64,000 bases of DNA from IMG/VR virus record IMGVR_UViG_3300021375_002698. One strand, 5' to 3'. Shown here in pieces: positions 1-64,000 of the stretch. Below the pieces are notes generated by a model that saw nothing but the letters and a program-made list of their open reading frames with translations, had not been told where the DNA came from and did no database searches. Each line of letters starts with the position of its first letter. The first letter of the stretch is position 1. Origin of the DNA: a virus. A program made the translations under genes and the position numbers.

Positions 1-2061
1 TAAAATTAATACATTACTTATTTCACTACTATCTCCTGAAAGAAATTCTCTATTTCTATTGTTTGTAAACTCGCTTCTATTGTTAGATTCGTTAGTAAGT
101 GTTGTTTTATATTCAATCTTAAATCTTGAATCAAGATCTAAGTGATTATATATTTCAAAATACATTTTATCAACAATAATTGATGATTTTCTATTGTTTT
201 CTGTATCATTATTTTGATTGTTGAAAAATAAATCATAGTTAAAAGTCTGTGGTAATTTGTTCATTCTTTCATAATAGATAATATCTCTATTTTGAATGTT
301 TTCACTTTCAAAAAATCTTAAAATATCAAATGTTTCATTTTTAATTTGATCAAATAATGTAAATGATTCGCTTTTTAAAAAAACATCAATCGTTTTGTCA
401 CTAGATGAAGAAGGTATTAATGGATAAAAGATATCTTTAAATGTTAGTTTATCAAAACTTAAATTTTCCGTATATGTTACTCTTCCAAACCCATTGATAC
501 TATTGTTATTGCTATTAGAGTAAATATTTCTATAATAAGATTTATATATTGAAAGTAGATTGCTTCCAATTATGACACTTTGTAATTTTTCAATAAAATC
601 ATTTGAAAATGCTATATCTTGGACAAGAACTTTGTTTATAAATCTTGTAATTTCTTGTTTAAATATCCCGTCGTCTAGACCGGGATCAAAGTTAAAAATT
701 GATTCTATAAATTTATTATATAATATTTTTCTTTTACCACTGTATGATGAGTTTTCCCTAAAAAATTCAGAAAAATCATTTTCAAAACTAGGAATAGGGT
801 CACGTAACATATGTATTCTTGGATTTAAAGTGACAAGATTTTGATTATTAGTAGTTTTATTTCCAATGCTAATATTACTAAACATGTTTTCTTTTTCTTG
901 CACGTAACTTTGATAGAAACTAGTATTAAAAGCTTTTTTTCTATCATTTAAGTCTTGATATGTAATGACTCCTGTTTCTTTTATTACTGTAGGGTATAAA
1001 GAATACATAGAAAAAGAAAGGTTTGTAATTTGTTGAACAATAAACGTATCAGTACACATAAATTCTCCAACATTTAAATTAGAAGGTTCTTCGTCTAAAT
1101 AAGATCCAAAATACCTTTGTAAAAATTCAAAAGATGATTCATCATCAAGATAATCTGAAATTTTATGATCTATACCAGCTTCTTTTGTTATCTCTCTATT
1201 AGGTATAATATTAAAATCATCTTCATTACTGATGCTTATAGGGTGTGCTCTAGTTAATATTTTTCCAATCTTGTTAAACCTATTGTTGTTTTTTGAATAA
1301 TCTTTTATAAAGAGCATAAAATCTTTGTCAGATACGAAATCTTTAATATTTTCAAGTTCTGTTTCAATACTATTTACAGAATTATTTATAATTTTAAAGT
1401 TATTTTTTGTTTTACTATCAAAAAAGTTAATAAAATTGGGTATTTTTTCTACATATCTTAATATATCACTATTGATATTATCATAATAATTTTCAATAAC
1501 ATCACGCTTAAAATCTTTAATATCTGTAAAAAGTGGATAAGTTAGTGGTATGTTTGAAGATATAGAATGTAGCATATCAATATTGTCTTTTTTTAAAGGA
1601 TTTCTAAGCGAATAAAAATCATTAATATAATCTTCAAATATTGATATGTTCTTAACTCTTTTATTTTTATGATTTATATAAATATCAATTTCAATGCTTC
1701 TAGGTTTTAACTCTGGTAAACCAAAAATATTTAAGTCTACATAAAATTGTTCTTGTGATGCTGGTATTTCTTCTACAAGCGCTTCAATATTTGTTGCAAC
1801 ATCTCCAGGTTTACTGTTATCTTGATTGCCAGGCGTAGAATATTCTATGTCAACAGCAGGACTAAAACCAAAACCACTAAACTCTGATATTAATTCACCA
1901 GATTGCATGTTTGATCCTTGAGGAACTTGTAGATCAATGCTTACATCTAATAATCCTGATACATCTACTGCATTATTTGATGATGACGTACTATATGTTG
2001 TTAATCCTGTATTAACTGTTCTTTTTTGAACGTTAAGTAAATTTTTATTTGCTGTTAACAT
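1..2061 (-). CDS. Large hypothetical (probably virion) protein, 3' end outside the window
   Basis: ATG at 2061 preceded by AAGGA; reads MLTANKNLLNVQKRTVNTG...; the same frame is open at the window edge (checked at both ends only); absent from the ORF track, consistent with the stop lying outside the window. Confidence 0.8.
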   Translation of the reverse strand, partial: MLTANKNLLNVQKRTVNTGLTTYSTSSSNNAVDVSGLLDVSIDLQVPQGSNMQSGELISEFSGFGFSPAVDIEYSTPGNQDNSKPGDVATNIEALVEEIPASQEQFYVDLNIFGLPELKPRSIEIDIYINHKNKRVKNISIFEDYINDFYSLRNPLKKDNIDMLHSISSNIPLTYPLFTDIKDFKRDVIENYYDNINSDILRYVEKIPNFINFFDSKTKNNFKIINNSVNSIETELENIKDFVSDKDFMLFIKDYSKNNNRFNKIGKILTRAHPISISNEDDFNIIPNREITKEAGIDHKISDYLDDESSFEFLQRYFGSYLDEEPSNLNVGEFMCTDTFIVQQITNLSFSMYSLYPTVIKETGVITYQDLNDRKKAFNTSFYQSYVQEKENMFSNISIGNKTTNNQNLVTLNPRIHMLRDPIPSFENDFSEFFRENSSYSGKRKILYNKFIESIFNFDPGLDDGIFKQEITRFINKVLVQDIAFSNDFIEKLQSVIIGSNLLSIYKSYYRNIYSNSNNNSINGFGRVTYTENLSFDKLTFKDIFYPLIPSSSSDKTIDVFLKSESFTLFDQIKNETFDILRFFESENIQNRDIIYYERMNKLPQTFNYDLFFNNQNNDTENNRKSSIIVDKMYFEIYNHLDLDSRFKIEYKTTLTNESNNRSEFTNNRNREFLSGDSSEISNVLIL

Positions 2062-2096
2062 ATTTTTCCTTAATTTTTCAATAATATATATGCTAT

Positions 2097-4910
2097 TTAA
2101 TTAATATCAATCGTATGCATACTATTTAAAGTTCTATCATCTATTCTTTCTAATACTCTATTATTACTATCTAAAAAAGGAATATTGTAAAAACTTTCTG
2201 TGAAAAGACTGTTATTTGAATCATAAAAATAAACTTTAACTGCTATACCTTTTATATGGATTCCACCTTCTGAGCTTCTTCTCTTTACGCTATATATACT
2301 ATTTAGTAAGTAGTTAATATGATCTTTGTTTATCATACCTTCTATTTTCAAAGAAGCTACAAAAGAAACGATATCGTCATCTTCATTAATGTTATTTAAA
2401 CTTGTATCTATTTCACTTAAACTACCTGTTAGAGGGCTAAGATTGTTAAAATACTCAAATCGATTACTTCTTTCATTTAAAAATTTATCACTAAACCAAA
2501 GAATTTGATTTTCTAAAGTAAAGCTTTTTCTATCATCTAAAAAATCAAATTCACTAGAAGAAATTGCTATATTTGGTGAATATTTCATCTTCCACTTATA
2601 TCTTGAAAGTTCATTTCTATCAATATTTATTGATTGAATTAACAAAGCTTTGTAACCATTGTCAAATGTATTGCTGTCTAAGTCTCTAACCAAATTATTA
2701 TAACTATCAGCTTGATTCTCTATATTAGTTATAAAATCACTTGTAGTCATAACCGATCTATTTTCACTTATTTGCCTTATATTGTAATTTGAAGCATAAA
2801 CTTGTATATAACGTCTTCTAAGAAAGTCTGACATTTCTTGACTTACAAAGTTTTTCAAAATATTTCTATTTAATAAAAATTCTTGTATAAATCTTTTTCG
2901 TTCAAAAAAACTTCTATTTTTTATTTTTTTAGTTAAATCTTTTATAAGACTTATTTTTTCTGTAACATTAAGATTTTCTGAAAGATACTTTCCTTTTATT
3001 GAATTATGAGTCTGAAAGTCTATTTCATTATCTCTTATTGAAAAAATAAAATTTGAAAGAGTTGTATTAGAATTATATACTATTTCATTTGTCGAATCAT
3101 TTGAAGTTATCGGAATTGAATAAACATTATTAAGAGTAAAACCTTCTTGATCAAATCCTTTAAATCTATAATCGTTTGTAGATTTAAAATCTGATAAAAT
3201 ATTAAATTCTAGTTCTAAGTAGATCTTCATTCTGCTTATATTACTGTTGTTACTTTCTAAGATTCTATACTTTGTAAAGCTAGATACATTATTGTCAAAA
3301 ATAATAGAAAGCTCGGGATATATTTCAAAAAGTCTTTGATATCTTAAGTTTCTTATTTGACTAAGCAAAGAGTCTTGTGAATTCAACAGCTGATCATATG
3401 AATAAAATTTTTCTATACTGTCAACAATTGTGGCATCATTTTTTAGATCAAATTTTACATAATATATTGAATTTTTTAGTAAATTTTCTACAGAAGGTTC
3501 TGACAGTTCTTGATTTTCTTCACTTCTTAAAAAATATCTTAATTCTCTAGCAACGTTTTGTAAACTGTTTTTGTTTTCAAATATAGGATTGTCTATCGTA
3601 AAGAAATTAGATATACCTCGATCAATATAATTTGTATCATTTAAAGCTATATTTAAATTATATATTTCTTTATATACATTTAGAAAGTCATTATCACTAG
3701 GCAATTCATAGTTTGTTGACTCTTCAACTGAATGTATTATAAAGTTTTCTTCGGAGTCTTGTATCTTAAATAATATACTAGTTATTTGTCTTTCAGCAAA
3801 ATAAATAAATATATTGTCTTTCAAAAGAGTATTTAGAGGTTTTTTATCAAAAAATATTCTACTACTTTCATTAAATTGATCATTACTATAGATATTATAT
3901 ATGGGTTCTCCACTAAAGTCTTGTATGTTATCTATAGTTAACAAGCCAATGTCTCTAACATCAATATCAGAAAAATCAAATATTAAGTTCTTTTCATTTG
4001 ATCTTTGTATTATATGTCTAAATCTTAGGTTTGATTCTAACACATTTTTTTTATATATTAAAAATTCTTTAATTATTTCTATGGATATATCACTTGATAT
4101 TATATAGTTCTTTTTAAAAGTTTTTTCTTCATCTACACTAGTTGATTTTCTAGTCATGAAGTAAGATATTGAAATATCTCGTATATTACTATCGTTATTT
4201 AAATAGTTTGTAATATTTGATATACTCTTGTTACCGCTTAAAATAAACTCAGATAGTTTATAGTAAAAGTTGTTTGTATTAGAAAAGTCTCTTTCAATAA
4301 TATTTTTTCTATCATTACTAAAATCATATCTTTTATCGTTAAAGTTAATACATATATCTTTAAATTTTTCTATAGCTACATCTATGTTTTCATCATTAGT
4401 GTCTATATGAAATGATTTTTCTTCATAATCAAAGTCTATGTAAAAGTTATCAATATACTCATTTAATATTGATAAATTAACTTTTTGATTCTCAGCATCA
4501 GTTAGTTTTTTAAAAAATGTATCTGTTAAACTTAAATTTGTAGCACTATCTAAAATATTATCATATTCGTCTACAGCATATATGTCATATTTTTTAGTAT
4601 TAAGTTTGCTTTTACGTGGTAGACTTGATGTAAATCCTGCTTCGTTTATACTGAAATGTAGTGTATAAGAATAAGAAAATCTATTTTGAGACAAACCTGA
4701 TGTTGAAAATACATGTTCAAAGAAAACATCATTAATGACTAAAAAAAATTTGCTTATTTTATTTATATTATCCATGTTTTTAGGTAATAAAATATCAGAT
4801 AATATCATATAGTCGTTCTGTGCAAATTGGTTAACTTTGTTATTAACTGCTCTTGTTGTACCTAAAAATTCTTTTATTATAGTGTTATTTTTTATTTTAG
4901 TAATATACAT
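2097..4910 (-). CDS. Hypothetical protein, 937 aa, putative virion/baseplate-associated
   Basis: Long ORF inside the structural operon. Confidence 0.7.
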   Translation of the reverse strand: MYITKIKNNTIIKEFLGTTRAVNNKVNQFAQNDYMILSDILLPKNMDNINKISKFFLVINDVFFEHVFSTSGLSQNRFSYSYTLHFSINEAGFTSSLPRKSKLNTKKYDIYAVDEYDNILDSATNLSLTDTFFKKLTDAENQKVNLSILNEYIDNFYIDFDYEEKSFHIDTNDENIDVAIEKFKDICINFNDKRYDFSNDRKNIIERDFSNTNNFYYKLSEFILSGNKSISNITNYLNNDSNIRDISISYFMTRKSTSVDEEKTFKKNYIISSDISIEIIKEFLIYKKNVLESNLRFRHIIQRSNEKNLIFDFSDIDVRDIGLLTIDNIQDFSGEPIYNIYSNDQFNESSRIFFDKKPLNTLLKDNIFIYFAERQITSILFKIQDSEENFIIHSVEESTNYELPSDNDFLNVYKEIYNLNIALNDTNYIDRGISNFFTIDNPIFENKNSLQNVARELRYFLRSEENQELSEPSVENLLKNSIYYVKFDLKNDATIVDSIEKFYSYDQLLNSQDSLLSQIRNLRYQRLFEIYPELSIIFDNNVSSFTKYRILESNNSNISRMKIYLELEFNILSDFKSTNDYRFKGFDQEGFTLNNVYSIPITSNDSTNEIVYNSNTTLSNFIFSIRDNEIDFQTHNSIKGKYLSENLNVTEKISLIKDLTKKIKNRSFFERKRFIQEFLLNRNILKNFVSQEMSDFLRRRYIQVYASNYNIRQISENRSVMTTSDFITNIENQADSYNNLVRDLDSNTFDNGYKALLIQSINIDRNELSRYKWKMKYSPNIAISSSEFDFLDDRKSFTLENQILWFSDKFLNERSNRFEYFNNLSPLTGSLSEIDTSLNNINEDDDIVSFVASLKIEGMINKDHINYLLNSIYSVKRRSSEGGIHIKGIAVKVYFYDSNNSLFTESFYNIPFLDSNNRVLERIDDRTLNSMHTIDIN

Positions 4911-4924
4911 TATTATCTCACAAT

Positions 4925-6025
4925 TTATTCAGCAATCAGTGTAAACATACATAAAAAGCTATAATAGTTAGAAATTATAAAACTCTTGTTTATTATATTA
5001 CTCTGTATTGTTCCGTTGTTAAAATTAAATACAATATCATTTTCTATATTGTCATAATTTTTAGTATTTATAATTTTACCTATTAGATACACTTGTTTTG
5101 TTTTGCCATTTGATTTGTCATATACTTCACCAAGATCAATGAAATGTAACTTATTCTTTTCTAACTCTTTAGAATCTCCAGAAGTTTTTTCAAAAAACTC
5201 AGACATACTCAAAATATACATGTCATCTTTATTACTGTTTGATACTTCGTAAACTTTCTTATCTATATCTTTATTATTCATTAAACTATTTATAGTTTTT
5301 AAAATAGCTTCTTCAGCTGTATTGTTTTCATTAATATCTACATCTTTATTGTAACTTTTTAAAACTAGATTTTCATTAACTTCTTTTTCAAAATAAAAGT
5401 TTGTATCTATTTCATCATAAAGCTTTGTACCATCAATGTTCTCTGGGATAAGCCTTTTAAAGTTGGTTTTTCTAGAGAATCTCTTATCAGTTGTTATTGA
5501 ATTTGTTTTTTCAAGATTTATACTTTTTTTATTAATAGTTGGATATTTCTTTCCTGGATTGTTCAATATTTTAAACGAATCTTTTTTAACTATTGTATCA
5601 CTATCAACAAAACTTATTCCTGTTTTTTTGCTAGGTCTTCTTGTTTCTAAGTAATTTATATTTATTAACTTCTCTCCAATAGAACTATTAATAGAAACTT
5701 CAGTAACAGCATTGTCAAAAGAAATATCAATCTGAGTTAAGTTAATATTAGCATCATCGTTAAAAGAAATCTCTTTCTTTAAGTCAAATTCACTATTTAT
5801 ATAGTCACACTCACTAGAGAAAGACTCAAAGGGTAAATATAACTTTTCTTCTGATATGTTTATTTTATCATCTACAGATGTTATATCTTTTTCTTTATAA
5901 ACAATGCTTTTGTCGCTAAATGTCGCATAGTAAAACCTAATGTCATTATCTTGAATCTGACTTCTACCATTTTCAGTTAAAATGTAGTCTATAAATCTTG
6001 ATTTTTTATCTAGTATACCTGACAT
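4925..6025 (-). CDS. Putative baseplate/tail-collar-associated structural protein
   Basis: N-terminus MSGILDKKSRFIDYILTENGR has the D-x-x-LT-x-x-GR motif seen in large-phage tail-collar/baseplate proteins. Confidence 0.6.
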   Translation of the reverse strand: MSGILDKKSRFIDYILTENGRSQIQDNDIRFYYATFSDKSIVYKEKDITSVDDKINISEEKLYLPFESFSSECDYINSEFDLKKEISFNDDANINLTQIDISFDNAVTEVSINSSIGEKLININYLETRRPSKKTGISFVDSDTIVKKDSFKILNNPGKKYPTINKKSINLEKTNSITTDKRFSRKTNFKRLIPENIDGTKLYDEIDTNFYFEKEVNENLVLKSYNKDVDINENNTAEEAILKTINSLMNNKDIDKKVYEVSNSNKDDMYILSMSEFFEKTSGDSKELEKNKLHFIDLGEVYDKSNGKTKQVYLIGKIINTKNYDNIENDIVFNFNNGTIQSNIINKSFIISNYYSFLCMFTLIAE

Positions 6026-6066
6026 GCTTTTCTTTCTTCTACTTTTTATACATTATAAGTTAAATA

Positions 6067-9000
6067 TCAAGAAGTATAATATCCAGATAATGAATCGATA
6101 CTATTTTCTATAAATGGGTAATTACTTCTAGCATGATAGTCTTTATTAAAGGTTGTTGTAATACTACTGTCTTGATTATTTACTGAGTAATAATTTTTAT
6201 TTATAAACTTTTTAACTATAGGCCACTCAATATCACTATCGTTTCTATATAAAGTTGTATTTATTGATCCATAGCTCTTGTCTTTAAATTGTCCATATGA
6301 CTTCCAATTAAAGTTGTATGATAAACTTGTTTTTTTGCTGTTATATATTCCATATTTCCATCCATCATGACCAATTAAAGGATAATGACGATAACTTTTA
6401 CCTTTTACTTTTTCAAACCCAAAAAATACTTTGTTTAGCTTTTCTAAAACATCAGGTTGATAAAAGTCATTTGAATCATATCCTAATACAGTTGTGTTTT
6501 CTAAAAGAGGATAGTATCCTTCGTTACTATTGTTACTAGAAGCATTTAAACTAAAATTGTAAGCAATAGAGTCTACGCCACCTGATAAATTGTGTGAAAA
6601 GTCATAAGTATTAGTAAAACTAGCGCTTGTTGTTTGTGAAGAATTTCTATCAATATTTCCAGACTGAGTAGAACCTAACCTTGCAATAATTTTATATGGT
6701 AAGAATTTTTGATATTCAGAGTTAGGATTTGCTATGTTCTTAAAATTAAAAGTAATATCAGAATCAGATTCTATATTTGTATTATAAAAAACTATTCTTC
6801 CAGAATTAGCTTTTAAAGTATCTGGCATTTGACCTTCACCAACAAAATCTTTTTCTATATCAAATATATCACCTTGCATTCTGATGATATATGGGATGTT
6901 ATTATTAATCAATACGTCAGCAAACACATTGGTTGGGACTGCAGTTGATATACTTTTCCCTTGATCAAGATAGTACAGTATAGACTCGTCAGTCAATGTT
7001 TCAGTTTCTATATACCCTCTTATATTTTTTAAAATAGTTCCACTTTCATACGATCCAAACTTTGTATCTTTTTTATAATACTGGAAGCATTCATTAGGCA
7101 AAAAATATTTATCAACTTTTATATTAAACTTGTTAATTCCACTATCTTTTAGATCTAATGATACATCTCTTTTTTCATGTATAGACTTAAATCTGTCTTC
7201 AAAAGGATAACTGTTTATCCATTGATGATTACTATTATTATGATTTGAATCTTCCTCATATGATAGTCTGATATTATCAAAGCTTGTTGATATATTACCA
7301 GAGTTTTTGTAATATGATAAAGTATTAGGCATTACAGTATCATAAATAACTTTTTCTTCATCAGAAAATAATTTTACAGTGTTATTGAATGATCCAAATT
7401 GTTTAGAAGAAACTTTGCCATATACTTCTCTATCAAGGATTTTGCCTTGAGTTGTATATCTATCTTCATTGTTGTATATATTGTCATAAATGCCATTATA
7501 AATGCTTTCAGTAGGTACTACATCCCATTCATCACAAATTGGTTCACTTATCACAGTTTTTATAACATTATTCGAAATTATACTTTGCTTTTTATTTATT
7601 TTCTTTTTATCATTAACAACATGTCTACCAACTAAAACAACTTTTACAGACTTTTCTAACATGAGAATATAAGGTAATATATTTCCATTTGTATAAGAGT
7701 TAACTCCAAATATCAATTTGTCTTCAGGCTTAAGGATATATGGAGATTTATAGAACTTATTTTTTAACTCTGTAATTTCATTATTATCTACAGTAAAAGT
7801 TGAACTAGTATCTATTTTTGAAGATCTTCTATTAAAAAAGTTTCTTCCAAAGTCGTTACTTTGTAAATCTCTTCCACCAAGGTAATTTGATGAATAAACT
7901 TTAGTAGAATTATTATTAATATATAGGAAGTGTGTTGAATGAATATTAGAAGCATTTGGGATTTTACAATCACTACTAATTTCTAGTTTTTGATTTTCAA
8001 AGTTTATATCATCATTGTTTACAATCTCTAGACTGTTGTCAATATAATCTTCGTTTTTTATTTTATTTAAAAGAGATACAGTTTCTTGATTACCAAAGTT
8101 TTTATTGTATATAAAAAAGTTATTTACTGATACTATTTCTCTAGCTGAGGACTTAGTTGTTAAACTTTTTTCTTTTTCACCTACTTGTCCATTATAAAGA
8201 GAAGAATTGTCATAAATATAATATCCTTTGTCTATAGAATTTCCGCCAATGTAGTCATTAACAACAGAGGTTTTTAAGTTTAAAGAAGTATCAGATCCAG
8301 ACTTGTCAAAAAACATATTATTAATATACTTTTTTTCGCTATCAAAACCAGAGCCTTCCCAGAAAGAGTATGGGTTAAATTGCTCGGTTTTCTGATTTAA
8401 AATAAAAAAGTTTAAAGAATTAGAAAGATAATACATTTGATTGTTTTGCTCGTATGTATTTGTAATACTTATTTCATTATTGCTACCATCGTATACTTTA
8501 TAATTGTTTTTCTGACATTTAGAAGTAGTTTTATTACATACAAATATTACTTTTTCTAGTATAAAATCATTAGTAATATAATCAGACATTTTTAATAAAG
8601 TATCTTCACTTGCATACCACTGTTCACCAATTGGAAATTTTGAGTTAAAACAAGGGACACCTATGGTGTTAACTTTGTAGTTACTTTTATATGGATTATA
8701 GCTAGGACTAAATCCTATATTACTTTTAGACACAGCTTCGTTTACTAAACTATCTGTGTTGTATGTATTAGTATTCGGTGGATTTGCTTCATGAGAATTT
8801 AAAACATATTCCCAAGATTTTTCTTTGAAGTTGAAGTATGCGACAGGATTATTTTTTGCTATCCACTTTGTTGATCCATTATCAAAAGAGATACTGTCAA
8901 CTTTTTTTGTAAAATCATCTACATAAAATTCATTGTTTTGTAAAATAGCGGGAGCATCAAAGTTTAGTTCTATCTCAATAGAAACTTGATCACTAACATT

Positions 9001-9447
9001 GTATGATGATTCATCAAAAGCTGAATTTTGAATGTTTGTTAAACTGTTATTGTTTGTATTTAAATAGTTGTCTACATACGGAGTGTATTGTATAGAAAAA
9101 TTATTTTTAGGTAGTGTATTGTCATAGTTTTCTATTTCTACTTCTTTTGTAACTAAAAAGTCATCATTAGTATCAAAAGTACTTGGCGAATGTATTAATT
9201 TATTGTTTGTCGATTTGTAAGTAGATTCAATGCCGAAAACATGATTAACAGACTTGCTAGTTGTATCTATAGTATTAGTATCATCAAATATTTGATTGAA
9301 ATCATCTAGTTTAAAGCCGGTTGTAAATTTATTTGTTGGATAAAAACCTTGATTAGAATCATGTTCTTTAATAACATTTTTAAATGTCTTAGTTACAGAT
9401 CCACTTTTAGTATATGGATTTTTTATTCCTGATCTTATTTTTGGCAT
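6067..9447 (-). CDS. Large putative virion structural protein, 1126 aa
   Basis: Long N/S/T-rich ORF; start overlaps the stop of the upstream gene at 9447. Confidence 0.7.
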   Translation of the reverse strand: MPKIRSGIKNPYTKSGSVTKTFKNVIKEHDSNQGFYPTNKFTTGFKLDDFNQIFDDTNTIDTTSKSVNHVFGIESTYKSTNNKLIHSPSTFDTNDDFLVTKEVEIENYDNTLPKNNFSIQYTPYVDNYLNTNNNSLTNIQNSAFDESSYNVSDQVSIEIELNFDAPAILQNNEFYVDDFTKKVDSISFDNGSTKWIAKNNPVAYFNFKEKSWEYVLNSHEANPPNTNTYNTDSLVNEAVSKSNIGFSPSYNPYKSNYKVNTIGVPCFNSKFPIGEQWYASEDTLLKMSDYITNDFILEKVIFVCNKTTSKCQKNNYKVYDGSNNEISITNTYEQNNQMYYLSNSLNFFILNQKTEQFNPYSFWEGSGFDSEKKYINNMFFDKSGSDTSLNLKTSVVNDYIGGNSIDKGYYIYDNSSLYNGQVGEKEKSLTTKSSAREIVSVNNFFIYNKNFGNQETVSLLNKIKNEDYIDNSLEIVNNDDINFENQKLEISSDCKIPNASNIHSTHFLYINNNSTKVYSSNYLGGRDLQSNDFGRNFFNRRSSKIDTSSTFTVDNNEITELKNKFYKSPYILKPEDKLIFGVNSYTNGNILPYILMLEKSVKVVLVGRHVVNDKKKINKKQSIISNNVIKTVISEPICDEWDVVPTESIYNGIYDNIYNNEDRYTTQGKILDREVYGKVSSKQFGSFNNTVKLFSDEEKVIYDTVMPNTLSYYKNSGNISTSFDNIRLSYEEDSNHNNSNHQWINSYPFEDRFKSIHEKRDVSLDLKDSGINKFNIKVDKYFLPNECFQYYKKDTKFGSYESGTILKNIRGYIETETLTDESILYYLDQGKSISTAVPTNVFADVLINNNIPYIIRMQGDIFDIEKDFVGEGQMPDTLKANSGRIVFYNTNIESDSDITFNFKNIANPNSEYQKFLPYKIIARLGSTQSGNIDRNSSQTTSASFTNTYDFSHNLSGGVDSIAYNFSLNASSNNSNEGYYPLLENTTVLGYDSNDFYQPDVLEKLNKVFFGFEKVKGKSYRHYPLIGHDGWKYGIYNSKKTSLSYNFNWKSYGQFKDKSYGSINTTLYRNDSDIEWPIVKKFINKNYYSVNNQDSSITTTFNKDYHARSNYPFIENSIDSLSGYYTS

Positions 9448-10607
9448 TAATCTAATTCTCCATAAAATGCTATTGAGTCAATCCCATTACTTATACTATA
9501 ATCAAAGTCTCTTCCTTGTGAACTATAAACTTTTCCATCTTCATAAGTATCATTACTATATTCGATTGAAGCGAAATCCCAATTATCAGGACTATTGCTT
9601 CCATTGAGATCATATGAGAAATGATTTTTTAAATCACCAGAAATCTGATGTCTTTCTTTACCCATCTTTGTTTCTTCTTTAAATCTAATACCGTCTCTAT
9701 CAATAAAAGGTGACAAATCTTGAGAGTCATTTGAAATATATAATAGTTGTTGACTTTCTAGGGTTTTTTCATCTAATACGTCTTTTTCAAAAGTTGTTAC
9801 TTGTATATCATTAAATGTAGAGTTTGAAAATTTTCCTTTTTTTTGATAAACATCTCTTGAATACAAATCATCATCTTCGCCTCTATCTAAAAAAACTTCA
9901 ATGTTTTTTTGAATATCATGCTTGTTTATATTATTTGCTATTGTTATAGATCTTCTTCTTACATCAAAGAAATTACCAAAGCTTGCTTTAAATCCTCTAA
10001 TATTATATTCATTCAATATACTTCGTTTGATCTCAGATATTCTTTCAAAAATATCTATATTTGCACCATTCTTATTTATATCGAAGTCATTTATGGAAAA
10101 CGGATAAAGGTATACATCATCCTCGTTTGTTGTATTTATTAGATAATTAATTTCATCGCTAATATCTTTATAAATATCAGAATTTTGATATATATGATAT
10201 TCATTACTTATAAGACCAATTGGATACATGTGTTTTATTTTAACTTGTCTATTGATTCTTTTTTCTTCAGGCTTATCATCAAAAACATTTGTACTATCAT
10301 GAAAAGGATAAATTAAGCCTGTTTTATCTTCTAAATAAAACTTTTCTTCATTTTCTGAAATTTGGACATAGTTTGAATTTCTTAATATAGAGTTTTGGCT
10401 TGACACTTCGTTTCTTATATCATTGTCAAAAACTTTAGAAAAATTACATCCTGGTGAGATGTCTATTCTTATATTTCCATCTTTTATTATGTTTTTTTCT
10501 AAACTTTTTCTTTTATTAGTGTTTTGTACATTATTTACAATAATGTTATTACCTTCAATAAAAGCTGTGTCTTTATTTATTTTTACATAACTCGGACTAT
10601 ACGTCAT
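9447..10607 (-). CDS. Putative structural protein
   Basis: ORF in baseplate operon; C-terminus GIDSIAFYG resembles an internal GVDSIAY stretch of the downstream protein. Confidence 0.6.
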   Translation of the reverse strand: MTYSPSYVKINKDTAFIEGNNIIVNNVQNTNKRKSLEKNIIKDGNIRIDISPGCNFSKVFDNDIRNEVSSQNSILRNSNYVQISENEEKFYLEDKTGLIYPFHDSTNVFDDKPEEKRINRQVKIKHMYPIGLISNEYHIYQNSDIYKDISDEINYLINTTNEDDVYLYPFSINDFDINKNGANIDIFERISEIKRSILNEYNIRGFKASFGNFFDVRRRSITIANNINKHDIQKNIEVFLDRGEDDDLYSRDVYQKKGKFSNSTFNDIQVTTFEKDVLDEKTLESQQLLYISNDSQDLSPFIDRDGIRFKEETKMGKERHQISGDLKNHFSYDLNGSNSPDNWDFASIEYSNDTYEDGKVYSSQGRDFDYSISNGIDSIAFYGELD

Positions 10608-10616
10608 AATTTAACC

Positions 10617-13600
10617 TCATTTTTCAGAGAGAACTCTATTGTTTTTATACTCTTTATTGCGATACACATTTGGCAACTCTCTATTATGATTATATTTGTT
10701 TTCATCATTAATAGCCAGACGACTATCAGACATTTTATACTCATACTTACTTCTTTCAAGTATGTGAGACTCATAAACGTAGTTAAATCCTAGAAATCCA
10801 ACTTTATTAGGTATTGACTCTTTTATTATGTTACTTAAAGCATTGTCAAAATACTTAAAAAAATTCATTAATGTTTTATTGTTTATTTCTTTTTCTAATA
10901 ACTTAAAATACTGATTTCTTTTATTATCTAAAGAATTATATCTATATGAATACAAATTAGAAGATACCATTAAGTCGTTTGTATAATCATTCAAAGAAGA
11001 TAACATTCTAGATATATCTTCGTTTAAAAACTTAGCTGAAGATACTTCAATAGATACTCTTGCGTCTTTAACGTTGTCAAAATTTTCTAATGTTGAATAA
11101 GATGGAAATTTTTCAAACCTATTGTTAAAATTTTTATTTTCTTCTTCTTTGTAACTTACTATATTAAATCCATTTTCTAGTGAAGGTTCATCTATTTTAT
11201 AGGAAGTTATCTTACTATAAGACGCTGCAGATTTATTTGTATTTTTTAAATCACTAGTCGTATTGTTTATTTTTAATTTTAAAGAATTTATATCCTCTTC
11301 TATGTTATTATTTAATACTTTTTTAAATATTTTAAAGTTTTTAAATGTTACAGTCTTATCTGTTTGAGTTGTAACAATATCACTATCATCAATTTCAAAT
11401 TTTACAACTCCATCAACAATTAAGTCTTTGTCGATTTCTAAATCATCAGTGCCTACGTTGTTAATATCACTATAATGAGAACTTATTTCACTATCAGATA
11501 AACTTTTTTTCCATATTCTAATACCACATATATCACCGTCAAAGTTTGTATCTACAATATTACCTAGACCTCCAGGATTATCACTATATTTATAGTTTCC
11601 TATTTGAACATCTATGTTGTTTTTGTCTTTTAATATAGGAATTGTTTCTCCATAGTTTAAAACAATAGAGTTTTTTGCTAATATCCTCCCATTATTGACA
11701 AATCCGTAATCTTTTATATAAAGATCAGTTTGATATATTTTACTATTTCCATCAATTTTTGTTAACTTGTGTGAGATGTTAACATATTTTATTCCTTCAA
11801 ATAAGTCAATATCATTTATTAGTATTTGCTTTTCTATACTACCTGTGTAAGGTATAAACTTAAGTGTAATATCAAACTTATCTTTCTCAGAATTTGATCT
11901 TTCAGCTTGTAAATTAAAAACAGGCGAATTGTTATCGTTTATCCTGATTATGCTCTGTTTATTGTTTATTTTTCTTAATAGTAATTTATTGTAAGTTAAA
12001 AAAAGTTCAAACGACCAATCATCAGGTAATCCAGTCGTTATATGTTGGGCCAATATAATATCTTTATCTCTATCACTATCAAATGAATATTGATTGTCGT
12101 ATCTTACGCTTTTAATTTCTAAGAAGGGTCTATTATTTGAAAAGCTATTTTCACTTGAGTACGTAGGTGTTATAGAAGAAAGTTTTTCATTAAAAAAAGA
12201 AATTGTATTTATGTTTTTTTCTATTACTTTAAAATTTTCAAGATTTGAAATAATATTGTTGCTAGAAAACTCTCTTATGTTGACAAATTTATCGAAAGGC
12301 ACACCAAAGCTATGAAAAATATTTTTTATTGAATTTTTTGTTCCTTTGCTTTCTAAAAAAGCCTTACTATTTATTAGAAGTCTCTTCCATAAAATATTCT
12401 GTATTTGTCTTAATGTTTTTTCTGATTTTATATCTTCAAAAGTTAAGTTTTCGCCATCAAGTTTACTTTTTAAAGGACTAGGTAGTATTTCTCTAAAATC
12501 AAATCCGCTTCTTTTACATAGCAAAGGTAATATTATACCTAAATTAACATCTTTATTAATTGTGTCATATGATAAATTAATTATTTCGCTTAAAGAATCA
12601 ACATAACACTTTAAACTATCAAAAAATCTAGCCCACATAATGAGTATATTTGTTATAAGCGTATTACTTTTTTTGTCTATACCTACACCTGTATTTGCTG
12701 GGGCATAGTTTGATGTCTCTACATATAACGACATATTTTGTAATTCACTACTTTCAACAAAATAATGTTTTGGAAAAAGCTTAAATATAATATTTGGGTT
12801 TATATTATCATATTTTTTTGCTAAAACTATGAGATTTTCAAATTCTGTAATGTTTTCTTGAAAGCTTGCAAAAAGTGAAGGTTCTTTTCTTTCATGTACA
12901 ATTGGACTTATACTATTATCTCTATAGTTACTAGTATCATTTATTGCTGTATTGTCATTATTTAAAATAAGACCATGAAGTTTATTGCCAGAGCTATCTA
13001 ACGTGATATTATTATTGTTATGATTTCCTCCAGGTTCATTAAACTTTAAATATAATGCTAAACCTTTTTGAGAATATATAGACTTTTTCATATACTTAAC
13101 AGTCTGTTTTTTGCTTGTTTTCTTAAAAAAGTATTTAAAATCATCTATGCCTATATTGTTTAAGTTATTAAAGTCTATGCTATTAAAAGTTAAGCTTTCG
13201 CTATTACCAATTACAAAATTATTTGATATTGAACTAAAATTACTACTAAAATTTTCTACAGGAAGCTTTGTAGATGTATTGTTAATATTAGTGCTAGTCA
13301 ATTCATGGCAATTAATGAAAAATTTTATGCTTCTTGTATCATTCACATTTTCAACTGAAATGTGAATATTTTTAAATTTTTGCTTTTTAGTTTTTGATTG
13401 CCATTCATTACTTGTAAATATTGATTCTTTGACTACTAATGACTTTTTTCCAATAGAAACTCCATTATTGATCAATAAAAAGTTAATAAAATAATCAAAG
13501 TCTGATCCATTTGATTCTCTAGAAAGATAACATATAAAACCAGACTCATTATTGTTTGAATTACTAAAGTGCTTAAATAAAACTTGATTATTGCTAGATG

Positions 13601-14192
13601 ACAGTGTATTTGTTTCTTCTAACAACAACCAAAAGTTAAATGAAAATTTTCTTTTTTTAGGATCTAGAAAGCCAACGTCTCGCTTGGAGTGATCATTTAA
13701 ATAAAATCCTCTTTGATTCTTTATTGTAACTTTAATATTTGAAGTAAAATTTAAATAACCAAAGTATCTTTTGAAGTTGTTTTTAAGTATATAGTTTGTA
13801 TATCCGTCAATCTTTGAAAAGTAATCAATATTTGCAAAATAATCTTTGTCATACGGATAATCATTGTATATTCTATCATAAGAATTAATAACTTTGCTTA
13901 CTGCAGAGTCAAAAAAAACATGCTCTTCAAATTTAGAAAAGTCAATATTTTCAAGTTGTGCTGTACTAAAAAAACTATCATAATCATCAATTCTTTTTAA
14001 AAATCTTGATAAGTCTTTACTATTTAAGTCACTAAAGTCAATAATATCAGTACTTTTATTGCTATCTAAGAAGTTATTTATTTCTTTTTCATGAGAGCTT
14101 AATTGTAAGTTATATCTATTTCTATTTTTAGTAAATAAACTTTTTTTATTTAGCCTGCTTGCACTTCCAGAAGTTCCTGCTATTGTTGACAT
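10617..14192 (-). CDS. Putative baseplate wedge protein with LamG/ConA-like domains
   Basis: LamG-type motifs (FSFNFW, LYLKFNE...DSSGNKLHG, FDGDICGIRIWKKSLS); SKGTKNSI wedge-like motif; position downstream of baseplate J. Confidence 0.65.
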   Translation of the reverse strand: MSTIAGTSGSASRLNKKSLFTKNRNRYNLQLSSHEKEINNFLDSNKSTDIIDFSDLNSKDLSRFLKRIDDYDSFFSTAQLENIDFSKFEEHVFFDSAVSKVINSYDRIYNDYPYDKDYFANIDYFSKIDGYTNYILKNNFKRYFGYLNFTSNIKVTIKNQRGFYLNDHSKRDVGFLDPKKRKFSFNFWLLLEETNTLSSSNNQVLFKHFSNSNNNESGFICYLSRESNGSDFDYFINFLLINNGVSIGKKSLVVKESIFTSNEWQSKTKKQKFKNIHISVENVNDTRSIKFFINCHELTSTNINNTSTKLPVENFSSNFSSISNNFVIGNSESLTFNSIDFNNLNNIGIDDFKYFFKKTSKKQTVKYMKKSIYSQKGLALYLKFNEPGGNHNNNNITLDSSGNKLHGLILNNDNTAINDTSNYRDNSISPIVHERKEPSLFASFQENITEFENLIVLAKKYDNINPNIIFKLFPKHYFVESSELQNMSLYVETSNYAPANTGVGIDKKSNTLITNILIMWARFFDSLKCYVDSLSEIINLSYDTINKDVNLGIILPLLCKRSGFDFREILPSPLKSKLDGENLTFEDIKSEKTLRQIQNILWKRLLINSKAFLESKGTKNSIKNIFHSFGVPFDKFVNIREFSSNNIISNLENFKVIEKNINTISFFNEKLSSITPTYSSENSFSNNRPFLEIKSVRYDNQYSFDSDRDKDIILAQHITTGLPDDWSFELFLTYNKLLLRKINNKQSIIRINDNNSPVFNLQAERSNSEKDKFDITLKFIPYTGSIEKQILINDIDLFEGIKYVNISHKLTKIDGNSKIYQTDLYIKDYGFVNNGRILAKNSIVLNYGETIPILKDKNNIDVQIGNYKYSDNPGGLGNIVDTNFDGDICGIRIWKKSLSDSEISSHYSDINNVGTDDLEIDKDLIVDGVVKFEIDDSDIVTTQTDKTVTFKNFKIFKKVLNNNIEEDINSLKLKINNTTSDLKNTNKSAASYSKITSYKIDEPSLENGFNIVSYKEEENKNFNNRFEKFPSYSTLENFDNVKDARVSIEVSSAKFLNEDISRMLSSLNDYTNDLMVSSNLYSYRYNSLDNKRNQYFKLLEKEINNKTLMNFFKYFDNALSNIIKESIPNKVGFLGFNYVYESHILERSKYEYKMSDSRLAINDENKYNHNRELPNVYRNKEYKNNRVLSEK

Positions 14193-16303
14193 TATTCTAT
14201 CCTAAAAATTTTATTAATTGATTTTATAAGTTTTTTAACTCCAGTAATATTGTCAAATGTTTTAAATTCAAATATTACTCTTTTATTTTTAAATATTTTT
14301 GGTACAAATAAATCAAAAATATATTTTTCACCATCAAAAAATAATTTTGTACCAATATCATTGTAATCTATTAATACATCGTCAGTATCAACATCTAACA
14401 CTTTATAATATACTGTGCCTATATTATCACTAGGTAAGTCATAAGGAACTTTAACAACATCATACTGCTTAAAATTATCTATAAAGAATACTTCAATTGT
14501 TTGTATATTATCATCTGATACTAATCTATTGTCTTCGATTCTTATAGCAACATTAACATTTCTATAATTTATCTCATTTAATGTCTCGCCTGCTAAAAAC
14601 TCAATAGACTCTGATAATATATTATATTCTACAACTTCAAAAGCATCACCTGCTCCTGAACCTGCTCCTGTAGCTGTAAAAACAGTTCCTACGTTATTAT
14701 TTAATGCTCCTATTGTAGTAAAATCATTTTGTCCAGCAGCGTAATTTCTAATTTTATATTTTTTCCCTATAACAAAAGATCCTGCTTCTACTATAGTCGT
14801 ATCACTATCTTCCCAGTACCATGTTAAAGCATCTTTATAAGACCCACTAGCTAAAAGATGTGAAGATATATTTGAATTAAATCTGCTTAGAGCTGTATTT
14901 GATAATGTTTTCTTTTTTATACCTGAAATTATCTCGCCTTTAAAATTAGTAACATTAGATGTGTCTGATATGCTATCAAATAAACTACCGATTTTGAATT
15001 TAATGTTATCACCACCTGCTGTAGGTGGTGAAAAATCTTTTAATTTTCCATTTACTCTATTGAATAAGTAAAAAATCTCTTCGTTATTTAGATATCTTTT
15101 TTTGTTTTTTGGATTTTGTGGAATATGATAGCTACTATCGTCAATAATAATTCTTAGTTGTGGTATAAACTTCTTATTTAAAAGATGTCTACTTCCTGAT
15201 CTTTTTACAAAATACGAAGTTAAATTATATAAATATTGATTGCTAAACGTAACAATAAATCCTTTATCGTCTAATATAGAAACTCCATCATCATCACCAT
15301 TATCGCCAACGTCTGTATCGTTTATTAACTTTTTAACATAACTTGTTACATCGAAAACAATGTCTTCATTTCCTTCTTTAAAGTTTAAAGAACTTGATGA
15401 GTCTGTATTTCTTACATCATCAAGTAAAGAAATGTATCCGGGAATTTTCCAAGTATCATACGTTCCATCTGTTTTCAACGAAGAAGAAACAAAGTTAGAA
15501 GAACCCTTGTCTGAAAAGTGTATTGTATCTTTACCCATTCCTTCATCAAAATCTTTTAACAAAGGATACGCAGTTAAAGTGTAATTTTTTGGTTTTGATA
15601 AACCTGTTGTTACATCTTTCAATACAATTACAGCTTTGAACTTATTACTATCATTATATACACTACTAGAAAATTCATTATTAGAATTACTAACGTATTT
15701 TGACTTAAAACTAGATATGTCAAATTTTAAGAGTGCAGCGCTATAGTCTATTCTTGAAAACTTTGTAATTGCAGTACCAGTAGCTGATGTTCCAACATGT
15801 TCCATAGCTGTGGGTATTGTAAAAGTAGTATCACCAGATTCACCAGGTTTATCCTGTTTTAGCACTAATACATTATTTGAATTTCCATATGCAGTAATAT
15901 TCAAAGTTAAACTGTTGTTTGCAGAAGAAACATTGTTGATAGCATCAGCAATTCTTTGAGAATAGTTTTTAGGAGTACTATCATTATGATCAGTTATGTC
16001 TGAAGTGCCTACTATCACTTTACCCGCACTTAAATTTTCTGAAGTGTTGTCTGTATTCTCTGTATTATCAATAATAAAAGTAACAGAATTATTATCTGCA
16101 TCTATGAGTGTTATATTATCGTTTTGAGAAAAACTTGAAGTAAATTTAAAAGCTGCCCAAGATTTAGAATGTTTATTTTCATTATACAATTTAAATAAAT
16201 CAATTGTTGCAGCTTTACCAAAATTTGCTAAGCTGCCATCATTAAACTGTGTCTGTAGATTAGTAATGTATGTATCTTTAGTTGGATTTAATATAAATAT
16301 CAT
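14192..16303 (-). CDS. Putative baseplate-associated virion protein
   Basis: KDTYIT N-terminus, ALLKFD and FDVTSYV motifs (DNRLRE-like fold); directly downstream of baseplate J. Confidence 0.55.
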   Translation of the reverse strand: MIFILNPTKDTYITNLQTQFNDGSLANFGKAATIDLFKLYNENKHSKSWAAFKFTSSFSQNDNITLIDADNNSVTFIIDNTENTDNTSENLSAGKVIVGTSDITDHNDSTPKNYSQRIADAINNVSSANNSLTLNITAYGNSNNVLVLKQDKPGESGDTTFTIPTAMEHVGTSATGTAITKFSRIDYSAALLKFDISSFKSKYVSNSNNEFSSSVYNDSNKFKAVIVLKDVTTGLSKPKNYTLTAYPLLKDFDEGMGKDTIHFSDKGSSNFVSSSLKTDGTYDTWKIPGYISLLDDVRNTDSSSSLNFKEGNEDIVFDVTSYVKKLINDTDVGDNGDDDGVSILDDKGFIVTFSNQYLYNLTSYFVKRSGSRHLLNKKFIPQLRIIIDDSSYHIPQNPKNKKRYLNNEEIFYLFNRVNGKLKDFSPPTAGGDNIKFKIGSLFDSISDTSNVTNFKGEIISGIKKKTLSNTALSRFNSNISSHLLASGSYKDALTWYWEDSDTTIVEAGSFVIGKKYKIRNYAAGQNDFTTIGALNNNVGTVFTATGAGSGAGDAFEVVEYNILSESIEFLAGETLNEINYRNVNVAIRIEDNRLVSDDNIQTIEVFFIDNFKQYDVVKVPYDLPSDNIGTVYYKVLDVDTDDVLIDYNDIGTKLFFDGEKYIFDLFVPKIFKNKRVIFEFKTFDNITGVKKLIKSINKIFRIE

Positions 16304-16315
16304 ATTAATTTACCT

Positions 16316-18166
16316 TTAATTAGCAATTATTTCAATGTCGTTAGCAGTATATCTCATTTCAAATATACCGCCAGGATCAGGATATATAAAACCTTCATCA
16401 TAATCACTTATTGGATTAAAGAAGTTATTATTATAAGTTAGTGTAATATCTTCATCTTCATCAAAAAACTCATTAGTAGAATTTTTTGAAACTATCATGT
16501 TTTGTTGTCTTGTAATTATAGATACTACACCATCAACACCTAATACTAATTTTACAAGATCATTTGTATTAAGCGCTTCGCCTATCTGCAAACTATCAAA
16601 TCTCATATCTTCAATTATTCTAAACAATACATCATCTATGACAGAATCTATATCGTTTCCTTCACCTACTCTTATTTCAACTTTAATTCCAAAATTATAA
16701 ACAGGAACATCTAAGATATTAAAATTATCGCCAATCAGCCTAAATTCATTTAAATATTTAGATAGATTTAATTTTATAGCGTCAGAAGCTGGAACATAAA
16801 AATTATTTATATCTTTACATATAACGTATAAATCTTTTGACCCGTTAGAATAAGGGTTATCTATAGCAGCAACTTTATTTATTTTGCCAAAGTTAGTTGG
16901 CATTGAATATATTCTACCAATCAAATCTTCATGTGTAATAATTCTTGACTGTGTTTTCATTGCGTTAGGTATTAATGTTTTAAGCTCTTCTATCTTTAAT
17001 CCATTAGACCCGCCAACAGCGTTTTCTTCATTTATAACGTCTAATGAAAGTCTTATATCATTAATCTCTTCAACAAAATTATCTATATTATCAACATTTG
17101 GAAAAGTCATAAATTGTTTAATAACACTATCTATTGTTCCTTCTTGAACATTATGATCTAATCCACCACCGTATCTATATCTAATTGATATTGTACTACC
17201 TTGTGGTGAAACACCTAAGCTATTAGACTTGATTAACATATTAGGATCAAGTGACTTACTTTGAAAATAATCTGATTGTCTTATAGGAAGCAAGATATCT
17301 TCTGGGTTATCAAGGATATTATCTTTTAAAACTTTTCCATCACCATTACCAAATCTTAACATTGTTTTTCCATTTGAGAAGTTTGTCTCTCTTGCGAATC
17401 TATAAATTGCTGGCAATATTTCAAAATATGTATCATTACTAAATTCAACTTTTTTATAAATAGTACTTTGAGACAAATAATCCACTTCATAATACTCGTT
17501 TAAGTCGCTATCAATAATACTTATAATATCTGTTACATTTTCATTTTCTAGTTCATAAAAAAGAAAACTATTATTATTGTCTTCACTAAAAGTATGATTT
17601 TCAGTTACGGAATTACCTGAAATGCATAATCCTTTTTTTGAAAGAATATATGATATTATATTTCCATCGTCATCTTCATCACCTGGCTCAATATCATACC
17701 CATGAGAAAAGTCTACATCTTCAATAAGCGTAAACTCTACTGATCTTTCTGAAACGATTGTATTTTTTCTTACTACAGGTAACACTTCTTTTTTAGGGAC
17801 TTTTTTACCATTTTCTTCTACAGAATTAACTTCAATAAAAAAAGTAACATTAACAGAAGAGGGTGATCTATTATTGCTTTTTATGCCTGCATTTTTTAAA
17901 TGTTTAACAATGTTTTCCGAATTTGTAGATGTTTCGTAACTTAATTCTTTGACTTGCTGTTCAATATAGAAACTAATAGAATCTCCTACAATTGCTGCAA
18001 AGTCTAAAAGCATGCCTCCAAGTGAAGTTTCAGAAAAATCAGAAATTTGATCACTAAAATTATTTGTAGCATGACTAAGAAGCTCATTTCTAAAATCAGA
18101 CATGTTTTTATTTACATACTGACTTTTTCTTTTTGTTTTTAATTTTTTATTTAGTTTACTTGACAT
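16316..18166 (-). CDS. Baseplate wedge subunit (baseplate J / T4 gp6-like)
   Basis: DFSETSLGGMLLDFAAIVGD, LRFGNG, YRYGGG, AVGG...QSRIITHED motifs; follows the gp25-like gene. Confidence 0.85.
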   Translation of the reverse strand: MSSKLNKKLKTKRKSQYVNKNMSDFRNELLSHATNNFSDQISDFSETSLGGMLLDFAAIVGDSISFYIEQQVKELSYETSTNSENIVKHLKNAGIKSNNRSPSSVNVTFFIEVNSVEENGKKVPKKEVLPVVRKNTIVSERSVEFTLIEDVDFSHGYDIEPGDEDDDGNIISYILSKKGLCISGNSVTENHTFSEDNNNSFLFYELENENVTDIISIIDSDLNEYYEVDYLSQSTIYKKVEFSNDTYFEILPAIYRFARETNFSNGKTMLRFGNGDGKVLKDNILDNPEDILLPIRQSDYFQSKSLDPNMLIKSNSLGVSPQGSTISIRYRYGGGLDHNVQEGTIDSVIKQFMTFPNVDNIDNFVEEINDIRLSLDVINEENAVGGSNGLKIEELKTLIPNAMKTQSRIITHEDLIGRIYSMPTNFGKINKVAAIDNPYSNGSKDLYVICKDINNFYVPASDAIKLNLSKYLNEFRLIGDNFNILDVPVYNFGIKVEIRVGEGNDIDSVIDDVLFRIIEDMRFDSLQIGEALNTNDLVKLVLGVDGVVSIITRQQNMIVSKNSTNEFFDEDEDITLTYNNNFFNPISDYDEGFIYPDPGGIFEMRYTANDIEIIAN

Positions 18167-18171
18167 TTATA

Positions 18172-18663
18172 TCACCCTGATGTCTTTAATTTAATTGTTA
18201 AACTTCTTTGTTGCTTGCTTAAACTAAGTATATTGTACTTTAAAGTTAAAATAATAATTGTTTCACTATTGCTACTATTTTTTTCTTCTTTCGACTGGAA
18301 TTCTATTAAGTTTATGAAAGGCATATACTTTTGAATAGAATTTCTAATCTCTTCCATTGCAATTTCTTGTATATCATCTTTATTTTTAAGTGAGTATATT
18401 TTTTTTAAATTAGTACCAAAGTCTGAAAATCCTAGTCTTTCTCCTTTTTTTGTAAGCAAAAGATTTTTTAAATTGTCATCTATTTGATCTTCTAAGGAAA
18501 AGTGCATCTTGAACAAAGATTCTTTTCCTAGCGCTCCTTTCTCTAACGGAGTTTTTATCCCTAAAGGCAACTCAAATACATCTATATTGTTTGAAAAATT
18601 TATATTTTCAACTTCTTTTGATACAGAGTTTCCTGTACTTTTAAATTTAAATTCTCCAGACAT
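18172..18663 (-). CDS. Baseplate wedge subunit, gp25/GPW family
   Basis: NLKNLLLTKKGER...DFGTNL signature. Confidence 0.9.
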   Translation of the reverse strand: MSGEFKFKSTGNSVSKEVENINFSNNIDVFELPLGIKTPLEKGALGKESLFKMHFSLEDQIDDNLKNLLLTKKGERLGFSDFGTNLKKIYSLKNKDDIQEIAMEEIRNSIQKYMPFINLIEFQSKEEKNSSNSETIIILTLKYNILSLSKQQRSLTIKLKTSG

Positions 18664-18701
18664 TATGACTTCCTAACAAATATATATAATTTAATTATTA
18701 T

Positions 18702-20504
18702 CTAAGAAGTTTTTGATACTTTACTTAATAATTTATTTAAATTAGTTTTTATATCTTCAATTTTAGTTTTTTCTGCTTTAATCTTAGTCTTTTCTAGAAG
18801 TGTCAACATTATTGGCATTGCAGTTGAAGTACCTGGCCCAGATATTACATGTGTATGATTATCTATTTTTGCAAGTGCTTTTGATAATTCATCAATTAAT
18901 TTAATATTTATATTTATTAATTCTTCTAATACTCTTACAAGGCTATTACCTAATACAAGAGGTTCTGAGAATAGTTCTGAATGCCCTAAGATTATCGTAT
19001 CTCCATTGCCATTCATATTATCTAATTTTTCTATATCAATACTACTAATAGTCTTTTTATTATTAACAATTTCATTAAATTCTTTAATTGATATTTTATT
19101 TTGATTTAGAATACTTCTTTTAAAATTGCCTATTAGTATTTTATTTCCATCAATTAGAATGTTGCCATTGTCCTCTAAACATATATGAGAATAATCATTG
19201 TAATCTTTTGAATCTTTTATTATTCTTATAGAGCTTTTGTCAATCTCTGTGTTTTCGTATTTTTCTCTTGCAACTATTCTTATTACGTTAGACTTGTTAA
19301 GAATACTTGGATAATTTTTATTATAAACATCTATTTTTTTATCTTTTTTGTTTTTATTTTCAAAATCAATAAATTTGCCTATTTTAATTTTTTCTTTAGA
19401 TACTTCTTTGTCTATATCGCTTTGATTTACAATGTGGCTTTTTAGTTTAAATTTTGTATCTATGTTGTCTCTTTCACATACATAAATCCTTGATGAGTCT
19501 AAGTCAAAATTTATTTCATTTTCAATTCTGCTAGGTATTTTTAAAGAATCTTCTTCGAACAAGTAGTTATTTGGATCTTTTAATATCTCTATTTCTTCTA
19601 ATTCGTTTTTAATATAGTATACAGGAAATTCTTCACTTACCTTGAATGTATGTTCCTTTCCAGTTTTAACTAAGTTTTTATCCAGAATGTTAAATTTTTT
19701 ATCTATAATGTCATTTCTTATGTTATTTATTTCACTTAATCTTCCTGCGACTATATCAATGCCGCCTCTTTTAGATGACTTACTTTTGATATCTGTATTT
19801 AGATTTATAAAAGCGTTGCTTGATCCTTGCAAAAGAAAGCTATTGTTGTCATCATAATATTTTGGATAATAGTTTAGATGGTTTTCTTTTGAAATTATTT
19901 TTTTACTACTAAATGAAATATTTTTATTTGAAGACTTTATAAAATCTTCATTATAGTCAGGTATAACAATACCATTTTTTATGTTTTTAGCTTTGACTTT
20001 GTTTGATTGTTTTTCACGAGCTTTTTTAGTTTGAACAATTCCATCGGGTCTTTTACTTTCATCTAAATTTTTTTCAAAGTCTCTAAGATGAAAAGAAAAA
20101 GTTGGGTCTTCTGATATGTTTAAGCCATGTACTCTAGATAGCCAAAAGTTTTTAATATATTTACTTTTATCATCATTTTGATCGCCATAAAAACTTTCAT
20201 CAACAAAATACCAAATTATCTCTCCTTTTTTGACTGGAATATTTATATGCGAAGAAAATCCTGGTAAACATACTATTATTTTAGACTTTTCTTTTTCAAA
20301 TAAAGTTACACAAATGCAAGTTCCCGAAGGTAAATTATCAACTATTGACTTTATTTCATCTTCATCCGCTTTTGAAAAGTCTGGGCTTGATATATTTTTT
20401 AATGTAATTCCATTTATTTTTTTTATAGAGGTATTTAATTTACTAAATTTTTCTTTTTTATTTAAAGATGAGTTAACAACATGTATTACAAGAGCTTTTT
20501 TCAT
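18702..20504 (-). CDS. Putative baseplate hub/central spike (gp5/GpV-like)
   Basis: P-x-x-GE N-terminal motif, C-terminal EPLVLG...HTH metal-binding spike tip; directly upstream of gp25. Confidence 0.6.
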   Translation of the reverse strand: MKKALVIHVVNSSLNKKEKFSKLNTSIKKINGITLKNISSPDFSKADEDEIKSIVDNLPSGTCICVTLFEKEKSKIIVCLPGFSSHINIPVKKGEIIWYFVDESFYGDQNDDKSKYIKNFWLSRVHGLNISEDPTFSFHLRDFEKNLDESKRPDGIVQTKKAREKQSNKVKAKNIKNGIVIPDYNEDFIKSSNKNISFSSKKIISKENHLNYYPKYYDDNNSFLLQGSSNAFINLNTDIKSKSSKRGGIDIVAGRLSEINNIRNDIIDKKFNILDKNLVKTGKEHTFKVSEEFPVYYIKNELEEIEILKDPNNYLFEEDSLKIPSRIENEINFDLDSSRIYVCERDNIDTKFKLKSHIVNQSDIDKEVSKEKIKIGKFIDFENKNKKDKKIDVYNKNYPSILNKSNVIRIVAREKYENTEIDKSSIRIIKDSKDYNDYSHICLEDNGNILIDGNKILIGNFKRSILNQNKISIKEFNEIVNNKKTISSIDIEKLDNMNGNGDTIILGHSELFSEPLVLGNSLVRVLEELININIKLIDELSKALAKIDNHTHVISGPGTSTAMPIMLTLLEKTKIKAEKTKIEDIKTNLNKLLSKVSKTS

Positions 20505-20507
20505 TTT

Positions 20508-20879
20508 CTATCCATTTATTTTACTAAATATATCATCTTCTGATATAGTCTCTGATTTTTCTTCTTCTTTTGCAATAAGCTCAGCTAACTTTAGAATTTG
20601 ATCATTAGATCTACACATTCTTTCAAGATACTTTGACATAACACCACCAATATTCATATGCTCGTTAACTCCTCCTTGCATAGAAATATATGCATCATTA
20701 AAAAGCATTTTAGCTTTTTCTCTATCTTCTAAACTATTTTCGTATATTTCCTTCCACAGCATCTTTTTTTTGTCTTCTAATGAATCAATATTATCCAACA
20801 TATCAGAAAAATTTCTAATCTGATTCTCTTTTTTTTCTGCTTTTTCTGTTTTTTCTAATAATTTTTCTGAGTCTTTCAT
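20508..20879 (-). CDS. Hypothetical helical protein
   Basis: ORF coupled to the upstream sigma-like gene (4-nt overlap). Confidence 0.7.
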   Translation of the reverse strand: MKDSEKLLEKTEKAEKKENQIRNFSDMLDNIDSLEDKKKMLWKEIYENSLEDREKAKMLFNDAYISMQGGVNEHMNIGGVMSKYLERMCRSNDQILKLAELIAKEEEKSETISEDDIFSKING

Positions 20880-21613
20880 GACAAGTCTTTCTCTTTCAAA
20901 CTAAACTTTTTATTTTCACCTACACTTTTTCTATATATTTTTCTTATACTAGATAGTGAAGCACTAAGTTCTGTGCTATTTAAACCTGATATTTCCCTTA
21001 GATAAACAAAAACTGCTCTTTTATTAAAAAATTCAAGATCTTCAATACTATTATATATCTTTCTTATTGCAATGCAACACCTTTTATCTCTATCATCCTT
21101 AATTTCTTCCTCTATATGATTAACTATTTCCATTATTACTTTAAATCTATTTCTAGAAATTTCAATAAGCTTTTCTGGATCGTCATAAGTTTGATCATAT
21201 ATTTTTTCTTTATCATAGTTCGTTAAAGAATCTTTGTCATCAAGATACACGCTTCTTTTAGAAATCTTTAGAAGACGTTTAGAATGTATTGTTAAATATC
21301 TTTTTGCGCATATGTTAAAGTAAGAAAAAGCTTTGGTGCCTTTTGAACTATCCCATTTATGCAGAGTTTCATATAGAAACGTAATGCAGTCTGTTTTCAA
21401 GTGATCAATGTCTTCATTTGATGACTTAAATCCGTAGACAGATACTAAACTTTGCACTAACTCGTTAAATGCAGGCATAATATCATTTCTATAAATCTTG
21501 TGCTTTTCTTCTACACCTTCTTCATTTTGGTAATCTATTATTTTTTCTTGCACTTCTTTGCCAAAGTACATTTTTTTTTTACTTTTTTTTATGACTTGTT
21601 TAGCTTCCTTCAT
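20876..21613 (-). CDS. Phage late-transcription sigma factor-like protein (T4 gp55-like)
   Basis: Region-2-like KWDSSKGTKAFSYFNICAKRYL, comparable to the gp55 NPFAYFT segment. Confidence 0.65.
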   Translation of the reverse strand: MKEAKQVIKKSKKKMYFGKEVQEKIIDYQNEEGVEEKHKIYRNDIMPAFNELVQSLVSVYGFKSSNEDIDHLKTDCITFLYETLHKWDSSKGTKAFSYFNICAKRYLTIHSKRLLKISKRSVYLDDKDSLTNYDKEKIYDQTYDDPEKLIEISRNRFKVIMEIVNHIEEEIKDDRDKRCCIAIRKIYNSIEDLEFFNKRAVFVYLREISGLNSTELSASLSSIRKIYRKSVGENKKFSLKEKDLS

Positions 21614-21905
21614 AATGTTCTATATCTACCTCTTCTTTGTTTAAATTGCTATTTGATAATTTATTAGCAACAACTAAAAGAGAGTTTCTAGCAGATTCAA
21701 GATTGCTCACAGCTGACTTTACTTCATAACTATCATGAAATATGGGAGTTTCCAGTATTCTTGAAATATTGTTATAATTTATATCAATAACATCTAAAGC
21801 GTCTTCTATAGCTTCACTAATTTCAATAATAATCATAGCAAACTTAAAACAATAGTATGAAGATAGTAAAAATAAAATTGCAAGTATTGTCAGAGTGTAA
21901 ATCAT
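21600..21905 (-). CDS. Hypothetical membrane protein
   Basis: N-terminal hydrophobic helix. Confidence 0.65.
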   Translation of the reverse strand: MIYTLTILAILFLLSSYYCFKFAMIIIEISEAIEDALDVIDINYNNISRILETPIFHDSYEVKSAVSNLESARNSLLVVANKLSNSNLNKEEVDIEHYEGS

Positions 21906-21908
21906 TTA

Positions 21909-23108
21909 TTAAAACCTGTCTAGTTTTTGCTTATAAATATTAATTATTGATGTTTTAGACATTTTGTTTACTAATTTATTTCTTTGATCTATAACTTTAA
22001 CATCTTTTCTATAGTCTTTTGTAAATACTTCTCGTATCTTTTCTTTTAAAGAATACTCATTGAATTCTGCCCACTTTGAGTTTAATACAAATAATTGATT
22101 ATCTATCTTTTCTACATCTACTTCAGTTATATCACAGTCTACTTTTAAGAAAAAGTCTAGAAATTCTGTGTAAGCTGACCAATTTGTTGCTATTATAGGT
22201 AAATTACATATAGCAGACTCTAAAAATTGCAGCCCGAATCCTTCACCTCTAGTGCAAGAAATAAAGCAAGATACTTTTTCACTTTCATATAAACTTTTAA
22301 GTTCAAATGGACTCATATCACCATGAATCAAATAAATTTCAGGTAGACATGAACCTAACTCTTTTTTTAATTCTTTGTAATACTTGTTCATAACTGTTTT
22401 TAGTCTCATGAAATCTTTTCTTGAATTCTTGCCTAAATTTGTTTTTATAATCAAACCAACATCGTTAAAACTAGATACCTCTCTTGCAACTATTTCAATT
22501 GTTTTGAATATATTTTTTCTATCAAGTTTTTCTTTTAAAGATGTAAGTTGTCCTGATATTAAAACATTTTTTTTAGTTTTAATCATATCCAAATTAAAAG
22601 TGTTTATATTGTCTTTGACATCAAATTCTTCATGATAGTATTCTGGTATTACAATTATTTCTGTACTTAATTCTATATTATAATAATTAGAAGAATTCAT
22701 GAAAACTTTTTTTGTAAATTCAGATGGGACTATTATTTTATTCATTAAATTAATATCATGCAACCAATTTGAACAACAAATTGTTGTTTCAATTCCAGCA
22801 GTTATACCAACATCAAATTCACTTATTCTTCTCCATTCACTAGGAAAGCATACTTGATATGATTCGTCAAATTTATAATTAGAAATATCTTTTTCCAACA
22901 TATACTTTTCTAAAATTATCGGTATATTTTTGTAGCTTTTATCTTTATATTGATTAAGTCGCCAAGAAGTATTCCCCCAAGGAGTAATATCACATTTTAA
23001 ATCGATATCTTTTCTAGAGTTTAAAAATTCAAAAACCTGTCTAGAATGGACTCCATACCCAGAATTGCTTAGTAGAGGTCCTTTTAGTAGAACTTTTTTC
23101 AAAATCAA
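21909..23108 (-). CDS. Glycosyltransferase, GT-B fold (family 4-like)
   Basis: SGYG N-terminal motif; GEGFGLQFLE (E-x7-E); PIIATNWS. Confidence 0.9.
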   Translation of the reverse strand: MILKKVLLKGPLLSNSGYGVHSRQVFEFLNSRKDIDLKCDITPWGNTSWRLNQYKDKSYKNIPIILEKYMLEKDISNYKFDESYQVCFPSEWRRISEFDVGITAGIETTICCSNWLHDINLMNKIIVPSEFTKKVFMNSSNYYNIELSTEIIVIPEYYHEEFDVKDNINTFNLDMIKTKKNVLISGQLTSLKEKLDRKNIFKTIEIVAREVSSFNDVGLIIKTNLGKNSRKDFMRLKTVMNKYYKELKKELGSCLPEIYLIHGDMSPFELKSLYESEKVSCFISCTRGEGFGLQFLESAICNLPIIATNWSAYTEFLDFFLKVDCDITEVDVEKIDNQLFVLNSKWAEFNEYSLKEKIREVFTKDYRKDVKVIDQRNKLVNKMSKTSIINIYKQKLDRF

Positions 23109-24352
23109 TCTCCTAATCTATAGATTTCAACTCTAGAGTATTTTGATTCCCAGTTTTTAATTGTATCCTCTATTGATAAATCCCATTTTTTAATCATATC
23201 TTTGTAGTTAAATTCTTTATTGACATATTCTATTGCTTTATTACCGATTTCTTTTCTACATTCTTTCCCCATACAGTACATAGAAAATATTGCTTTTGAA
23301 ACTTTTTCTGTTTTCACATAGTCTTCATTAATATAATAAATACTTTGTGATCCTGATGTTGTAGTCACATCGGGCTCTAATGCAAAACCATTTATTGTAT
23401 TGTCAAAGTGATTAATTACTTGTCTTGTTTGTCCTCCAGTTTTAACAGCAATTATTGGGTTACCTACTTTCATAGCTTCCAAAGTGCCTAATCCAAAACC
23501 TTCAGCAAAACTTATATTTATATAAAAGTCAGATATGTTGTGTAATATATTTACTTCATCAAAATCTATTGCGTCAGTAGAAAAACAAACATTTTCTTTT
23601 ATTTTAAGATTTTTTGCAACTTCAAATAAGTTAACACCTACAGAATCTTCTGGGTCTGTATGCATTATTAATGTTGCATTTTTATGACCAAATTTTTCTT
23701 CTAAATCAAACAAGAACATTTGCCATGATTTTAACACATCAGCTGGTCTTTTTCTTCTAGTATTCCTATTAATCCACAGACCAGTAAAATGATCTAACTT
23801 TTCTTTCCCTAATATCTTTTCTTTGTAGCTTTTAATATCTTCTTCTTTTAATTTATAAAATAAATAATCAGGAAGTGAGTGTGGTATATAATTCGTTTTA
23901 TTACTGTGATTTTCTGATATTAAATTATATGTTAGGTATGATATACAATTTATCGTATCAATAGACATATAAACGTGTTCGTTAAAGCTTGGATAAGGTC
24001 TATTATCCCAAACATGCCAATAAAGTATTGGACAGACTTGATGTATCTCGTCTTCCATCTCAAAGATATGATCAAAAAATCTAGGGTCATTAAACAATAC
24101 TATAGCATCAGGCTTTTCAGTTACAAGCAAAGATCTAATAATATCTTTGTCACCAAATCCCTTAGTTGGTATTATTATTAAATCTTCCTTAACTTTTACA
24201 GGTCTATAGTCATCATGACTCATAGCTGCACCAATTTGTATAAATTTATATTTTCCTGTTTCTAATAGACCTTCAACTAAATGTCTTCCTTGAACAGCTA
24301 CACCACTATTCATCATTATGTGATCTGATATTAAAATTATCTTCTTTTTCAA
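23105..24352 (-). CDS. Glycosyltransferase, GT-B fold (family 4-like)
   Basis: NRNTRRK and EGFGLGTLEAM motifs; start moved to TTG 24352, which follows an AGGGG RBS. Confidence 0.9.
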   Translation of the reverse strand: MKKKIILISDHIMMNSGVAVQGRHLVEGLLETGKYKFIQIGAAMSHDDYRPVKVKEDLIIIPTKGFGDKDIIRSLLVTEKPDAIVLFNDPRFFDHIFEMEDEIHQVCPILYWHVWDNRPYPSFNEHVYMSIDTINCISYLTYNLISENHSNKTNYIPHSLPDYLFYKLKEEDIKSYKEKILGKEKLDHFTGLWINRNTRRKRPADVLKSWQMFLFDLEEKFGHKNATLIMHTDPEDSVGVNLFEVAKNLKIKENVCFSTDAIDFDEVNILHNISDFYINISFAEGFGLGTLEAMKVGNPIIAVKTGGQTRQVINHFDNTINGFALEPDVTTTSGSQSIYYINEDYVKTEKVSKAIFSMYCMGKECRKEIGNKAIEYVNKEFNYKDMIKKWDLSIEDTIKNWESKYSRVEIYRLGD

Positions 24353-24363
24353 TCGGTATCCCC

Positions 24364-25215
24364 TTAAGTGCAATTTTCTGTTTCAAAAAATACACAAAAC
24401 TTACAAGAATTTCTATTCTTAAGGTAAAGTCTTCTATTCACTGTTGTAATCATGTTTGTTATCATTTTTCTTGATTTATCAATTGACTTTGGTCCGCTTG
24501 ATAAATTAATAAGTTGACATGTTTTGTTTTTGTTCTTAACTTTCTTTAATAAAACAAATCCACATTTAATATTGTTCATCGGTATATCATTCTTTGTTCC
24601 CCAGAAGTATTTATATAGTATTAATTGTGCTTGTACAAGAAAGTCCCTCTGCTTATCAATAGACCACCCTCTTCCGCTTGCTGTCTTCCAATCAATTATC
24701 CAGTATTTATAATCATCTTTAAATGGAACTTTTATTATACAATCTATATATCCTTTAAATTTTGTATCAAATCTTTCAATGCTCTCATACAAAGCATCTT
24801 CAGCAGCAACATATTCCCATTCTGGAAATGTTTTATCTAAAAATTCAGGTAATGCACTTATACTGCTTTCTGCCCATGTTAACCAATTGTTTAAGTTGTC
24901 ATGTTTATACTTCCAACCTTGTAATTTTGCTCTATTTGTCTGGAGTATGATATAATCGCTAGAGTCAAAACCATGCTCATCCCATGACTGCGTTATCTTT
25001 TCTTTAGCTTCTTCTATTTTGAGCTCTTGCGTTTTTAAGTAATGTTCGCAAGCATCATGTATTATTGTTCCATAGTGCAAGTGTGGAGATTCTTCAAATG
25101 TTCTAATTTTATCAATATATAGAAGCTTATGTCTCCACCCACATTCTTTCCATTGCTTAACTTCTGAATAAGAGACATGCTCTTTTAAAATAGTCATAAC
25201 AGACCTCACTTTCAT
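24364..25215 (-). CDS. PD-(D/E)XK nuclease, Cas4/AddB-like, with probable Fe-S staple
   Basis: SYS..C, GTIIH, KGYID, IIDWKT, QL..Y and C-terminal CKFC-x7-C. Confidence 0.85.
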   Translation of the reverse strand: MKVRSVMTILKEHVSYSEVKQWKECGWRHKLLYIDKIRTFEESPHLHYGTIIHDACEHYLKTQELKIEEAKEKITQSWDEHGFDSSDYIILQTNRAKLQGWKYKHDNLNNWLTWAESSISALPEFLDKTFPEWEYVAAEDALYESIERFDTKFKGYIDCIIKVPFKDDYKYWIIDWKTASGRGWSIDKQRDFLVQAQLILYKYFWGTKNDIPMNNIKCGFVLLKKVKNKNKTCQLINLSSGPKSIDKSRKMITNMITTVNRRLYLKNRNSCKFCVFFETENCT

Positions 25216-25263
25216 TTAATATTATATAAAAAAAAGTGAATTTATACAATTAATTTAAAAAAA

Positions 25264-25620
25264 TTATCTGATAATAATTGTAACTAGATTTCCTGATAAC
25301 CTGCTAGGCTGATCTAAAAAGTTTGGACAAATTATGCCATCATGATTTGCATTGTTGTCAACATAAACCATACCATTTTCTACATTTAACTCACCACCTT
25401 CATCAGGTATATCTCTAGAGGCTTTTGCTTCAACTTGACCTTGCAATTGTATTTCTACAATATAAACACCATCAGTTTCAGGCTTTAAAAATGCATCTTT
25501 TCTAGCAACTCCTAATGGAGATGCCAAAGAACTAGATTTATTCCATAATTGTTGTGATGAATCATATGATAATACGTCGCCTTTTTCTATATCTTGTGAG
25601 CATTTTACTTTTATCCACAT
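25264..25620 (-). CDS. Putative virion accessory protein (capsid-cement/fibre-base-like)
   Basis: I-x-KGD, GVA and QG-V pattern; start moved to ATG 25620, which follows AAGGA. Confidence 0.5.
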   Translation of the reverse strand: MWIKVKCSQDIEKGDVLSYDSSQQLWNKSSSLASPLGVARKDAFLKPETDGVYIVEIQLQGQVEAKASRDIPDEGGELNVENGMVYVDNNANHDGIICPNFLDQPSRLSGNLVTIIIR

Positions 25621-25634
25621 TTCTTTGTCCTTTT

Positions 25635-26297
25635 TTATCCAATTTTTATTATTGTTGTACACATTGATTTTTGTGTTGTTGCATGATGCAAGTCTAAAGA
25701 GCCTGAACCTTGACCAGCGCTATCTGTTGCTACAACTACAAGGCGCAGTATATCATTTTGAACTGCGTCCACTATGCCTGTAGCTATTCCTCCATAATTT
25801 TGACCTAAACTGTCAACATAACACTTTGAACCAAAATATCCAGCGTTACATTGCCATCTATAAGTGGCTGAAGCTGCTGTACCACTTTCTCTGTCTGCAT
25901 GAACTGAATACATGCATAGATATCTACCAGCTTCAGGTATATCAATTGACTCAAACCACTTGCTATTAGATAGTACAGAATTTGTTGATGTTGCATTGTT
26001 CCACGTAAAATTACTAGCTGTAAAATTATATGATTCATGACGTCGGGCTAAAAGGTAGTCACCTACTTCGTATAAGTATACACCTGTACCCCACGCAAGA
26101 TTTGTAGAACCAAATAAGCCAAATTTCAAACTTAAATCACTTGTAAGACTACTTGGAATGTTACTGTTTTGCCAAGACGAGCCATTAAAGTTTATTACGT
26201 CATTATTTGAGGGTGTTCCGCTTTGAGTAACATCAGACAAATTTAACGTAATATTGCTTGATGACTTGTTATTAATATTTGTAAAAGAGTGACTCAT
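25635..26297 (-). CDS. Short fibre-like protein
   Basis: LSDV...FNGSSWQN fibre repeat and IPEAGRY beta-sandwich motif; paralog of 26312..26953. Confidence 0.6.
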   Translation of the reverse strand: MSHSFTNINNKSSSNITLNLSDVTQSGTPSNNDVINFNGSSWQNSNIPSSLTSDLSLKFGLFGSTNLAWGTGVYLYEVGDYLLARRHESYNFTASNFTWNNATSTNSVLSNSKWFESIDIPEAGRYLCMYSVHADRESGTAASATYRWQCNAGYFGSKCYVDSLGQNYGGIATGIVDAVQNDILRLVVVATDSAGQGSGSLDLHHATTQKSMCTTIIKIG

Positions 26298-26311
26298 GAT
26301 TATGACCTTCT

Positions 26312-26953
26312 TTAGCTTATTTTCATTATAAGCAAGTAAGTATGTTCTGATATTTTGTTACCTTGATTTGCAACTGTGTCTACGTTTGAAACAGCAGCAA
26401 GTCTAATACCAATTGTTGTTGAGGATGTCAAATTTAACCATGATTGTATTGTAGTCGCTTTACCGTCTGAGTATGAGGTTGAATTATCACCAATTAGTCC
26501 TGCTGCGCTTTTTGTATCATTATTACTTGTGTTTGATAGATTGAATAAAAGATAACCGCTAGCTGAAAACTCTACGTAAGTTTGACATTGTACAAAATAC
26601 TTTCCTGCAGGTAATGTTATATCACTATACCAATTAGAAGATAAGTGTTGCGTTAAAGAAGCTCCTGATATGTTATTTATAGGACCTGTATCATATATTC
26701 TCAAATATGAGTCTTGATTCATGTTCGAAGCGCCGCTATTTGAGTATGCACTAGTTTCACCTTGTCCAATTAACATGTAGTTAGTTGAAGTTGAAGGTGC
26801 AGCTGAATTTACCCAAGCACTACCGTTATATTTTAAGACCTGTGTATCTGAAGCTGATGATATTGTAACATCTGATAAATTTTCTACGGAAAGCGTAATT
26901 TCTCCGCTACTATTAGGACTTTGACCTGCTACTGTTATTTTATTATGACTCAT
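26312..26953 (-). CDS. Short fibre-like protein
   Basis: LSDV...YNGSAWVN repeat and ITLPAGKY; MSH start shared with the neighbour. Confidence 0.6.
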   Translation of the reverse strand: MSHNKITVAGQSPNSSGEITLSVENLSDVTISSASDTQVLKYNGSAWVNSAAPSTSTNYMLIGQGETSAYSNSGASNMNQDSYLRIYDTGPINNISGASLTQHLSSNWYSDITLPAGKYFVQCQTYVEFSASGYLLFNLSNTSNNDTKSAAGLIGDNSTSYSDGKATTIQSWLNLTSSTTIGIRLAAVSNVDTVANQGNKISEHTYLLIMKIS

Positions 26954-27026
26954 GATACGATATTCTTTCTATTTCTATTATCCTATATGTATATATTAGT
27001 CACAAAGAGAATATTAACAGCTTTTA

Positions 27027-30000
27027 TTAAACAACTTCCCAGTTTGTAGAGCTGCCGGCAACTAATGTTACAGACTGATTTGCTACATTTAAAACTAATG
27101 TCGCGGATCCGTCAATTGTTTCTGAGCCATTTCCGTCAATTGTTAAGTCATTTCCTGCAGCAGTTAGTTTAACTCTTATTTCTTTTCCTGCTGTAACACC
27201 AGATCTTGCTGGAAGATTTAATGTAACTGCGCCGCCTGAAGTGCTTACGCTGTAGTGATACTCAGCTTGAGCTGTAGTTGTAGATGTTATTGCAGAGTAT
27301 GTAAATCCACCGCCACCACCACTCATTGCTGTCCAAGATAAAGTTCCACTACCATTAGTCTTTAGAACTTGATTTGCTGATCCATCACCATCTGGTAAAG
27401 TAAATGTAACATTGCTTGTAACAGCAGCTGGAGCTTTAAACCCTAAGTAGTTTGTTCCGTTACCTGACCCTTCGCTTAGTCTTATCTCTTTTTGATTTTT
27501 TATAACAAGATTACCCGTAGTATTAAATTCACCACTGTCTTCAACTCTAAACACTTCTGTTCCATCATATTGTTGGAATACAAAGTCATCAGAATCAACC
27601 ATTAGCTTCATTATAACTTCGCCAGCAGTTCCGTCTAAGTCTAAAGCTAGTTGATCTGTACCTCCATCTTGGAATTTAATATCACCCGTTGTAGAGTTTA
27701 AATGCAACTCACCAGTTGAATCAATTGATATAGGAGTTGCTGCAATTGTAAGACCAGTTGTTCCATCGTGAGTTAATGTTGCATCGTTACCAGCACCAAG
27801 GGATATTACTGAAGAGTCTGAAGTTAGTTTAATATCATTACTAAATGATGTTGTTCCACCGTTTGAACCATCTATATTTACTGCAGTTGTTAAAGTACCA
27901 GCTGCCATTACGTAAAGCATTAAACGACCATCTTCAGATCCGTTTCCATGAGTAATTTTTCTACCATCTATAGAAGTAAAAATCTTTGAATTACCTGCAT
28001 CGTTTCTTGCTTTTCCTGATATTTTATATATAGTATCAGTTGCTCCATCACTTTCAGAGTGATTTAGAATTAAATTAGGACCATATCCATCTGTATGTTC
28101 TGCTTTTAATTCTAACTTAGGATCATAAGATCCGTCTCCATCACTATCTAACGTTATCAATAGACCTGAGTTTTCTACATGTGTTATTTTAACATCATCT
28201 GATGGTCCCATTGATAATACTGCGCCAGATGTTGGCATTTTAATATCGTGATTAAATATTGCTGTACCAGCATCTGAACCATCTAATGTTAACATAGTTA
28301 TATCAGATGAACCATCTGTACCTTTAAATATGATGTCAGAATCACCCGCTTGAGCGTCTATGGTTATATTACCTAAAGATGTTGCGATTGTTACTGCAGC
28401 GTCGCCAGCTGTTAAATCATCAGCAGCAGTACTTCCACCGCCAGATTGAGCAACCCAATCAAGATTTCCAGAACCATCTGTTTTAAGCACTTGATTAGCA
28501 GAGCCGTCTGATGTTGGGAAATCATAAGTAATACCACCTAATGATAGCTTGCCTGCTACTGTTGACGTAGAACTAGTTCCCGCACCAATTGTTACATCAA
28601 TCTCACCGTCAGCAGAACCATCAGATAGAAGTAAGCCCTGCGTTAAAGTACCATCATGTTCAGCTACGCTTAGTGTTAATTTACCACCTTCAGCTCCATT
28701 AGATGCATCAGCTACTTGTGCTTTTATTTCAGCAAATTTAATTTGATCCTGGTTGTCATCATCAGCATAGAATTCAATTAAACCTGCAACATCATTATCA
28801 GCACCAGCAGCACCCTTATCTTTCACAAATCTTAGTCTAGCACCATTAGCATCATTAGTTGTGTTTTTAATTATAACTAAAGGATCTGTAGAGTTTGCTG
28901 AAGAGAAAGTAGATGTATCACCGCTTACACCTAATCCACCAGAAACTGTAAGGTATCCTACGTGATCTATTGACATAACTTCAGCAGCAGCGTTTCCACC
29001 TGTTGAAGTTTTAAAAGATAACTTAGTGTTATTTTTAGCTGTAGATGAGAATGTTGTTTTTGTAACTGATTCAATGCTACTTATAACACCTGTAAATCCA
29101 GTAGTGTCTGTGGCTTTAAAGTCAATACTTCCTACTACTTCCCCGTTAGATAATTCACTTTCCCCAGAAATTAATGTTAGTCTAACTGGTTTATCATCAC
29201 CTGTCTCGGTATTTTTAAGTAAAAGACCCACATCAGGATCATGTGTCAATGTAACTTCTGAGTCTGCACCAAAGTGTAAAACTGAGTTATCTGATTTTAA
29301 TAATAAATCATCACCTATTACAACATCTAAAGCAACACTTAGACCGCCATCAGTTTGTATAGCACCGTCAGTAGTTGATGTAGCATTTGTTGTATCATCT
29401 GTTATAATTCTACCGTCAGCTGATATTGCGCCAGCTGCAGAGATTGTTACTCCAGTTGATCCTAAACCGCCATTAATATTAACGCCTCCAGCGCCTGAAA
29501 GAGTTAACGCGCCTGATGATGTTGTAAAGTTAGATGCTGCATCTGAATCTAACGATATACCTGTTGCGTCAAGAGTATAAGTACCTTGTACATCTACATC
29601 CATGATACCTGCGTCAATGTTTAAAATAGATCCTGCATCAGCATTCGCGCTAATCAATATAGCTTCACCTGCAGTATGTGCAGAAGTTATTGCAATATGA
29701 CCATCAGCTGAAGTTGTATCAATTGTAATCTCATCTGCAGCATCAATATCAATCATATCTGCTGAATCGATATTGATACCACCTGCACTTGCATTTAAGT
29801 GAAGAGCACTAGCACCAGTACCTGCTGAAGTTAATCGTAATTCTTGAGTTCCTCCACCAGCAACTGAAATATCTAAGTCCTTAGCTGATCCTGTAACTGT
29901 TAAGTTAGAATCATCTGTACCATCAATAGATAATGTAGTACCATCCATTGTAATACCAGCAGTTGCATCTATATCAAGTACACCTGCATCTATATCAACA

Positions 30001-33000
30001 ATAGAAGCTGCGTTAGCATTACCATCTAAATGAATAGCTGTGCTACTTTCATGATCACCTTTAATTGTAACCTTTTTAGCATTGTTTTCTGCTTCAATTA
30101 AAACGTCACCTGCAGCTGATTTAATATTAGTATCACCTGAAGTTGTAGTAATTGTTACAGCAGCATCGCCTGCTGATATATCATCAGCAGCTGTACTTCC
30201 ACTTCCTAATCCAGATACAAAGTTAGCTTTTGTCATTTTTCTCAATGCTGAAGCTGAATCATCATAGATTAATACTAAGTCATCATTATGTATAGAAGTT
30301 TCTGCCGTTTGCCCTGTAATCACATTTGCATTTACCATTGCTGTTTCCACAGCACCTGATGCGATTGTTAAAGCACCAGCATCTGAAGCTGTTGCGTCTC
30401 CACTTATTGATGAGTATACATACTTCTTAATTCTAGAAAGTGCAGATTTTCTATTTGTTCCACCCGCACCATCATCAACAACAATTAAGTCTGCATCAAC
30501 AAGATCAGCGCCAATATCTGTACCACCGTCTAAGTCTAATGAAGATAAAGCAACTTTATTAGCTGTAGTTAATTGATTAAGCTTAGAGTTAGCAATTGAG
30601 CCTGCCAACATAGCACTTGTAATACCACTAGCTTTAACTCTTAGCGCATCTGAACTTACTTCGATTGAACTATCATCAACAGCTACATTTAAAGTGTTAC
30701 CAGATTTTGTTAAAGCGCTTCCTGCTGTAATTTGACCTGCGCCACTGAATTGTGTAAATGCTAAACTATGAGTACCAACAGTATCAGCGCCTGCATTTGA
30801 TGTACAAACAAAACCTGCATCTGCATTTGCAGTTCCTTCTTCTACAAAAACAAATACACCAGCAGCACTTGAAGCAGCTTCCATATCTGCGCCTCTTGAA
30901 GGAGAAACGCCATCAGCAGCAACAACATAAATACCATTTTGTGAAGCTGTACTTTGATCTTTGAGTAAAACTCTATCACCTGCAACTAGTGTCACACCAT
31001 CAATTGTTGCACCTGCATCACATCCATCTGAAAGTGATGCAATATTTGCTGTTGAAGCAACATGTACTGAATCTTTTACATCTAAACCTTCAGCAACGCT
31101 ATCTACATATGATTTAGTAGCTGCATCACCATCAGCTGTTGGAGTTGCTAAACCTGTAATCTTTTGACTATTCATTGCTAAAGCTGCAGCTTGACCTGAC
31201 AATGTTAAACTAGTAAATGTTGGACTTGATCCTGTTCCTAATCCTAAACTAGTTCTAGCTGTGTTTGCACTTTCATAAGCAAAAGCACCAGATCCTGTAG
31301 CAACAATAAATTGACCGTCTGAAGCAGGAGCGCCTAAAGTTTCTAAATCTGCAAATATTGCATTATTCATCTTAGCAGCTGTAATTGAACCAGCTAACAT
31401 TGTATTAGTAACAGTTCCAGAATCACCTGTGCCTACAAGATTTCCTGTAGAAGTTGGCAATGTTAATGTAACGTTTCCGCTATAACTTCCATGTGCTGCT
31501 GATTGTAATTGTGTATAATGTGCATTACCAACTTCACAATATAGCTTAACGTTTGAAACTGAACCGCTGTTTTTAACAGAAATCGATCCGCTTTGCATAT
31601 CAATACCAGATGTACCATCAATTCTAACTACACCTGAACCGTTTGGTGTTAAAGTAATATTACCATTAGAAATTGAAACTATATCTTGACCGTTAACGTC
31701 TAAAGATCCACCTAATTGAGGCGTTGTATCTTCAACAACATTAGATAAGTTACCACTACTACCAGTTCCAGATAGTAAAGTATTTAATGTCATCTTTTTA
31801 AGAGCGCTAGCTGAATTGTCCCATACTAAAACTGCATCGTTTCCATTGTCATCTTTACTTGATAGTTCTGTTTGACCTGTAACTACATTTGAATTAACCA
31901 TTGCTTTTTCAACTGAATTAGCTCCAATAGTTAATGCACCGCCAGCTGCTACTGTTGCATCACCACTGATATCATTGAAAATAGCATCTCTTACAACACT
32001 AAAATCAGCTCTTTTAATGGTTCCTGCGTCTGATATTAATAATTCATCAGTATCAACAACGTCTCCAGTCATTTCAGTTTGTCCTGAAATAACGTTATCA
32101 TTTAACATTGATCCTTCTACTGCGTTAGCTGAAATAGTAAGCGCACCTTCATCTGAAGCTGTTGCATCACCACTCATAGCTGAGTAGATATATTTTTTAA
32201 CTCTTGTTAATGTAGATTTTCTATTTGTTCCACCTGCACCATCATCAACAACAATTAAGTCTGCATCAACTAAAGCTGCACCAATATCTGTTCCGCCATC
32301 AATCTCTAGTGATGATAGAGCAACTTTTCCTGCAGTTGATATAGTATTTAATTTTGAATCTGCAATTGAACCAGATAACATAGCATTTGTGATACCTGCA
32401 GCTTTAACTCTTAGCGCATCAGAATTTGTTTCTATAGATGAATCATCAACACCTACAGAAAGCACACCACTTGATGCAGCCAATCCATCTCCAGCTAATC
32501 CTGTAGCAACATCATCATTTATCATTGAATCTTGCACAGAGTTAGCAGCAATAGTTAAAGCACCACCAGCTGCTACTGTAGCATCACCACTAATATCGTT
32601 ATATATAGCGTCTCTTACAACACTAAAATCAGCTCTTTTAATTGTACCCGCATCTGATATTAATAATTCATCTGTGTCTGCTACATCACCTGTCATTTCA
32701 GTTTGTCCTGAAATAACGTTATCATTTAACATTGATCCTTCTACAGCATCAGATGCAATTGTAAGCGCACCTGCTGATGATATTGTAGCATCTCCACTTA
32801 GTGTAACGTTATCAAACGAATTTGAACCATCATGAATTAAAATGTGTCCAGCTGAAGGGCTAGATATATTAGTATCTGATAAGCTAGCAAGCGTAGAAGA
32901 GCCTGGTGATATTGTTGTCCAATTTAATACGCCAGAACCATTAGTTGTTAGCGCTTGGCCATTAGTTCCTACGCCATCTGGCAACGTTAAAGTAACGTCT

Positions 33001-34235
33001 GCAGTAACAGCATCTGGAGCCTTAATAGAAACTGTATTTGAACCATTAGAATCTAATTCACTTAAAACTAAAGATTTAGCATTGTCTAAAACTACGTTGT
33101 TTGTAAATGTTGAAACCCCTGCATTTGAAATTGTAAGTCTATTATTACCACCTCCACCAGTTTCAAAAACTAGAGCACCAGCAGCATCTGTACATGTTAG
33201 ATTATTGTTTCCATTTCTTGAGAAAGTAATCTTTGCACCACCCTGAATTCCGATATTACCATCTGCACCTTGGAATCTAGCAATTTCAGAATCATCGCCT
33301 GTATCGACTACATGTAAAACTTTAGAAGGAGTAGCAGTTCCAATACCAACTCTATTGTTTGTAGAATCTACTTTTAAAACTGAAGCATCTACAGTTAAAT
33401 CACCTGCAAATTCACCAGCACCGAATGCTACGTTACCAGCTGTTCCACTAAACACCTCAGATGAGTTTGTTGCGTCTGGAATAAATGTAAACTTAGAAGT
33501 TGAATCATCATAACCAAAGAAGCCAACTTTAGCTGCAGATCCATTATGCCATCTAAATTCTACACCACGATCTTTATTATCATCACTGCCAGGAGCAGTA
33601 TCACCACCCAAAGTTATGACTGGATCATCTACAGTCTGCGTAGTAGAATTGATAGTTGTTGTTGTTCCGTTAACTGTTAAGTTACCAGTAACTGTTAAGT
33701 TGTCACCGATTGTAACTTCAGAAGTTCCATGTCCAATGTTAATAGCAATTCCACTCGTTTCAGTTGCTATTTTTAAAGCACCAGTTTGATTAGTGATATA
33801 TGAATTTGTACCATCATGATATAAAGTCATATCTAATCCAGCGCCAAACTGGAATTTATCGCTATCTGGAACTATTAAATCACCAGATGAGTTAACTGTT
33901 AACGCTTTGCTTGCTTCTGACGTGCCTAACGTTGTGATATCTAAATAGTTTATCTCAGCTGTAGTTACTGTAGCACCATCTAGTTTATTTAGTTCTGCAG
34001 CATTCGAAGTAACACCTAATGATATCAAAGCATCACTTGGTTGTTCGTGAACAAAGCTTGTCCCGTTGTAAACTAGAAAGTGATTGTTAGCTATCGCAGG
34101 TGACGTTCCAGTTAAGTCTACGTTGCGTAAGTCACCAATGTCTGCTAAAGCTAAAATGCTTTCTGCTAAAACAACCTCGTTACTAACAACTTGAACGTTT
34201 TCGTTTTGTGCATCATCAATTATAAAATTTATCAT
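27027..34235 (-). CDS. Very long modular fibre protein (tail or head fibre), 2402 aa
   Basis: G/A/S/T/D-rich; NNRVGIGT, DAATKSYVD, GDRVLLKDQ..QNGIY and TLPDG-G--QVL-T-GSG-L-W modules; internal duplications. Confidence 0.8.
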   Translation of the reverse strand: MINFIIDDAQNENVQVVSNEVVLAESILALADIGDLRNVDLTGTSPAIANNHFLVYNGTSFVHEQPSDALISLGVTSNAAELNKLDGATVTTAEINYLDITTLGTSEASKALTVNSSGDLIVPDSDKFQFGAGLDMTLYHDGTNSYITNQTGALKIATETSGIAINIGHGTSEVTIGDNLTVTGNLTVNGTTTTINSTTQTVDDPVITLGGDTAPGSDDNKDRGVEFRWHNGSAAKVGFFGYDDSTSKFTFIPDATNSSEVFSGTAGNVAFGAGEFAGDLTVDASVLKVDSTNNRVGIGTATPSKVLHVVDTGDDSEIARFQGADGNIGIQGGAKITFSRNGNNNLTCTDAAGALVFETGGGGNNRLTISNAGVSTFTNNVVLDNAKSLVLSELDSNGSNTVSIKAPDAVTADVTLTLPDGVGTNGQALTTNGSGVLNWTTISPGSSTLASLSDTNISSPSAGHILIHDGSNSFDNVTLSGDATISSAGALTIASDAVEGSMLNDNVISGQTEMTGDVADTDELLISDAGTIKRADFSVVRDAIYNDISGDATVAAGGALTIAANSVQDSMINDDVATGLAGDGLAASSGVLSVGVDDSSIETNSDALRVKAAGITNAMLSGSIADSKLNTISTAGKVALSSLEIDGGTDIGAALVDADLIVVDDGAGGTNRKSTLTRVKKYIYSAMSGDATASDEGALTISANAVEGSMLNDNVISGQTEMTGDVVDTDELLISDAGTIKRADFSVVRDAIFNDISGDATVAAGGALTIGANSVEKAMVNSNVVTGQTELSSKDDNGNDAVLVWDNSASALKKMTLNTLLSGTGSSGNLSNVVEDTTPQLGGSLDVNGQDIVSISNGNITLTPNGSGVVRIDGTSGIDMQSGSISVKNSGSVSNVKLYCEVGNAHYTQLQSAAHGSYSGNVTLTLPTSTGNLVGTGDSGTVTNTMLAGSITAAKMNNAIFADLETLGAPASDGQFIVATGSGAFAYESANTARTSLGLGTGSSPTFTSLTLSGQAAALAMNSQKITGLATPTADGDAATKSYVDSVAEGLDVKDSVHVASTANIASLSDGCDAGATIDGVTLVAGDRVLLKDQSTASQNGIYVVAADGVSPSRGADMEAASSAAGVFVFVEEGTANADAGFVCTSNAGADTVGTHSLAFTQFSGAGQITAGSALTKSGNTLNVAVDDSSIEVSSDALRVKASGITSAMLAGSIANSKLNQLTTANKVALSSLDLDGGTDIGADLVDADLIVVDDGAGGTNRKSALSRIKKYVYSSISGDATASDAGALTIASGAVETAMVNANVITGQTAETSIHNDDLVLIYDDSASALRKMTKANFVSGLGSGSTAADDISAGDAAVTITTTSGDTNIKSAAGDVLIEAENNAKKVTIKGDHESSTAIHLDGNANAASIVDIDAGVLDIDATAGITMDGTTLSIDGTDDSNLTVTGSAKDLDISVAGGGTQELRLTSAGTGASALHLNASAGGINIDSADMIDIDAADEITIDTTSADGHIAITSAHTAGEAILISANADAGSILNIDAGIMDVDVQGTYTLDATGISLDSDAASNFTTSSGALTLSGAGGVNINGGLGSTGVTISAAGAISADGRIITDDTTNATSTTDGAIQTDGGLSVALDVVIGDDLLLKSDNSVLHFGADSEVTLTHDPDVGLLLKNTETGDDKPVRLTLISGESELSNGEVVGSIDFKATDTTGFTGVISSIESVTKTTFSSTAKNNTKLSFKTSTGGNAAAEVMSIDHVGYLTVSGGLGVSGDTSTFSSANSTDPLVIIKNTTNDANGARLRFVKDKGAAGADNDVAGLIEFYADDDNQDQIKFAEIKAQVADASNGAEGGKLTLSVAEHDGTLTQGLLLSDGSADGEIDVTIGAGTSSTSTVAGKLSLGGITYDFPTSDGSANQVLKTDGSGNLDWVAQSGGGSTAADDLTAGDAAVTIATSLGNITIDAQAGDSDIIFKGTDGSSDITMLTLDGSDAGTAIFNHDIKMPTSGAVLSMGPSDDVKITHVENSGLLITLDSDGDGSYDPKLELKAEHTDGYGPNLILNHSESDGATDTIYKISGKARNDAGNSKIFTSIDGRKITHGNGSEDGRLMLYVMAAGTLTTAVNIDGSNGGTTSFSNDIKLTSDSSVISLGAGNDATLTHDGTTGLTIAATPISIDSTGELHLNSTTGDIKFQDGGTDQLALDLDGTAGEVIMKLMVDSDDFVFQQYDGTEVFRVEDSGEFNTTGNLVIKNQKEIRLSEGSGNGTNYLGFKAPAAVTSNVTFTLPDGDGSANQVLKTNGSGTLSWTAMSGGGGGFTYSAITSTTTAQAEYHYSVSTSGGAVTLNLPARSGVTAGKEIRVKLTAAGNDLTIDGNGSETIDGSATLVLNVANQSVTLVAGSSTNWEVV

Positions 34236-34263
34236 TTTTTTTGATTTTCCTTTTTAAAATAAA

Positions 34264-36255
34264 TTAGTTAACTTTTTTCCATATATATACGTTTTTCGTA
34301 CTGCCATCAGGCCCTATAAAATTACTATCTTTATAAAGCTCAAAAGTTATTATTCCACCAGAAGTCGATGCCATAAGATCTACACCCGTATAATAATTTT
34401 TATTATCATAGTTGCTTAGAGAGTCTATAGAACCTGATGCGCCGCTTTGAATAAATACAGCATTAGGCTCAGAATTTGAGTATGTCGTGTTACCTGATAA
34501 GCCTGCTTTTGCATCATTAGGATTGGTATATATATATAGTCTATTGAGCTTACTATTCGTGCTTACGTTTGTAAGATTATTTACTTTTATTTGAACTTTA
34601 GATCCTAAAAGAGAAGAGTCTACAGGAGGCATATATAATTTATAGTTTTGTGATGCAGAATTTGCTGTATTAAGCCAAGCAGTAAAATTCATACTCTGTG
34701 ATGTCCAGTTAATATTAGGTGTTGTATTAACATCTGACAATATTAAAGTTGCTGAAGGTGTTGTATTATTTATTGTATAAGTATTAGAACTTGCTGAAGT
34801 TGTATTTATATTCAACATTTGAGTTGCAATATAGTTCTTGACACTTCTTTGTGTAGGTACGTCAACTCCACTATTTGATGTAAAGTCATCTTCATCTAAA
34901 ATAGTTACCCAATCAAGACTTCCATTTGCATCTGTAGTCTTCATTATACGATTAGCAGCATTACCGTCTGTATCAGGTAGAGTTAAATCATAAGAAGCTG
35001 CTAATGCAGGAGATTTCAAGTTAATGGTATCAGTACCACCACTTTCTTGAATTTTAACGCTTTGTTTAGCCAATATATTATCAGCTTCTGCTGTAGAAAA
35101 CGTTGCTGTTCCTGTTACAGTTGGAGAATCTAAAAGTTGTGAAGGTTGTGATATCGCATAATAATAGTTTGATGCACCTTTTTGTTTTATTCCGACAATA
35201 TCTAACCAACCTGCTTTAAAGTCTGCTGCTGATATTTCTAGGCATTCAAATGCTAATCCTGATCCTGAGTTATTACCATTTTGTGAAGCAGTAAAGAATG
35301 TTGTAGTTGCATCATTTGTAGCTCCTAGATTATTCCAACCAGATCCTGATATGATTTTATATGTTTTGCCTTGTACTATATTTGAAAACGTAACTACTCT
35401 ACTAGTAGATGCGTCCCAAAAACTATTGCCAATTACTTCGATATCATCTCCACTTAACTCAGGAGCAATAAAAACTTTACCTGCAATTGATCTTGCTAAT
35501 TTATATCTTATTCCTTTTGTAGGATCCCAATCAAACAAAGAAGTATCATTTAAAGAAGTCGAGCTAGTTAAGTTATTCCAGTCTGGTAAAATTACGTAAA
35601 AATCGTCACTTCCTTGATATTGACTTATTCCGCCTGTTAACATTACGCTTTCATTGTTTTTTGAAAAAGTGAATGGGCTTGTTTTTGATATTGCTTTATA
35701 ATACCAAGTAGTGTATATAGGAGATAAACTTACTTCGCCGAAGTCGTCTGGTAAAGTTATGACTCGATCTGCTGTTGGATCTTCAACTTGAAGTGTAGTT
35801 TCAAAGTTATTAGAAGTTAGACCTTCAAATACAAATTTATAATCTTCAGCAACGTTTAGTTGTTTTGTACTGCTATCTGCTGATAGACCTGTAATTCCTG
35901 AAGATGTAGGTGCTGCCCAAGTGCCATCTGCTCTTAAAAAGTTTGTTGTATTATTTGCATTACTAGCTGTACTTATATCTAATACGTTTAATTCTGCTAA
36001 AGATGCTGTAATTCCTAACGCAGATATTACATCACCACCTACTTTGTTTTCCCATTTAGATGAAGTGTTATTATACACTAACATATGATTTGAAGCTACT
36101 GCATTTAAAGTCACATCACTTAAATGATCAATATCACCTAAGGATAATATGTCTTCTATAGGAACATAATCATTGTTTTTAGATAATGCTTGAGTTTCAT
36201 AAAATAAGCTCTTTGTTTCATTTTTTATTTTTAAATATTTTTGTAATATTGACAT
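34264..36255 (-). CDS. Fibre-like virion protein
   Basis: LSDV, DPTADRVITLPD and VPTQRSVKNY fibre modules. Confidence 0.7.
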   Translation of the reverse strand: MSILQKYLKIKNETKSLFYETQALSKNNDYVPIEDILSLGDIDHLSDVTLNAVASNHMLVYNNTSSKWENKVGGDVISALGITASLAELNVLDISTASNANNTTNFLRADGTWAAPTSSGITGLSADSSTKQLNVAEDYKFVFEGLTSNNFETTLQVEDPTADRVITLPDDFGEVSLSPIYTTWYYKAISKTSPFTFSKNNESVMLTGGISQYQGSDDFYVILPDWNNLTSSTSLNDTSLFDWDPTKGIRYKLARSIAGKVFIAPELSGDDIEVIGNSFWDASTSRVVTFSNIVQGKTYKIISGSGWNNLGATNDATTTFFTASQNGNNSGSGLAFECLEISAADFKAGWLDIVGIKQKGASNYYYAISQPSQLLDSPTVTGTATFSTAEADNILAKQSVKIQESGGTDTINLKSPALAASYDLTLPDTDGNAANRIMKTTDANGSLDWVTILDEDDFTSNSGVDVPTQRSVKNYIATQMLNINTTSASSNTYTINNTTPSATLILSDVNTTPNINWTSQSMNFTAWLNTANSASQNYKLYMPPVDSSLLGSKVQIKVNNLTNVSTNSKLNRLYIYTNPNDAKAGLSGNTTYSNSEPNAVFIQSGASGSIDSLSNYDNKNYYTGVDLMASTSGGIITFELYKDSNFIGPDGSTKNVYIWKKVN

Positions 36256-36273
36256 ATTTTTTTCCTAAATTTA

Positions 36274-38868
36274 TTATAGTTTATATGAATCGAAATAGTA
36301 ATGATAGCCTGCTATAGAGCCAGAGCCAGAAGAGTACATAAATTCACCTTGCTTTAAATAAAACTTAAATTTATCATTTTGACTTTCTTCAACAAAATTA
36401 CCAGAATTAGATTTTAAGCTTATATTCTGATTAGTTTCACATATATTGTTTCCAAATAGTCCATGATGTCTTCCACTATTATCATAAGTTTGACTATAAC
36501 AATGCAAGTCAAGAATCTTGTCTGAACTGTAGATTTGTTCTTTTGTAAAATTACTCTTATTAGCAATTCCAAATCCTACGTAACCCGTTGTTGAACTTGT
36601 AAATTGAGAAAATCCACAGCTTGAGTGTGATTTAAATCTAATTTCAGGTCTTTTTCCATTACCATTATATTCATTTGTAGGACCTGTAATTCCTGAAGAA
36701 TCAATATTAATTGTAAAACTTTCAAATAATTTAATAAAAGTAGTTTGTAAAAGCTCATTACTTGAGTCTATTTTTGCAAGTGGAGGTAATACTATATCGA
36801 TATGTGTCGACATTGGCCAGTTGCCAGAAAGATTTATCTTTATTACTTTGTTAATATACTCTGGATAAGCCTTAGTTAAATTAATAGTGTTTGAAGAAGA
36901 AGTTAAATTAAAAGTTTCTGCAACTTCACTGTCTATGTCTGAAGTCCTTATTATTTGATTTGATTTTGCTTCTTGATCAACATAATTTTTTACGCTTAAT
37001 TGTGACGGTACTGTTATGTCATCTGAGCTAGTCCATTCTGAATTGTCAGTAGTTGAAGGATCTACATTTATTACTGTAACATTCGCTTCTTGGGCACCAC
37101 TAGATGTATCTGTTGATAGATAGCCTAAAAGTCTATTTCTAGATATTGTTGCCAACTTACTAGTAGTAATGCCATTATCTTTTACTCTTAACTTACCATC
37201 ACCACCACTACCTGTGTTTGTCTCAATTGTTGAATCATCAACCATATCTGATAATAAATCACCAACTGTAGTTGACTTTGTTACGTTACCAGTATCAGAC
37301 TCATCTTTTATTGCTAATACGTCGTCTTTAGCAACTGTATTAATGTCAGATAAATTATTATCTATATCAAGTTTAAAAGCGCTACCAACTAAACTTATAC
37401 CATCACCAGCTCCAAATGATCCAGCACTTGAAAAAGATGACCAAATAATGCTGTGAGTTCCTACAGTATCACTACCATCTGGAGATATACATACAAAACC
37501 TTTTTTACCGTTTGTATCACCAGAAGCTACAAATACAAATACACCTGATGCTGTAGATAAACCATTGTTAAAGTCGCTTGTTCTTGTTAAAACAAAATCA
37601 GTAGATCCATTTCCTAACGTTGTTATTTCATAAATACCGTTTTGAGTTTGAGTTGATTGATCTTTTACCAAAATTCTATCACCCACAGCAAAAGCAGGAC
37701 TAACGTTTGAATCTACAGTAAATGCTCCATCTGATAAAGCTGTCAATGTTGTATTTGTTGCAGTTACTGCTAAATTTTGTGTTGTAGCAGCTTTTACTTC
37801 TTGAAAAGGTTGTAAACCAGATGCAACTGAGTCTACGTAACTTTTTGTTGCAGCATCTGTGTTTGCTATAGGATCTGCAAGATTTGTTACTTTAGCACTT
37901 GATACATTAATGTTACCCGTACCATTTGGATCCAAAATAATATGACCATCAGTATTTGTAGATGAAATTGTATTACCGTCTATTGTAATATTGTCAACAA
38001 CTAAACTGCCTAAGCCAGCAATATCTGACACAGTAGAGCCTAAAGATATAGCTGTGCTACCTATAGTGATTGATGAATTTGTCAATTTACTGTTGTCAAT
38101 CGATCCAGCAAGCATGCTGCTATCTACAGCTCCAGATGCAATAGTTAAAGCACCACCTGCTGCAATAGAAGCATCACCAGTTACACCTGCAAATATTGCG
38201 TCTTGAAGATTAGAAAAAGTAATTTTCTTTTCAGTCCCACCATTAGAAAATATAAAATGATCATCATCTTGATGTAAACCAGTTCCATCTAAAGCATTAT
38301 ATCCATCAATATTTAGTGTTGCGTCTAGTCCAGAAACAAAGTTAGCTTTAGTAATTTTTCTTAGCGCTGAAGCTGACGTGTCGTAAACTAAAACTAAGTC
38401 ACTATCTGCAATTGCATCTTCAACATCAGTTTGACCTGTTATGACGTTTGCATTTACCATTGCTGTTTTAATAGAATCGTCTGATATAGTTAAAATGCCA
38501 GCTGAAGAAATTGTAGCATCACCACTTAAAGCAACATTTTTTAACACAGTTGAATCATCTGAACTGTAAACTAAAATATGACCTGTTGAAGGATTTGTTA
38601 CTGTTGCATCTGTAAGATCATTTAATGAAAGTGGACCACCACCGCCAGAAGCTGTAGATGCTATTGTGTAGTTTTTATTATCAGCGCTATATGTAATTGT
38701 AATATTATCGCCTGCTACTAATAGCTCGTTATCTGATATGTTTTTTAATTCATCTGTAAGTAATTTGTCAAAATTACCGTTAGTAAAATATGCATTTGCC
38801 CATTTTCTTGAAGAAACGCCTAGGCTTCCTTCATTGTTTACTCTTGGGACTAGATTTTTAGTTGCCAT
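36274..38868 (-). CDS. Fibre-like virion protein
   Basis: LG-SS-KW, DAATKSYVD and GDRILVKDQ..QNGIY modules shared with the 2402-aa protein. Confidence 0.7.
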   Translation of the reverse strand: MATKNLVPRVNNEGSLGVSSRKWANAYFTNGNFDKLLTDELKNISDNELLVAGDNITITYSADNKNYTIASTASGGGGPLSLNDLTDATVTNPSTGHILVYSSDDSTVLKNVALSGDATISSAGILTISDDSIKTAMVNANVITGQTDVEDAIADSDLVLVYDTSASALRKITKANFVSGLDATLNIDGYNALDGTGLHQDDDHFIFSNGGTEKKITFSNLQDAIFAGVTGDASIAAGGALTIASGAVDSSMLAGSIDNSKLTNSSITIGSTAISLGSTVSDIAGLGSLVVDNITIDGNTISSTNTDGHIILDPNGTGNINVSSAKVTNLADPIANTDAATKSYVDSVASGLQPFQEVKAATTQNLAVTATNTTLTALSDGAFTVDSNVSPAFAVGDRILVKDQSTQTQNGIYEITTLGNGSTDFVLTRTSDFNNGLSTASGVFVFVASGDTNGKKGFVCISPDGSDTVGTHSIIWSSFSSAGSFGAGDGISLVGSAFKLDIDNNLSDINTVAKDDVLAIKDESDTGNVTKSTTVGDLLSDMVDDSTIETNTGSGGDGKLRVKDNGITTSKLATISRNRLLGYLSTDTSSGAQEANVTVINVDPSTTDNSEWTSSDDITVPSQLSVKNYVDQEAKSNQIIRTSDIDSEVAETFNLTSSSNTINLTKAYPEYINKVIKINLSGNWPMSTHIDIVLPPLAKIDSSNELLQTTFIKLFESFTINIDSSGITGPTNEYNGNGKRPEIRFKSHSSCGFSQFTSSTTGYVGFGIANKSNFTKEQIYSSDKILDLHCYSQTYDNSGRHHGLFGNNICETNQNISLKSNSGNFVEESQNDKFKFYLKQGEFMYSSGSGSIAGYHYYFDSYKL

Positions 38869-38959
38869 CTAATTAATCTCCTAATATTCTTTTATAATTA
38901 TTTATCATAGTTTGTTTATATTAACTATTAATAAAATAATTTATTTAATTCTTTTATCA

Positions 38960-39532
38960 CTAAGCTTTAGGAACTATATGATCATAACCAGACAACGTTG
39001 TATCAACTTCAAAAAACTTATCTAATACACAATCTTTATTTGACAAAGTATATCTTGAAAAATCTTCAGCACTTGTTATAGCATCTAAAGTTGAGTTATA
39101 CTCATTAAATTTTAGTTTTCCAAAATCCATAGCAAATAGTCCAGTATCACCGTCAATTATATTTGTAGGTATAAGATTATTTACATCAGCAGGATCAACT
39201 TCCCACATGCTAGAAGCATTACCTTCTGCATATAAACTACCACTAATAACTACATCACCACCAAATACAGTAACAGTATTAGCAGTACCAGCTTTTTTAG
39301 ACCCAGGAATACCATCGATATAAATAAACGTATCTAAACCTACATTTGCTAGTCTACTTGTAAGTCCAGTAGAAAAACCACCAACACTATCTGTAGCGTT
39401 TGCAATTTCTGATCCTCCAGAGCCTATTTTATCTGGATATACAATTAATTTAGGCTCAGACTCTGTAGGATTATTACCTATTATTTTTCCAGTTCTTGCC
39501 TGTTTTGTTAAAAAATCCCTAGCCATTATCAA
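38960..39532 (-). CDS. Hypothetical virion protein
   Basis: FGGDVVISGSL beta-repeat motif. Confidence 0.55.
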   Translation of the reverse strand: MIMARDFLTKQARTGKIIGNNPTESEPKLIVYPDKIGSGGSEIANATDSVGGFSTGLTSRLANVGLDTFIYIDGIPGSKKAGTANTVTVFGGDVVISGSLYAEGNASSMWEVDPADVNNLIPTNIIDGDTGLFAMDFGKLKFNEYNSTLDAITSAEDFSRYTLSNKDCVLDKFFEVDTTLSGYDHIVPKA

Positions 39533-39537
39533 GTCTC

Positions 39538-39759
39538 CTAAGATGTTTGTTGTATAGCAACATAATTTATTTCTAAACTACTTTCTAGTGGATTACTTAC
39601 ATAAACTGTAATGTAAGTCGTCGTTACATCTAATAAATATACGTTAACATCTTCTTTACAACTTATATTAACCACAGGAGTTGAGTCAAAAATCTCAGAG
39701 AAGTTAATCTGTATACTTTCTTGATTAGCATTTAATGTTGCTTTGCCTTTTTGAATCAC
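39538..39759 (-). CDS. Small beta-rich protein (H-type-lectin-like fibre accessory)
   Basis: INF-x-x-x-F-x-x-x-P-V-V...YVA pattern; GTG start; similar to the adjacent gene. Confidence 0.5.
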   Translation of the reverse strand: MIQKGKATLNANQESIQINFSEIFDSTPVVNISCKEDVNVYLLDVTTTYITVYVSNPLESSLEINYVAIQQTS

Positions 39760-39764
39760 GTTAA

Positions 39765-40088
39765 TTAGCTTTCGTCATTTGGATAAATATGCACATGAAC
39801 TTTACCTGTAAAAGGTGCTGAAGATCCTACTGTTACAGATATTGTAGTCAAACTAGTTATAAATACATTAACGTTTTCATCTTCAGGAGATATAACACAT
39901 ACAGGTATTGAAGTATAAAAAGCAGGATCTTTAAAAGTATATATGCCAGTTTCAGCATTGTTAAAGTTAATTGTTGCAACTTCAACAGTGCTTGCTCCTC
40001 CTGCAGCAATCTTTCCGTATACAGGTGCTCTTCTAAGAAGTGGATAAGTATATCTTACTCTGTTGGCATCTATTCTAGTTGTAGGCAT
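39765..40088 (-). CDS. Small beta-rich virion accessory protein
   Basis: ENVNVFITSLTT resembles EDVNVYLLDVTT of the neighbour; AAGGAG RBS. Confidence 0.55.
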   Translation of the reverse strand: MPTTRIDANRVRYTYPLLRRAPVYGKIAAGGASTVEVATINFNNAETGIYTFKDPAFYTSIPVCVISPEDENVNVFITSLTTISVTVGSSAPFTGKVHVHIYPNDES

Positions 40089-40102
40089 TTAGTACTCCTT
40101 AT

Positions 40103-41446
40103 TTATAATTTATTAGCAACTATATTTGCTAATTCTGATCTGTAACCTTTTGTAAAGTTAATATGACCTGTTACTTTCTCTTCTTTTAACTTTTCTATAA
40201 CTATTGTTAAACCATTACTGAATTTGTTTACATAAGCTAAATCAACTTGATCTATATCACCTAGTAATACAACTTTTGAATTTTTACCAGTTCTTGTAAT
40301 AACTGTTTTTAATTCATGCACTGTTGCATTTTGTGCTTCATCAACAATAATAATAGAGTCATTAAAACTTCTACCTCTTATATATGACAGAGGAGCAACA
40401 TCTATTTGACCTTTTTCCATCATTAAATCAAAATACATTAGGTCTCCAAACTGATTTCTAAAGTTGTCTACTATAGGCGCAAGCCAAGGAGACATTTTTT
40501 CGTTTAAAGTTCCAGGCAAGTATCCCATATCTTTACCCACAGTCTGTATGGGCCTTGTAAATATTATTCTCTTTTTTTCTTCTTTTTCTATTGACTTTAA
40601 AGCTGTCATTAGAGCAAGATAAGTTTTACCACTTCCAGGCATGCCTGTAAGCGTGACTAAAGGAATATCTTCGTCTAGTAACAACTCTAGAGCAAATATC
40701 TGTTCTTTATTTTTAGCTTCTACGCTAGACATTCGATACAGATCTTGTTTTGATTCAAGTATTACAAGATTTGTATCTTTTCTTTTCATAAGACATGACT
40801 GATTACTTCCATTGTCTGACTTAAGTACAACAAATTCGTTCTCAACTATTTCAATTTCATTAAAAACTTCTTCTGTTAACTTCAAGTGATTACCTGAGTA
40901 TGCTTTGTTTATTATGTCTGAATCTACTGTTAACGCTTTAAACCCGGGATATAAACTATCTGACTTTATAAATTTGTAGTCTGCGTTATAATCATCTGAT
41001 CTTATACCAACAGCATCACATTTAACTCTTAAGTTTATATCTTTAGTTATTAGAGCTACGTGATTGTATTCTGTATTTTTTTTAACAATACTATTTACTG
41101 TTGCGATTATTATATTGTCATTGTACTTTAAATCAAGCCCGTCAAGACCTTCCCAGTTAACTTCTGACAATACTTTGATGTTTATATCATTCTCTTCATG
41201 ATATACTCCCTCGTGTAAACTTCCTAACTTTCTTAAGTCATCTAGAAATCTATTTATAAATCTAGCATATTCTCCCAATATTCCTTCTCTTGACTTAAAT
41301 TTGTCTATTTCTTCTAAAACAACAAGTGGGATTATTATATCATTCCCACTTAAGTTAAATAATGCACTTTTATCATAAAGTAAAACACTCGTATCAATAA
41401 CAAACAATTTTCTTTTATCACTTTTACTCAGCAAAGAGTTAAACAT
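40103..41446 (-). CDS. phoH: PIN-PhoH (PhoH2-type) protein
   Basis: PIN motifs VIDTSVLL and TKDINLR; Walker A GMPGSGKT; GYLPG, IRGRSF, DEAQN; start moved to ATG 41446, which follows GAAAGG. Confidence 0.92.
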   Translation of the reverse strand: MFNSLLSKSDKRKLFVIDTSVLLYDKSALFNLSGNDIIIPLVVLEEIDKFKSREGILGEYARFINRFLDDLRKLGSLHEGVYHEENDINIKVLSEVNWEGLDGLDLKYNDNIIIATVNSIVKKNTEYNHVALITKDINLRVKCDAVGIRSDDYNADYKFIKSDSLYPGFKALTVDSDIINKAYSGNHLKLTEEVFNEIEIVENEFVVLKSDNGSNQSCLMKRKDTNLVILESKQDLYRMSSVEAKNKEQIFALELLLDEDIPLVTLTGMPGSGKTYLALMTALKSIEKEEKKRIIFTRPIQTVGKDMGYLPGTLNEKMSPWLAPIVDNFRNQFGDLMYFDLMMEKGQIDVAPLSYIRGRSFNDSIIIVDEAQNATVHELKTVITRTGKNSKVVLLGDIDQVDLAYVNKFSNGLTIVIEKLKEEKVTGHINFTKGYRSELANIVANKL

Positions 41447-41510
41447 TGTAAAACCTTTCAATTTGTAATACAATAGTAAATATAAGTTAAAATTGAAAGG
41501 TTTTACAATG
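41444..41510. promoter_or_regulatory. 21-bp perfect inverted repeat forming a mirror-symmetric divergent promoter/RBS region
   Basis: 41444-41464 CATTGTAAAACCTTTCAATTT is the exact reverse complement of 41490-41510; 25-bp spacer. Confidence 0.85.
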
Positions 41511-41762
41511 CCCAATAAAGAAATGGAAAGTTATACTTGTTTTAAAGTTCATGAATTATTAAACAAGTCTTGTGCTAATATTAAATGTAGATATTGGCAC
41601 GATTCTTGTAGTAGCAACAACTGCATAATAAACAAATCAAATGGTAATTCGCATACTTTACAGGAAATAGGCGATTTATTTGACATAACAAGAATGAGAG
41701 TATGTCAAATTGAAAAAAATTCTATAAAAAAAATAAGAAAAAAATATTTAACTCTTTCCTAA
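41508..41762 (+). CDS. Stand-alone sigma-70 region 4 HTH protein with Cys-rich N-terminus
   Basis: TLQEIGDLFDITRMRVCQIE is a region 4.2 motif; start moved to ATG 41508, which follows GAAAGG. Confidence 0.8.
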   Translation: MPNKEMESYTCFKVHELLNKSCANIKCRYWHDSCSSNNCIINKSNGNSHTLQEIGDLFDITRMRVCQIEKNSIKKIRKKYLTLS

Positions 41763-41975
41763 TGTAAATTTTACAAAATCTCCAGACTTTGTCTTTAAAA
41801 GTCTCAGAGCCTTTCTAAGTCTTACTCCTGCTGCTCTATTTCCTCTATACGCTTTTAAAACATCTGATTCTAAAGAATCAGTTAGTATCTTAATCTCGTT
41901 ATATAATGTTTCATGTGTAACTTCTACTGTTTCTTCTCCAGCTGTTAATTCATTAATTACTGTTTCTTCTGTCAT
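41748..41975 (-). CDS. Histone H1-like Hc1-family small protein
   Basis: D-x-x-K-x-x-x-GNRAAGVRLRK matches the Hc1 N-terminal GN(K/R)AA motif. Confidence 0.7.
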   Translation of the reverse strand: MTEETVINELTAGEETVEVTHETLYNEIKILTDSLESDVLKAYRGNRAAGVRLRKALRLLKTKSGDFVKFTLGKS

Positions 41976-41996
41976 AATCTATCTCTACCTTTCTTT

Positions 41997-42221
41997 TTAT
42001 AAAATTATATCATGCTTTTCTTCTTTGTTAAAAAAAGTTTCATTTCTTAACAATTCTTGAATTTTTTTCATCTTATCAATATCTTCAAGCTCTAATGATA
42101 ACATGTCAATTATCTTTAATATCTCATTGTTATTAACACCAAATTTCATTATTTCATCTTTTATATTTCTACACTTTTCTATAGAATGTAAATCTTCTGG
42201 AATGTTAGGGTTTAAACTCAT
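41997..42221 (-). CDS. Hypothetical protein
   Basis: GAGG RBS; coupled to the upstream gene. Confidence 0.7.
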   Translation of the reverse strand: MSLNPNIPEDLHSIEKCRNIKDEIMKFGVNNNEILKIIDMLSLELEDIDKMKKIQELLRNETFFNKEEKHDIIL

Positions 42222-42691
42222 AAATACCTCTGTTCTAGCTCGTTTTTAATTTTTATTTTGCCATCTTTAAGCAAGTATAAAATCTTGTAGTTAACATCAT
42301 TGTCTATTTCTTTTTTACTAAGAACAACATGCCCTTCTAGATTTTTTTCTATTAGATAGTCAACTAATTCCCAGTCTGGTATGTCTACATCATTTATAGT
42401 TAACAAGTCTGATATATTTTGTTTTCCATTGTTTGCAAGATTAAACGAAATGTCTTCTTTCGTGTATATTAAAGATTTGTAACCTTCTTTACCCCACTTG
42501 ATTTCGCTTTTACAAATGTCATAAACTCTATGCACTATATCACAATTATTACATGTAACGTACTTTTCTTTAACTGTTTCATTATCAGTTAAAGAAAACA
42601 CGACGAACTTGTGATACAACGGTTTAGTTGTGTTTTCAAATATCTTAAGTATACATTGACACTCTATTAAATGTTTTATATAACTTTTCAT
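42218..42691 (-). CDS. Hypothetical protein with probable Zn-binding Cys motifs
   Basis: ECQC, CNNC...H...C; GGAGGAG RBS. Confidence 0.7.
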   Translation of the reverse strand: MKSYIKHLIECQCILKIFENTTKPLYHKFVVFSLTDNETVKEKYVTCNNCDIVHRVYDICKSEIKWGKEGYKSLIYTKEDISFNLANNGKQNISDLLTINDVDIPDWELVDYLIEKNLEGHVVLSKKEIDNDVNYKILYLLKDGKIKIKNELEQRYL

Positions 42692-42693
42692 TT

Positions 42694-43890
42694 CTACTCC
42701 TCCTTAAGCTTCACAACTAAACCAATTCTATTAAGAGTTTCAGACAAGCTTTTTGAAAGCTTGTCTGAAACTTCTTCACAATATCTTGAATATACTTTTT
42801 CTTTTGAACTTACAAAGCCTAGTAACACACACATATTATAACATTTTATTAAAGCTTTCAACTCGTTTAATAAATTACTATAGTCTGTAGGTATATGAAC
42901 TGTAATGTTATTTGGAGAAGCTCTTTTTTTTCTTTTAGAAAGATATTTTTTAACATTATGATTACAATCTTTTAGTTGCATATTAATCTCATTAACAAGA
43001 TGCTTATTTGTTTTGTCAAAAACTATCATGTTTTTTCCTAAAGTAACTTTGACAATTTTGCTTTTGCCCACTATGTCTTTATAAACATTATCAAAAAACT
43101 CTCCAGAAACTACAGTAGTACCCGAAATGCTTGCAATGTCCTTAAGTAAAAAAGGATCTTCGTTGTTAAATCTTGATATGTAAGGATATAAAAAGAGTTT
43201 ATTTCTTAAAAGTATACTCTTCAAATGTCTAACAGCATCATCTGATATTCCTCTACAAATAATAATGCCCGGTATATTTTCTTTTTTTAGTTCATCTAGT
43301 AAGGGAATAAGCTCTGATTCTCTTTCAATAAATCCATCAAACACAGATATTCTAACGTTTTTAGTTGATTTATTCACTTTGCTAAAATAAATACTTTCAA
43401 ATTCTGGATGAATGTTTATTTTATAAGTTGGCTTTGAATCTTTTTCAACTAATATTTCTTTGTTTTTAGTATGCTTACAATTTATAATTGCATCTGGACC
43501 ACCAAATTTTAAAACATTACTTGCTAGCTCAAATGAGTCTTTGTTCGATACACTTCTCATATATTTAAACAAAGTTTCCAGGTTTCCTTCTATTCTTTCT
43601 TTTTGCTCTGTATGATTGTTTAATAATGTATTTTCTAATAGTTTAACTGACGTATAATATGAACTGCCGGGATAAAGGCTTTCAGACTTTTTAAAGTAAT
43701 TAATTAAAATATTTCTATACGGAGACTTTTTAAACTCTTCAGACATAAGAAAAAAGTAAAAATAAAGAAATTTGCTTTTATATATCTTTTTACCTGATAT
43801 AATCCTGTTTTTTTGGTTTTTAAAAGATTTGTTAAATCTATTAAGCCTGTCAAATAAGTCTAGTATATTGCTATTCATGTTCTTTTCCAT
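42694..43890 (-). CDS. Degenerate chaperonin (GroEL/Cpn60 apical-domain-like)
   Basis: DGFIE...ELIPLL...PGIIICRGISDDAV and LLKDIASISGTTVVS resemble the apical domain; GDGTT is absent. Confidence 0.6.
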   Translation of the reverse strand: MEKNMNSNILDLFDRLNRFNKSFKNQKNRIISGKKIYKSKFLYFYFFLMSEEFKKSPYRNILINYFKKSESLYPGSSYYTSVKLLENTLLNNHTEQKERIEGNLETLFKYMRSVSNKDSFELASNVLKFGGPDAIINCKHTKNKEILVEKDSKPTYKINIHPEFESIYFSKVNKSTKNVRISVFDGFIERESELIPLLDELKKENIPGIIICRGISDDAVRHLKSILLRNKLFLYPYISRFNNEDPFLLKDIASISGTTVVSGEFFDNVYKDIVGKSKIVKVTLGKNMIVFDKTNKHLVNEINMQLKDCNHNVKKYLSKRKKRASPNNITVHIPTDYSNLLNELKALIKCYNMCVLLGFVSSKEKVYSRYCEEVSDKLSKSLSETLNRIGLVVKLKEE

Positions 43891-43921
43891 TTATTTGAAT
43901 TATATAACAGATGAACAATTA

Positions 43922-44422
43922 TTAAACTATTTTTTGTGAAGCCCAGCTTAAACATTCTTGCAAGTATAAAGGAAGTTTCATTTTTAATGTACTATTTACT
44001 TTTAACTTTGATATAACAATGCTATTCTTATCAAGCCACTCATATGATGAATGTTCAAAGTATCCAGACTTTTCATTTGCCTTTATTACTGTATTGTAAA
44101 AGCTATCTTTTTTTATCTTTCCTATAAACATAACAAGACCTTCTCCACAAGAAAACTTATCTTTTACAATCTTACCACTAAATTCTTCAAAGTCTTGTTC
44201 TGAAAGGTTTATTTCTTCATACGTTTCTCTTAAAGCGCAATCAAAAGGATACTCGCCAAATTCAATGCCTCCTTTTGGGAAATCATAGTAACCTTTATTG
44301 TCAATCAAAACCAAGTAAACAATTTTTTCTGGTATGTCACTAATAGTTTTACCTCTGTTGTCATAGTATACAATAATTCCTGCACCTGTACATTCTTCTT
44401 TCACGTCTAAACTCCTGATCAA
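43922..44422 (-). CDS. NUDIX hydrolase
   Basis: FPKGGIEFGE-x7-RETYEE Nudix box. Confidence 0.9.
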   Translation of the reverse strand: MIRSLDVKEECTGAGIIVYYDNRGKTISDIPEKIVYLVLIDNKGYYDFPKGGIEFGEYPFDCALRETYEEINLSEQDFEEFSGKIVKDKFSCGEGLVMFIGKIKKDSFYNTVIKANEKSGYFEHSSYEWLDKNSIVISKLKVNSTLKMKLPLYLQECLSWASQKIV

Positions 44423-46035
44423 TATTCGTGATAGTTTTTAAAAAAATTATTAGGAAAGCTACTTCTAGACTTAGACTTAACTCTACTCCAATCACCATCA
44501 AGTATATATGTTACAGCTTTATCATTTTCAGATCTTATACTTCTACCTAGACTTTGAACGATAGTTCTAACAGTTTGAGTGTCATACCACCACTTCCATT
44601 TGTTCATTTTTTTTCTAGTTACTTTGTCACCTAAATAAGGAAAAGGTACTTTACACACAACTTGAAATTTTGACAAGTCACCTTTTAAGTCAACACCTTC
44701 AGACATAGAAGGCGATATTAATACAGTGTTTTTATTAGAACTTAAATGCTTTTCTAAACTCTTTTCTCTATTACTGCCATAAGCAAGAATTAGCCTACTA
44801 TCTCTTATGTTTTCTGAAAGATATTTTGCTATTCTTGTGTTGTGTGTATGAATAATACCTTTTTCATTTTTATGATTATCTAATATAGACTTAACCATCT
44901 CTTTCATAATAGGAAGAGTTTTATCAATATTTTTAGCTGACATGCTTCCTGCTGGAGAAAATACAATCGGACTATTTCTTGGATCAAAAGGTGAATCTTG
45001 TTTTATAGAAACAGTCTCATTTTCAGGCAACCCAATAGTTTGAATAAAACCTGAATGTGATATTATTGTTGCAGACATAAAAATAATATAGTCAGCGTGA
45101 TCAAGCAAATATTGCTTAGAATAACTAGATACATCAATGGGCTTAAATACAAATTTTTTGTTTTTATTGTCTGTTGATTCAATATCAAAAACCCAGTTTT
45201 CTTTGTCATATAAGTTTATAAACTGTTCAATTTTCTTCAAATGAGAAGTCAACATTTCAAAGTTATTTGTTATTTTCTTAAAGTCTTCTAGCTTTGATGA
45301 AGTTATACCAAACTTTTCAAGTTGTGATGCCATAAATTGAACTTTTTTAGACACAGCTTGTATGTAAATGTTTTTAATCCAATTGTATACTTTAAACTGT
45401 GTATTTAATGAATCAGGTATCGTTATTTTTAATATTTTTTTAGAAAAGTAACTAGAGATGCTAATTTCTATGAATCTAGAAAGTTCATTTTCTAAATTAT
45501 GAGCCTCATCAATTATAAGCACTTTTTTGTTAGGAACTTTTTTACTATAATTCTTTTCAGTTAAAAAGTAGCTAAAGTTTGTTATTCCTAAATCTTTATC
45601 TATAAAGTCTTTCTTTTTCTTTTTGTAAACACACTCATATTTACACTTGTCGTACATCTTAGTCATACTTTTGCTTCTAAGTCCCGTTTGAATATCTTTA
45701 CAAGATGCTTTTTTGTCTATACTACATGTATAGTTAGAAGAGCTATATAAAGATACAAGATCAAACTTAGAGAAATCATTTTCATATTGATCTTGAAGCA
45801 ATTTCTGAGTTGTTAAAAAATAAGAGCCGTTTATGTATATACCTGGGTATTCTGATGAATTGTTCATTTTTCTTGCAACAGTTAATCCTATTGCACTTTT
45901 ACCTACACCTGTTCCACATTCTACAATAGCATATTTATGACCAGACTTAAATTTTTCAAGTATTATGTCTATTGCTTCTTCTTGCTGCTGCCTAGGTTTC
46001 TCATACGGGAAATAGTTATTCCATGTACTAGTCAA
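44419..46035 (-). CDS. DinG/XPD-family SF2 helicase
   Basis: Q motif (FPY..PR..Q), GTGVGKS, Cys cluster, DEAH, MSAT, EGVD, KVPFP, QSLGRSIR; TTG start after GAGG. Confidence 0.9.
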   Translation of the reverse strand: MTSTWNNYFPYEKPRQQQEEAIDIILEKFKSGHKYAIVECGTGVGKSAIGLTVARKMNNSSEYPGIYINGSYFLTTQKLLQDQYENDFSKFDLVSLYSSSNYTCSIDKKASCKDIQTGLRSKSMTKMYDKCKYECVYKKKKKDFIDKDLGITNFSYFLTEKNYSKKVPNKKVLIIDEAHNLENELSRFIEISISSYFSKKILKITIPDSLNTQFKVYNWIKNIYIQAVSKKVQFMASQLEKFGITSSKLEDFKKITNNFEMLTSHLKKIEQFINLYDKENWVFDIESTDNKNKKFVFKPIDVSSYSKQYLLDHADYIIFMSATIISHSGFIQTIGLPENETVSIKQDSPFDPRNSPIVFSPAGSMSAKNIDKTLPIMKEMVKSILDNHKNEKGIIHTHNTRIAKYLSENIRDSRLILAYGSNREKSLEKHLSSNKNTVLISPSMSEGVDLKGDLSKFQVVCKVPFPYLGDKVTRKKMNKWKWWYDTQTVRTIVQSLGRSIRSENDKAVTYILDGDWSRVKSKSRSSFPNNFFKNYHEY

Positions 46036-46060
46036 GTTTTTACCTCATAAAGGATTTCTC

Positions 46061-46336
46061 ATGCCAAATAATAGTTTGACACGCGCTGATATTAAAAAAA
46101 TTAAAGTAATGATTAAAAAAGAACTTAATAAAATTGAAGATAAACAAAACAAAGAAATTAATAAACTTAAAAACAAAGAAATAGAGTCTCAAATAAAAAA
46201 AGTTATTAAAAAAGACTATAAAAATATAGATAAGTTTGATGATAAAGTTTATGATTTATTTAAAGAGTTTATGCAAGATTATCATGATATGTTCTATAGA
46301 GAAAGACATATAATCAAAAACAAAGTAAAGAAGTAA
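46061..46336 (+). CDS. Hypothetical basic helical protein
   Basis: AAGGA RBS; fills the intergenic gap. Confidence 0.65.
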   Translation: MPNNSLTRADIKKIKVMIKKELNKIEDKQNKEINKLKNKEIESQIKKVIKKDYKNIDKFDDKVYDLFKEFMQDYHDMFYRERHIIKNKVKK

Positions 46337-46383
46337 AATATTCTTCTATATTATAATAAAAATTTGTTGTTTAATTTACACAT

Positions 46384-46878
46384 TTAATTTTTAACATTAA
46401 ACATTCTTGAAACATTTCTAGAATAAAGCTGTGCTTCTTCTTTTGAATTGAAAGTTTTAATAGTAGTTTCACCTTTAGTTTTAATAGTCGTATATTCATC
46501 ACCAGAGTTTACATCTATTCCGCTATCAAAAATAGCACCATTAACAGACGCAATATTTTCAGGTGAGATATTATATCCACTATTATCTGAAAATACTTTG
46601 CTTTTTTGATTCCTTCCTACGGCTTCTTTAACAGCTTCTTTAAACTCTTTAGATATTTTTTCTATTAAAAAAATATTATTTTTTGTATCACAATATCTTA
46701 TTGTAGATTTGTTAAAAAACTCTTTTAATAATAAAAGACACACATTACTTTTCAATAATAAATTATAGTTTCCTTGCAAATTTAATTCAAATATTGATTG
46801 TAAATAGTCAGATTCATATTTTTGTAATTTTAGTCCAACACTATTACAATTTTCTAGTAAAGTTGATAATTTTTTCAT
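46384..46878 (-). CDS. Hypothetical protein (start MKKLSTLLE)
   Basis: Start moved from 47034 to ATG 46878, which removes the overlap with the divergent peptidase gene. Confidence 0.6.
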   Translation of the reverse strand: MKKLSTLLENCNSVGLKLQKYESDYLQSIFELNLQGNYNLLLKSNVCLLLLKEFFNKSTIRYCDTKNNIFLIEKISKEFKEAVKEAVGRNQKSKVFSDNSGYNISPENIASVNGAIFDSGIDVNSGDEYTTIKTKGETTIKTFNSKEEAQLYSRNVSRMFNVKN

Positions 46879-46900
46879 TTTAAGCCTACTCAGGAGATAT

Positions 46901-47698
46901 ATGCTTAAATATACTATAACAGTTCTTTTTTTATTAATTTCATGCAGCGTTAATGAAGATGCTGATTTTAAAAAAAGTAGTTTTAAAAAAATTGACAAAA
47001 TAATGTCAGGTAGCTCGTGCAATGACAAATGCATTTGGTCAACTTACGCTGTGAACATGAATATACAAGAAGGGAAATATGAATGCAGTAGCGGAAAATG
47101 TGTTTGCGTAAAAGAAAATAATGCATACATGCTGTGTGAACCTGCGGGTTTCTTGAATAACTTAGAAAATAATGATAAGAGTAAAAATGACATATTATCA
47201 ATACCGTATTACAATCAATATGAAAACGAATTTTATAAGTCTTCAACATGTCAAAATACTTCAATAGCTATGGCTCTAAGCTATTTTGAATATATAATAA
47301 GCCCAGACTATATCTTTAGCGAGTGGGGTAAAGATATAGCTCAGTCACCAATGGGATTAAACAGTGTATACTCTCACTACTCAAAAAAATCAAAAATAAA
47401 AACAAATACTTCAGCTTCACCAAGTGACTTGCTAAAATCACTTTCAAATGGTAATATTGCAATAGTTCACGGATACTTCACTTCATCTGGTCATGTAATA
47501 GTAGTTAGAGGGTTTTATAACAATAGATATCATGTTAACGATCCCGCCGGGAAATGGCTAGGGTGTTTTATGTGCGGATACTCATCAAATAATAATGGTA
47601 TTACTTCATATAGTAAAGAAGCTTTTGAAAGTGCTGTTTTTACATCAGACGGTAGTACATATTTACCTGGTTGGATTCATATAATATCTAAGCTTTAA
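46901..47698 (+). CDS. C39-like cysteine peptidase with lipoprotein signal (candidate cell-wall hydrolase)
   Basis: Lipobox LISC; PYYNQ, CQNTSIAM (catalytic Cys), GHVIVVRG (His), NDP (Asp); AGGAG RBS. Confidence 0.8.
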   Translation: MLKYTITVLFLLISCSVNEDADFKKSSFKKIDKIMSGSSCNDKCIWSTYAVNMNIQEGKYECSSGKCVCVKENNAYMLCEPAGFLNNLENNDKSKNDILSIPYYNQYENEFYKSSTCQNTSIAMALSYFEYIISPDYIFSEWGKDIAQSPMGLNSVYSHYSKKSKIKTNTSASPSDLLKSLSNGNIAIVHGYFTSSGHVIVVRGFYNNRYHVNDPAGKWLGCFMCGYSSNNNGITSYSKEAFESAVFTSDGSTYLPGWIHIISKL

Positions 47699-47727
47699 AA
47701 GCTATATCCTTTTATTTTTTCATTATT

Positions 47728-48021
47728 CTAATCATTTTTTTTATCCTTTAAGCTTTTAATTTCTTTTTTTAGCTTCTGATCTTCATTGTCAATTATTTGA
47801 ATTGCAGCATTTACATACTTATCAAGAGCAGTTTGCCCTAAAATGTAACCAATTTGAATAAATCCGCTTGTAATCACAACTGTCATAAGCATCATTAGAG
47901 AATAATGATCTAGCTTTCCTTGCAAGTGGTATAACAAATAAAAAAGAATAGCTTTCCAACCGATCTCTGATGTCATATAGGCAATAAACTTCTTACTTTT
48001 CATAGGCGTCTTATTTAACAT
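47728..48021 (-). CDS. Holin-like small membrane protein
   Basis: Two hydrophobic segments, SKKF motif, YILGQ...D and a basic C-terminus; next to the peptidase. Confidence 0.5.
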   Translation of the reverse strand: MLNKTPMKSKKFIAYMTSEIGWKAILFYLLYHLQGKLDHYSLMMLMTVVITSGFIQIGYILGQTALDKYVNAAIQIIDNEDQKLKKEIKSLKDKKND

Positions 48022-48096
48022 TAATAAAGTCTTTCTGTTTTTAAATAACTGTAACTAATAATTATATATAGATTATATTTTATTAAGGGTCTAGTT

Positions 48097-48939
48097 ATGG
48101 AAATGAAAAAAATTAACTTATGTATTCTTTTGTTAGATCTAGTAGGTTCTACCAAGTTTGTTCAAAAATATGGAAATGAACATGCTGCAAAAATTTTTCA
48201 AGCTCATGATAAGTTAACTAGATCTTTAATATACAAGTTTAACGGTCGTGAAATTGATAGATCTGACGGTTTTCTAATGAGTTTTAATAGTACAATAGAT
48301 GCAGTTAACTTTTCTTTAATATATCATAAAACAATACCTCCAAGAACAACACTTCAGGCAAGGATCGGTATCCATTGGGGCGAAATTATAGAAGTAGCGC
48401 AAGAAGATAAGTTTATAGACGCAGGTGCTAAACGAGTAGAGCTAGAAGGATTATCTAAGAATACAGCTGCTAGAATAATGTCGTTAGCTGCAGGAGGTCA
48501 AACATGCTTGTCTACACAAGCTTTTAATAAAGTAAAAAACAGATCAAATATGCATACGCCTAAAAATGCTAGATACGCATGCGCAGGAGTATATAAGTTA
48601 AAAGGAATAAGAGACCCAATAGATGTTTATGTAGTAGGTGTTTCTATTGAAAGTCTACAACCTCCAAAAAATTCTGACAAAGTTAAGAAGATTGCTGGAC
48701 CTAAAAAAATAAAGTCGCGAGCAAGAGATAGAAAGCTAAAAGAATGGTTCTGGTATTTATATCCAAAATTAGGTATTATATCTTTAATATTTTTAATTAA
48801 AAATTTTTGGCCTATGCTTGGAAGGGAGTCAACTAGAATTGCTTTAAGGATTGACTTTTACTTTTTCTGGATAGACTATATAAATATAGTCATAAACTTC
48901 TTACATTCAATATACGAGAATACATTAGGTAATATATAA
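48097..48939 (+). CDS. Class III nucleotide (adenylate/guanylate-type) cyclase with C-terminal membrane anchor
   Basis: DLVGST (metal Asp 1), IDRSDGF (Asp 2), RIGIHWG, NTAAR, GQTCLS, YKLKG. Confidence 0.9.
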   Translation: MEMKKINLCILLLDLVGSTKFVQKYGNEHAAKIFQAHDKLTRSLIYKFNGREIDRSDGFLMSFNSTIDAVNFSLIYHKTIPPRTTLQARIGIHWGEIIEVAQEDKFIDAGAKRVELEGLSKNTAARIMSLAAGGQTCLSTQAFNKVKNRSNMHTPKNARYACAGVYKLKGIRDPIDVYVVGVSIESLQPPKNSDKVKKIAGPKKIKSRARDRKLKEWFWYLYPKLGIISLIFLIKNFWPMLGRESTRIALRIDFYFFWIDYINIVINFLHSIYENTLGNI

Positions 48940-49428
48940 ATGATTAACAAAGACTTAAAATCAAAAAAACAGTTTAATCAAACTGAAAAAGCTAAACGTG
49001 GATGGTGGGCTTCTGTATTTTTTATGATTATGATTATTGCTTTAATCATATTTTTATCATATGTCAAGATTCAAGAAGAAAACAGAGATATACTAATAGG
49101 TATAATAGGAATGCTTACAGGTAGTATATCAAGTATGCTTTCAATAGCAGCGGGTAAAGATCCTGCTGAAATAGAAGAATTAAAAGATAAACTTTCTGCA
49201 GCAAATGCTGATAGAGCAGCTCTCATAGCCAGATTAAGAGATTCTCAAATTCAAAATCAGCTAAAGACAGAACAGCTTAACGATATTCAAATTGCATTAA
49301 TTGAAAAAATGCCTATTTGGGAAGGTAAAAAAGTCATAGTGCACAAATCTGAAGATGATGTTGAATTGAACAAACACATATCAGCATGGATACCAAAAGT
49401 AGATAGAAGTGAAAAGTTAGATAAATAA
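48940..49428 (+). CDS. 2-TM membrane protein with C-terminal coiled coil
   Basis: Two hydrophobic helices; ATG immediately follows the cyclase TAA. Confidence 0.8.
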   Translation: MINKDLKSKKQFNQTEKAKRGWWASVFFMIMIIALIIFLSYVKIQEENRDILIGIIGMLTGSISSMLSIAAGKDPAEIEELKDKLSAANADRAALIARLRDSQIQNQLKTEQLNDIQIALIEKMPIWEGKKVIVHKSEDDVELNKHISAWIPKVDRSEKLDK

Positions 49429-49499
49429 TATCTGTAATTTATTGTAAACCAATGTTAATTAATATAAATGATTATATTATGTTCTTTCTTTAATATAAA

Positions 49500-50405
49500 C
49501 TATAGCTTATTTAATAATTCATGAGAATCTTTAATAGCAAAAACTAACTCCAGATACTCAGAGCTATTTGCAATATACTTCATAGTATTCATATTTGTTT
49601 TCTTTATTGACTTAGAAAATATTGAATTATACCACTCTTCACCTTTATGCCTATAAGCCAGTTTTTGTGAAGTATCATCTAATACATTGTCTGGGGTTAA
49701 TTGAGGAATTCTAAACTCTTCTGACTCTGCTTTGTTTATATCAAGTTGAATAATTTCAATATCATTTCTATTGGCATATATTTGCCATTTCTTTTGTGCA
49801 TTTAAAGAAACTGACTTTCTATCTGAACAAACACTTTTATCTCTTATCATTGATAAAAATTCTAACATTACTTCGAATATAACTGCATTAAAACCCTCTG
49901 TAGACTTATGAACAAGCATTATTCTATATGCACCTTCGCCATATCCTGTAGGCCAGTCTTTATCTGTTGCTTCAAAGTCAATAGTACTTGATATTGCTCT
50001 GCTTTCTGATAACTCGCTGAAGTCAAATTTTATAAAACACTCATCTTCATCTTCATACAGCTTAATTCTTCCCATTATACTATTATCTTTTTTTAATTCT
50101 CTTTCTTCATGAACATATCTTTCAAGCTTTCTAATTATACTCATAATTTTATAATTAACACCATGTATGTCGTCAACTAAATTAAACTTTTCTATCTTTT
50201 TAAAATCTTCTGGATTGTTTATATCAAATTCTTTATAAAAATTAGAATTACTTACACTTACTTCATCATAGTTTTTATAGTCTTCATCTTCATACCCAAA
50301 GTTATATTTGTCTTCATCTATATCTGATAAATTTATGTTTTTAAAAGATTCACTAATAAAACTATTCCACTCTTTTAATATACCCTTGAAATCTTTGTTA
50401 ATCAT
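49500..50405 (-). CDS. Hypothetical protein, possible GNAT-like fold, with class B leader
   Basis: IFEVMLE...SDRKSVSLNAQKKW recalls a phage GNAT-like family; leader ILKEWNSFISE. Confidence 0.55.
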   Translation of the reverse strand: MINKDFKGILKEWNSFISESFKNINLSDIDEDKYNFGYEDEDYKNYDEVSVSNSNFYKEFDINNPEDFKKIEKFNLVDDIHGVNYKIMSIIRKLERYVHEERELKKDNSIMGRIKLYEDEDECFIKFDFSELSESRAISSTIDFEATDKDWPTGYGEGAYRIMLVHKSTEGFNAVIFEVMLEFLSMIRDKSVCSDRKSVSLNAQKKWQIYANRNDIEIIQLDINKAESEEFRIPQLTPDNVLDDTSQKLAYRHKGEEWYNSIFSKSIKKTNMNTMKYIANSSEYLELVFAIKDSHELLNKL

Positions 50406-50433
50406 TTATATAAACCTTTTTTTATTTTATATA

Positions 50434-50727
50434 TTATGTAATCCACCAACTATCAAAACTACCATGTTTAATTTTTTCATAAATATCATCAGGTATACTA
50501 CCAACACAGTTGCAATTAAACCACTCACCCTCTTCAGACCATCTACTAAGACTTTCATGAATTATTTTCTCTCTCCACCCCATTCCTTTGAAAGATGATA
50601 TTAATTTAAGCTTGTTAGCATTACCCGTTTGAAGCTGCTTCAATCTTCTATTAGGATCTTTAGATCTACCAACCTTTATCATTCCTGTTTTATCTGACTG
50701 TATAAAATATAAATAATCTTTTTTCAT
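50434..50727 (-). CDS. GIY-YIG-like nuclease (T5orf172/MUG113 family)
   Basis: LYFIQ, IKVGRS-x-x-P-x-x-RL-x-x-LQTGN, E-x-x-x-H, GEWF. Confidence 0.9.
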   Translation of the reverse strand: MKKDYLYFIQSDKTGMIKVGRSKDPNRRLKQLQTGNANKLKLISSFKGMGWREKIIHESLSRWSEEGEWFNCNCVGSIPDDIYEKIKHGSFDSWWIT

Positions 50728-50809
50728 ATTATCTCTCTTAAAAATGATATAATTATTATATCTTGATATTAACTATTTTATAAATTTCTTAACTTATACT
50801 TTTATAAAT

Positions 50810-50838
50810 TTGTAAAAAAAAAGATTTATTTATACAAT
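50810..50838 (+). promoter_or_regulatory. Sigma70-like promoter of pyrF
   Basis: TTGTAA-N17-TACAAT, 18 nt before the ATG. Confidence 0.5.
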
Positions 50839-50856
50839 AAAAAAAAAGGAATTTCT

Positions 50857-51495
50857 ATGAATAAAATATGCTTAGGGCTAGACTTAGAACCGGGTACTAG
50901 ATTATTTAATTACTATAAAGTTATTGATGAAACTAAAGACTTAGTTCACAGTTATAAAATAAATCCATCTTACTTTTTAGGAAATCAAAGAGTCTTAGAC
51001 AAATTAATTAAACAATTAAATTATATTGGCGCAAAGTGGATATACGATGGAAAAATCGGTGATGTACTTCATAATAACGATCATTACGCTTATCACATAT
51101 ATGACGTGCTTAGAGCAAGTGGTGTAACGCTTAATCCATATGCAGGATATGAATCTTTAGTTCCATTTACAAGATATGAACATAAAATGAACTTTGTTTT
51201 ATGCAAAACTTCAAATATAGGATCAGAATTCATGCAAAGTGAAGATGTATTTGAAAAGATATACGATATGTCAAAAAAATTAAAAACTGGCATCTTAGTT
51301 GCAGGAAATAAAGAAAATATATTAGAAAAAACAATAGAAAAATGTCCGAACGCTGAAATTTTGTGTACAGGAATAGAAATACAAGGCGGCTCAATTAATA
51401 AAAATATAAAAAATGAAAATGTAATATATAACATATCTAGATCAATAGTTAATTCTTCAAACCCAAGATTAGAGTTAGAAAAATATATTAAATAA
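50857..51495 (+). CDS. pyrF: Orotidine-5'-phosphate decarboxylase
   Basis: CLGLD, YKIN, DGKIGD (D-x-K-x-x-D), TLNPYAG, CKTSN, QGG, NISRSI. Confidence 0.88.
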   Translation: MNKICLGLDLEPGTRLFNYYKVIDETKDLVHSYKINPSYFLGNQRVLDKLIKQLNYIGAKWIYDGKIGDVLHNNDHYAYHIYDVLRASGVTLNPYAGYESLVPFTRYEHKMNFVLCKTSNIGSEFMQSEDVFEKIYDMSKKLKTGILVAGNKENILEKTIEKCPNAEILCTGIEIQGGSINKNIKNENVIYNISRSIVNSSNPRLELEKYIK

Positions 51496-51685
51496 TATTA
51501 TCTCCACCTTTTAGTAACATTTATACATAAACTTCATGCACAACAAAAATTACTGGAACATATACATTAGAAAAAAGACGATGTTTATGGAGATAACAAC
51601 TTTAAGAAAAACTGATATTAAAAATATCTTATATTAAAATTCATTTTAATTATCATTATCTTCGTTCGAATGTGAATTTGCTTTA

Positions 51686-52366
51686 TTATAAACTCGTATT
51701 TCCCGCTGCTTTTTGTTGATCAATTAATTCTTGGTTTATAAAAGTTGTTTTATCATAATCTTTGCTTTTTTTACCTTTAACATTATCTTTGTTTACTTTT
51801 TCGCTTTTTTTAACAATATATCTTTCAAACTTTTTTACAATTTGATTAAAATCATAAATATCAATTTTAGGATCATCACCTCTCATATATGACTTAGACT
51901 TTTCCTGAACTTTTTTGCCTATTAATTTAACAATTCTAATAACACATGCTTTAGGGTCATCTTCTACATCACTATTTAAAGCTGAATATTTCTTAACTAA
52001 ATCTACTAATTTTTCTACATGATAGTGTGTATCATCATAGCTTCTACTTTGAACAACGTTATCTTTCATGTATTGATTTATTTTTTCATCTATTTCTTTT
52101 TTTACGAAACTATCGCTAACGCCTTTTTGTTTGAGCTGACTATTCATTTCAGAAGTAGCTGCTTCACGCGAATTTGAATTAGGACTCGCTTGTGTTTGTT
52201 TAAAAGGATTTAAAGCAATAGCTGCCAAAGCTGCTAATGCCAAGTTTTGTTTTAAACCCTCTTCAAGCACTTCTTGGCTATCAACATTGTCTTCGTCATT
52301 TAATAGTCTTCGCCAGCTTTCTACTAAAACCTTTGTTTCTTTTTTATTATTAATATTATTAATCAT
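51686..52366 (-). CDS. Hypothetical protein with class B leader and internal hydrophobic segment
   Basis: ETKVLVESWRRLLNDE...LEEG followed by LALAALAAIAL. Confidence 0.75.
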   Translation of the reverse strand: MINNINNKKETKVLVESWRRLLNDEDNVDSQEVLEEGLKQNLALAALAAIALNPFKQTQASPNSNSREAATSEMNSQLKQKGVSDSFVKKEIDEKINQYMKDNVVQSRSYDDTHYHVEKLVDLVKKYSALNSDVEDDPKACVIRIVKLIGKKVQEKSKSYMRGDDPKIDIYDFNQIVKKFERYIVKKSEKVNKDNVKGKKSKDYDKTTFINQELIDQQKAAGNTSL

Positions 52367-52470
52367 TCTTAATTCCTATCTTTATTTACCATAAGCTTTA
52401 CTATAATTATTCTTTGCAATCTAAAAATTACTTTTTATAAATTAATATAAATCTTTATATTATTTCGTTT

Positions 52471-52632
52471 ATGAATAAAAAATATATAATAACAACAACT
52501 CAATTAAAAATGATTAACATATTAATAAAAACAGCTGAAGAGTCTATTAATAGAAATACTTTTTCTAAAGATGAAATTGAAAAAATTAAAAAAACTGTAA
52601 AAATATTAAACTCTTACCCAACTAATGTTTAA
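52471..52632 (+). CDS. Small hypothetical protein, 53 aa (not in the ORF track)
   Basis: MNKKYIITTTQLKMINILIK...; fills the intergenic gap; no clear RBS. Confidence 0.4.
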   Translation: MNKKYIITTTQLKMINILIKTAEESINRNTFSKDEIEKIKKTVKILNSYPTNV

Positions 52633-53302
52633 ATTTCTTGTATAGTTTTTTAGCTAAAGCTTTTCCGCTATTAATATCAGATGGAAAATGAACACCTCTA
52701 TCTAACCTTGACTGCGAAATCTTTTTAGCAAGATTCAAGAACTCTTTTCTTAACAACGGAAAACGATCAGATAGTCTGTAAGCGATATAATATCCCTGCG
52801 CAGCATGACCTGAAGGATATGCACTTGATTCTGCTGATTCTAAATCATCGCTATTAAATATAATATTGTGTTTTTTAGCTAAAAATTTAGGTCTTAAACA
52901 ACTAAAATGTTCTTTATGATAATAAATGATTTCAGAAATCTCGCTTTTTATTTTTTTTACCAAATCGATATGAGAATCAAAACCACTGTCAATAATTAAT
53001 TCATCAAATAATTCATTAATTTCAACGTCTAGTCTGTAAAGCATACTCTCATCATTAAACTTATTATTATACTGTTTTTTTATCAAATTTAACTCTTTAA
53101 CTCTTTCTAATTCAGATGGCGGATCATCTATCAATATTTCTTCATCAATATCTGAATAATGATTCGTTTCAAGCATACTCTCAAACTTTTTCGGCTCATC
53201 TGACATGTTATACACTAAGCCTTTAAGAATAAACTTATTACTTAACTCAAATAATATAACTTCACGTATTAATTTTCTCAATAATATTTCTGATATTTTC
53301 AT
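52622..53302 (-). CDS. PAP2-family phosphatase with class A leader
   Basis: K-x6-RP, YPSGH and SR-x5-HFPSD motifs. Confidence 0.88.
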   Translation of the reverse strand: MKISEILLRKLIREVILFELSNKFILKGLVYNMSDEPKKFESMLETNHYSDIDEEILIDDPPSELERVKELNLIKKQYNNKFNDESMLYRLDVEINELFDELIIDSGFDSHIDLVKKIKSEISEIIYYHKEHFSCLRPKFLAKKHNIIFNSDDLESAESSAYPSGHAAQGYYIAYRLSDRFPLLRKEFLNLAKKISQSRLDRGVHFPSDINSGKALAKKLYKKFKH

Positions 53303-53369
53303 AATAAAAGCCTTTTAATGTTTTTTAGTTATACTTATAATATATACATAAAAAAAAGAAAGAAAATTT

Positions 53370-53744
53370 ATGCTAATAACAGAAAAAAAGCTTAGAAAAA
53401 TTATAAAAAACGTTATATCTGAAAATTATGAAGAAAACGAATACTACTCTAGCGGAAGCAGCTTAGAAGACTCGCTTGAACAAGGTAATCCAGATCCTGA
53501 AAGATACTCTTTCGATAATCACGGATATGAAAAAGATATTAAGCATCCAGAATATACAAAAGTAAATGATCCTGTAACTGGAGAAGTATTCTATGTAGAT
53601 GAAGTCACAGATGAAATCATGTCAGAAGATGAATTTAACAAAAGAATAGGCAACTTAGACTTTGACTACCCACCAACTTATGATGAAGATGAAATAAACA
53701 CTTCATACGACATGAGTGATATGCCAGCAGGCGGTTACAATTAA
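53370..53744 (+). CDS. Acidic hypothetical protein with class A leader
   Basis: MLITEKKLRKIIKNVISE followed by a D/E/Y-rich body. Confidence 0.75.
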   Translation: MLITEKKLRKIIKNVISENYEENEYYSSGSSLEDSLEQGNPDPERYSFDNHGYEKDIKHPEYTKVNDPVTGEVFYVDEVTDEIMSEDEFNKRIGNLDFDYPPTYDEDEINTSYDMSDMPAGGYN

Positions 53745-53781
53745 TACGGCGACATACTTGATTATGATCTAGACTAATGCT

Positions 53782-54042
53782 TTACATATCTATATCACCG
53801 CTTATATCACCTAATCCAAAATAATCTAACAAGTCTTCACAAGTTAAATTCATCTTAGCTTGCTCTATATCCAAACTTCCACAGCTATCAATATAATTCA
53901 ACGCTCCCCTATGCAATACCATGCAATCTTCAACTAAAATCGTCAACTCCCTACACTCACTAGTATCTTCTTCTTTTTCCACTCTATCATCATTGCAAGA
54001 AATAAATAAAAACAACAATACAATATATAAAAACCTAAACAT
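53782..54042 (-). CDS. Small lipoprotein
   Basis: Signal peptide with FISC lipobox; four further Cys. Confidence 0.7.
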   Translation of the reverse strand: MFRFLYIVLLFLFISCNDDRVEKEEDTSECRELTILVEDCMVLHRGALNYIDSCGSLDIEQAKMNLTCEDLLDYFGLGDISGDIDM

Positions 54043-54062
54043 TTCAAAAAACCCTTTATCTT

Positions 54063-54104
54063 TAAATATTAATAAGTTGTTTCTAAATATTAATAAGTTG
54101 TTTC
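54063..54104. repeat. 2 x 21-bp tandem repeat
   Basis: TAAATATTAATAAGTTGTTTC twice, upstream of the lipoprotein gene. Confidence 0.9.
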
Positions 54105-54135
54105 TTTTTCACTTCACAAAATAATAAATACCTAA

Positions 54136-54474
54136 TTAACAACCACAAGATTCTGAACATACTTTTTCACAATGAATACACTTACATATCTCGTCTAAAC
54201 ATCTACAACAACCCATAATATCTCCTCTACAGCAGTGTGCACATAATTCAATACAATGAATAGCCATCTTATGATTAGCTTTGCAAATCTTATCACACAT
54301 CTCTATCAATTCTTGTTTGGACATATCACAGCAAAACTTTGCTTTACTCATATTAGTACTAGAATCCACTTCTCTATGATCAAAGTCTCTTTGTAAATAA
54401 TCTTCAGGCATAAATTCAGACTCATTTAATACACTTTTTATAATACTTCTTAACTTACTTTCAGTTATTTTCAT
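54136..54474 (-). CDS. Cys-rich putative metal-binding protein (Csp/metallothionein-like) with class A leader
   Basis: 17 Cys in the C-terminal ~65 aa, in CxxC/CxxxC spacing; AAGGAG RBS. Confidence 0.7.
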   Translation of the reverse strand: MKITESKLRSIIKSVLNESEFMPEDYLQRDFDHREVDSSTNMSKAKFCCDMSKQELIEMCDKICKANHKMAIHCIELCAHCCRGDIMGCCRCLDEICKCIHCEKVCSESCGC

Positions 54475-54522
54475 ATTAATCTCCTTAATTTTTTAATATA
54501 TCTATATATTATCAGCAAAAAA

Positions 54523-54993
54523 TTACATTCTTAATTGCTTTATTTTACCATATGCTCTACTATAATTATTCTTTACCATCTCACAATTACTCTTTATACT
54601 CTCACAAAACGCTAATTTAAACTCTTCATCAACTCGATCAACTAAACGAGAAACCTCAGACTTCCAATACTTCAAACAAGCGTGCGTTGAAGGTAAACTC
54701 TTAAAATTATCCTCACAACCTGATGATAAAGCATCACATATTTTATTCACTTCTTCTCTTGACAAGAACCCAAATCTAATTGAATCAACTAATGTACCGA
54801 AAAATCCTGTACTCACACTCATTAACTTCATTACTTCAACCTTGGAACTAGCACCACTTATCTGATCCTTTGGCACCACAGAAGTCATAGTCTGTTTATC
54901 AATAGGATCAGGACTAGGTCTCATACTATATACGTCTTCACTTATCAAATCTCTCCAACTCTCAACTAATAATCTTGTCTCTTCTTTGTTCAT
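54523..54993 (-). CDS. Hypothetical protein with class B leader
   Basis: MNKEETRLLVESWRDLISE; AGGAG RBS. Confidence 0.75.
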   Translation of the reverse strand: MNKEETRLLVESWRDLISEDVYSMRPSPDPIDKQTMTSVVPKDQISGASSKVEVMKLMSVSTGFFGTLVDSIRFGFLSREEVNKICDALSSGCEDNFKSLPSTHACLKYWKSEVSRLVDRVDEEFKLAFCESIKSNCEMVKNNYSRAYGKIKQLRM

Positions 54994-55070
54994 TACATTA
55001 ACTCCTAATCAATCTTTATATGCATATAAATATGTTTAATCAATTCAATATGAAAAGTTTAACACAATTA

Positions 55071-55094
55071 AACGTCGTGACACAGGCGACACCC
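55071..55094. repeat. 24-bp dispersed direct repeat, copy 1
   Basis: AACGTCGTGACACAGGCGACACCC; 21/24 identical to 55805-55828. Confidence 0.8.
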
Positions 55095-55125
55095 ATCTCG
55101 ATCAAAATTATCAAATATTTCCGAC

Positions 55126-55731
55126 TTAAAATCGACCTCTGTCCATCATGTCTTTTTGACGCGCTTTTTCTTCAGATCTTTCTATACTTAAACGATCTAA
55201 ATGATCTAAATTAGGTTTACCATACTTATTTCCTCTTTTAGTAATTGCTTTGATATCATCGCTATAATGAATCTCTCTAGGATCTGTTCCATGGTAACCC
55301 GGTGCTGATTTATCTACAAAACTTTCGCCATCTAATCTTAACTTATAATGCGTATTACTTCCTGCTTCTTTAAAAACAATAATATTAATCTCACTTTTTA
55401 AGTCGCTATCTTCAATCACAAATAAAGGAATCAAGGCTTTTGACTCATTCTTGTTAGCCCACTTGATATCTTCAACACTATCTGGACTTATTACTATTTC
55501 ATTTGTATTGATTTGTTTACCCTTTAATAATTCTATAAGCTTGTCAGCTTCTTGTTCTCCCGCAATTATACCATGATCAGGAATAAAATCATACTTAAGA
55601 CTTCTTGCTTCAGACTCGCTTATCTCTTTACCTCTTTTACTTAAGTCTATATTACCTCTACTATTTTTACTAGCTGATTCTTTCAATATATTTCTTATAA
55701 TTCTTCTTAATCTACTCTCAGTTATTCTCAT
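55126..55731 (-). CDS. Hypothetical protein with class A leader
   Basis: MRITESRLRRIIRNILKE; AGGAG RBS. Confidence 0.75.
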   Translation of the reverse strand: MRITESRLRRIIRNILKESASKNSRGNIDLSKRGKEISESEARSLKYDFIPDHGIIAGEQEADKLIELLKGKQINTNEIVISPDSVEDIKWANKNESKALIPLFVIEDSDLKSEINIIVFKEAGSNTHYKLRLDGESFVDKSAPGYHGTDPREIHYSDDIKAITKRGNKYGKPNLDHLDRLSIERSEEKARQKDMMDRGRF

Positions 55732-55802
55732 ATTATCTCCTAATTAATATTTAATATAAATATATATATTCAATCAAATCACAAATATAAATTAAACAAG
55801 CA

Positions 55803-56312
55803 TCAACGTCGTGACACCCGAGACACCCTACTCCACACAGTCGCTTCCCAACCATCACTATCATCAACATACTTTCGCCCAGTATCTACAAATCCAGCAT
55901 TGCTAAACGCTCTCTTAGAAGAAATATTGTCCACACCAATCAACAAATCAGCAGCTTCTCTACCCACAAAAAACTTCGATATCGCAATACTACCTATTCC
56001 TCTAATACTCTCCCTTACTTCACTATCAATATAAATCGCACCCACTCTCCATCCACTTCTTTCTTCTCGAGGTGTCATAAACCCCACTAACTCGCCTTCA
56101 TAATATATTCCCCCTCTTAAACGTCTACTATCATCAGGATATACAAAACCACTTATCTCACCATCTTCATCTCCCTTCATTAACAAATCGCTATCAATAT
56201 CATCAGGATATGCTACTTCAACATCTCCACTAGCAGCTATATCTATCTCTTCTCTTAATAACTTTCTCCATCCCTCAACTAATAGCTTCGTCTCTCTACA
56301 ATTCATGCTCAT
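55803..56312 (-). CDS. GNAT-family acetyltransferase with class B leader
   Basis: GELVGF, IYID...RGIGS (motif A), N-x-x-S-x-x-x-F-x-x-x-GF (motif B). Confidence 0.78.
   Translation of the reverse strand: MSMNCRETKLLVEGWRKLLREEIDIAASGDVEVAYPDDIDSDLLMKGDEDGEISGFVYPDDSRRLRGGIYYEGELVGFMTPREERSGWRVGAIYIDSEVRESIRGIGSIAISKFFVGREAADLLIGVDNISSKRAFSNAGFVDTGRKYVDDSDGWEATVWSRVSRVSRR
55805..55828. repeat. 24-bp dispersed direct repeat, copy 2
   Basis: AACGTCGTGACACCCGAGACACCC; encodes the last codons of the GNAT gene. Confidence 0.8.
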
Positions 56313-56548
56313 AAGTCGCTCTCTTTTCTTTTATCTATATATCAAAAAGTTATTCAAAAGTTCTCCCGAAAATTTTTGACCAAAAACTGAAAATTGGTTT
56401 ATCAAAAAGCGCCGCAAACTACTACGAAAAGCTATTTCTTTTCTTTCTACTCTTATCTATATACGTGACTCGTGGTGTTAGGGTAACGAAGAAAATACTT
56501 TTAAAAGTTGTGAGTGAGGAGAAGCGACAGCCGACTTAGGCGCGGCCC

Positions 56549-56578
56549 GTGTAAATTACTCACTGAGTTTGATATAAT
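56549..56578 (+). promoter_or_regulatory. Early-type promoter P1
   Basis: GTGTAA-N18-TATAAT. Confidence 0.75.
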
Positions 56579-56582
56579 ATAG

Positions 56583-56622
56583 GGGGCTTTTTAGGGGCCC
56601 AAAAAGGGCTACTAAGAGCCCC
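56583..56622 (+). other. GC-rich hairpin directly downstream of P1
   Basis: GGGGCTTTTTAG pairs with CTAAGAGCCCC around an inner GGCCC-AAAAA-GGGCT stem. Confidence 0.6.
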
Positions 56623-56637
56623 GGGGCTTTTGGCCTA

Positions 56638-56667
56638 GTGTAAAATTTAAAATTTAATTGATATAAT
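56638..56667 (+). promoter_or_regulatory. Early-type promoter P2
   Basis: GTGTAA-N18-TATAAT followed by CATCATGTAA. Confidence 0.8.
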
Positions 56668-56883
56668 CATCATGTAATAAATAATAAATAATAAAATTAT
56701 TTAAAATAAAAAAAATAAAAAATAAAAAAATTAAATATTATAAATCAGATATTAATATTAAATGTGTATTTTTAAAATATAATATATATAATATCAATAT
56801 AATAAATAATAAATAAAAAAATTATTTAAAATAATAAAATTAAATATTATAAAACTATAAAGATAGGAAATGAAGGAAAACGA

Positions 56884-56913
56884 GTGTAAAACGATGAGAT
56901 CAGATAATACAAT
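56884..56913 (+). promoter_or_regulatory. Early-type promoter P3
   Basis: GTGTAA-N18-TACAAT followed by CATTATGTAA. Confidence 0.75.
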
Positions 56914-56950
56914 CATTATGTAATTAATTAATATCTTTGAAAGGATATGT

Positions 56951-57622
56951 ATGAAACATCCACTAATACAAACTGTAATTGATAATGCTGAAACAAGAAA
57001 ATTCCTTAAAGATCTATTCGAAAAGAATTTATCTGAGGGTAAAGATAAAACTTCTGTTTTAAGATTTGGGGAAGCCTTGATTGATATATTGAAAGATGAA
57101 GTCGGTTCATTAAAAGGAAAACGTGTAACATCTGGAGATACGGGTTGGCGAACTGAAATAAAATCAATGTTTTCGGGACGAGGAAGACAATGGATTAAAG
57201 TTGGAATTGATAAGGTGACACCGAGATTGGATAAATTTGATGAGGATGGAATTGACACATCAGAATATCGAAAATGGATTAAATCTAAGGATTATGCATG
57301 GATTAGATTTAATGGAGCTCGAATTAATGATGGTGTAAATTGTGGAGGATTTGAGATAAGAACATCAGGATCCAAAATCGATCATCCGAAACAGTTATGT
57401 TATATACCGATGGATGAACTCAGTGAGGATAAAATCGAAAGATTATCAGGAACTCCCCATTCTATGAGTTTAGAAGTTATAACAGAAAAAGTTGAAGAGG
57501 AAACGATTGAGGAAACGATTGAGGAAAACACGAATCTGGACGAAGAGATTGATACAGAGGAAACAACTGGGGAAGTTACGAATGAAGACGAAGTAGATGA
57601 AGAAGATATATACTCTGTGTAA
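56951..57622 (+). CDS. Hypothetical early protein with acidic tail; paralog of 62707..63459
   Basis: Shared GRG-x-x-W, AWIRF-x-G, GSKIDHPKQL and GTPHS; AAGGA RBS. Confidence 0.85.
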   Translation: MKHPLIQTVIDNAETRKFLKDLFEKNLSEGKDKTSVLRFGEALIDILKDEVGSLKGKRVTSGDTGWRTEIKSMFSGRGRQWIKVGIDKVTPRLDKFDEDGIDTSEYRKWIKSKDYAWIRFNGARINDGVNCGGFEIRTSGSKIDHPKQLCYIPMDELSEDKIERLSGTPHSMSLEVITEKVEEETIEETIEENTNLDEEIDTEETTGEVTNEDEVDEEDIYSV

Positions 57623-57657
57623 TTAGGGTTTGGGTTGGGGATTGATGGATAAACGAC

Positions 57658-57745
57658 GATTAGATAAATGATTTGAAGTTACGATGATTAGATAAATGAT
57701 TTGAAGTTACGATGATTAGATAAATGATTTGAAGTTACGATGATT
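57658..57745. repeat. 3 x 28-bp tandem repeat
   Basis: GATTAGATAAATGATTTGAAGTTACGAT three times plus GATT; no spacers. Confidence 0.95.
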
Positions 57746-57755
57746 CGTATCGTCA
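57725..57755 (+). repeat. 31-bp TGAYTYGA-N18-CGTCA element
   Basis: TGATTTGAAGTTACGATGATTCGTATCGTCA. Confidence 0.7.
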
Positions 57756-57758
57756 AAC

Positions 57759-57788
57759 GTGTAAAAATTTGATTCTTTAATGTATAAT
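57759..57788 (+). promoter_or_regulatory. Early-type promoter P4
   Basis: GTGTAA-N18-TATAAT. Confidence 0.8.
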
Positions 57789-57843
57789 ATACATGTAAGG
57801 AAGGAAACAATATTTCAAGCAACATCACGATGAAAGGTTTAAT

Positions 57844-58089
57844 ATGATTTTTGTTTCAGTTGTACAACGTGGATATACAGAGTCGCAGTTATATGGTCCA
57901 TTTAAAACAGTTGAAGAAGCGCGTCATGAATTTACTGATAGTGTTACACGAGGAGATGATGGTGACGAAACGAAGTATACATTTTTTGAAGTTAAAAATG
58001 AAGTGATGAAAGAAGTTGGATATGTTTTGTTTTACGATGAGTGTGATGATAAAGATGATTTTAAGGAAGAATATTTTCTAAACGTGTAA
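57844..58089 (+). CDS. Hypothetical acidic early protein
   Basis: GAAAGG RBS; YGPF-x-T-x-EEA motif; stop codon lies within the next -35 box. Confidence 0.8.
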   Translation: MIFVSVVQRGYTESQLYGPFKTVEEARHEFTDSVTRGDDGDETKYTFFEVKNEVMKEVGYVLFYDECDDKDDFKEEYFLNV

Positions 58090-58113
58090 TTTATGAAGTT
58101 GTTATATTATAAT
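58084..58113 (+). promoter_or_regulatory. Early-type promoter P5
   Basis: GTGTAA-N18-TATAAT. Confidence 0.8.
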
Positions 58114-58159
58114 AACGATGTAAGGATAATTAATCAATTAACGACGAGAGGTTTATTTT

Positions 58160-58243
58160 ATGGATATTTATGGAATTTTATTAACAATCACAGTGACACT
58201 TCCAATGGCTGGGTTTATCTATCTGTTCTTGTTTGAACAATAA
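58160..58243 (+). CDS. 27-aa single-TM peptide (not in the ORF track)
   Basis: MDIYGILLTITVTLPMAGFIYLFLFEQ; GAGAGG RBS; first ORF after P5. Confidence 0.65.
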   Translation: MDIYGILLTITVTLPMAGFIYLFLFEQ

Positions 58244-58305
58244 ACGTTGTTTTGAGTTGTCATATTGAAAATATTTTTTAACTACTAACATTAGATGAGT
58301 GAGGT

Positions 58306-58494
58306 TTGTGTATGTTGATTTATAAGATCCAGGCATTTTTGATTGTATTGTTTTTGTCTATATCTTTTCTTGGGTGTATATGTTTAGCTTATGATGCATA
58401 TCTAGGTGACGAAGTTAATGTTGTGTGCTCTGGAGAGGTTTCAAGGAAAGACTGTGATGAGTATAAAGAGACTATTCGTAATCTTGATAGATGA
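58306..58494 (+). CDS. Small membrane protein
   Basis: N-terminal TM helix; GAGG nearby (true start may be ATG 58312). Confidence 0.65.
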   Translation: MCMLIYKIQAFLIVLFLSISFLGCICLAYDAYLGDEVNVVCSGEVSRKDCDEYKETIRNLDR

Positions 58495-58522
58495 CTTGAT
58501 GTTACAAGGTTAGGATACGTCA
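58492..58522 (+). repeat. 31-bp TGAYTYGA-N18-CGTCA element
   Basis: TGACTTGATGTTACAAGGTTAGGATACGTCA, within an AGATGAC/GTCATCT inverted repeat. Confidence 0.85.
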
Positions 58523-58530
58523 TCTGTGAT

Positions 58531-58560
58531 GTGTAAAATTTATTAATTAAATATTATAAT
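58531..58560 (+). promoter_or_regulatory. Early-type promoter P6
   Basis: GTGTAA-N18-TATAAT. Confidence 0.8.
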
Positions 58561-58655
58561 CACCATGTAATAAATAATAAATTATTTAAAAATTAAATAA
58601 AAAAAATATTAATTATTATAAATCTTTAAAATTTATAAATCTGAAAGGATTTAAT

Positions 58656-58850
58656 ATGAGTTCTGTTAAAATTCGTCAAGTATACATTGAATATCGTGAT
58701 ATGTCTGTTAGAGAGTTCGGTTATGACTCTTTTGTAAAAGCTTTATCTCAATTCGTGACAAGAAACGCAGATTTAGGAGATATTGCGATTGCATCTCAGC
58801 TTGCTTACCGTTATCTTACTGAGCAAAGACAACATGATTATATAATTTGA
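58656..58850 (+). CDS. Hypothetical early protein
   Basis: TCTGAAAGGATTTAAT RBS block. Confidence 0.8.
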   Translation: MSSVKIRQVYIEYRDMSVREFGYDSFVKALSQFVTRNADLGDIAIASQLAYRYLTEQRQHDYII

Positions 58851-58874
58851 TGTGACAAGGCTTGGATACGTTCA
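58843..58874 (+). repeat. Degenerate copy of the 31-bp element
   Basis: TAATTTGATGTGACAAGGCTTGGATACGTTCA. Confidence 0.75.
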
Positions 58875-58882
58875 TCAGCGAT

Positions 58883-58912
58883 GTGTAAAATATAAATTTA
58901 AAATATTATAAT
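58883..58912 (+). promoter_or_regulatory. Early-type promoter P7
   Basis: GTGTAA-N18-TATAAT. Confidence 0.8.
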
Positions 58913-58946
58913 ATTTATGTAATTAAGGAAAAACGAAAGGCACTAT

Positions 58947-59033
58947 TTGTTAACTAAAGCACAAACTGTTTGCTTTGATATTGTTTTATTAATAATGTTA
59001 ATTACAGTTTTAGTATATATATTATCAACTTAG
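58947..59033 (+). CDS. 28-aa single-TM peptide (not in the ORF track)
   Basis: TTG start after GAAAGG; MLTKAQTVCFDIVLLIMLITVLVYILST. Confidence 0.55.
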   Translation: MLTKAQTVCFDIVLLIMLITVLVYILST

Positions 59034-59049
59034 ACTCACGAGTAAATTT

Positions 59050-59235
59050 ATGTTCAATTTATCTAAAGACTTAGTTTCGTTATCATTTAAAGTTAATAAA
59101 CTAAGTTTTATGCAAACAGTATTTTTTGGTTTTAAATTATCAGTCAATCTTTTTGTTCTATCATTTCTGGTATCATTACCTTTTTACATTATTTCTAATG
59201 CTGCTGTGTTTATTGATTTGATGTTACAAGGCTAG
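59050..59235 (+). CDS. Small hydrophobic protein
   Basis: Hydrophobic C-terminal half; ends inside the 31-bp element. Confidence 0.55.
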   Translation: MFNLSKDLVSLSFKVNKLSFMQTVFFGFKLSVNLFVLSFLVSLPFYIISNAAVFIDLMLQG

Positions 59236-59244
59236 GATACGTCA
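59214..59244 (+). repeat. 31-bp TGAYTYGA-N18-CGTCA element
   Basis: TGATTTGATGTTACAAGGCTAGGATACGTCA. Confidence 0.85.
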
Positions 59245-59252
59245 TCTGCGAT

Positions 59253-59282
59253 GTGTAAAATTTAATTTTTAATTGATATAAT
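59253..59282 (+). promoter_or_regulatory. Early-type promoter P8
   Basis: GTGTAA-N18-TATAAT. Confidence 0.8.
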
Positions 59283-59330
59283 CTTTATGTAATTAAGGAT
59301 TTAATATAAAATAATCTGAAAGGATTTAAA

Positions 59331-59645
59331 ATGCAGGTTTTAAAAAATACAGCTAATAAAACGGGTTTTTTAAATAAGACTGTTGAACAACAAATCGAAG
59401 CGTTAGCTGAAGATTTTTGTAACGGTATGGACTACGGTTATAAAATCGATTCAGTAAAAAAAGGCAAGAATGGCTTTTACACTGTATCAGTTGTTTGTCC
59501 AACTGGAGCTATGGCTGGTGTTTGTTTTATGTGGAACCCTGAAACTCAAACTGATTATTACCTTGGTGAGCCTATAGGCAATGAAACTTTTGAAATTCAC
59601 CCAGCACTTTTCGAAGATTTCAAAGATTATGTTGTTAACGTGTAA
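59331..59645 (+). CDS. Hypothetical early protein
   Basis: TCTGAAAGGATTTAAA RBS block; stop lies within the next -35 box. Confidence 0.8.
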   Translation: MQVLKNTANKTGFLNKTVEQQIEALAEDFCNGMDYGYKIDSVKKGKNGFYTVSVVCPTGAMAGVCFMWNPETQTDYYLGEPIGNETFEIHPALFEDFKDYVVNV

Positions 59646-59668
59646 TAAATTATTTGGTGTGATATAAT
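59640..59668 (+). promoter_or_regulatory. Early-type promoter P9
   Basis: GTGTAA-N17-TATAAT. Confidence 0.75.
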
Positions 59669-59718
59669 TTTTATGTAATCAAGGATACAAACTAAAACAA
59701 TCTGAAAGGATTTAAAAT

Positions 59719-59928
59719 ATGGAATTTACGTATGAATCAGTTAACGATGCTTTAAATCGTCATCATCATAATCTTTCTGGTTACTGGTCTACTCTAGGCT
59801 GGGACGATAACATTGCGACGGTAGGTTATATGATGGAAGATGGAACTGAAGAAGACGTTACTGTAGATAAACAAGGAATTGTGCATGCTTCAGAAAAAGT
59901 AATGGCAGAGATGCAAGATATAGGTTAA
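59719..59928 (+). CDS. Hypothetical early protein; paralog of 62418..62627
   Basis: EFTY-x-S-x-N...LGWD-x-x-IATV-x-Y...EDVT...ASEK shared. Confidence 0.85.
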   Translation: MEFTYESVNDALNRHHHNLSGYWSTLGWDDNIATVGYMMEDGTEEDVTVDKQGIVHASEKVMAEMQDIG

Positions 59929-59936
59929 CCTACATC

Positions 59937-59966
59937 GTGTAACTAAGTCTCTATTTGTTTTATAAT
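59937..59966 (+). promoter_or_regulatory. Early-type promoter P10
   Basis: GTGTAA-N18-TATAAT. Confidence 0.75.
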
Positions 59967-59997
59967 TAATCACCACCCGCCAATAGAAGGATTCAAT

Positions 59998-60441
59998 ATG
60001 AATTTATCTCAATTAATTAAAAATGCTAAACCAATAAATGATACCACAGTGTTAGGATCAGTCTGGACTGATAATAAAGATTTCTGTTCAACAGAGATGC
60101 TGAAGTCTGGCGAACAAATGTTAACTGATATGGTTGAGTGTCAAGATCTCATTGCAACCTTAGACATCGCAGAAAAAACAAATGTTTCAATACCAAAACT
60201 ATCAGCGAAATTAATTAAACAAGATGATGACTGGGATTTTATCAAAGTAACGATTGAAAGCAAAATACCTGATGAATTTGCTAATCTCATGTGGGATATT
60301 CAAGAAGGTCGTTTCCCATCTTTGAGTTATCGTGAGAAAAAAAGTGAGTATATTACAACAATCAGAACAACATGGAGAATGGATAAATATATTTTATCTG
60401 CTGAAGATAATGTTAATATTATTAATGCAACCTTATCTTAA
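59998..60441 (+). CDS. Hypothetical early protein
   Basis: GAAGGA RBS. Confidence 0.8.
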   Translation: MNLSQLIKNAKPINDTTVLGSVWTDNKDFCSTEMLKSGEQMLTDMVECQDLIATLDIAEKTNVSIPKLSAKLIKQDDDWDFIKVTIESKIPDEFANLMWDIQEGRFPSLSYREKKSEYITTIRTTWRMDKYILSAEDNVNIINATLS

Positions 60442-60442
60442 T

Positions 60443-60473
60443 TGATTCGAGTCGTCAAGGTTAGGATACGTCA
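60443..60473 (+). repeat. 31-bp TGAYTYGA-N18-CGTCA element
   Basis: TGATTCGAGTCGTCAAGGTTAGGATACGTCA. Confidence 0.85.
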
Positions 60474-60481
60474 TCTGCGAT

Positions 60482-60511
60482 GTGTAAAATTTAATTTTTA
60501 ATTGATATAAT
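60482..60511 (+). promoter_or_regulatory. Early-type promoter P11
   Basis: GTGTAA-N18-TATAAT. Confidence 0.8.
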
Positions 60512-60563
60512 CTTTATGTAAATAAGGATTACAATAACATTTTTAAAAGTAAAGGTATTTAAT

Positions 60564-60983
60564 ATGGAAAACGTTTTATCACTATTTAATATCAATCCTA
60601 AAAACCCAACGCTTTGCGAAACAACAACTCTGGGCCAAGCGAAACGAGGAAATCGTCAGTTTTATGATACTCATCACAAAGTCTCATACATTACATATTT
60701 AAACGGATATGTTCGCCGGGAAATTAAAGCAACCTACGTTTCACCTTATACAACAAGTCAAATATCTTATAAAGTTCAAGATCAGTTCGTTATTAACAAA
60801 AGAACAGCTACAAAACAAACATATAAAGCGCCTAACGGATATGAATACTCATACACATCAACTGGAGTTATCAAAGAGCCTTGTGCCCAAAAGCGAATGG
60901 ATATCATCGATCATCACTCATCTAACTACAGAGGATATAAAGGTCGATTCGCTAAACCAAATTATACTCTAATCTCTAGATGA
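60564..60983 (+). CDS. Hypothetical basic early protein; related to the partial ORF at 63865
   Basis: AAAGGT RBS; GYVRR motif. Confidence 0.8.
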   Translation: MENVLSLFNINPKNPTLCETTTLGQAKRGNRQFYDTHHKVSYITYLNGYVRREIKATYVSPYTTSQISYKVQDQFVINKRTATKQTYKAPNGYEYSYTSTGVIKEPCAQKRMDIIDHHSSNYRGYKGRFAKPNYTLISR

Positions 60984-61011
60984 CTTGATGTCGCAAGACT
61001 AAGCAACGTCA
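60981..61011 (+). repeat. 31-bp TGAYTYGA-N18-CGTCA element
   Basis: TGACTTGATGTCGCAAGACTAAGCAACGTCA, within an AGATGAC/GTCATCT inverted repeat. Confidence 0.85.
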
Positions 61012-61019
61012 TCTCTTAA

Positions 61020-61049
61020 GTGTAAAATTTAATTTATAATTGATATAAT
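61020..61049 (+). promoter_or_regulatory. Early-type promoter P12
   Basis: GTGTAA-N18-TATAAT. Confidence 0.8.
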
Positions 61050-61096
61050 CTTTATGTAAATAAGGATTCAATCCAAAATAATCTTAAAGGATTAAT

Positions 61097-61474
61097 ATGA
61101 CTACTAAAGACTTACTAAACTCTACGTATTTTCAAATCGATTATCGATCTCTCCCTTCTGGCATCGGTCATATCAACTACGAAAGTGGTGACGTCGTTCT
61201 TGTTACTGAATCTGATTCAGGTCCTAAAGATATGGAATGCGCAAGAAAAGTTATTCGAGAAGAATATCTTCCATCTTCAATTGATCACATCCCATTCAGT
61301 ATGGGTGAGTATTGGGAAGCAGGCCAAGCAGCACTTGAAGCTATCTTAGAAACTCATGATGTTAAATATGTTATCGACTCTGAATTGTCTTATGAAGTGG
61401 AAGAAGATCTTGTAGAAGATATGGAATATCATATCTTTACACTGCAAAACTGGCTCAAAGCTAGAGCAGCCTAA
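61097..61474 (+). CDS. Hypothetical acidic early protein
   Basis: AAAGGA RBS. Confidence 0.8.
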   Translation: MTTKDLLNSTYFQIDYRSLPSGIGHINYESGDVVLVTESDSGPKDMECARKVIREEYLPSSIDHIPFSMGEYWEAGQAALEAILETHDVKYVIDSELSYEVEEDLVEDMEYHIFTLQNWLKARAA

Positions 61475-61500
61475 CAAATTTACAAACAAAGGGTTTTATT

Positions 61501-61776
61501 ATGGATCATTTCAGTTTATATGGCAAAGATCAAATTGGGATTTGTAAAGATCATGAGCGTATATTAGAATTCGCTGATTGTATTTTATTATACGGCTACG
61601 CAATAAAAAGTGAGAATATAATTAAAGATATGAATAAATTTATTGACAATTGTTTAACAAAGCTACTAAGCGATAACTTAAACGATGGATGTCTTGTGTT
61701 AGACACTAAACGTGATTATGGAATGTTTAAAAACAAAATACAATTAAATAAAATATTGTTAGAGAGTGTTGTTTAA
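61501..61776 (+). CDS. Hypothetical protein
   Basis: AAGGG RBS; co-transcribed with the upstream gene. Confidence 0.7.
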   Translation: MDHFSLYGKDQIGICKDHERILEFADCILLYGYAIKSENIIKDMNKFIDNCLTKLLSDNLNDGCLVLDTKRDYGMFKNKIQLNKILLESVV

Positions 61777-61806
61777 AATAACGTAGTATCAAGCTTATAC
61801 AATAAA

Positions 61807-61837
61807 TGACTTGATGTAACATCGCTTAGAGTCGTCA
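61807..61837 (+). repeat. 31-bp TGAYTYGA-N18-CGTCA element
   Basis: TGACTTGATGTAACATCGCTTAGAGTCGTCA. Confidence 0.8.
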
Positions 61838-61839
61838 AC

Positions 61840-61869
61840 GTGTAAATTGTTAAGTTAATTTTGTATAAT
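61840..61869 (+). promoter_or_regulatory. Early-type promoter P13
   Basis: GTGTAA-N18-TATAAT. Confidence 0.75.
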
Positions 61870-61873
61870 ATAA

Positions 61874-61945
61874 ATTGCATATTATCAGCAATAGAATTTT
61901 TTACTATTACTTTTATTATTTGAATTGTAGATAATGTGAGCAATA
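61874..61945 (+). ncRNA. Candidate small hairpin RNA or structured leader
   Basis: Own promoter, no RBS-led ORF; CATATTATC/GATAATGTG and GCAAT/ATTGT stems. Confidence 0.3.
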
Positions 61946-61951
61946 AATTTT

Positions 61952-61981
61952 GTGTAAAATTTAATTTTTAATTGATATAAT
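61952..61981 (+). promoter_or_regulatory. Early-type promoter P14
   Basis: GTGTAA-N18-TATAAT. Confidence 0.8.
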
Positions 61982-62020
61982 CATCATGTAATAAATAATA
62001 AAGATGGAAGGATTTAAAAT

Positions 62021-62296
62021 ATGGCTTCAATACGTACAACAAACATCGGAGATATTTTAACCATTAAAAAGATTGCTCAATACAATAAGATCTTAACAAA
62101 TCACAGCGATCATCCTGAATGTGTTTATCCTAAAGTTACAGATGTTAATAGAATTTTAACAGTAGGTTCAAATTTAACTGTCATAGCTAAGGGAAAGTGT
62201 GAAACAAAGTGGGCAGAATCATACGTTACTGTTAAAGATCACAATAACAATTCTTTCGATATCTTATCCAGCGATTTGCGAAGATTCTGCAAGTAA
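62021..62296 (+). CDS. Hypothetical early protein (possible SH3-like beta barrel)
   Basis: GAAGGA RBS; IGD-x-L and beta-strand pattern. Confidence 0.75.
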   Translation: MASIRTTNIGDILTIKKIAQYNKILTNHSDHPECVYPKVTDVNRILTVGSNLTVIAKGKCETKWAESYVTVKDHNNNSFDILSSDLRRFCK

Positions 62297-62304
62297 CTCT
62301 CATT

Positions 62305-62334
62305 GTGTAAAATTTAATTTTTGGTTGATATAAT
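62305..62334 (+). promoter_or_regulatory. Early-type promoter P15
   Basis: GTGTAA-N18-TATAAT. Confidence 0.8.
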
Positions 62335-62417
62335 CACCATGTAATTAATAATAAATTATTTAAAAATAATATTAATTATATAAATCTTTAAAATCTATAA
62401 ATCTGAAAGGATTTAAT

Positions 62418-62627
62418 ATGAAATTTGAATTTACTTATAACTCTATTAATCATATTTTATATAATCATCATCCTAATCTATGTTCATGGATGTCTTTAGG
62501 ATGGGATAAAAAAATTGCTACTGTACAATACAAACTGAAAGATAATACTGTTGAGGATGTCACAATCGATCGTCAAGCCAATGTAACTGCATCAGAAAAG
62601 TTAATGGTTGAGATAAATGAAAGATAA
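62418..62627 (+). CDS. Hypothetical early protein; paralog of 59719..59928
   Basis: Direct sequence similarity; TCTGAAAGGATTTAAT RBS block. Confidence 0.85.
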   Translation: MKFEFTYNSINHILYNHHPNLCSWMSLGWDKKIATVQYKLKDNTVEDVTIDRQANVTASEKLMVEINER

Positions 62628-62638
62628 TAACTTTTAAA

Positions 62639-62668
62639 GTGTAAAATTTAATTTTTGGTTGATATAAT
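62639..62668 (+). promoter_or_regulatory. Early-type promoter P16
   Basis: GTGTAA-N18-TATAAT. Confidence 0.8.
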
Positions 62669-62706
62669 CATCATGTAATTAATAATAAATCTGAAAGGAT
62701 TTAAAA

Positions 62707-63459
62707 ATGGATAATTTAAATAATAAAGATTCTAACTCTAACTCTAACATCCACGAGGTTCTTATGAGCAACGAAACTCAAATCATCGAATTATTTCAGT
62801 CTTTTCTTTCTAACGGAGGCTCTCCTAAAGTTACAAGCTTTAAAAAGCATCTTGATTCACTCATTAATTCAAACATTAAACCTCTTTGCGTTCGTTCTGG
62901 AAAAGCACCAGACGGAGATGATTGGAGATCGGTGCTCAAAGCTTTATTCGGAGGTCGAGGTAAAAAATGGGTTCAAGTCTCTATAGATAACATCATTCCA
63001 ACTCTTGATCAATTTGACGCTGAATATTATGACACTTTAAAATACAGAGAGTTTATTAAAACTGCAGGATTCGCTTGGATTCGTTTCGCCGGTCCTAGAA
63101 TGGATATGAATATCCAATCAGCTGCTTTCGAAGTTAGAACTAACGGATCTAAAATTGATCACCCTAAACAACTCCATTATATCCCAGTAGATAAAATTGA
63201 AGAGCTCACTGTTACTTTAAACGGAACTCCTCATTCACTAAAACTAGAATCAAACAACACTGAAGTTGAAACTGAAACTGAAACTGAAGTTGTAACTGAA
63301 ACTGAAGTTGTAACTGAAGTTGAAACTGAAACTGAAACTGAAACTGAAACTGAAACTGAAGTTGAAACTGAAACTGAAGCTGATTCAGAATACACAATAG
63401 AAATGTTAGATGAAGACTTCTCAGACTTATATACAGATGAAGAGCTATTTAACGTATAG
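62707..63459 (+). CDS. Hypothetical early protein with (TE)n acidic tail; paralog of 56951..57622
   Basis: Shared motifs; TCTGAAAGGATTTAAA RBS block. Confidence 0.85.
   Translation: MDNLNNKDSNSNSNIHEVLMSNETQIIELFQSFLSNGGSPKVTSFKKHLDSLINSNIKPLCVRSGKAPDGDDWRSVLKALFGGRGKKWVQVSIDNIIPTLDQFDAEYYDTLKYREFIKTAGFAWIRFAGPRMDMNIQSAAFEVRTNGSKIDHPKQLHYIPVDKIEELTVTLNGTPHSLKLESNNTEVETETETEVVTETEVVTEVETETETETETETEVETETEADSEYTIEMLDEDFSDLYTDEELFNV
63259..63378 (+). repeat. Hexamer (ACTGAA/GTTGAA) coding microsatellite
   Basis: About 20 units encoding TEVETETET... Confidence 0.95.
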
Positions 63460-63484
63460 AATGACGTTATCATGCATTTCTTGA

Positions 63485-63524
63485 TTAATATCATTGTTTA
63501 AAAGATATCAGGTAATGATATTAA
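63485..63524. repeat. 11-bp inverted repeat directly upstream of P17
   Basis: TTAATATCATT-N18-AATGATATTAA. Confidence 0.65.
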
Positions 63525-63526
63525 AT

Positions 63527-63556
63527 GTGTAAATTAAAATGACTACTTATTATAAT
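63527..63556 (+). promoter_or_regulatory. Early-type promoter P17
   Basis: GTGTAA-N18-TATAAT. Confidence 0.8.
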
Positions 63557-63592
63557 AACAATGTAAATCAAATTAAAAAAGGATTTTTCTTA

Positions 63593-63799
63593 ATGTTTTA
63601 TTCTCATCTACAATCATTTGCGATTGGAATTATCATCGCTTCTATAACATTTGTAATGTTTCTTCATCACAAAGAAAGCGAGGCGCAAATTAAAAAGACA
63701 AATGAAATGATTAAATATACTAAAGACGTGTGTATAAATCAAAGACCCAAGAATACAGAAACAAAACTTTGCGAGTTCTTAAAAAAGAAGTATTTATAA
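63593..63799 (+). CDS. Small membrane protein
   Basis: Start moved to ATG 63593 after AAGGA because the track start lies inside P17; N-terminal TM helix. Confidence 0.7.
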   Translation: MFYSHLQSFAIGIIIASITFVMFLHHKESEAQIKKTNEMIKYTKDVCINQRPKNTETKLCEFLKKKYL

Positions 63800-63828
63800 G
63801 TGTAAATACAATCTTAATTTAATATAAT
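63800..63828 (+). promoter_or_regulatory. Early-type promoter P18
   Basis: GTGTAA-N17-TATAAT. Confidence 0.7.
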
Positions 63829-63864
63829 TCATATAACAGCTAATTTAATAAAGGCATAAAATTT

Positions 63865-64000
63865 ATGTTTAATACAAAACAATTCACTGATGTTACTTCT
63901 GACAAACAACGACGAAGTGGAACAACATGTTACAGAGATAATAAAAATCCAGGCGTATTCTATACTTCACATTCAAGCGGTTATGTTCGTAGAGTAATCA
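63865..64000 (+). CDS. Hypothetical early protein, 3' end outside the window; related to 60564..60983
   Basis: MFNTKQFTDVTSDKQRRSGTTCYRD...SGYVRRVI; AAAGG RBS. Confidence 0.7.
   Translation, partial: MFNTKQFTDVTSDKQRRSGTTCYRDNKNPGVFYTSHSSGYVRRVI

What the first reader, a model, noticed from the sequence alone, without database searches (positions are those of the whole stretch)
49500..56312. Eight unrelated proteins share two short N-terminal leaders: candidate modular capsid-targeting / injected-cargo system
Seen: Class A leaders are MKISEILLRKLIREVILFE (PAP2), MLITEKKLRKIIKNVISE (acidic protein), MKITESKLRSIIKSVLNE (17-Cys protein) and MRITESRLRRIIRNILKE (unknown). Class B leaders are ETKVLVESWRRLLNDE, ETRLLVESWRDLISE, ETKLLVEGWRKLLRE (GNAT) and, more weakly, DFKGILKEWNSFISE. 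Similarity stops abruptly after an [I/L]-x-E motif (LNDE in one case) about 18-25 residues in. The bodies are unrelated and the genes lie on both strands. Known: T4 internal proteins carry a short N-terminal capsid-targeting sequence that the prohead protease gp21 removes after [I/L]-x-E. Inference: these amphipathic leaders are portable address tags that load a phosphatase, acetyltransferases and a metal binder into the head for delivery at infection. Two leader classes could mean two docking sites. MKKLSTLLE (46878) may be a third, T4-like short form.
Basis: partly seen in the sequence, partly recalled or inferred. Interest (0 to 1): 0.85.

Follow-up and report, generated by a model that had tools for sequence, protein, structure and literature searches.

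The report
Capsid-cargo leader peptides, T4-like jumbo phage
An uncultured T4-type jumbo phage puts two kinds of short N-terminal tag, each ending in the cutting motif of its own head protease, on nine unrelated proteins; these tags most likely load the proteins into the capsid, as T4 does with its internal proteins, but with different and far more widely used tags.

Summary
Four class A and four class B leaders sit at the stated gene starts. Similarity ends after 18-25 residues and the bodies are unrelated. A ninth member lies outside the window.

The window belongs to a 102.5-kb fragment (about 41% complete) of a phage with a T4 gp23-type capsid protein and a gp21-type (Peptidase_S77) prohead protease.

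- **Class A spread:** the class A leader heads about 100 genes in IMG/VR viral contigs. Nearly all copies are at ORF starts, on at least 64 unrelated bodies. Only three genuine copies turned up in 596 Gb of cellular genomes, all on MAG contigs; two of those three MAGs carry gp23 capsid genes.
- **Cutting motif:** 72 of 81 class A leaders carry [ILVMF]-x-E ending at residues 17-32, most often at residue 18.
- **Link to the head:** the class A leader matches the N-terminus of a conserved small protein encoded just after the protease (hhalign 87%, E 3.7e-6). It also clusters around the protease in two other lineages.
- **Class B:** these leaders also head genes just downstream of the capsid gene in relatives. 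Their likeness to the capsid and protease N-termini is weak.
- **Tag swapping:** one GNAT body family occurs with class A, with class B, or with no leader.

The capsid-targeting reading is therefore well supported in silico. Packaging, cleavage and injection are untested. The proposed "third form" is indistinguishable from chance. Earlier notes of this scan describe similar leader systems on other DNA.

The parts
52622..53302 (-). Class A leader (residues 1-19, DNA 53246-53302, ends LFE) + disordered linker + PAP2 class A acid phosphatase-like body
   Evidence: ORF. Pfam PAP2 2.6e-9. Catalytic motifs invariant in 15 homologues. AF2 model: helix from residue 5 (DSSP 5-30; pLDDT drops below 50 from residue 23), linker 23-50 at pLDDT <50, body pLDDT >90. 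Closest folds are PhoN/PhoC acid phosphatases.
53370..53744 (+). Class A leader (residues 1-18, DNA 53370-53423, ends ISE) + 106-aa acidic body (29 D+E, 6 K+R)
   Evidence: no Pfam or PHROG hit.
54136..54474 (-). Class A leader (residues 1-18, DNA 54421-54474, ends LNE) + 94-aa body with 17 Cys
   Evidence: (E 5.7e-12). The roughly 80-nt piece 'upstream region + leader' recurs at several places in relatives G006 and G014.
55126..55731 (-). Class A leader (residues 1-18, DNA 55678-55731, ends LKE) + 183-aa body of unknown family
   Evidence: The upstream region + leader DNA recurs in G005, G006 and G014.
51686..52366 (-). Class B leader (residues 1-25, DNA 52292-52366; LVE-16, ends LLNDE) + 201-aa body of unknown family
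   Evidence: (E 1.3e-11).
54523..54993 (-). Class B leader (residues 1-19, DNA 54937-54993; LVE-12, ends ISE-19) + 137-aa body of unknown family
55803..56312 (-). Class B leader (residues 1-22, DNA 56247-56312; LVE-15, ends LRE-22) + GNAT-type acetyltransferase body
   Evidence: 114 representative homologues, most matching from residue 30-45 onward. 36 of 39 hit Pfam GNAT. AF2 pLDDT 92, helix 5-30 then an alpha/beta body. 79% nt identity to a gene in G014.
49500..50405 (-). Class B' leader (residues 1-19, DNA 50349-50405; LKE-12, ends ISE-19) + 282-aa acidic body of unknown family
46384..46881 (-). Proposed 'third, T4-like short form' MKKLSTLLE: not supported as part of the system
   Evidence: A single case. 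[LI]xE within the first 10 residues occurs in 12 of 103 ORFs of this record. Only a weak PHROG hit to a family of unknown function (E 0.0011) and no leader match.

Best explanation
The two leaders are capsid-targeting propeptides of a T4-type head-assembly system.

Inferred mechanism:
1. Each leader is an N-terminal amphipathic helix.
2. The helix docks the attached protein onto the scaffolding core of the prohead as it assembles.
3. The phage's gp21-type serine protease (Peptidase_S77) then cuts after the Glu of the terminal [I/L]-x-E. In class B it may also cut after the internal LVE.
4. The mature body is released inside the head and probably leaves with the DNA at infection.

Shown here:
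- The tags exist and are portable.
- They are conserved at the peptide level and are phage-specific.
- Every complete genome checked that bears them also encodes an S77 protease.
- They end in the protease's motif.
- Class A is also the N-terminus of a conserved head-module protein.

Inferred only: binding to the core, cleavage, packaging and ejection.
For: 1. **T4-type head machinery.** Peptidase_S77 protease (E 1.5e-28 and 2.9e-27) and Gp23-family capsid protein (6.4e-80) lie in the same record. The gene order is terminase, portal, protease, small proteins, acidic scaffold, capsid.

2. **Class A is widespread and N-terminal.** A degenerate class A pattern finds 100 sites in 92 IMG/VR stretches. 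Nearly all are at ORF starts, in proteins of 69-337 aa. The 77 complete proteins fall into 64 unrelated body clusters and none hits Pfam.

3. **The cutting motif is conserved outside the search pattern.** Beyond the 13 residues used for the search, position 16 is I/L in 73 of 85 leaders and position 18 is E in 37 of 85. In 72 of 81 leaders, [ILVMF]xE ends at residues 17-32, with modes at 18 and at 21-22. The next residue is mostly S, A, N, V or G.

4. **The protease co-occurs.** S77 is present in 14 of 25 leader-bearing contigs and in 3 of 3 that are at least 90% complete.

5. **Class A sits on head-module proteins.**
   - In G011 it heads the ORF before the protease and three ORFs right after it.
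   - In the 484-kb phage LR756508, 6 of 14 hits lie within about 5 kb of the protease.
   - In this phage's own clade, the conserved 81-97-aa protein after the protease aligns to the leader (hhalign 87.4%, E 3.7e-6; iterated HMM E 0.004).

6. **Class B is linked to the head module by position.** Class B-type leaders head genes just downstream of the capsid gene in relatives. These include tiny acidic 68-85-aa proteins, and the ninth member of this phage.

7. **Class B motif is nearly confined to leaders and head proteins.** The motif hydrophobic-hydrophobic-x-E-(x)-W occurs 8 times in the six-frame translation. These are 5 leaders, the protease N-terminus, one head-module protein and one junk ORF. 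A related regex hits only the 3 class B leaders and the capsid propeptide.

8. **Core proteins are rich in the cutting motif.** [LI]xE is enriched 3-3.5 fold in the putative core proteins (scaffold 4.5, protease 4.3 per 100 aa) against a genome mean of 1.27.

9. **Tags are swapped between bodies.** The GNAT body family occurs leaderless (most of 114), with class B (P0020-22, P0031, P0104), with B' (P0017, P0018) and with class A (P0093, E 1.4e-5). PAP2 homologues have variant leaders or none.

10. **Selection acts on the peptide.** Invariant residues use all synonymous codons and leader GC ranges from 18 to 56%.

11. **The leader is a detached tag in structure models.** In AF2 models it is an N-terminal helix. 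In the PAP2 protein a disordered linker separates it from a confident body.

12. **Precedent.** T4 internal proteins carry 10-19-residue propeptides that target them to the core and are cut at L/I-x-E (PMC9026906, PMC3012670).
Against: - There are no proteomic, expression or biochemical data. The phage is uncultured.
- Leader HMMs do not reach this genome's own head proteins without one round of iteration.
- The likeness of class B to the capsid and protease N-termini is weak (hhalign P 0.024 at 2% probability, and no match) and rests on patterns written after seeing the data.
- One class B leader ends LNDE, and 9 of 81 class A leaders lack the motif.
- The eight genes lie away from the head module, among metabolic genes, and no shared late promoter could be shown.
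- In G012, 32 matches at E <= 1 (30 at E <= 0.01) would make a very large cargo set, and about 6 copies are internal.
- T4 and the cyanophages tested have S77 proteases but not these leaders.
Confidence: 0.63

Rival explanations
1. The leaders do direct proteins to the prohead core and are cut, but the proteins are assembly-phase core components or sources of internal peptides. They are degraded or expelled at maturation and are not delivered to the host.
For: Class A is the N-terminus of conserved small head-module proteins. Several tagged proteins are small and very acidic, like T4 gp67/gp68 and the internal peptides. Core proteins here are rich in [LI]xE.
Against: Enzyme bodies with intact catalytic motifs (PAP2, GNAT) and confident folds are hard to explain as scaffold filler. 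The cargo set turns over quickly between close relatives, as with T-even internal proteins, which act after ejection (PMC3012670).
Confidence: 0.15
2. The leader is an N-terminal amphipathic, basic helix with another role, such as oligomerisation, nucleic-acid or membrane binding, or localisation in the infected cell. It spread among genes as a recombination cassette together with its upstream region.
For: The leader is Lys/Arg-rich and helical. About 80 nt of 'upstream + leader' DNA recurs at several loci in relatives. The genes are not in the head module.
Against: This does not explain the conserved terminal [ILV]xE with a small residue after it. It does not explain the presence of S77 in every complete leader-bearing genome checked, nor the clustering of leaders on genes flanking the protease in three lineages. 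It also does not explain why the same body works without a leader in most homologues.
Confidence: 0.15

Closest known systems
Phage T4 internal proteins IPI, IPII, IPIII (and Alt) with the capsid targeting sequence (CTS), processed by prohead protease gp21
   Same: A short N-terminal propeptide is the only element shared by otherwise unrelated proteins. It ends in [L/I]-x-E. The phage encodes a gp21-family protease and a gp23-family capsid protein. The tagged gene set varies between relatives (PMC9026906, PMC3012670).
   Different: There is no sequence likeness to MKTYQEFIAE, and the class A profile finds nothing in T4. The leaders are longer (18-25 against 10 residues). There are two classes. 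Far more genes are tagged: nine in this 41% fragment, 32 matches in one relative, and at least 64 body families overall. Tagged bodies include recognisable enzymes (PAP2, GNAT). The same body occurs with either leader class.
Prohead core proteins and propeptides of T4 (gp67, gp68, gp22, the N-termini of gp21 and gp23)
   Same: Class A matches the N-terminus of a conserved small protein encoded just after the protease, where T4 has its core genes. Class B shares a short LL-x-E-x-W type motif with the N-termini of the protease and capsid protein here, and with T4 gp21 (LLIETW) and gp23 (LLNKW).
   Different: The class B likeness is only a short motif and is not significant in profile comparison. 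The small core proteins here have no detectable homology to gp67 or gp68.
Ejection / inner-body proteins of phiKZ-like giant phages (phiKZ, 201phi2-1, SPN3US), cut by a diverged gp21 homologue
   Same: Many head-internal proteins are processed after Glu by a gp21-related protease in large capsids (PMC9026906).
   Different: In that group the cutting motif is S/A-x-E, the propeptides are not a shared portable leader, and the capsid and protease are much more diverged from T4. Here the protease and capsid protein are clear S77 and Gp23 members.

Membership tests
T4-type capsid-targeting (CTS) / internal-protein system | Phage encodes a gp21-family (Peptidase_S77) prohead protease | tested here: met
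   PF03420 E 1.5e-28 and 2.9e-27, above the cut-off, at G000:90737-91159 = L004:4630-5259. Also found in 3 of 3 complete leader-bearing relatives.
T4-type capsid-targeting (CTS) / internal-protein system | gp23-family major capsid protein with an N-terminal propeptide, assembled on a scaffolding core | tested here: met
   PF07068 6.4e-80. The N-terminal 59 residues are highly conserved and end VLRE before a variable stretch. The scaffold is identified only by position, acidity and [LI]xE richness.
T4-type capsid-targeting (CTS) / internal-protein system | Short N-terminal propeptide ending in L/I-x-E, the protease's cutting motif | tested here: met
   8 of 9 leaders in this phage end this way, and one ends LNDE. 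In IMG/VR, 72 of 81 class A leaders carry the motif, most often ending at residue 18.
T4-type capsid-targeting (CTS) / internal-protein system | The leader is the only element shared by otherwise unrelated proteins | tested here: met
   Bodies are unrelated by BLASTP. There are 64 body clusters among 77 proteins. The GNAT body occurs with class A, class B or no leader.
T4-type capsid-targeting (CTS) / internal-protein system | Sequence homology of the leader to the T-even CTS (MKTYQEFIAE) | tested here: not met
   The class A profile has no match in T4, P-RSM1, Syn33 or RM378. The T4 CTS read from NC_000866 is unlike either class.
T4-type capsid-targeting (CTS) / internal-protein system | Tagged proteins are packaged into the head, trimmed by the protease and ejected with the DNA | not testable with these tools
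   Uncultured phage. No proteomics of any leader-bearing relative was found in the paper library.
PAP2 superfamily, class A non-specific acid phosphatase type (body of 52622-53302) | Pfam PAP2 match above the gathering score, the three signature motifs KX6RP, PSGH and SRX5HX3D, and the all-helical fold | tested here: met
   (Foldseek E 2e-6 to PDB 7f18/7f17; also 1d2t and 2a96).
GNAT acetyltransferases (body of 55803-56312) | Match to a GNAT profile and the alpha/beta GNAT fold | tested here: inconclusive
   The protein itself has no Pfam hit at E <= 0.1. 36 of 39 of its homologues hit PF00583 (best 5e-10). The ESM Atlas neighbours are GNAT clusters at 0.92. The AF2 model is confident, but its fold was not searched.

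The most novel reading that the evidence does not exclude
The two leader classes are copies of two different head-protein propeptides: class A from a small core protein, class B from the protease/capsid type. On this reading they send cargo to two different docking sites, or in two different copy numbers, in the prohead. Being exchangeable cassettes, they would define an address code across a large clade of uncultured aquatic T4-like jumbo phages. The whole injected proteome of such phages, up to about 30 proteins per genome, mostly of unknown function, could then be read directly from sequence.
Probability: 0.25. Interest if true: 0.8.

Novelty: new variant of a known kind. Interest (0 to 1): 0.6.

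Why it matters
Proteins that a phage injects with its DNA act first in an infection, and in T4 one of them (IPI) is a dedicated anti-restriction weapon. For uncultured phages there has been no way to tell which genes encode such proteins.

If these leaders are capsid-address tags, they mark the packaged set in a large group of aquatic T4-like jumbo phages. The set spans at least 64 body families, almost all without any known domain, plus a PhoN-like phosphatase and a GNAT acetyltransferase here. This gives a short, testable list of candidate early effectors and anti-defence proteins.

It would also show that the T4 capsid-targeting principle is ancient, uses several unrelated tag sequences, and may derive its tags from the head proteins' own propeptides. 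Such tags could also be used to load foreign proteins into non-coliphage capsids.

Tried and rejected
- **Complex prediction:** the scaffold alignment against the class A leader alignment returned 'no answer' (score 0.00, controls not run). It says nothing either way.
- **Shared late promoter:** the T4 motif TATAAATA is too common (47 copies) to be informative. ATATATAG lies 30-38 nt upstream of two leader genes, the scaffold gene and a cyclase-like gene, but also at about 9 unrelated places. This is not convincing.
- **Narrow leader HMMs:** models built only from this window's leaders, and alignment A1, did not reach this genome's own head proteins.
- **Class B profile comparisons:** hhalign of class B against the protease found no match, and against the capsid N-terminus only P 0.024.
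- **Cultured relatives:** tblastn of a conserved leader protein against 50,697 phage records found none.
- **Unknown body:** the ESM Atlas gave nothing for the 201-aa class A protein.
- **Databases:** PHROGs has no family for any of the eight leader proteins.
- **Radical-SAM tag rival:** rejected.
- **'Third short form':** rejected as untestable and at chance level.

Full report
**1. Observation**

- Class A: window 52622-53302(-), 53370-53744(+), 54136-54474(-), 55126-55731(-).
- Class B: window 51686-52366(-), 54523-54993(-), 55803-56312(-), and the weaker 49500-50405(-).

BLASTP among the proteins finds similarity only in residues 1 to about 16-23 within each class (44-63% identity). With the leaders cut off, nothing significant remains.

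HMMs built from the leaders hit only these genes in the six-frame translation of the whole record (E 1e-7 to 1e-12). The next best hits have E 0.3 or worse.

A ninth member lies outside the window. L004:14390-15529 begins KLILKEWKNFNIDLITE and pairs with the weak eighth leader. Leaders in relatives, such as KLLNEWKSFLNE and LIMESWRKFLKE, bridge this B' form to class B. In an alignment of 15 such leaders only the Trp is invariant.

**2. What the DNA is**

The window is bases 6568-70567 (minus strand) of a 102,517-bp IMG/VR virus record. The record has 29% GC and CheckV rates it about 41% complete.

Outside the window the record carries a T4-type head module:
- terminase and portal;
- a 277-aa protein;
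- a Peptidase_S77 (gp21) protease (E 2.9e-27);
- two small proteins;
- an acidic 558-aa scaffold-like protein;
- a Gp23-family capsid protein (6.4e-80).

The closest complete relative is a 239.5-kb IMG/VR genome with terminal repeats, G005, whose capsid protein is 88% identical. Cultured relatives are distant: Flavobacterium phage immuto at 43%, Microcystis phage Mel-JY01 at 35%, RM378 at 34%.

**3. Class A is a widespread, phage-specific N-terminal tag**

A degenerate DNA pattern for M-x-I-[ST]-E-x-x-L-R-x-I-I-[KR] finds 100 sites in 92 IMG/VR stretches. Nearly all open an ORF of 69-337 aa.

The 77 complete proteins fall into 64 body clusters, and none matches Pfam.

The same pattern in 596 Gb of bacterial and archaeal genomes gives 32 hits. 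Of these, 29 are noise and 3 are genuine leaders on MAG contigs. Two of those three MAGs contain gp23 capsid genes, so they hold phage DNA.

At the invariant residues all synonymous codons are used, and leader GC ranges from 18 to 56%. Selection therefore acts on the peptide, not the DNA.

Beyond the 13 residues used for the search:
- position 16 is I/L in 73 of 85 leaders, and position 18 is E in 37 of 85;
- in 72 of 81 leaders [ILVMF]xE ends at residues 17-32, with modes at 18 and at 21-22;
- the following residue is mostly small.

After that point no column is conserved.

**4. Link to the head machinery**

The S77 protease is present in 14 of 25 leader-bearing contigs and in all three that are at least 90% complete. 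The misses are fragments.

Three lineages place class A leaders next to the protease:
- In the complete 184-kb genome G011, the leader heads the ORF just before the protease and three ORFs just after it.
- In the 484-kb uncultured phage LR756508, 6 of 14 leader hits lie within about 5 kb of the protease.
- In this phage's own clade, two small proteins after the protease have highly conserved N-termini ending [IL]LAE|G and L-N-E|T. The second aligns with the class A leader at hhalign probability 87.4%, E 3.7e-6. It is also reached by a once-iterated leader HMM at E 0.004.

[LI]xE is 3-3.5 times enriched in the putative core proteins, and it is not enriched in terminase, portal or capsid protein. 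This matches how T4 core proteins are cut into pieces (PMC9026906).

T4, two cyanophages and RM378 lack the class A leader. T4's own CTS, read from NC_000866, is unrelated in sequence.

**5. Class B**

A class B pattern hits only four IMG/VR contigs, and all of them also carry class A leaders. The class B profile finds further members in 13 of 26 records.

In relatives, class B-type leaders head genes just downstream of the capsid gene. These include tiny, very acidic 68-85-aa proteins. The ninth member of this phage sits at the same place.

Two short-motif observations point to the head proteins' own N-termini:
- The motif hydrophobic-hydrophobic-x-E-(x)-W occurs eight times in all six frames of the record. 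These are five leaders, the protease N-terminus (conserved in the clade), one head-module protein and one junk ORF.
- A related pattern hits only the three class B leaders and the capsid propeptide.

T4 gp21 and gp23 begin with similar LLIETW and LLNKW motifs. The review of T4 head assembly notes LIE-9 of gp21 as a likely cleavage and targeting site.

These patterns were written after seeing the data. Profile comparison is weak: P 0.024 for the capsid N-terminus and nothing for the protease. I treat the class B origin as suggestive only.

**6. Modularity**

*GNAT body.* It has 114 representative homologues. Most match only from residue 30-45 onward and have no leader. Some carry class B (P0020-22, P0031, P0104) or B' (P0017, P0018), one or two carry class A (P0093 at E 1.4e-5; P0026 by eye), and some are internal domains of giant proteins.

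*PAP2 body.* Its homologues, several from Tara samples, have divergent leaders or none, while the catalytic residues stay invariant.

*Structure models.* The PAP2 protein has an N-terminal helix (confident only to about residue 22), a disordered linker (23-50) and a confident PhoN/PhoC-like body. The GNAT protein has a helix at 5-30 before a confident alpha/beta body.

*Turnover.* Against close relatives, flanking genes are conserved at 68-79% nucleotide identity. Of the leader genes only the GNAT gene is conserved. However, roughly 80-nt pieces made of upstream region plus leader recur at several loci. So the cargo set turns over, and the tag moves as a cassette.

**7. Rivals**
Four leader-bearing genomes, two of them complete, have no such gene.
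- A generic helix with another function does not explain the terminal motif, the presence of the protease in every complete leader-bearing genome checked, or the placement on head-module genes.
- The proteins may be core-phase components rather than injected cargo. This cannot be excluded.

**8. Comparison and novelty**

The system works like the T4 CTS / internal-protein system: 10-19-residue propeptides, L/I-x-E, gp21 (PMC9026906, PMC3012670). It meets every defining feature that sequence can test, except homology of the tag itself.

It differs in several ways:
- a different tag sequence and greater length;
- two classes of tag;
- much wider use (32 matches in G012);
- recognisable enzyme cargo;
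- apparent derivation of class A from a core protein's own N-terminus.

None of the six leader strings searched occurs in the paper library. Earlier notes of this scan report analogous leader systems with other tag sequences in other uncultured T4-like phages.

**9. Limits**

Nothing here shows packaging, cleavage or ejection. The complex prediction gave no answer, and no expression or habitat data could be obtained.

Noticed in passing
G012 loci L099:2700-16400(-), L103:100-600(-), L100:9900-16500(-): A complete 284-kb relative carries two tandem arrays, about 30 genes in all, that begin MKITKRQLRRIIKEEKAKLxxE and continue with unrelated bodies. About 6 leader copies lie inside longer ORFs, as if modules were strung into cleavable polyproteins.
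   Followed up: partly
window 54422-54513 and 55672-55835: About 80-160 nt made of the 5' upstream region plus the leader codons of two class A genes match several separate places in relatives G005, G006 and G014 at 70-87% identity, while the gene bodies do not. The tag seems to move together with its upstream region.
   Followed up: partly
L107:1337-1816 and 11645-12403; L104:5454-5675 (Flavobacterium phage vB_FspM_immuto_3-5A): A cultured relative has a shortened class A-like leader (MKKSQLRxIIK) on two hypothetical proteins (gp176, gp190), and MKKSQIVKAVQEVLEE on a 73-aa head-module protein. It is a usable experimental model.
   Followed up: partly
window 27027-34235 (-), within 24000-36000: A 2402-aa ORF with no Pfam family lies in an island of 36-38% GC in a genome that is otherwise 25-30% GC.
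   Followed up: no
window 48097-48939 (+): A class III adenylate/guanylate cyclase-like gene (PF00211, E 1.2e-4, just above the cut-off) with a C-terminal hydrophobic tail. It is followed by a 162-aa membrane/coiled-coil protein that is conserved in relatives.
   Followed up: no
window 46901-47698 (+): A lipoprotein-like protein (signal peptide with Cys) carrying a Peptidase_C39-like domain (1.6e-14). Its start overlaps the upstream part of the ORF that holds the proposed 'third form' leader.
   Followed up: no
window 50434-50727 (-) and 50857-51495 (+): A T5orf172/GIY-YIG-like gene and an orotidine 5'-phosphate decarboxylase gene sit inside the cluster of leader genes.
   Followed up: no
L004:12051-13445 (+), also L108:7924-9321 and L112:8122-9504: A 460-aa zinc-finger/NUMOD3 protein (homing-endonuclease-like) lies directly downstream of the capsid gene and is conserved in relatives.
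   Followed up: no
G000 ends (L002:1-100; L004:16420-16518): Both ends of the record lie inside perfect tandem repeats with units of 18 nt and 30 nt. The 18-nt unit reads Gly-Glu-Thr-Gly-Pro-Arg on the other strand, which is collagen-like. This probably explains why the assembly stopped there. The identical PAP2 protein is also on record on a 237,550-bp contig, so a fuller assembly exists.
   Followed up: no
window 54508 and 56341 regions; L004:8358: ATATATAG lies 30-38 nt upstream of the start codons of two leader genes, the scaffold gene and the cyclase-like gene. It also occurs at about 9 other places. It is a possible but unproven promoter element.
   Followed up: partly
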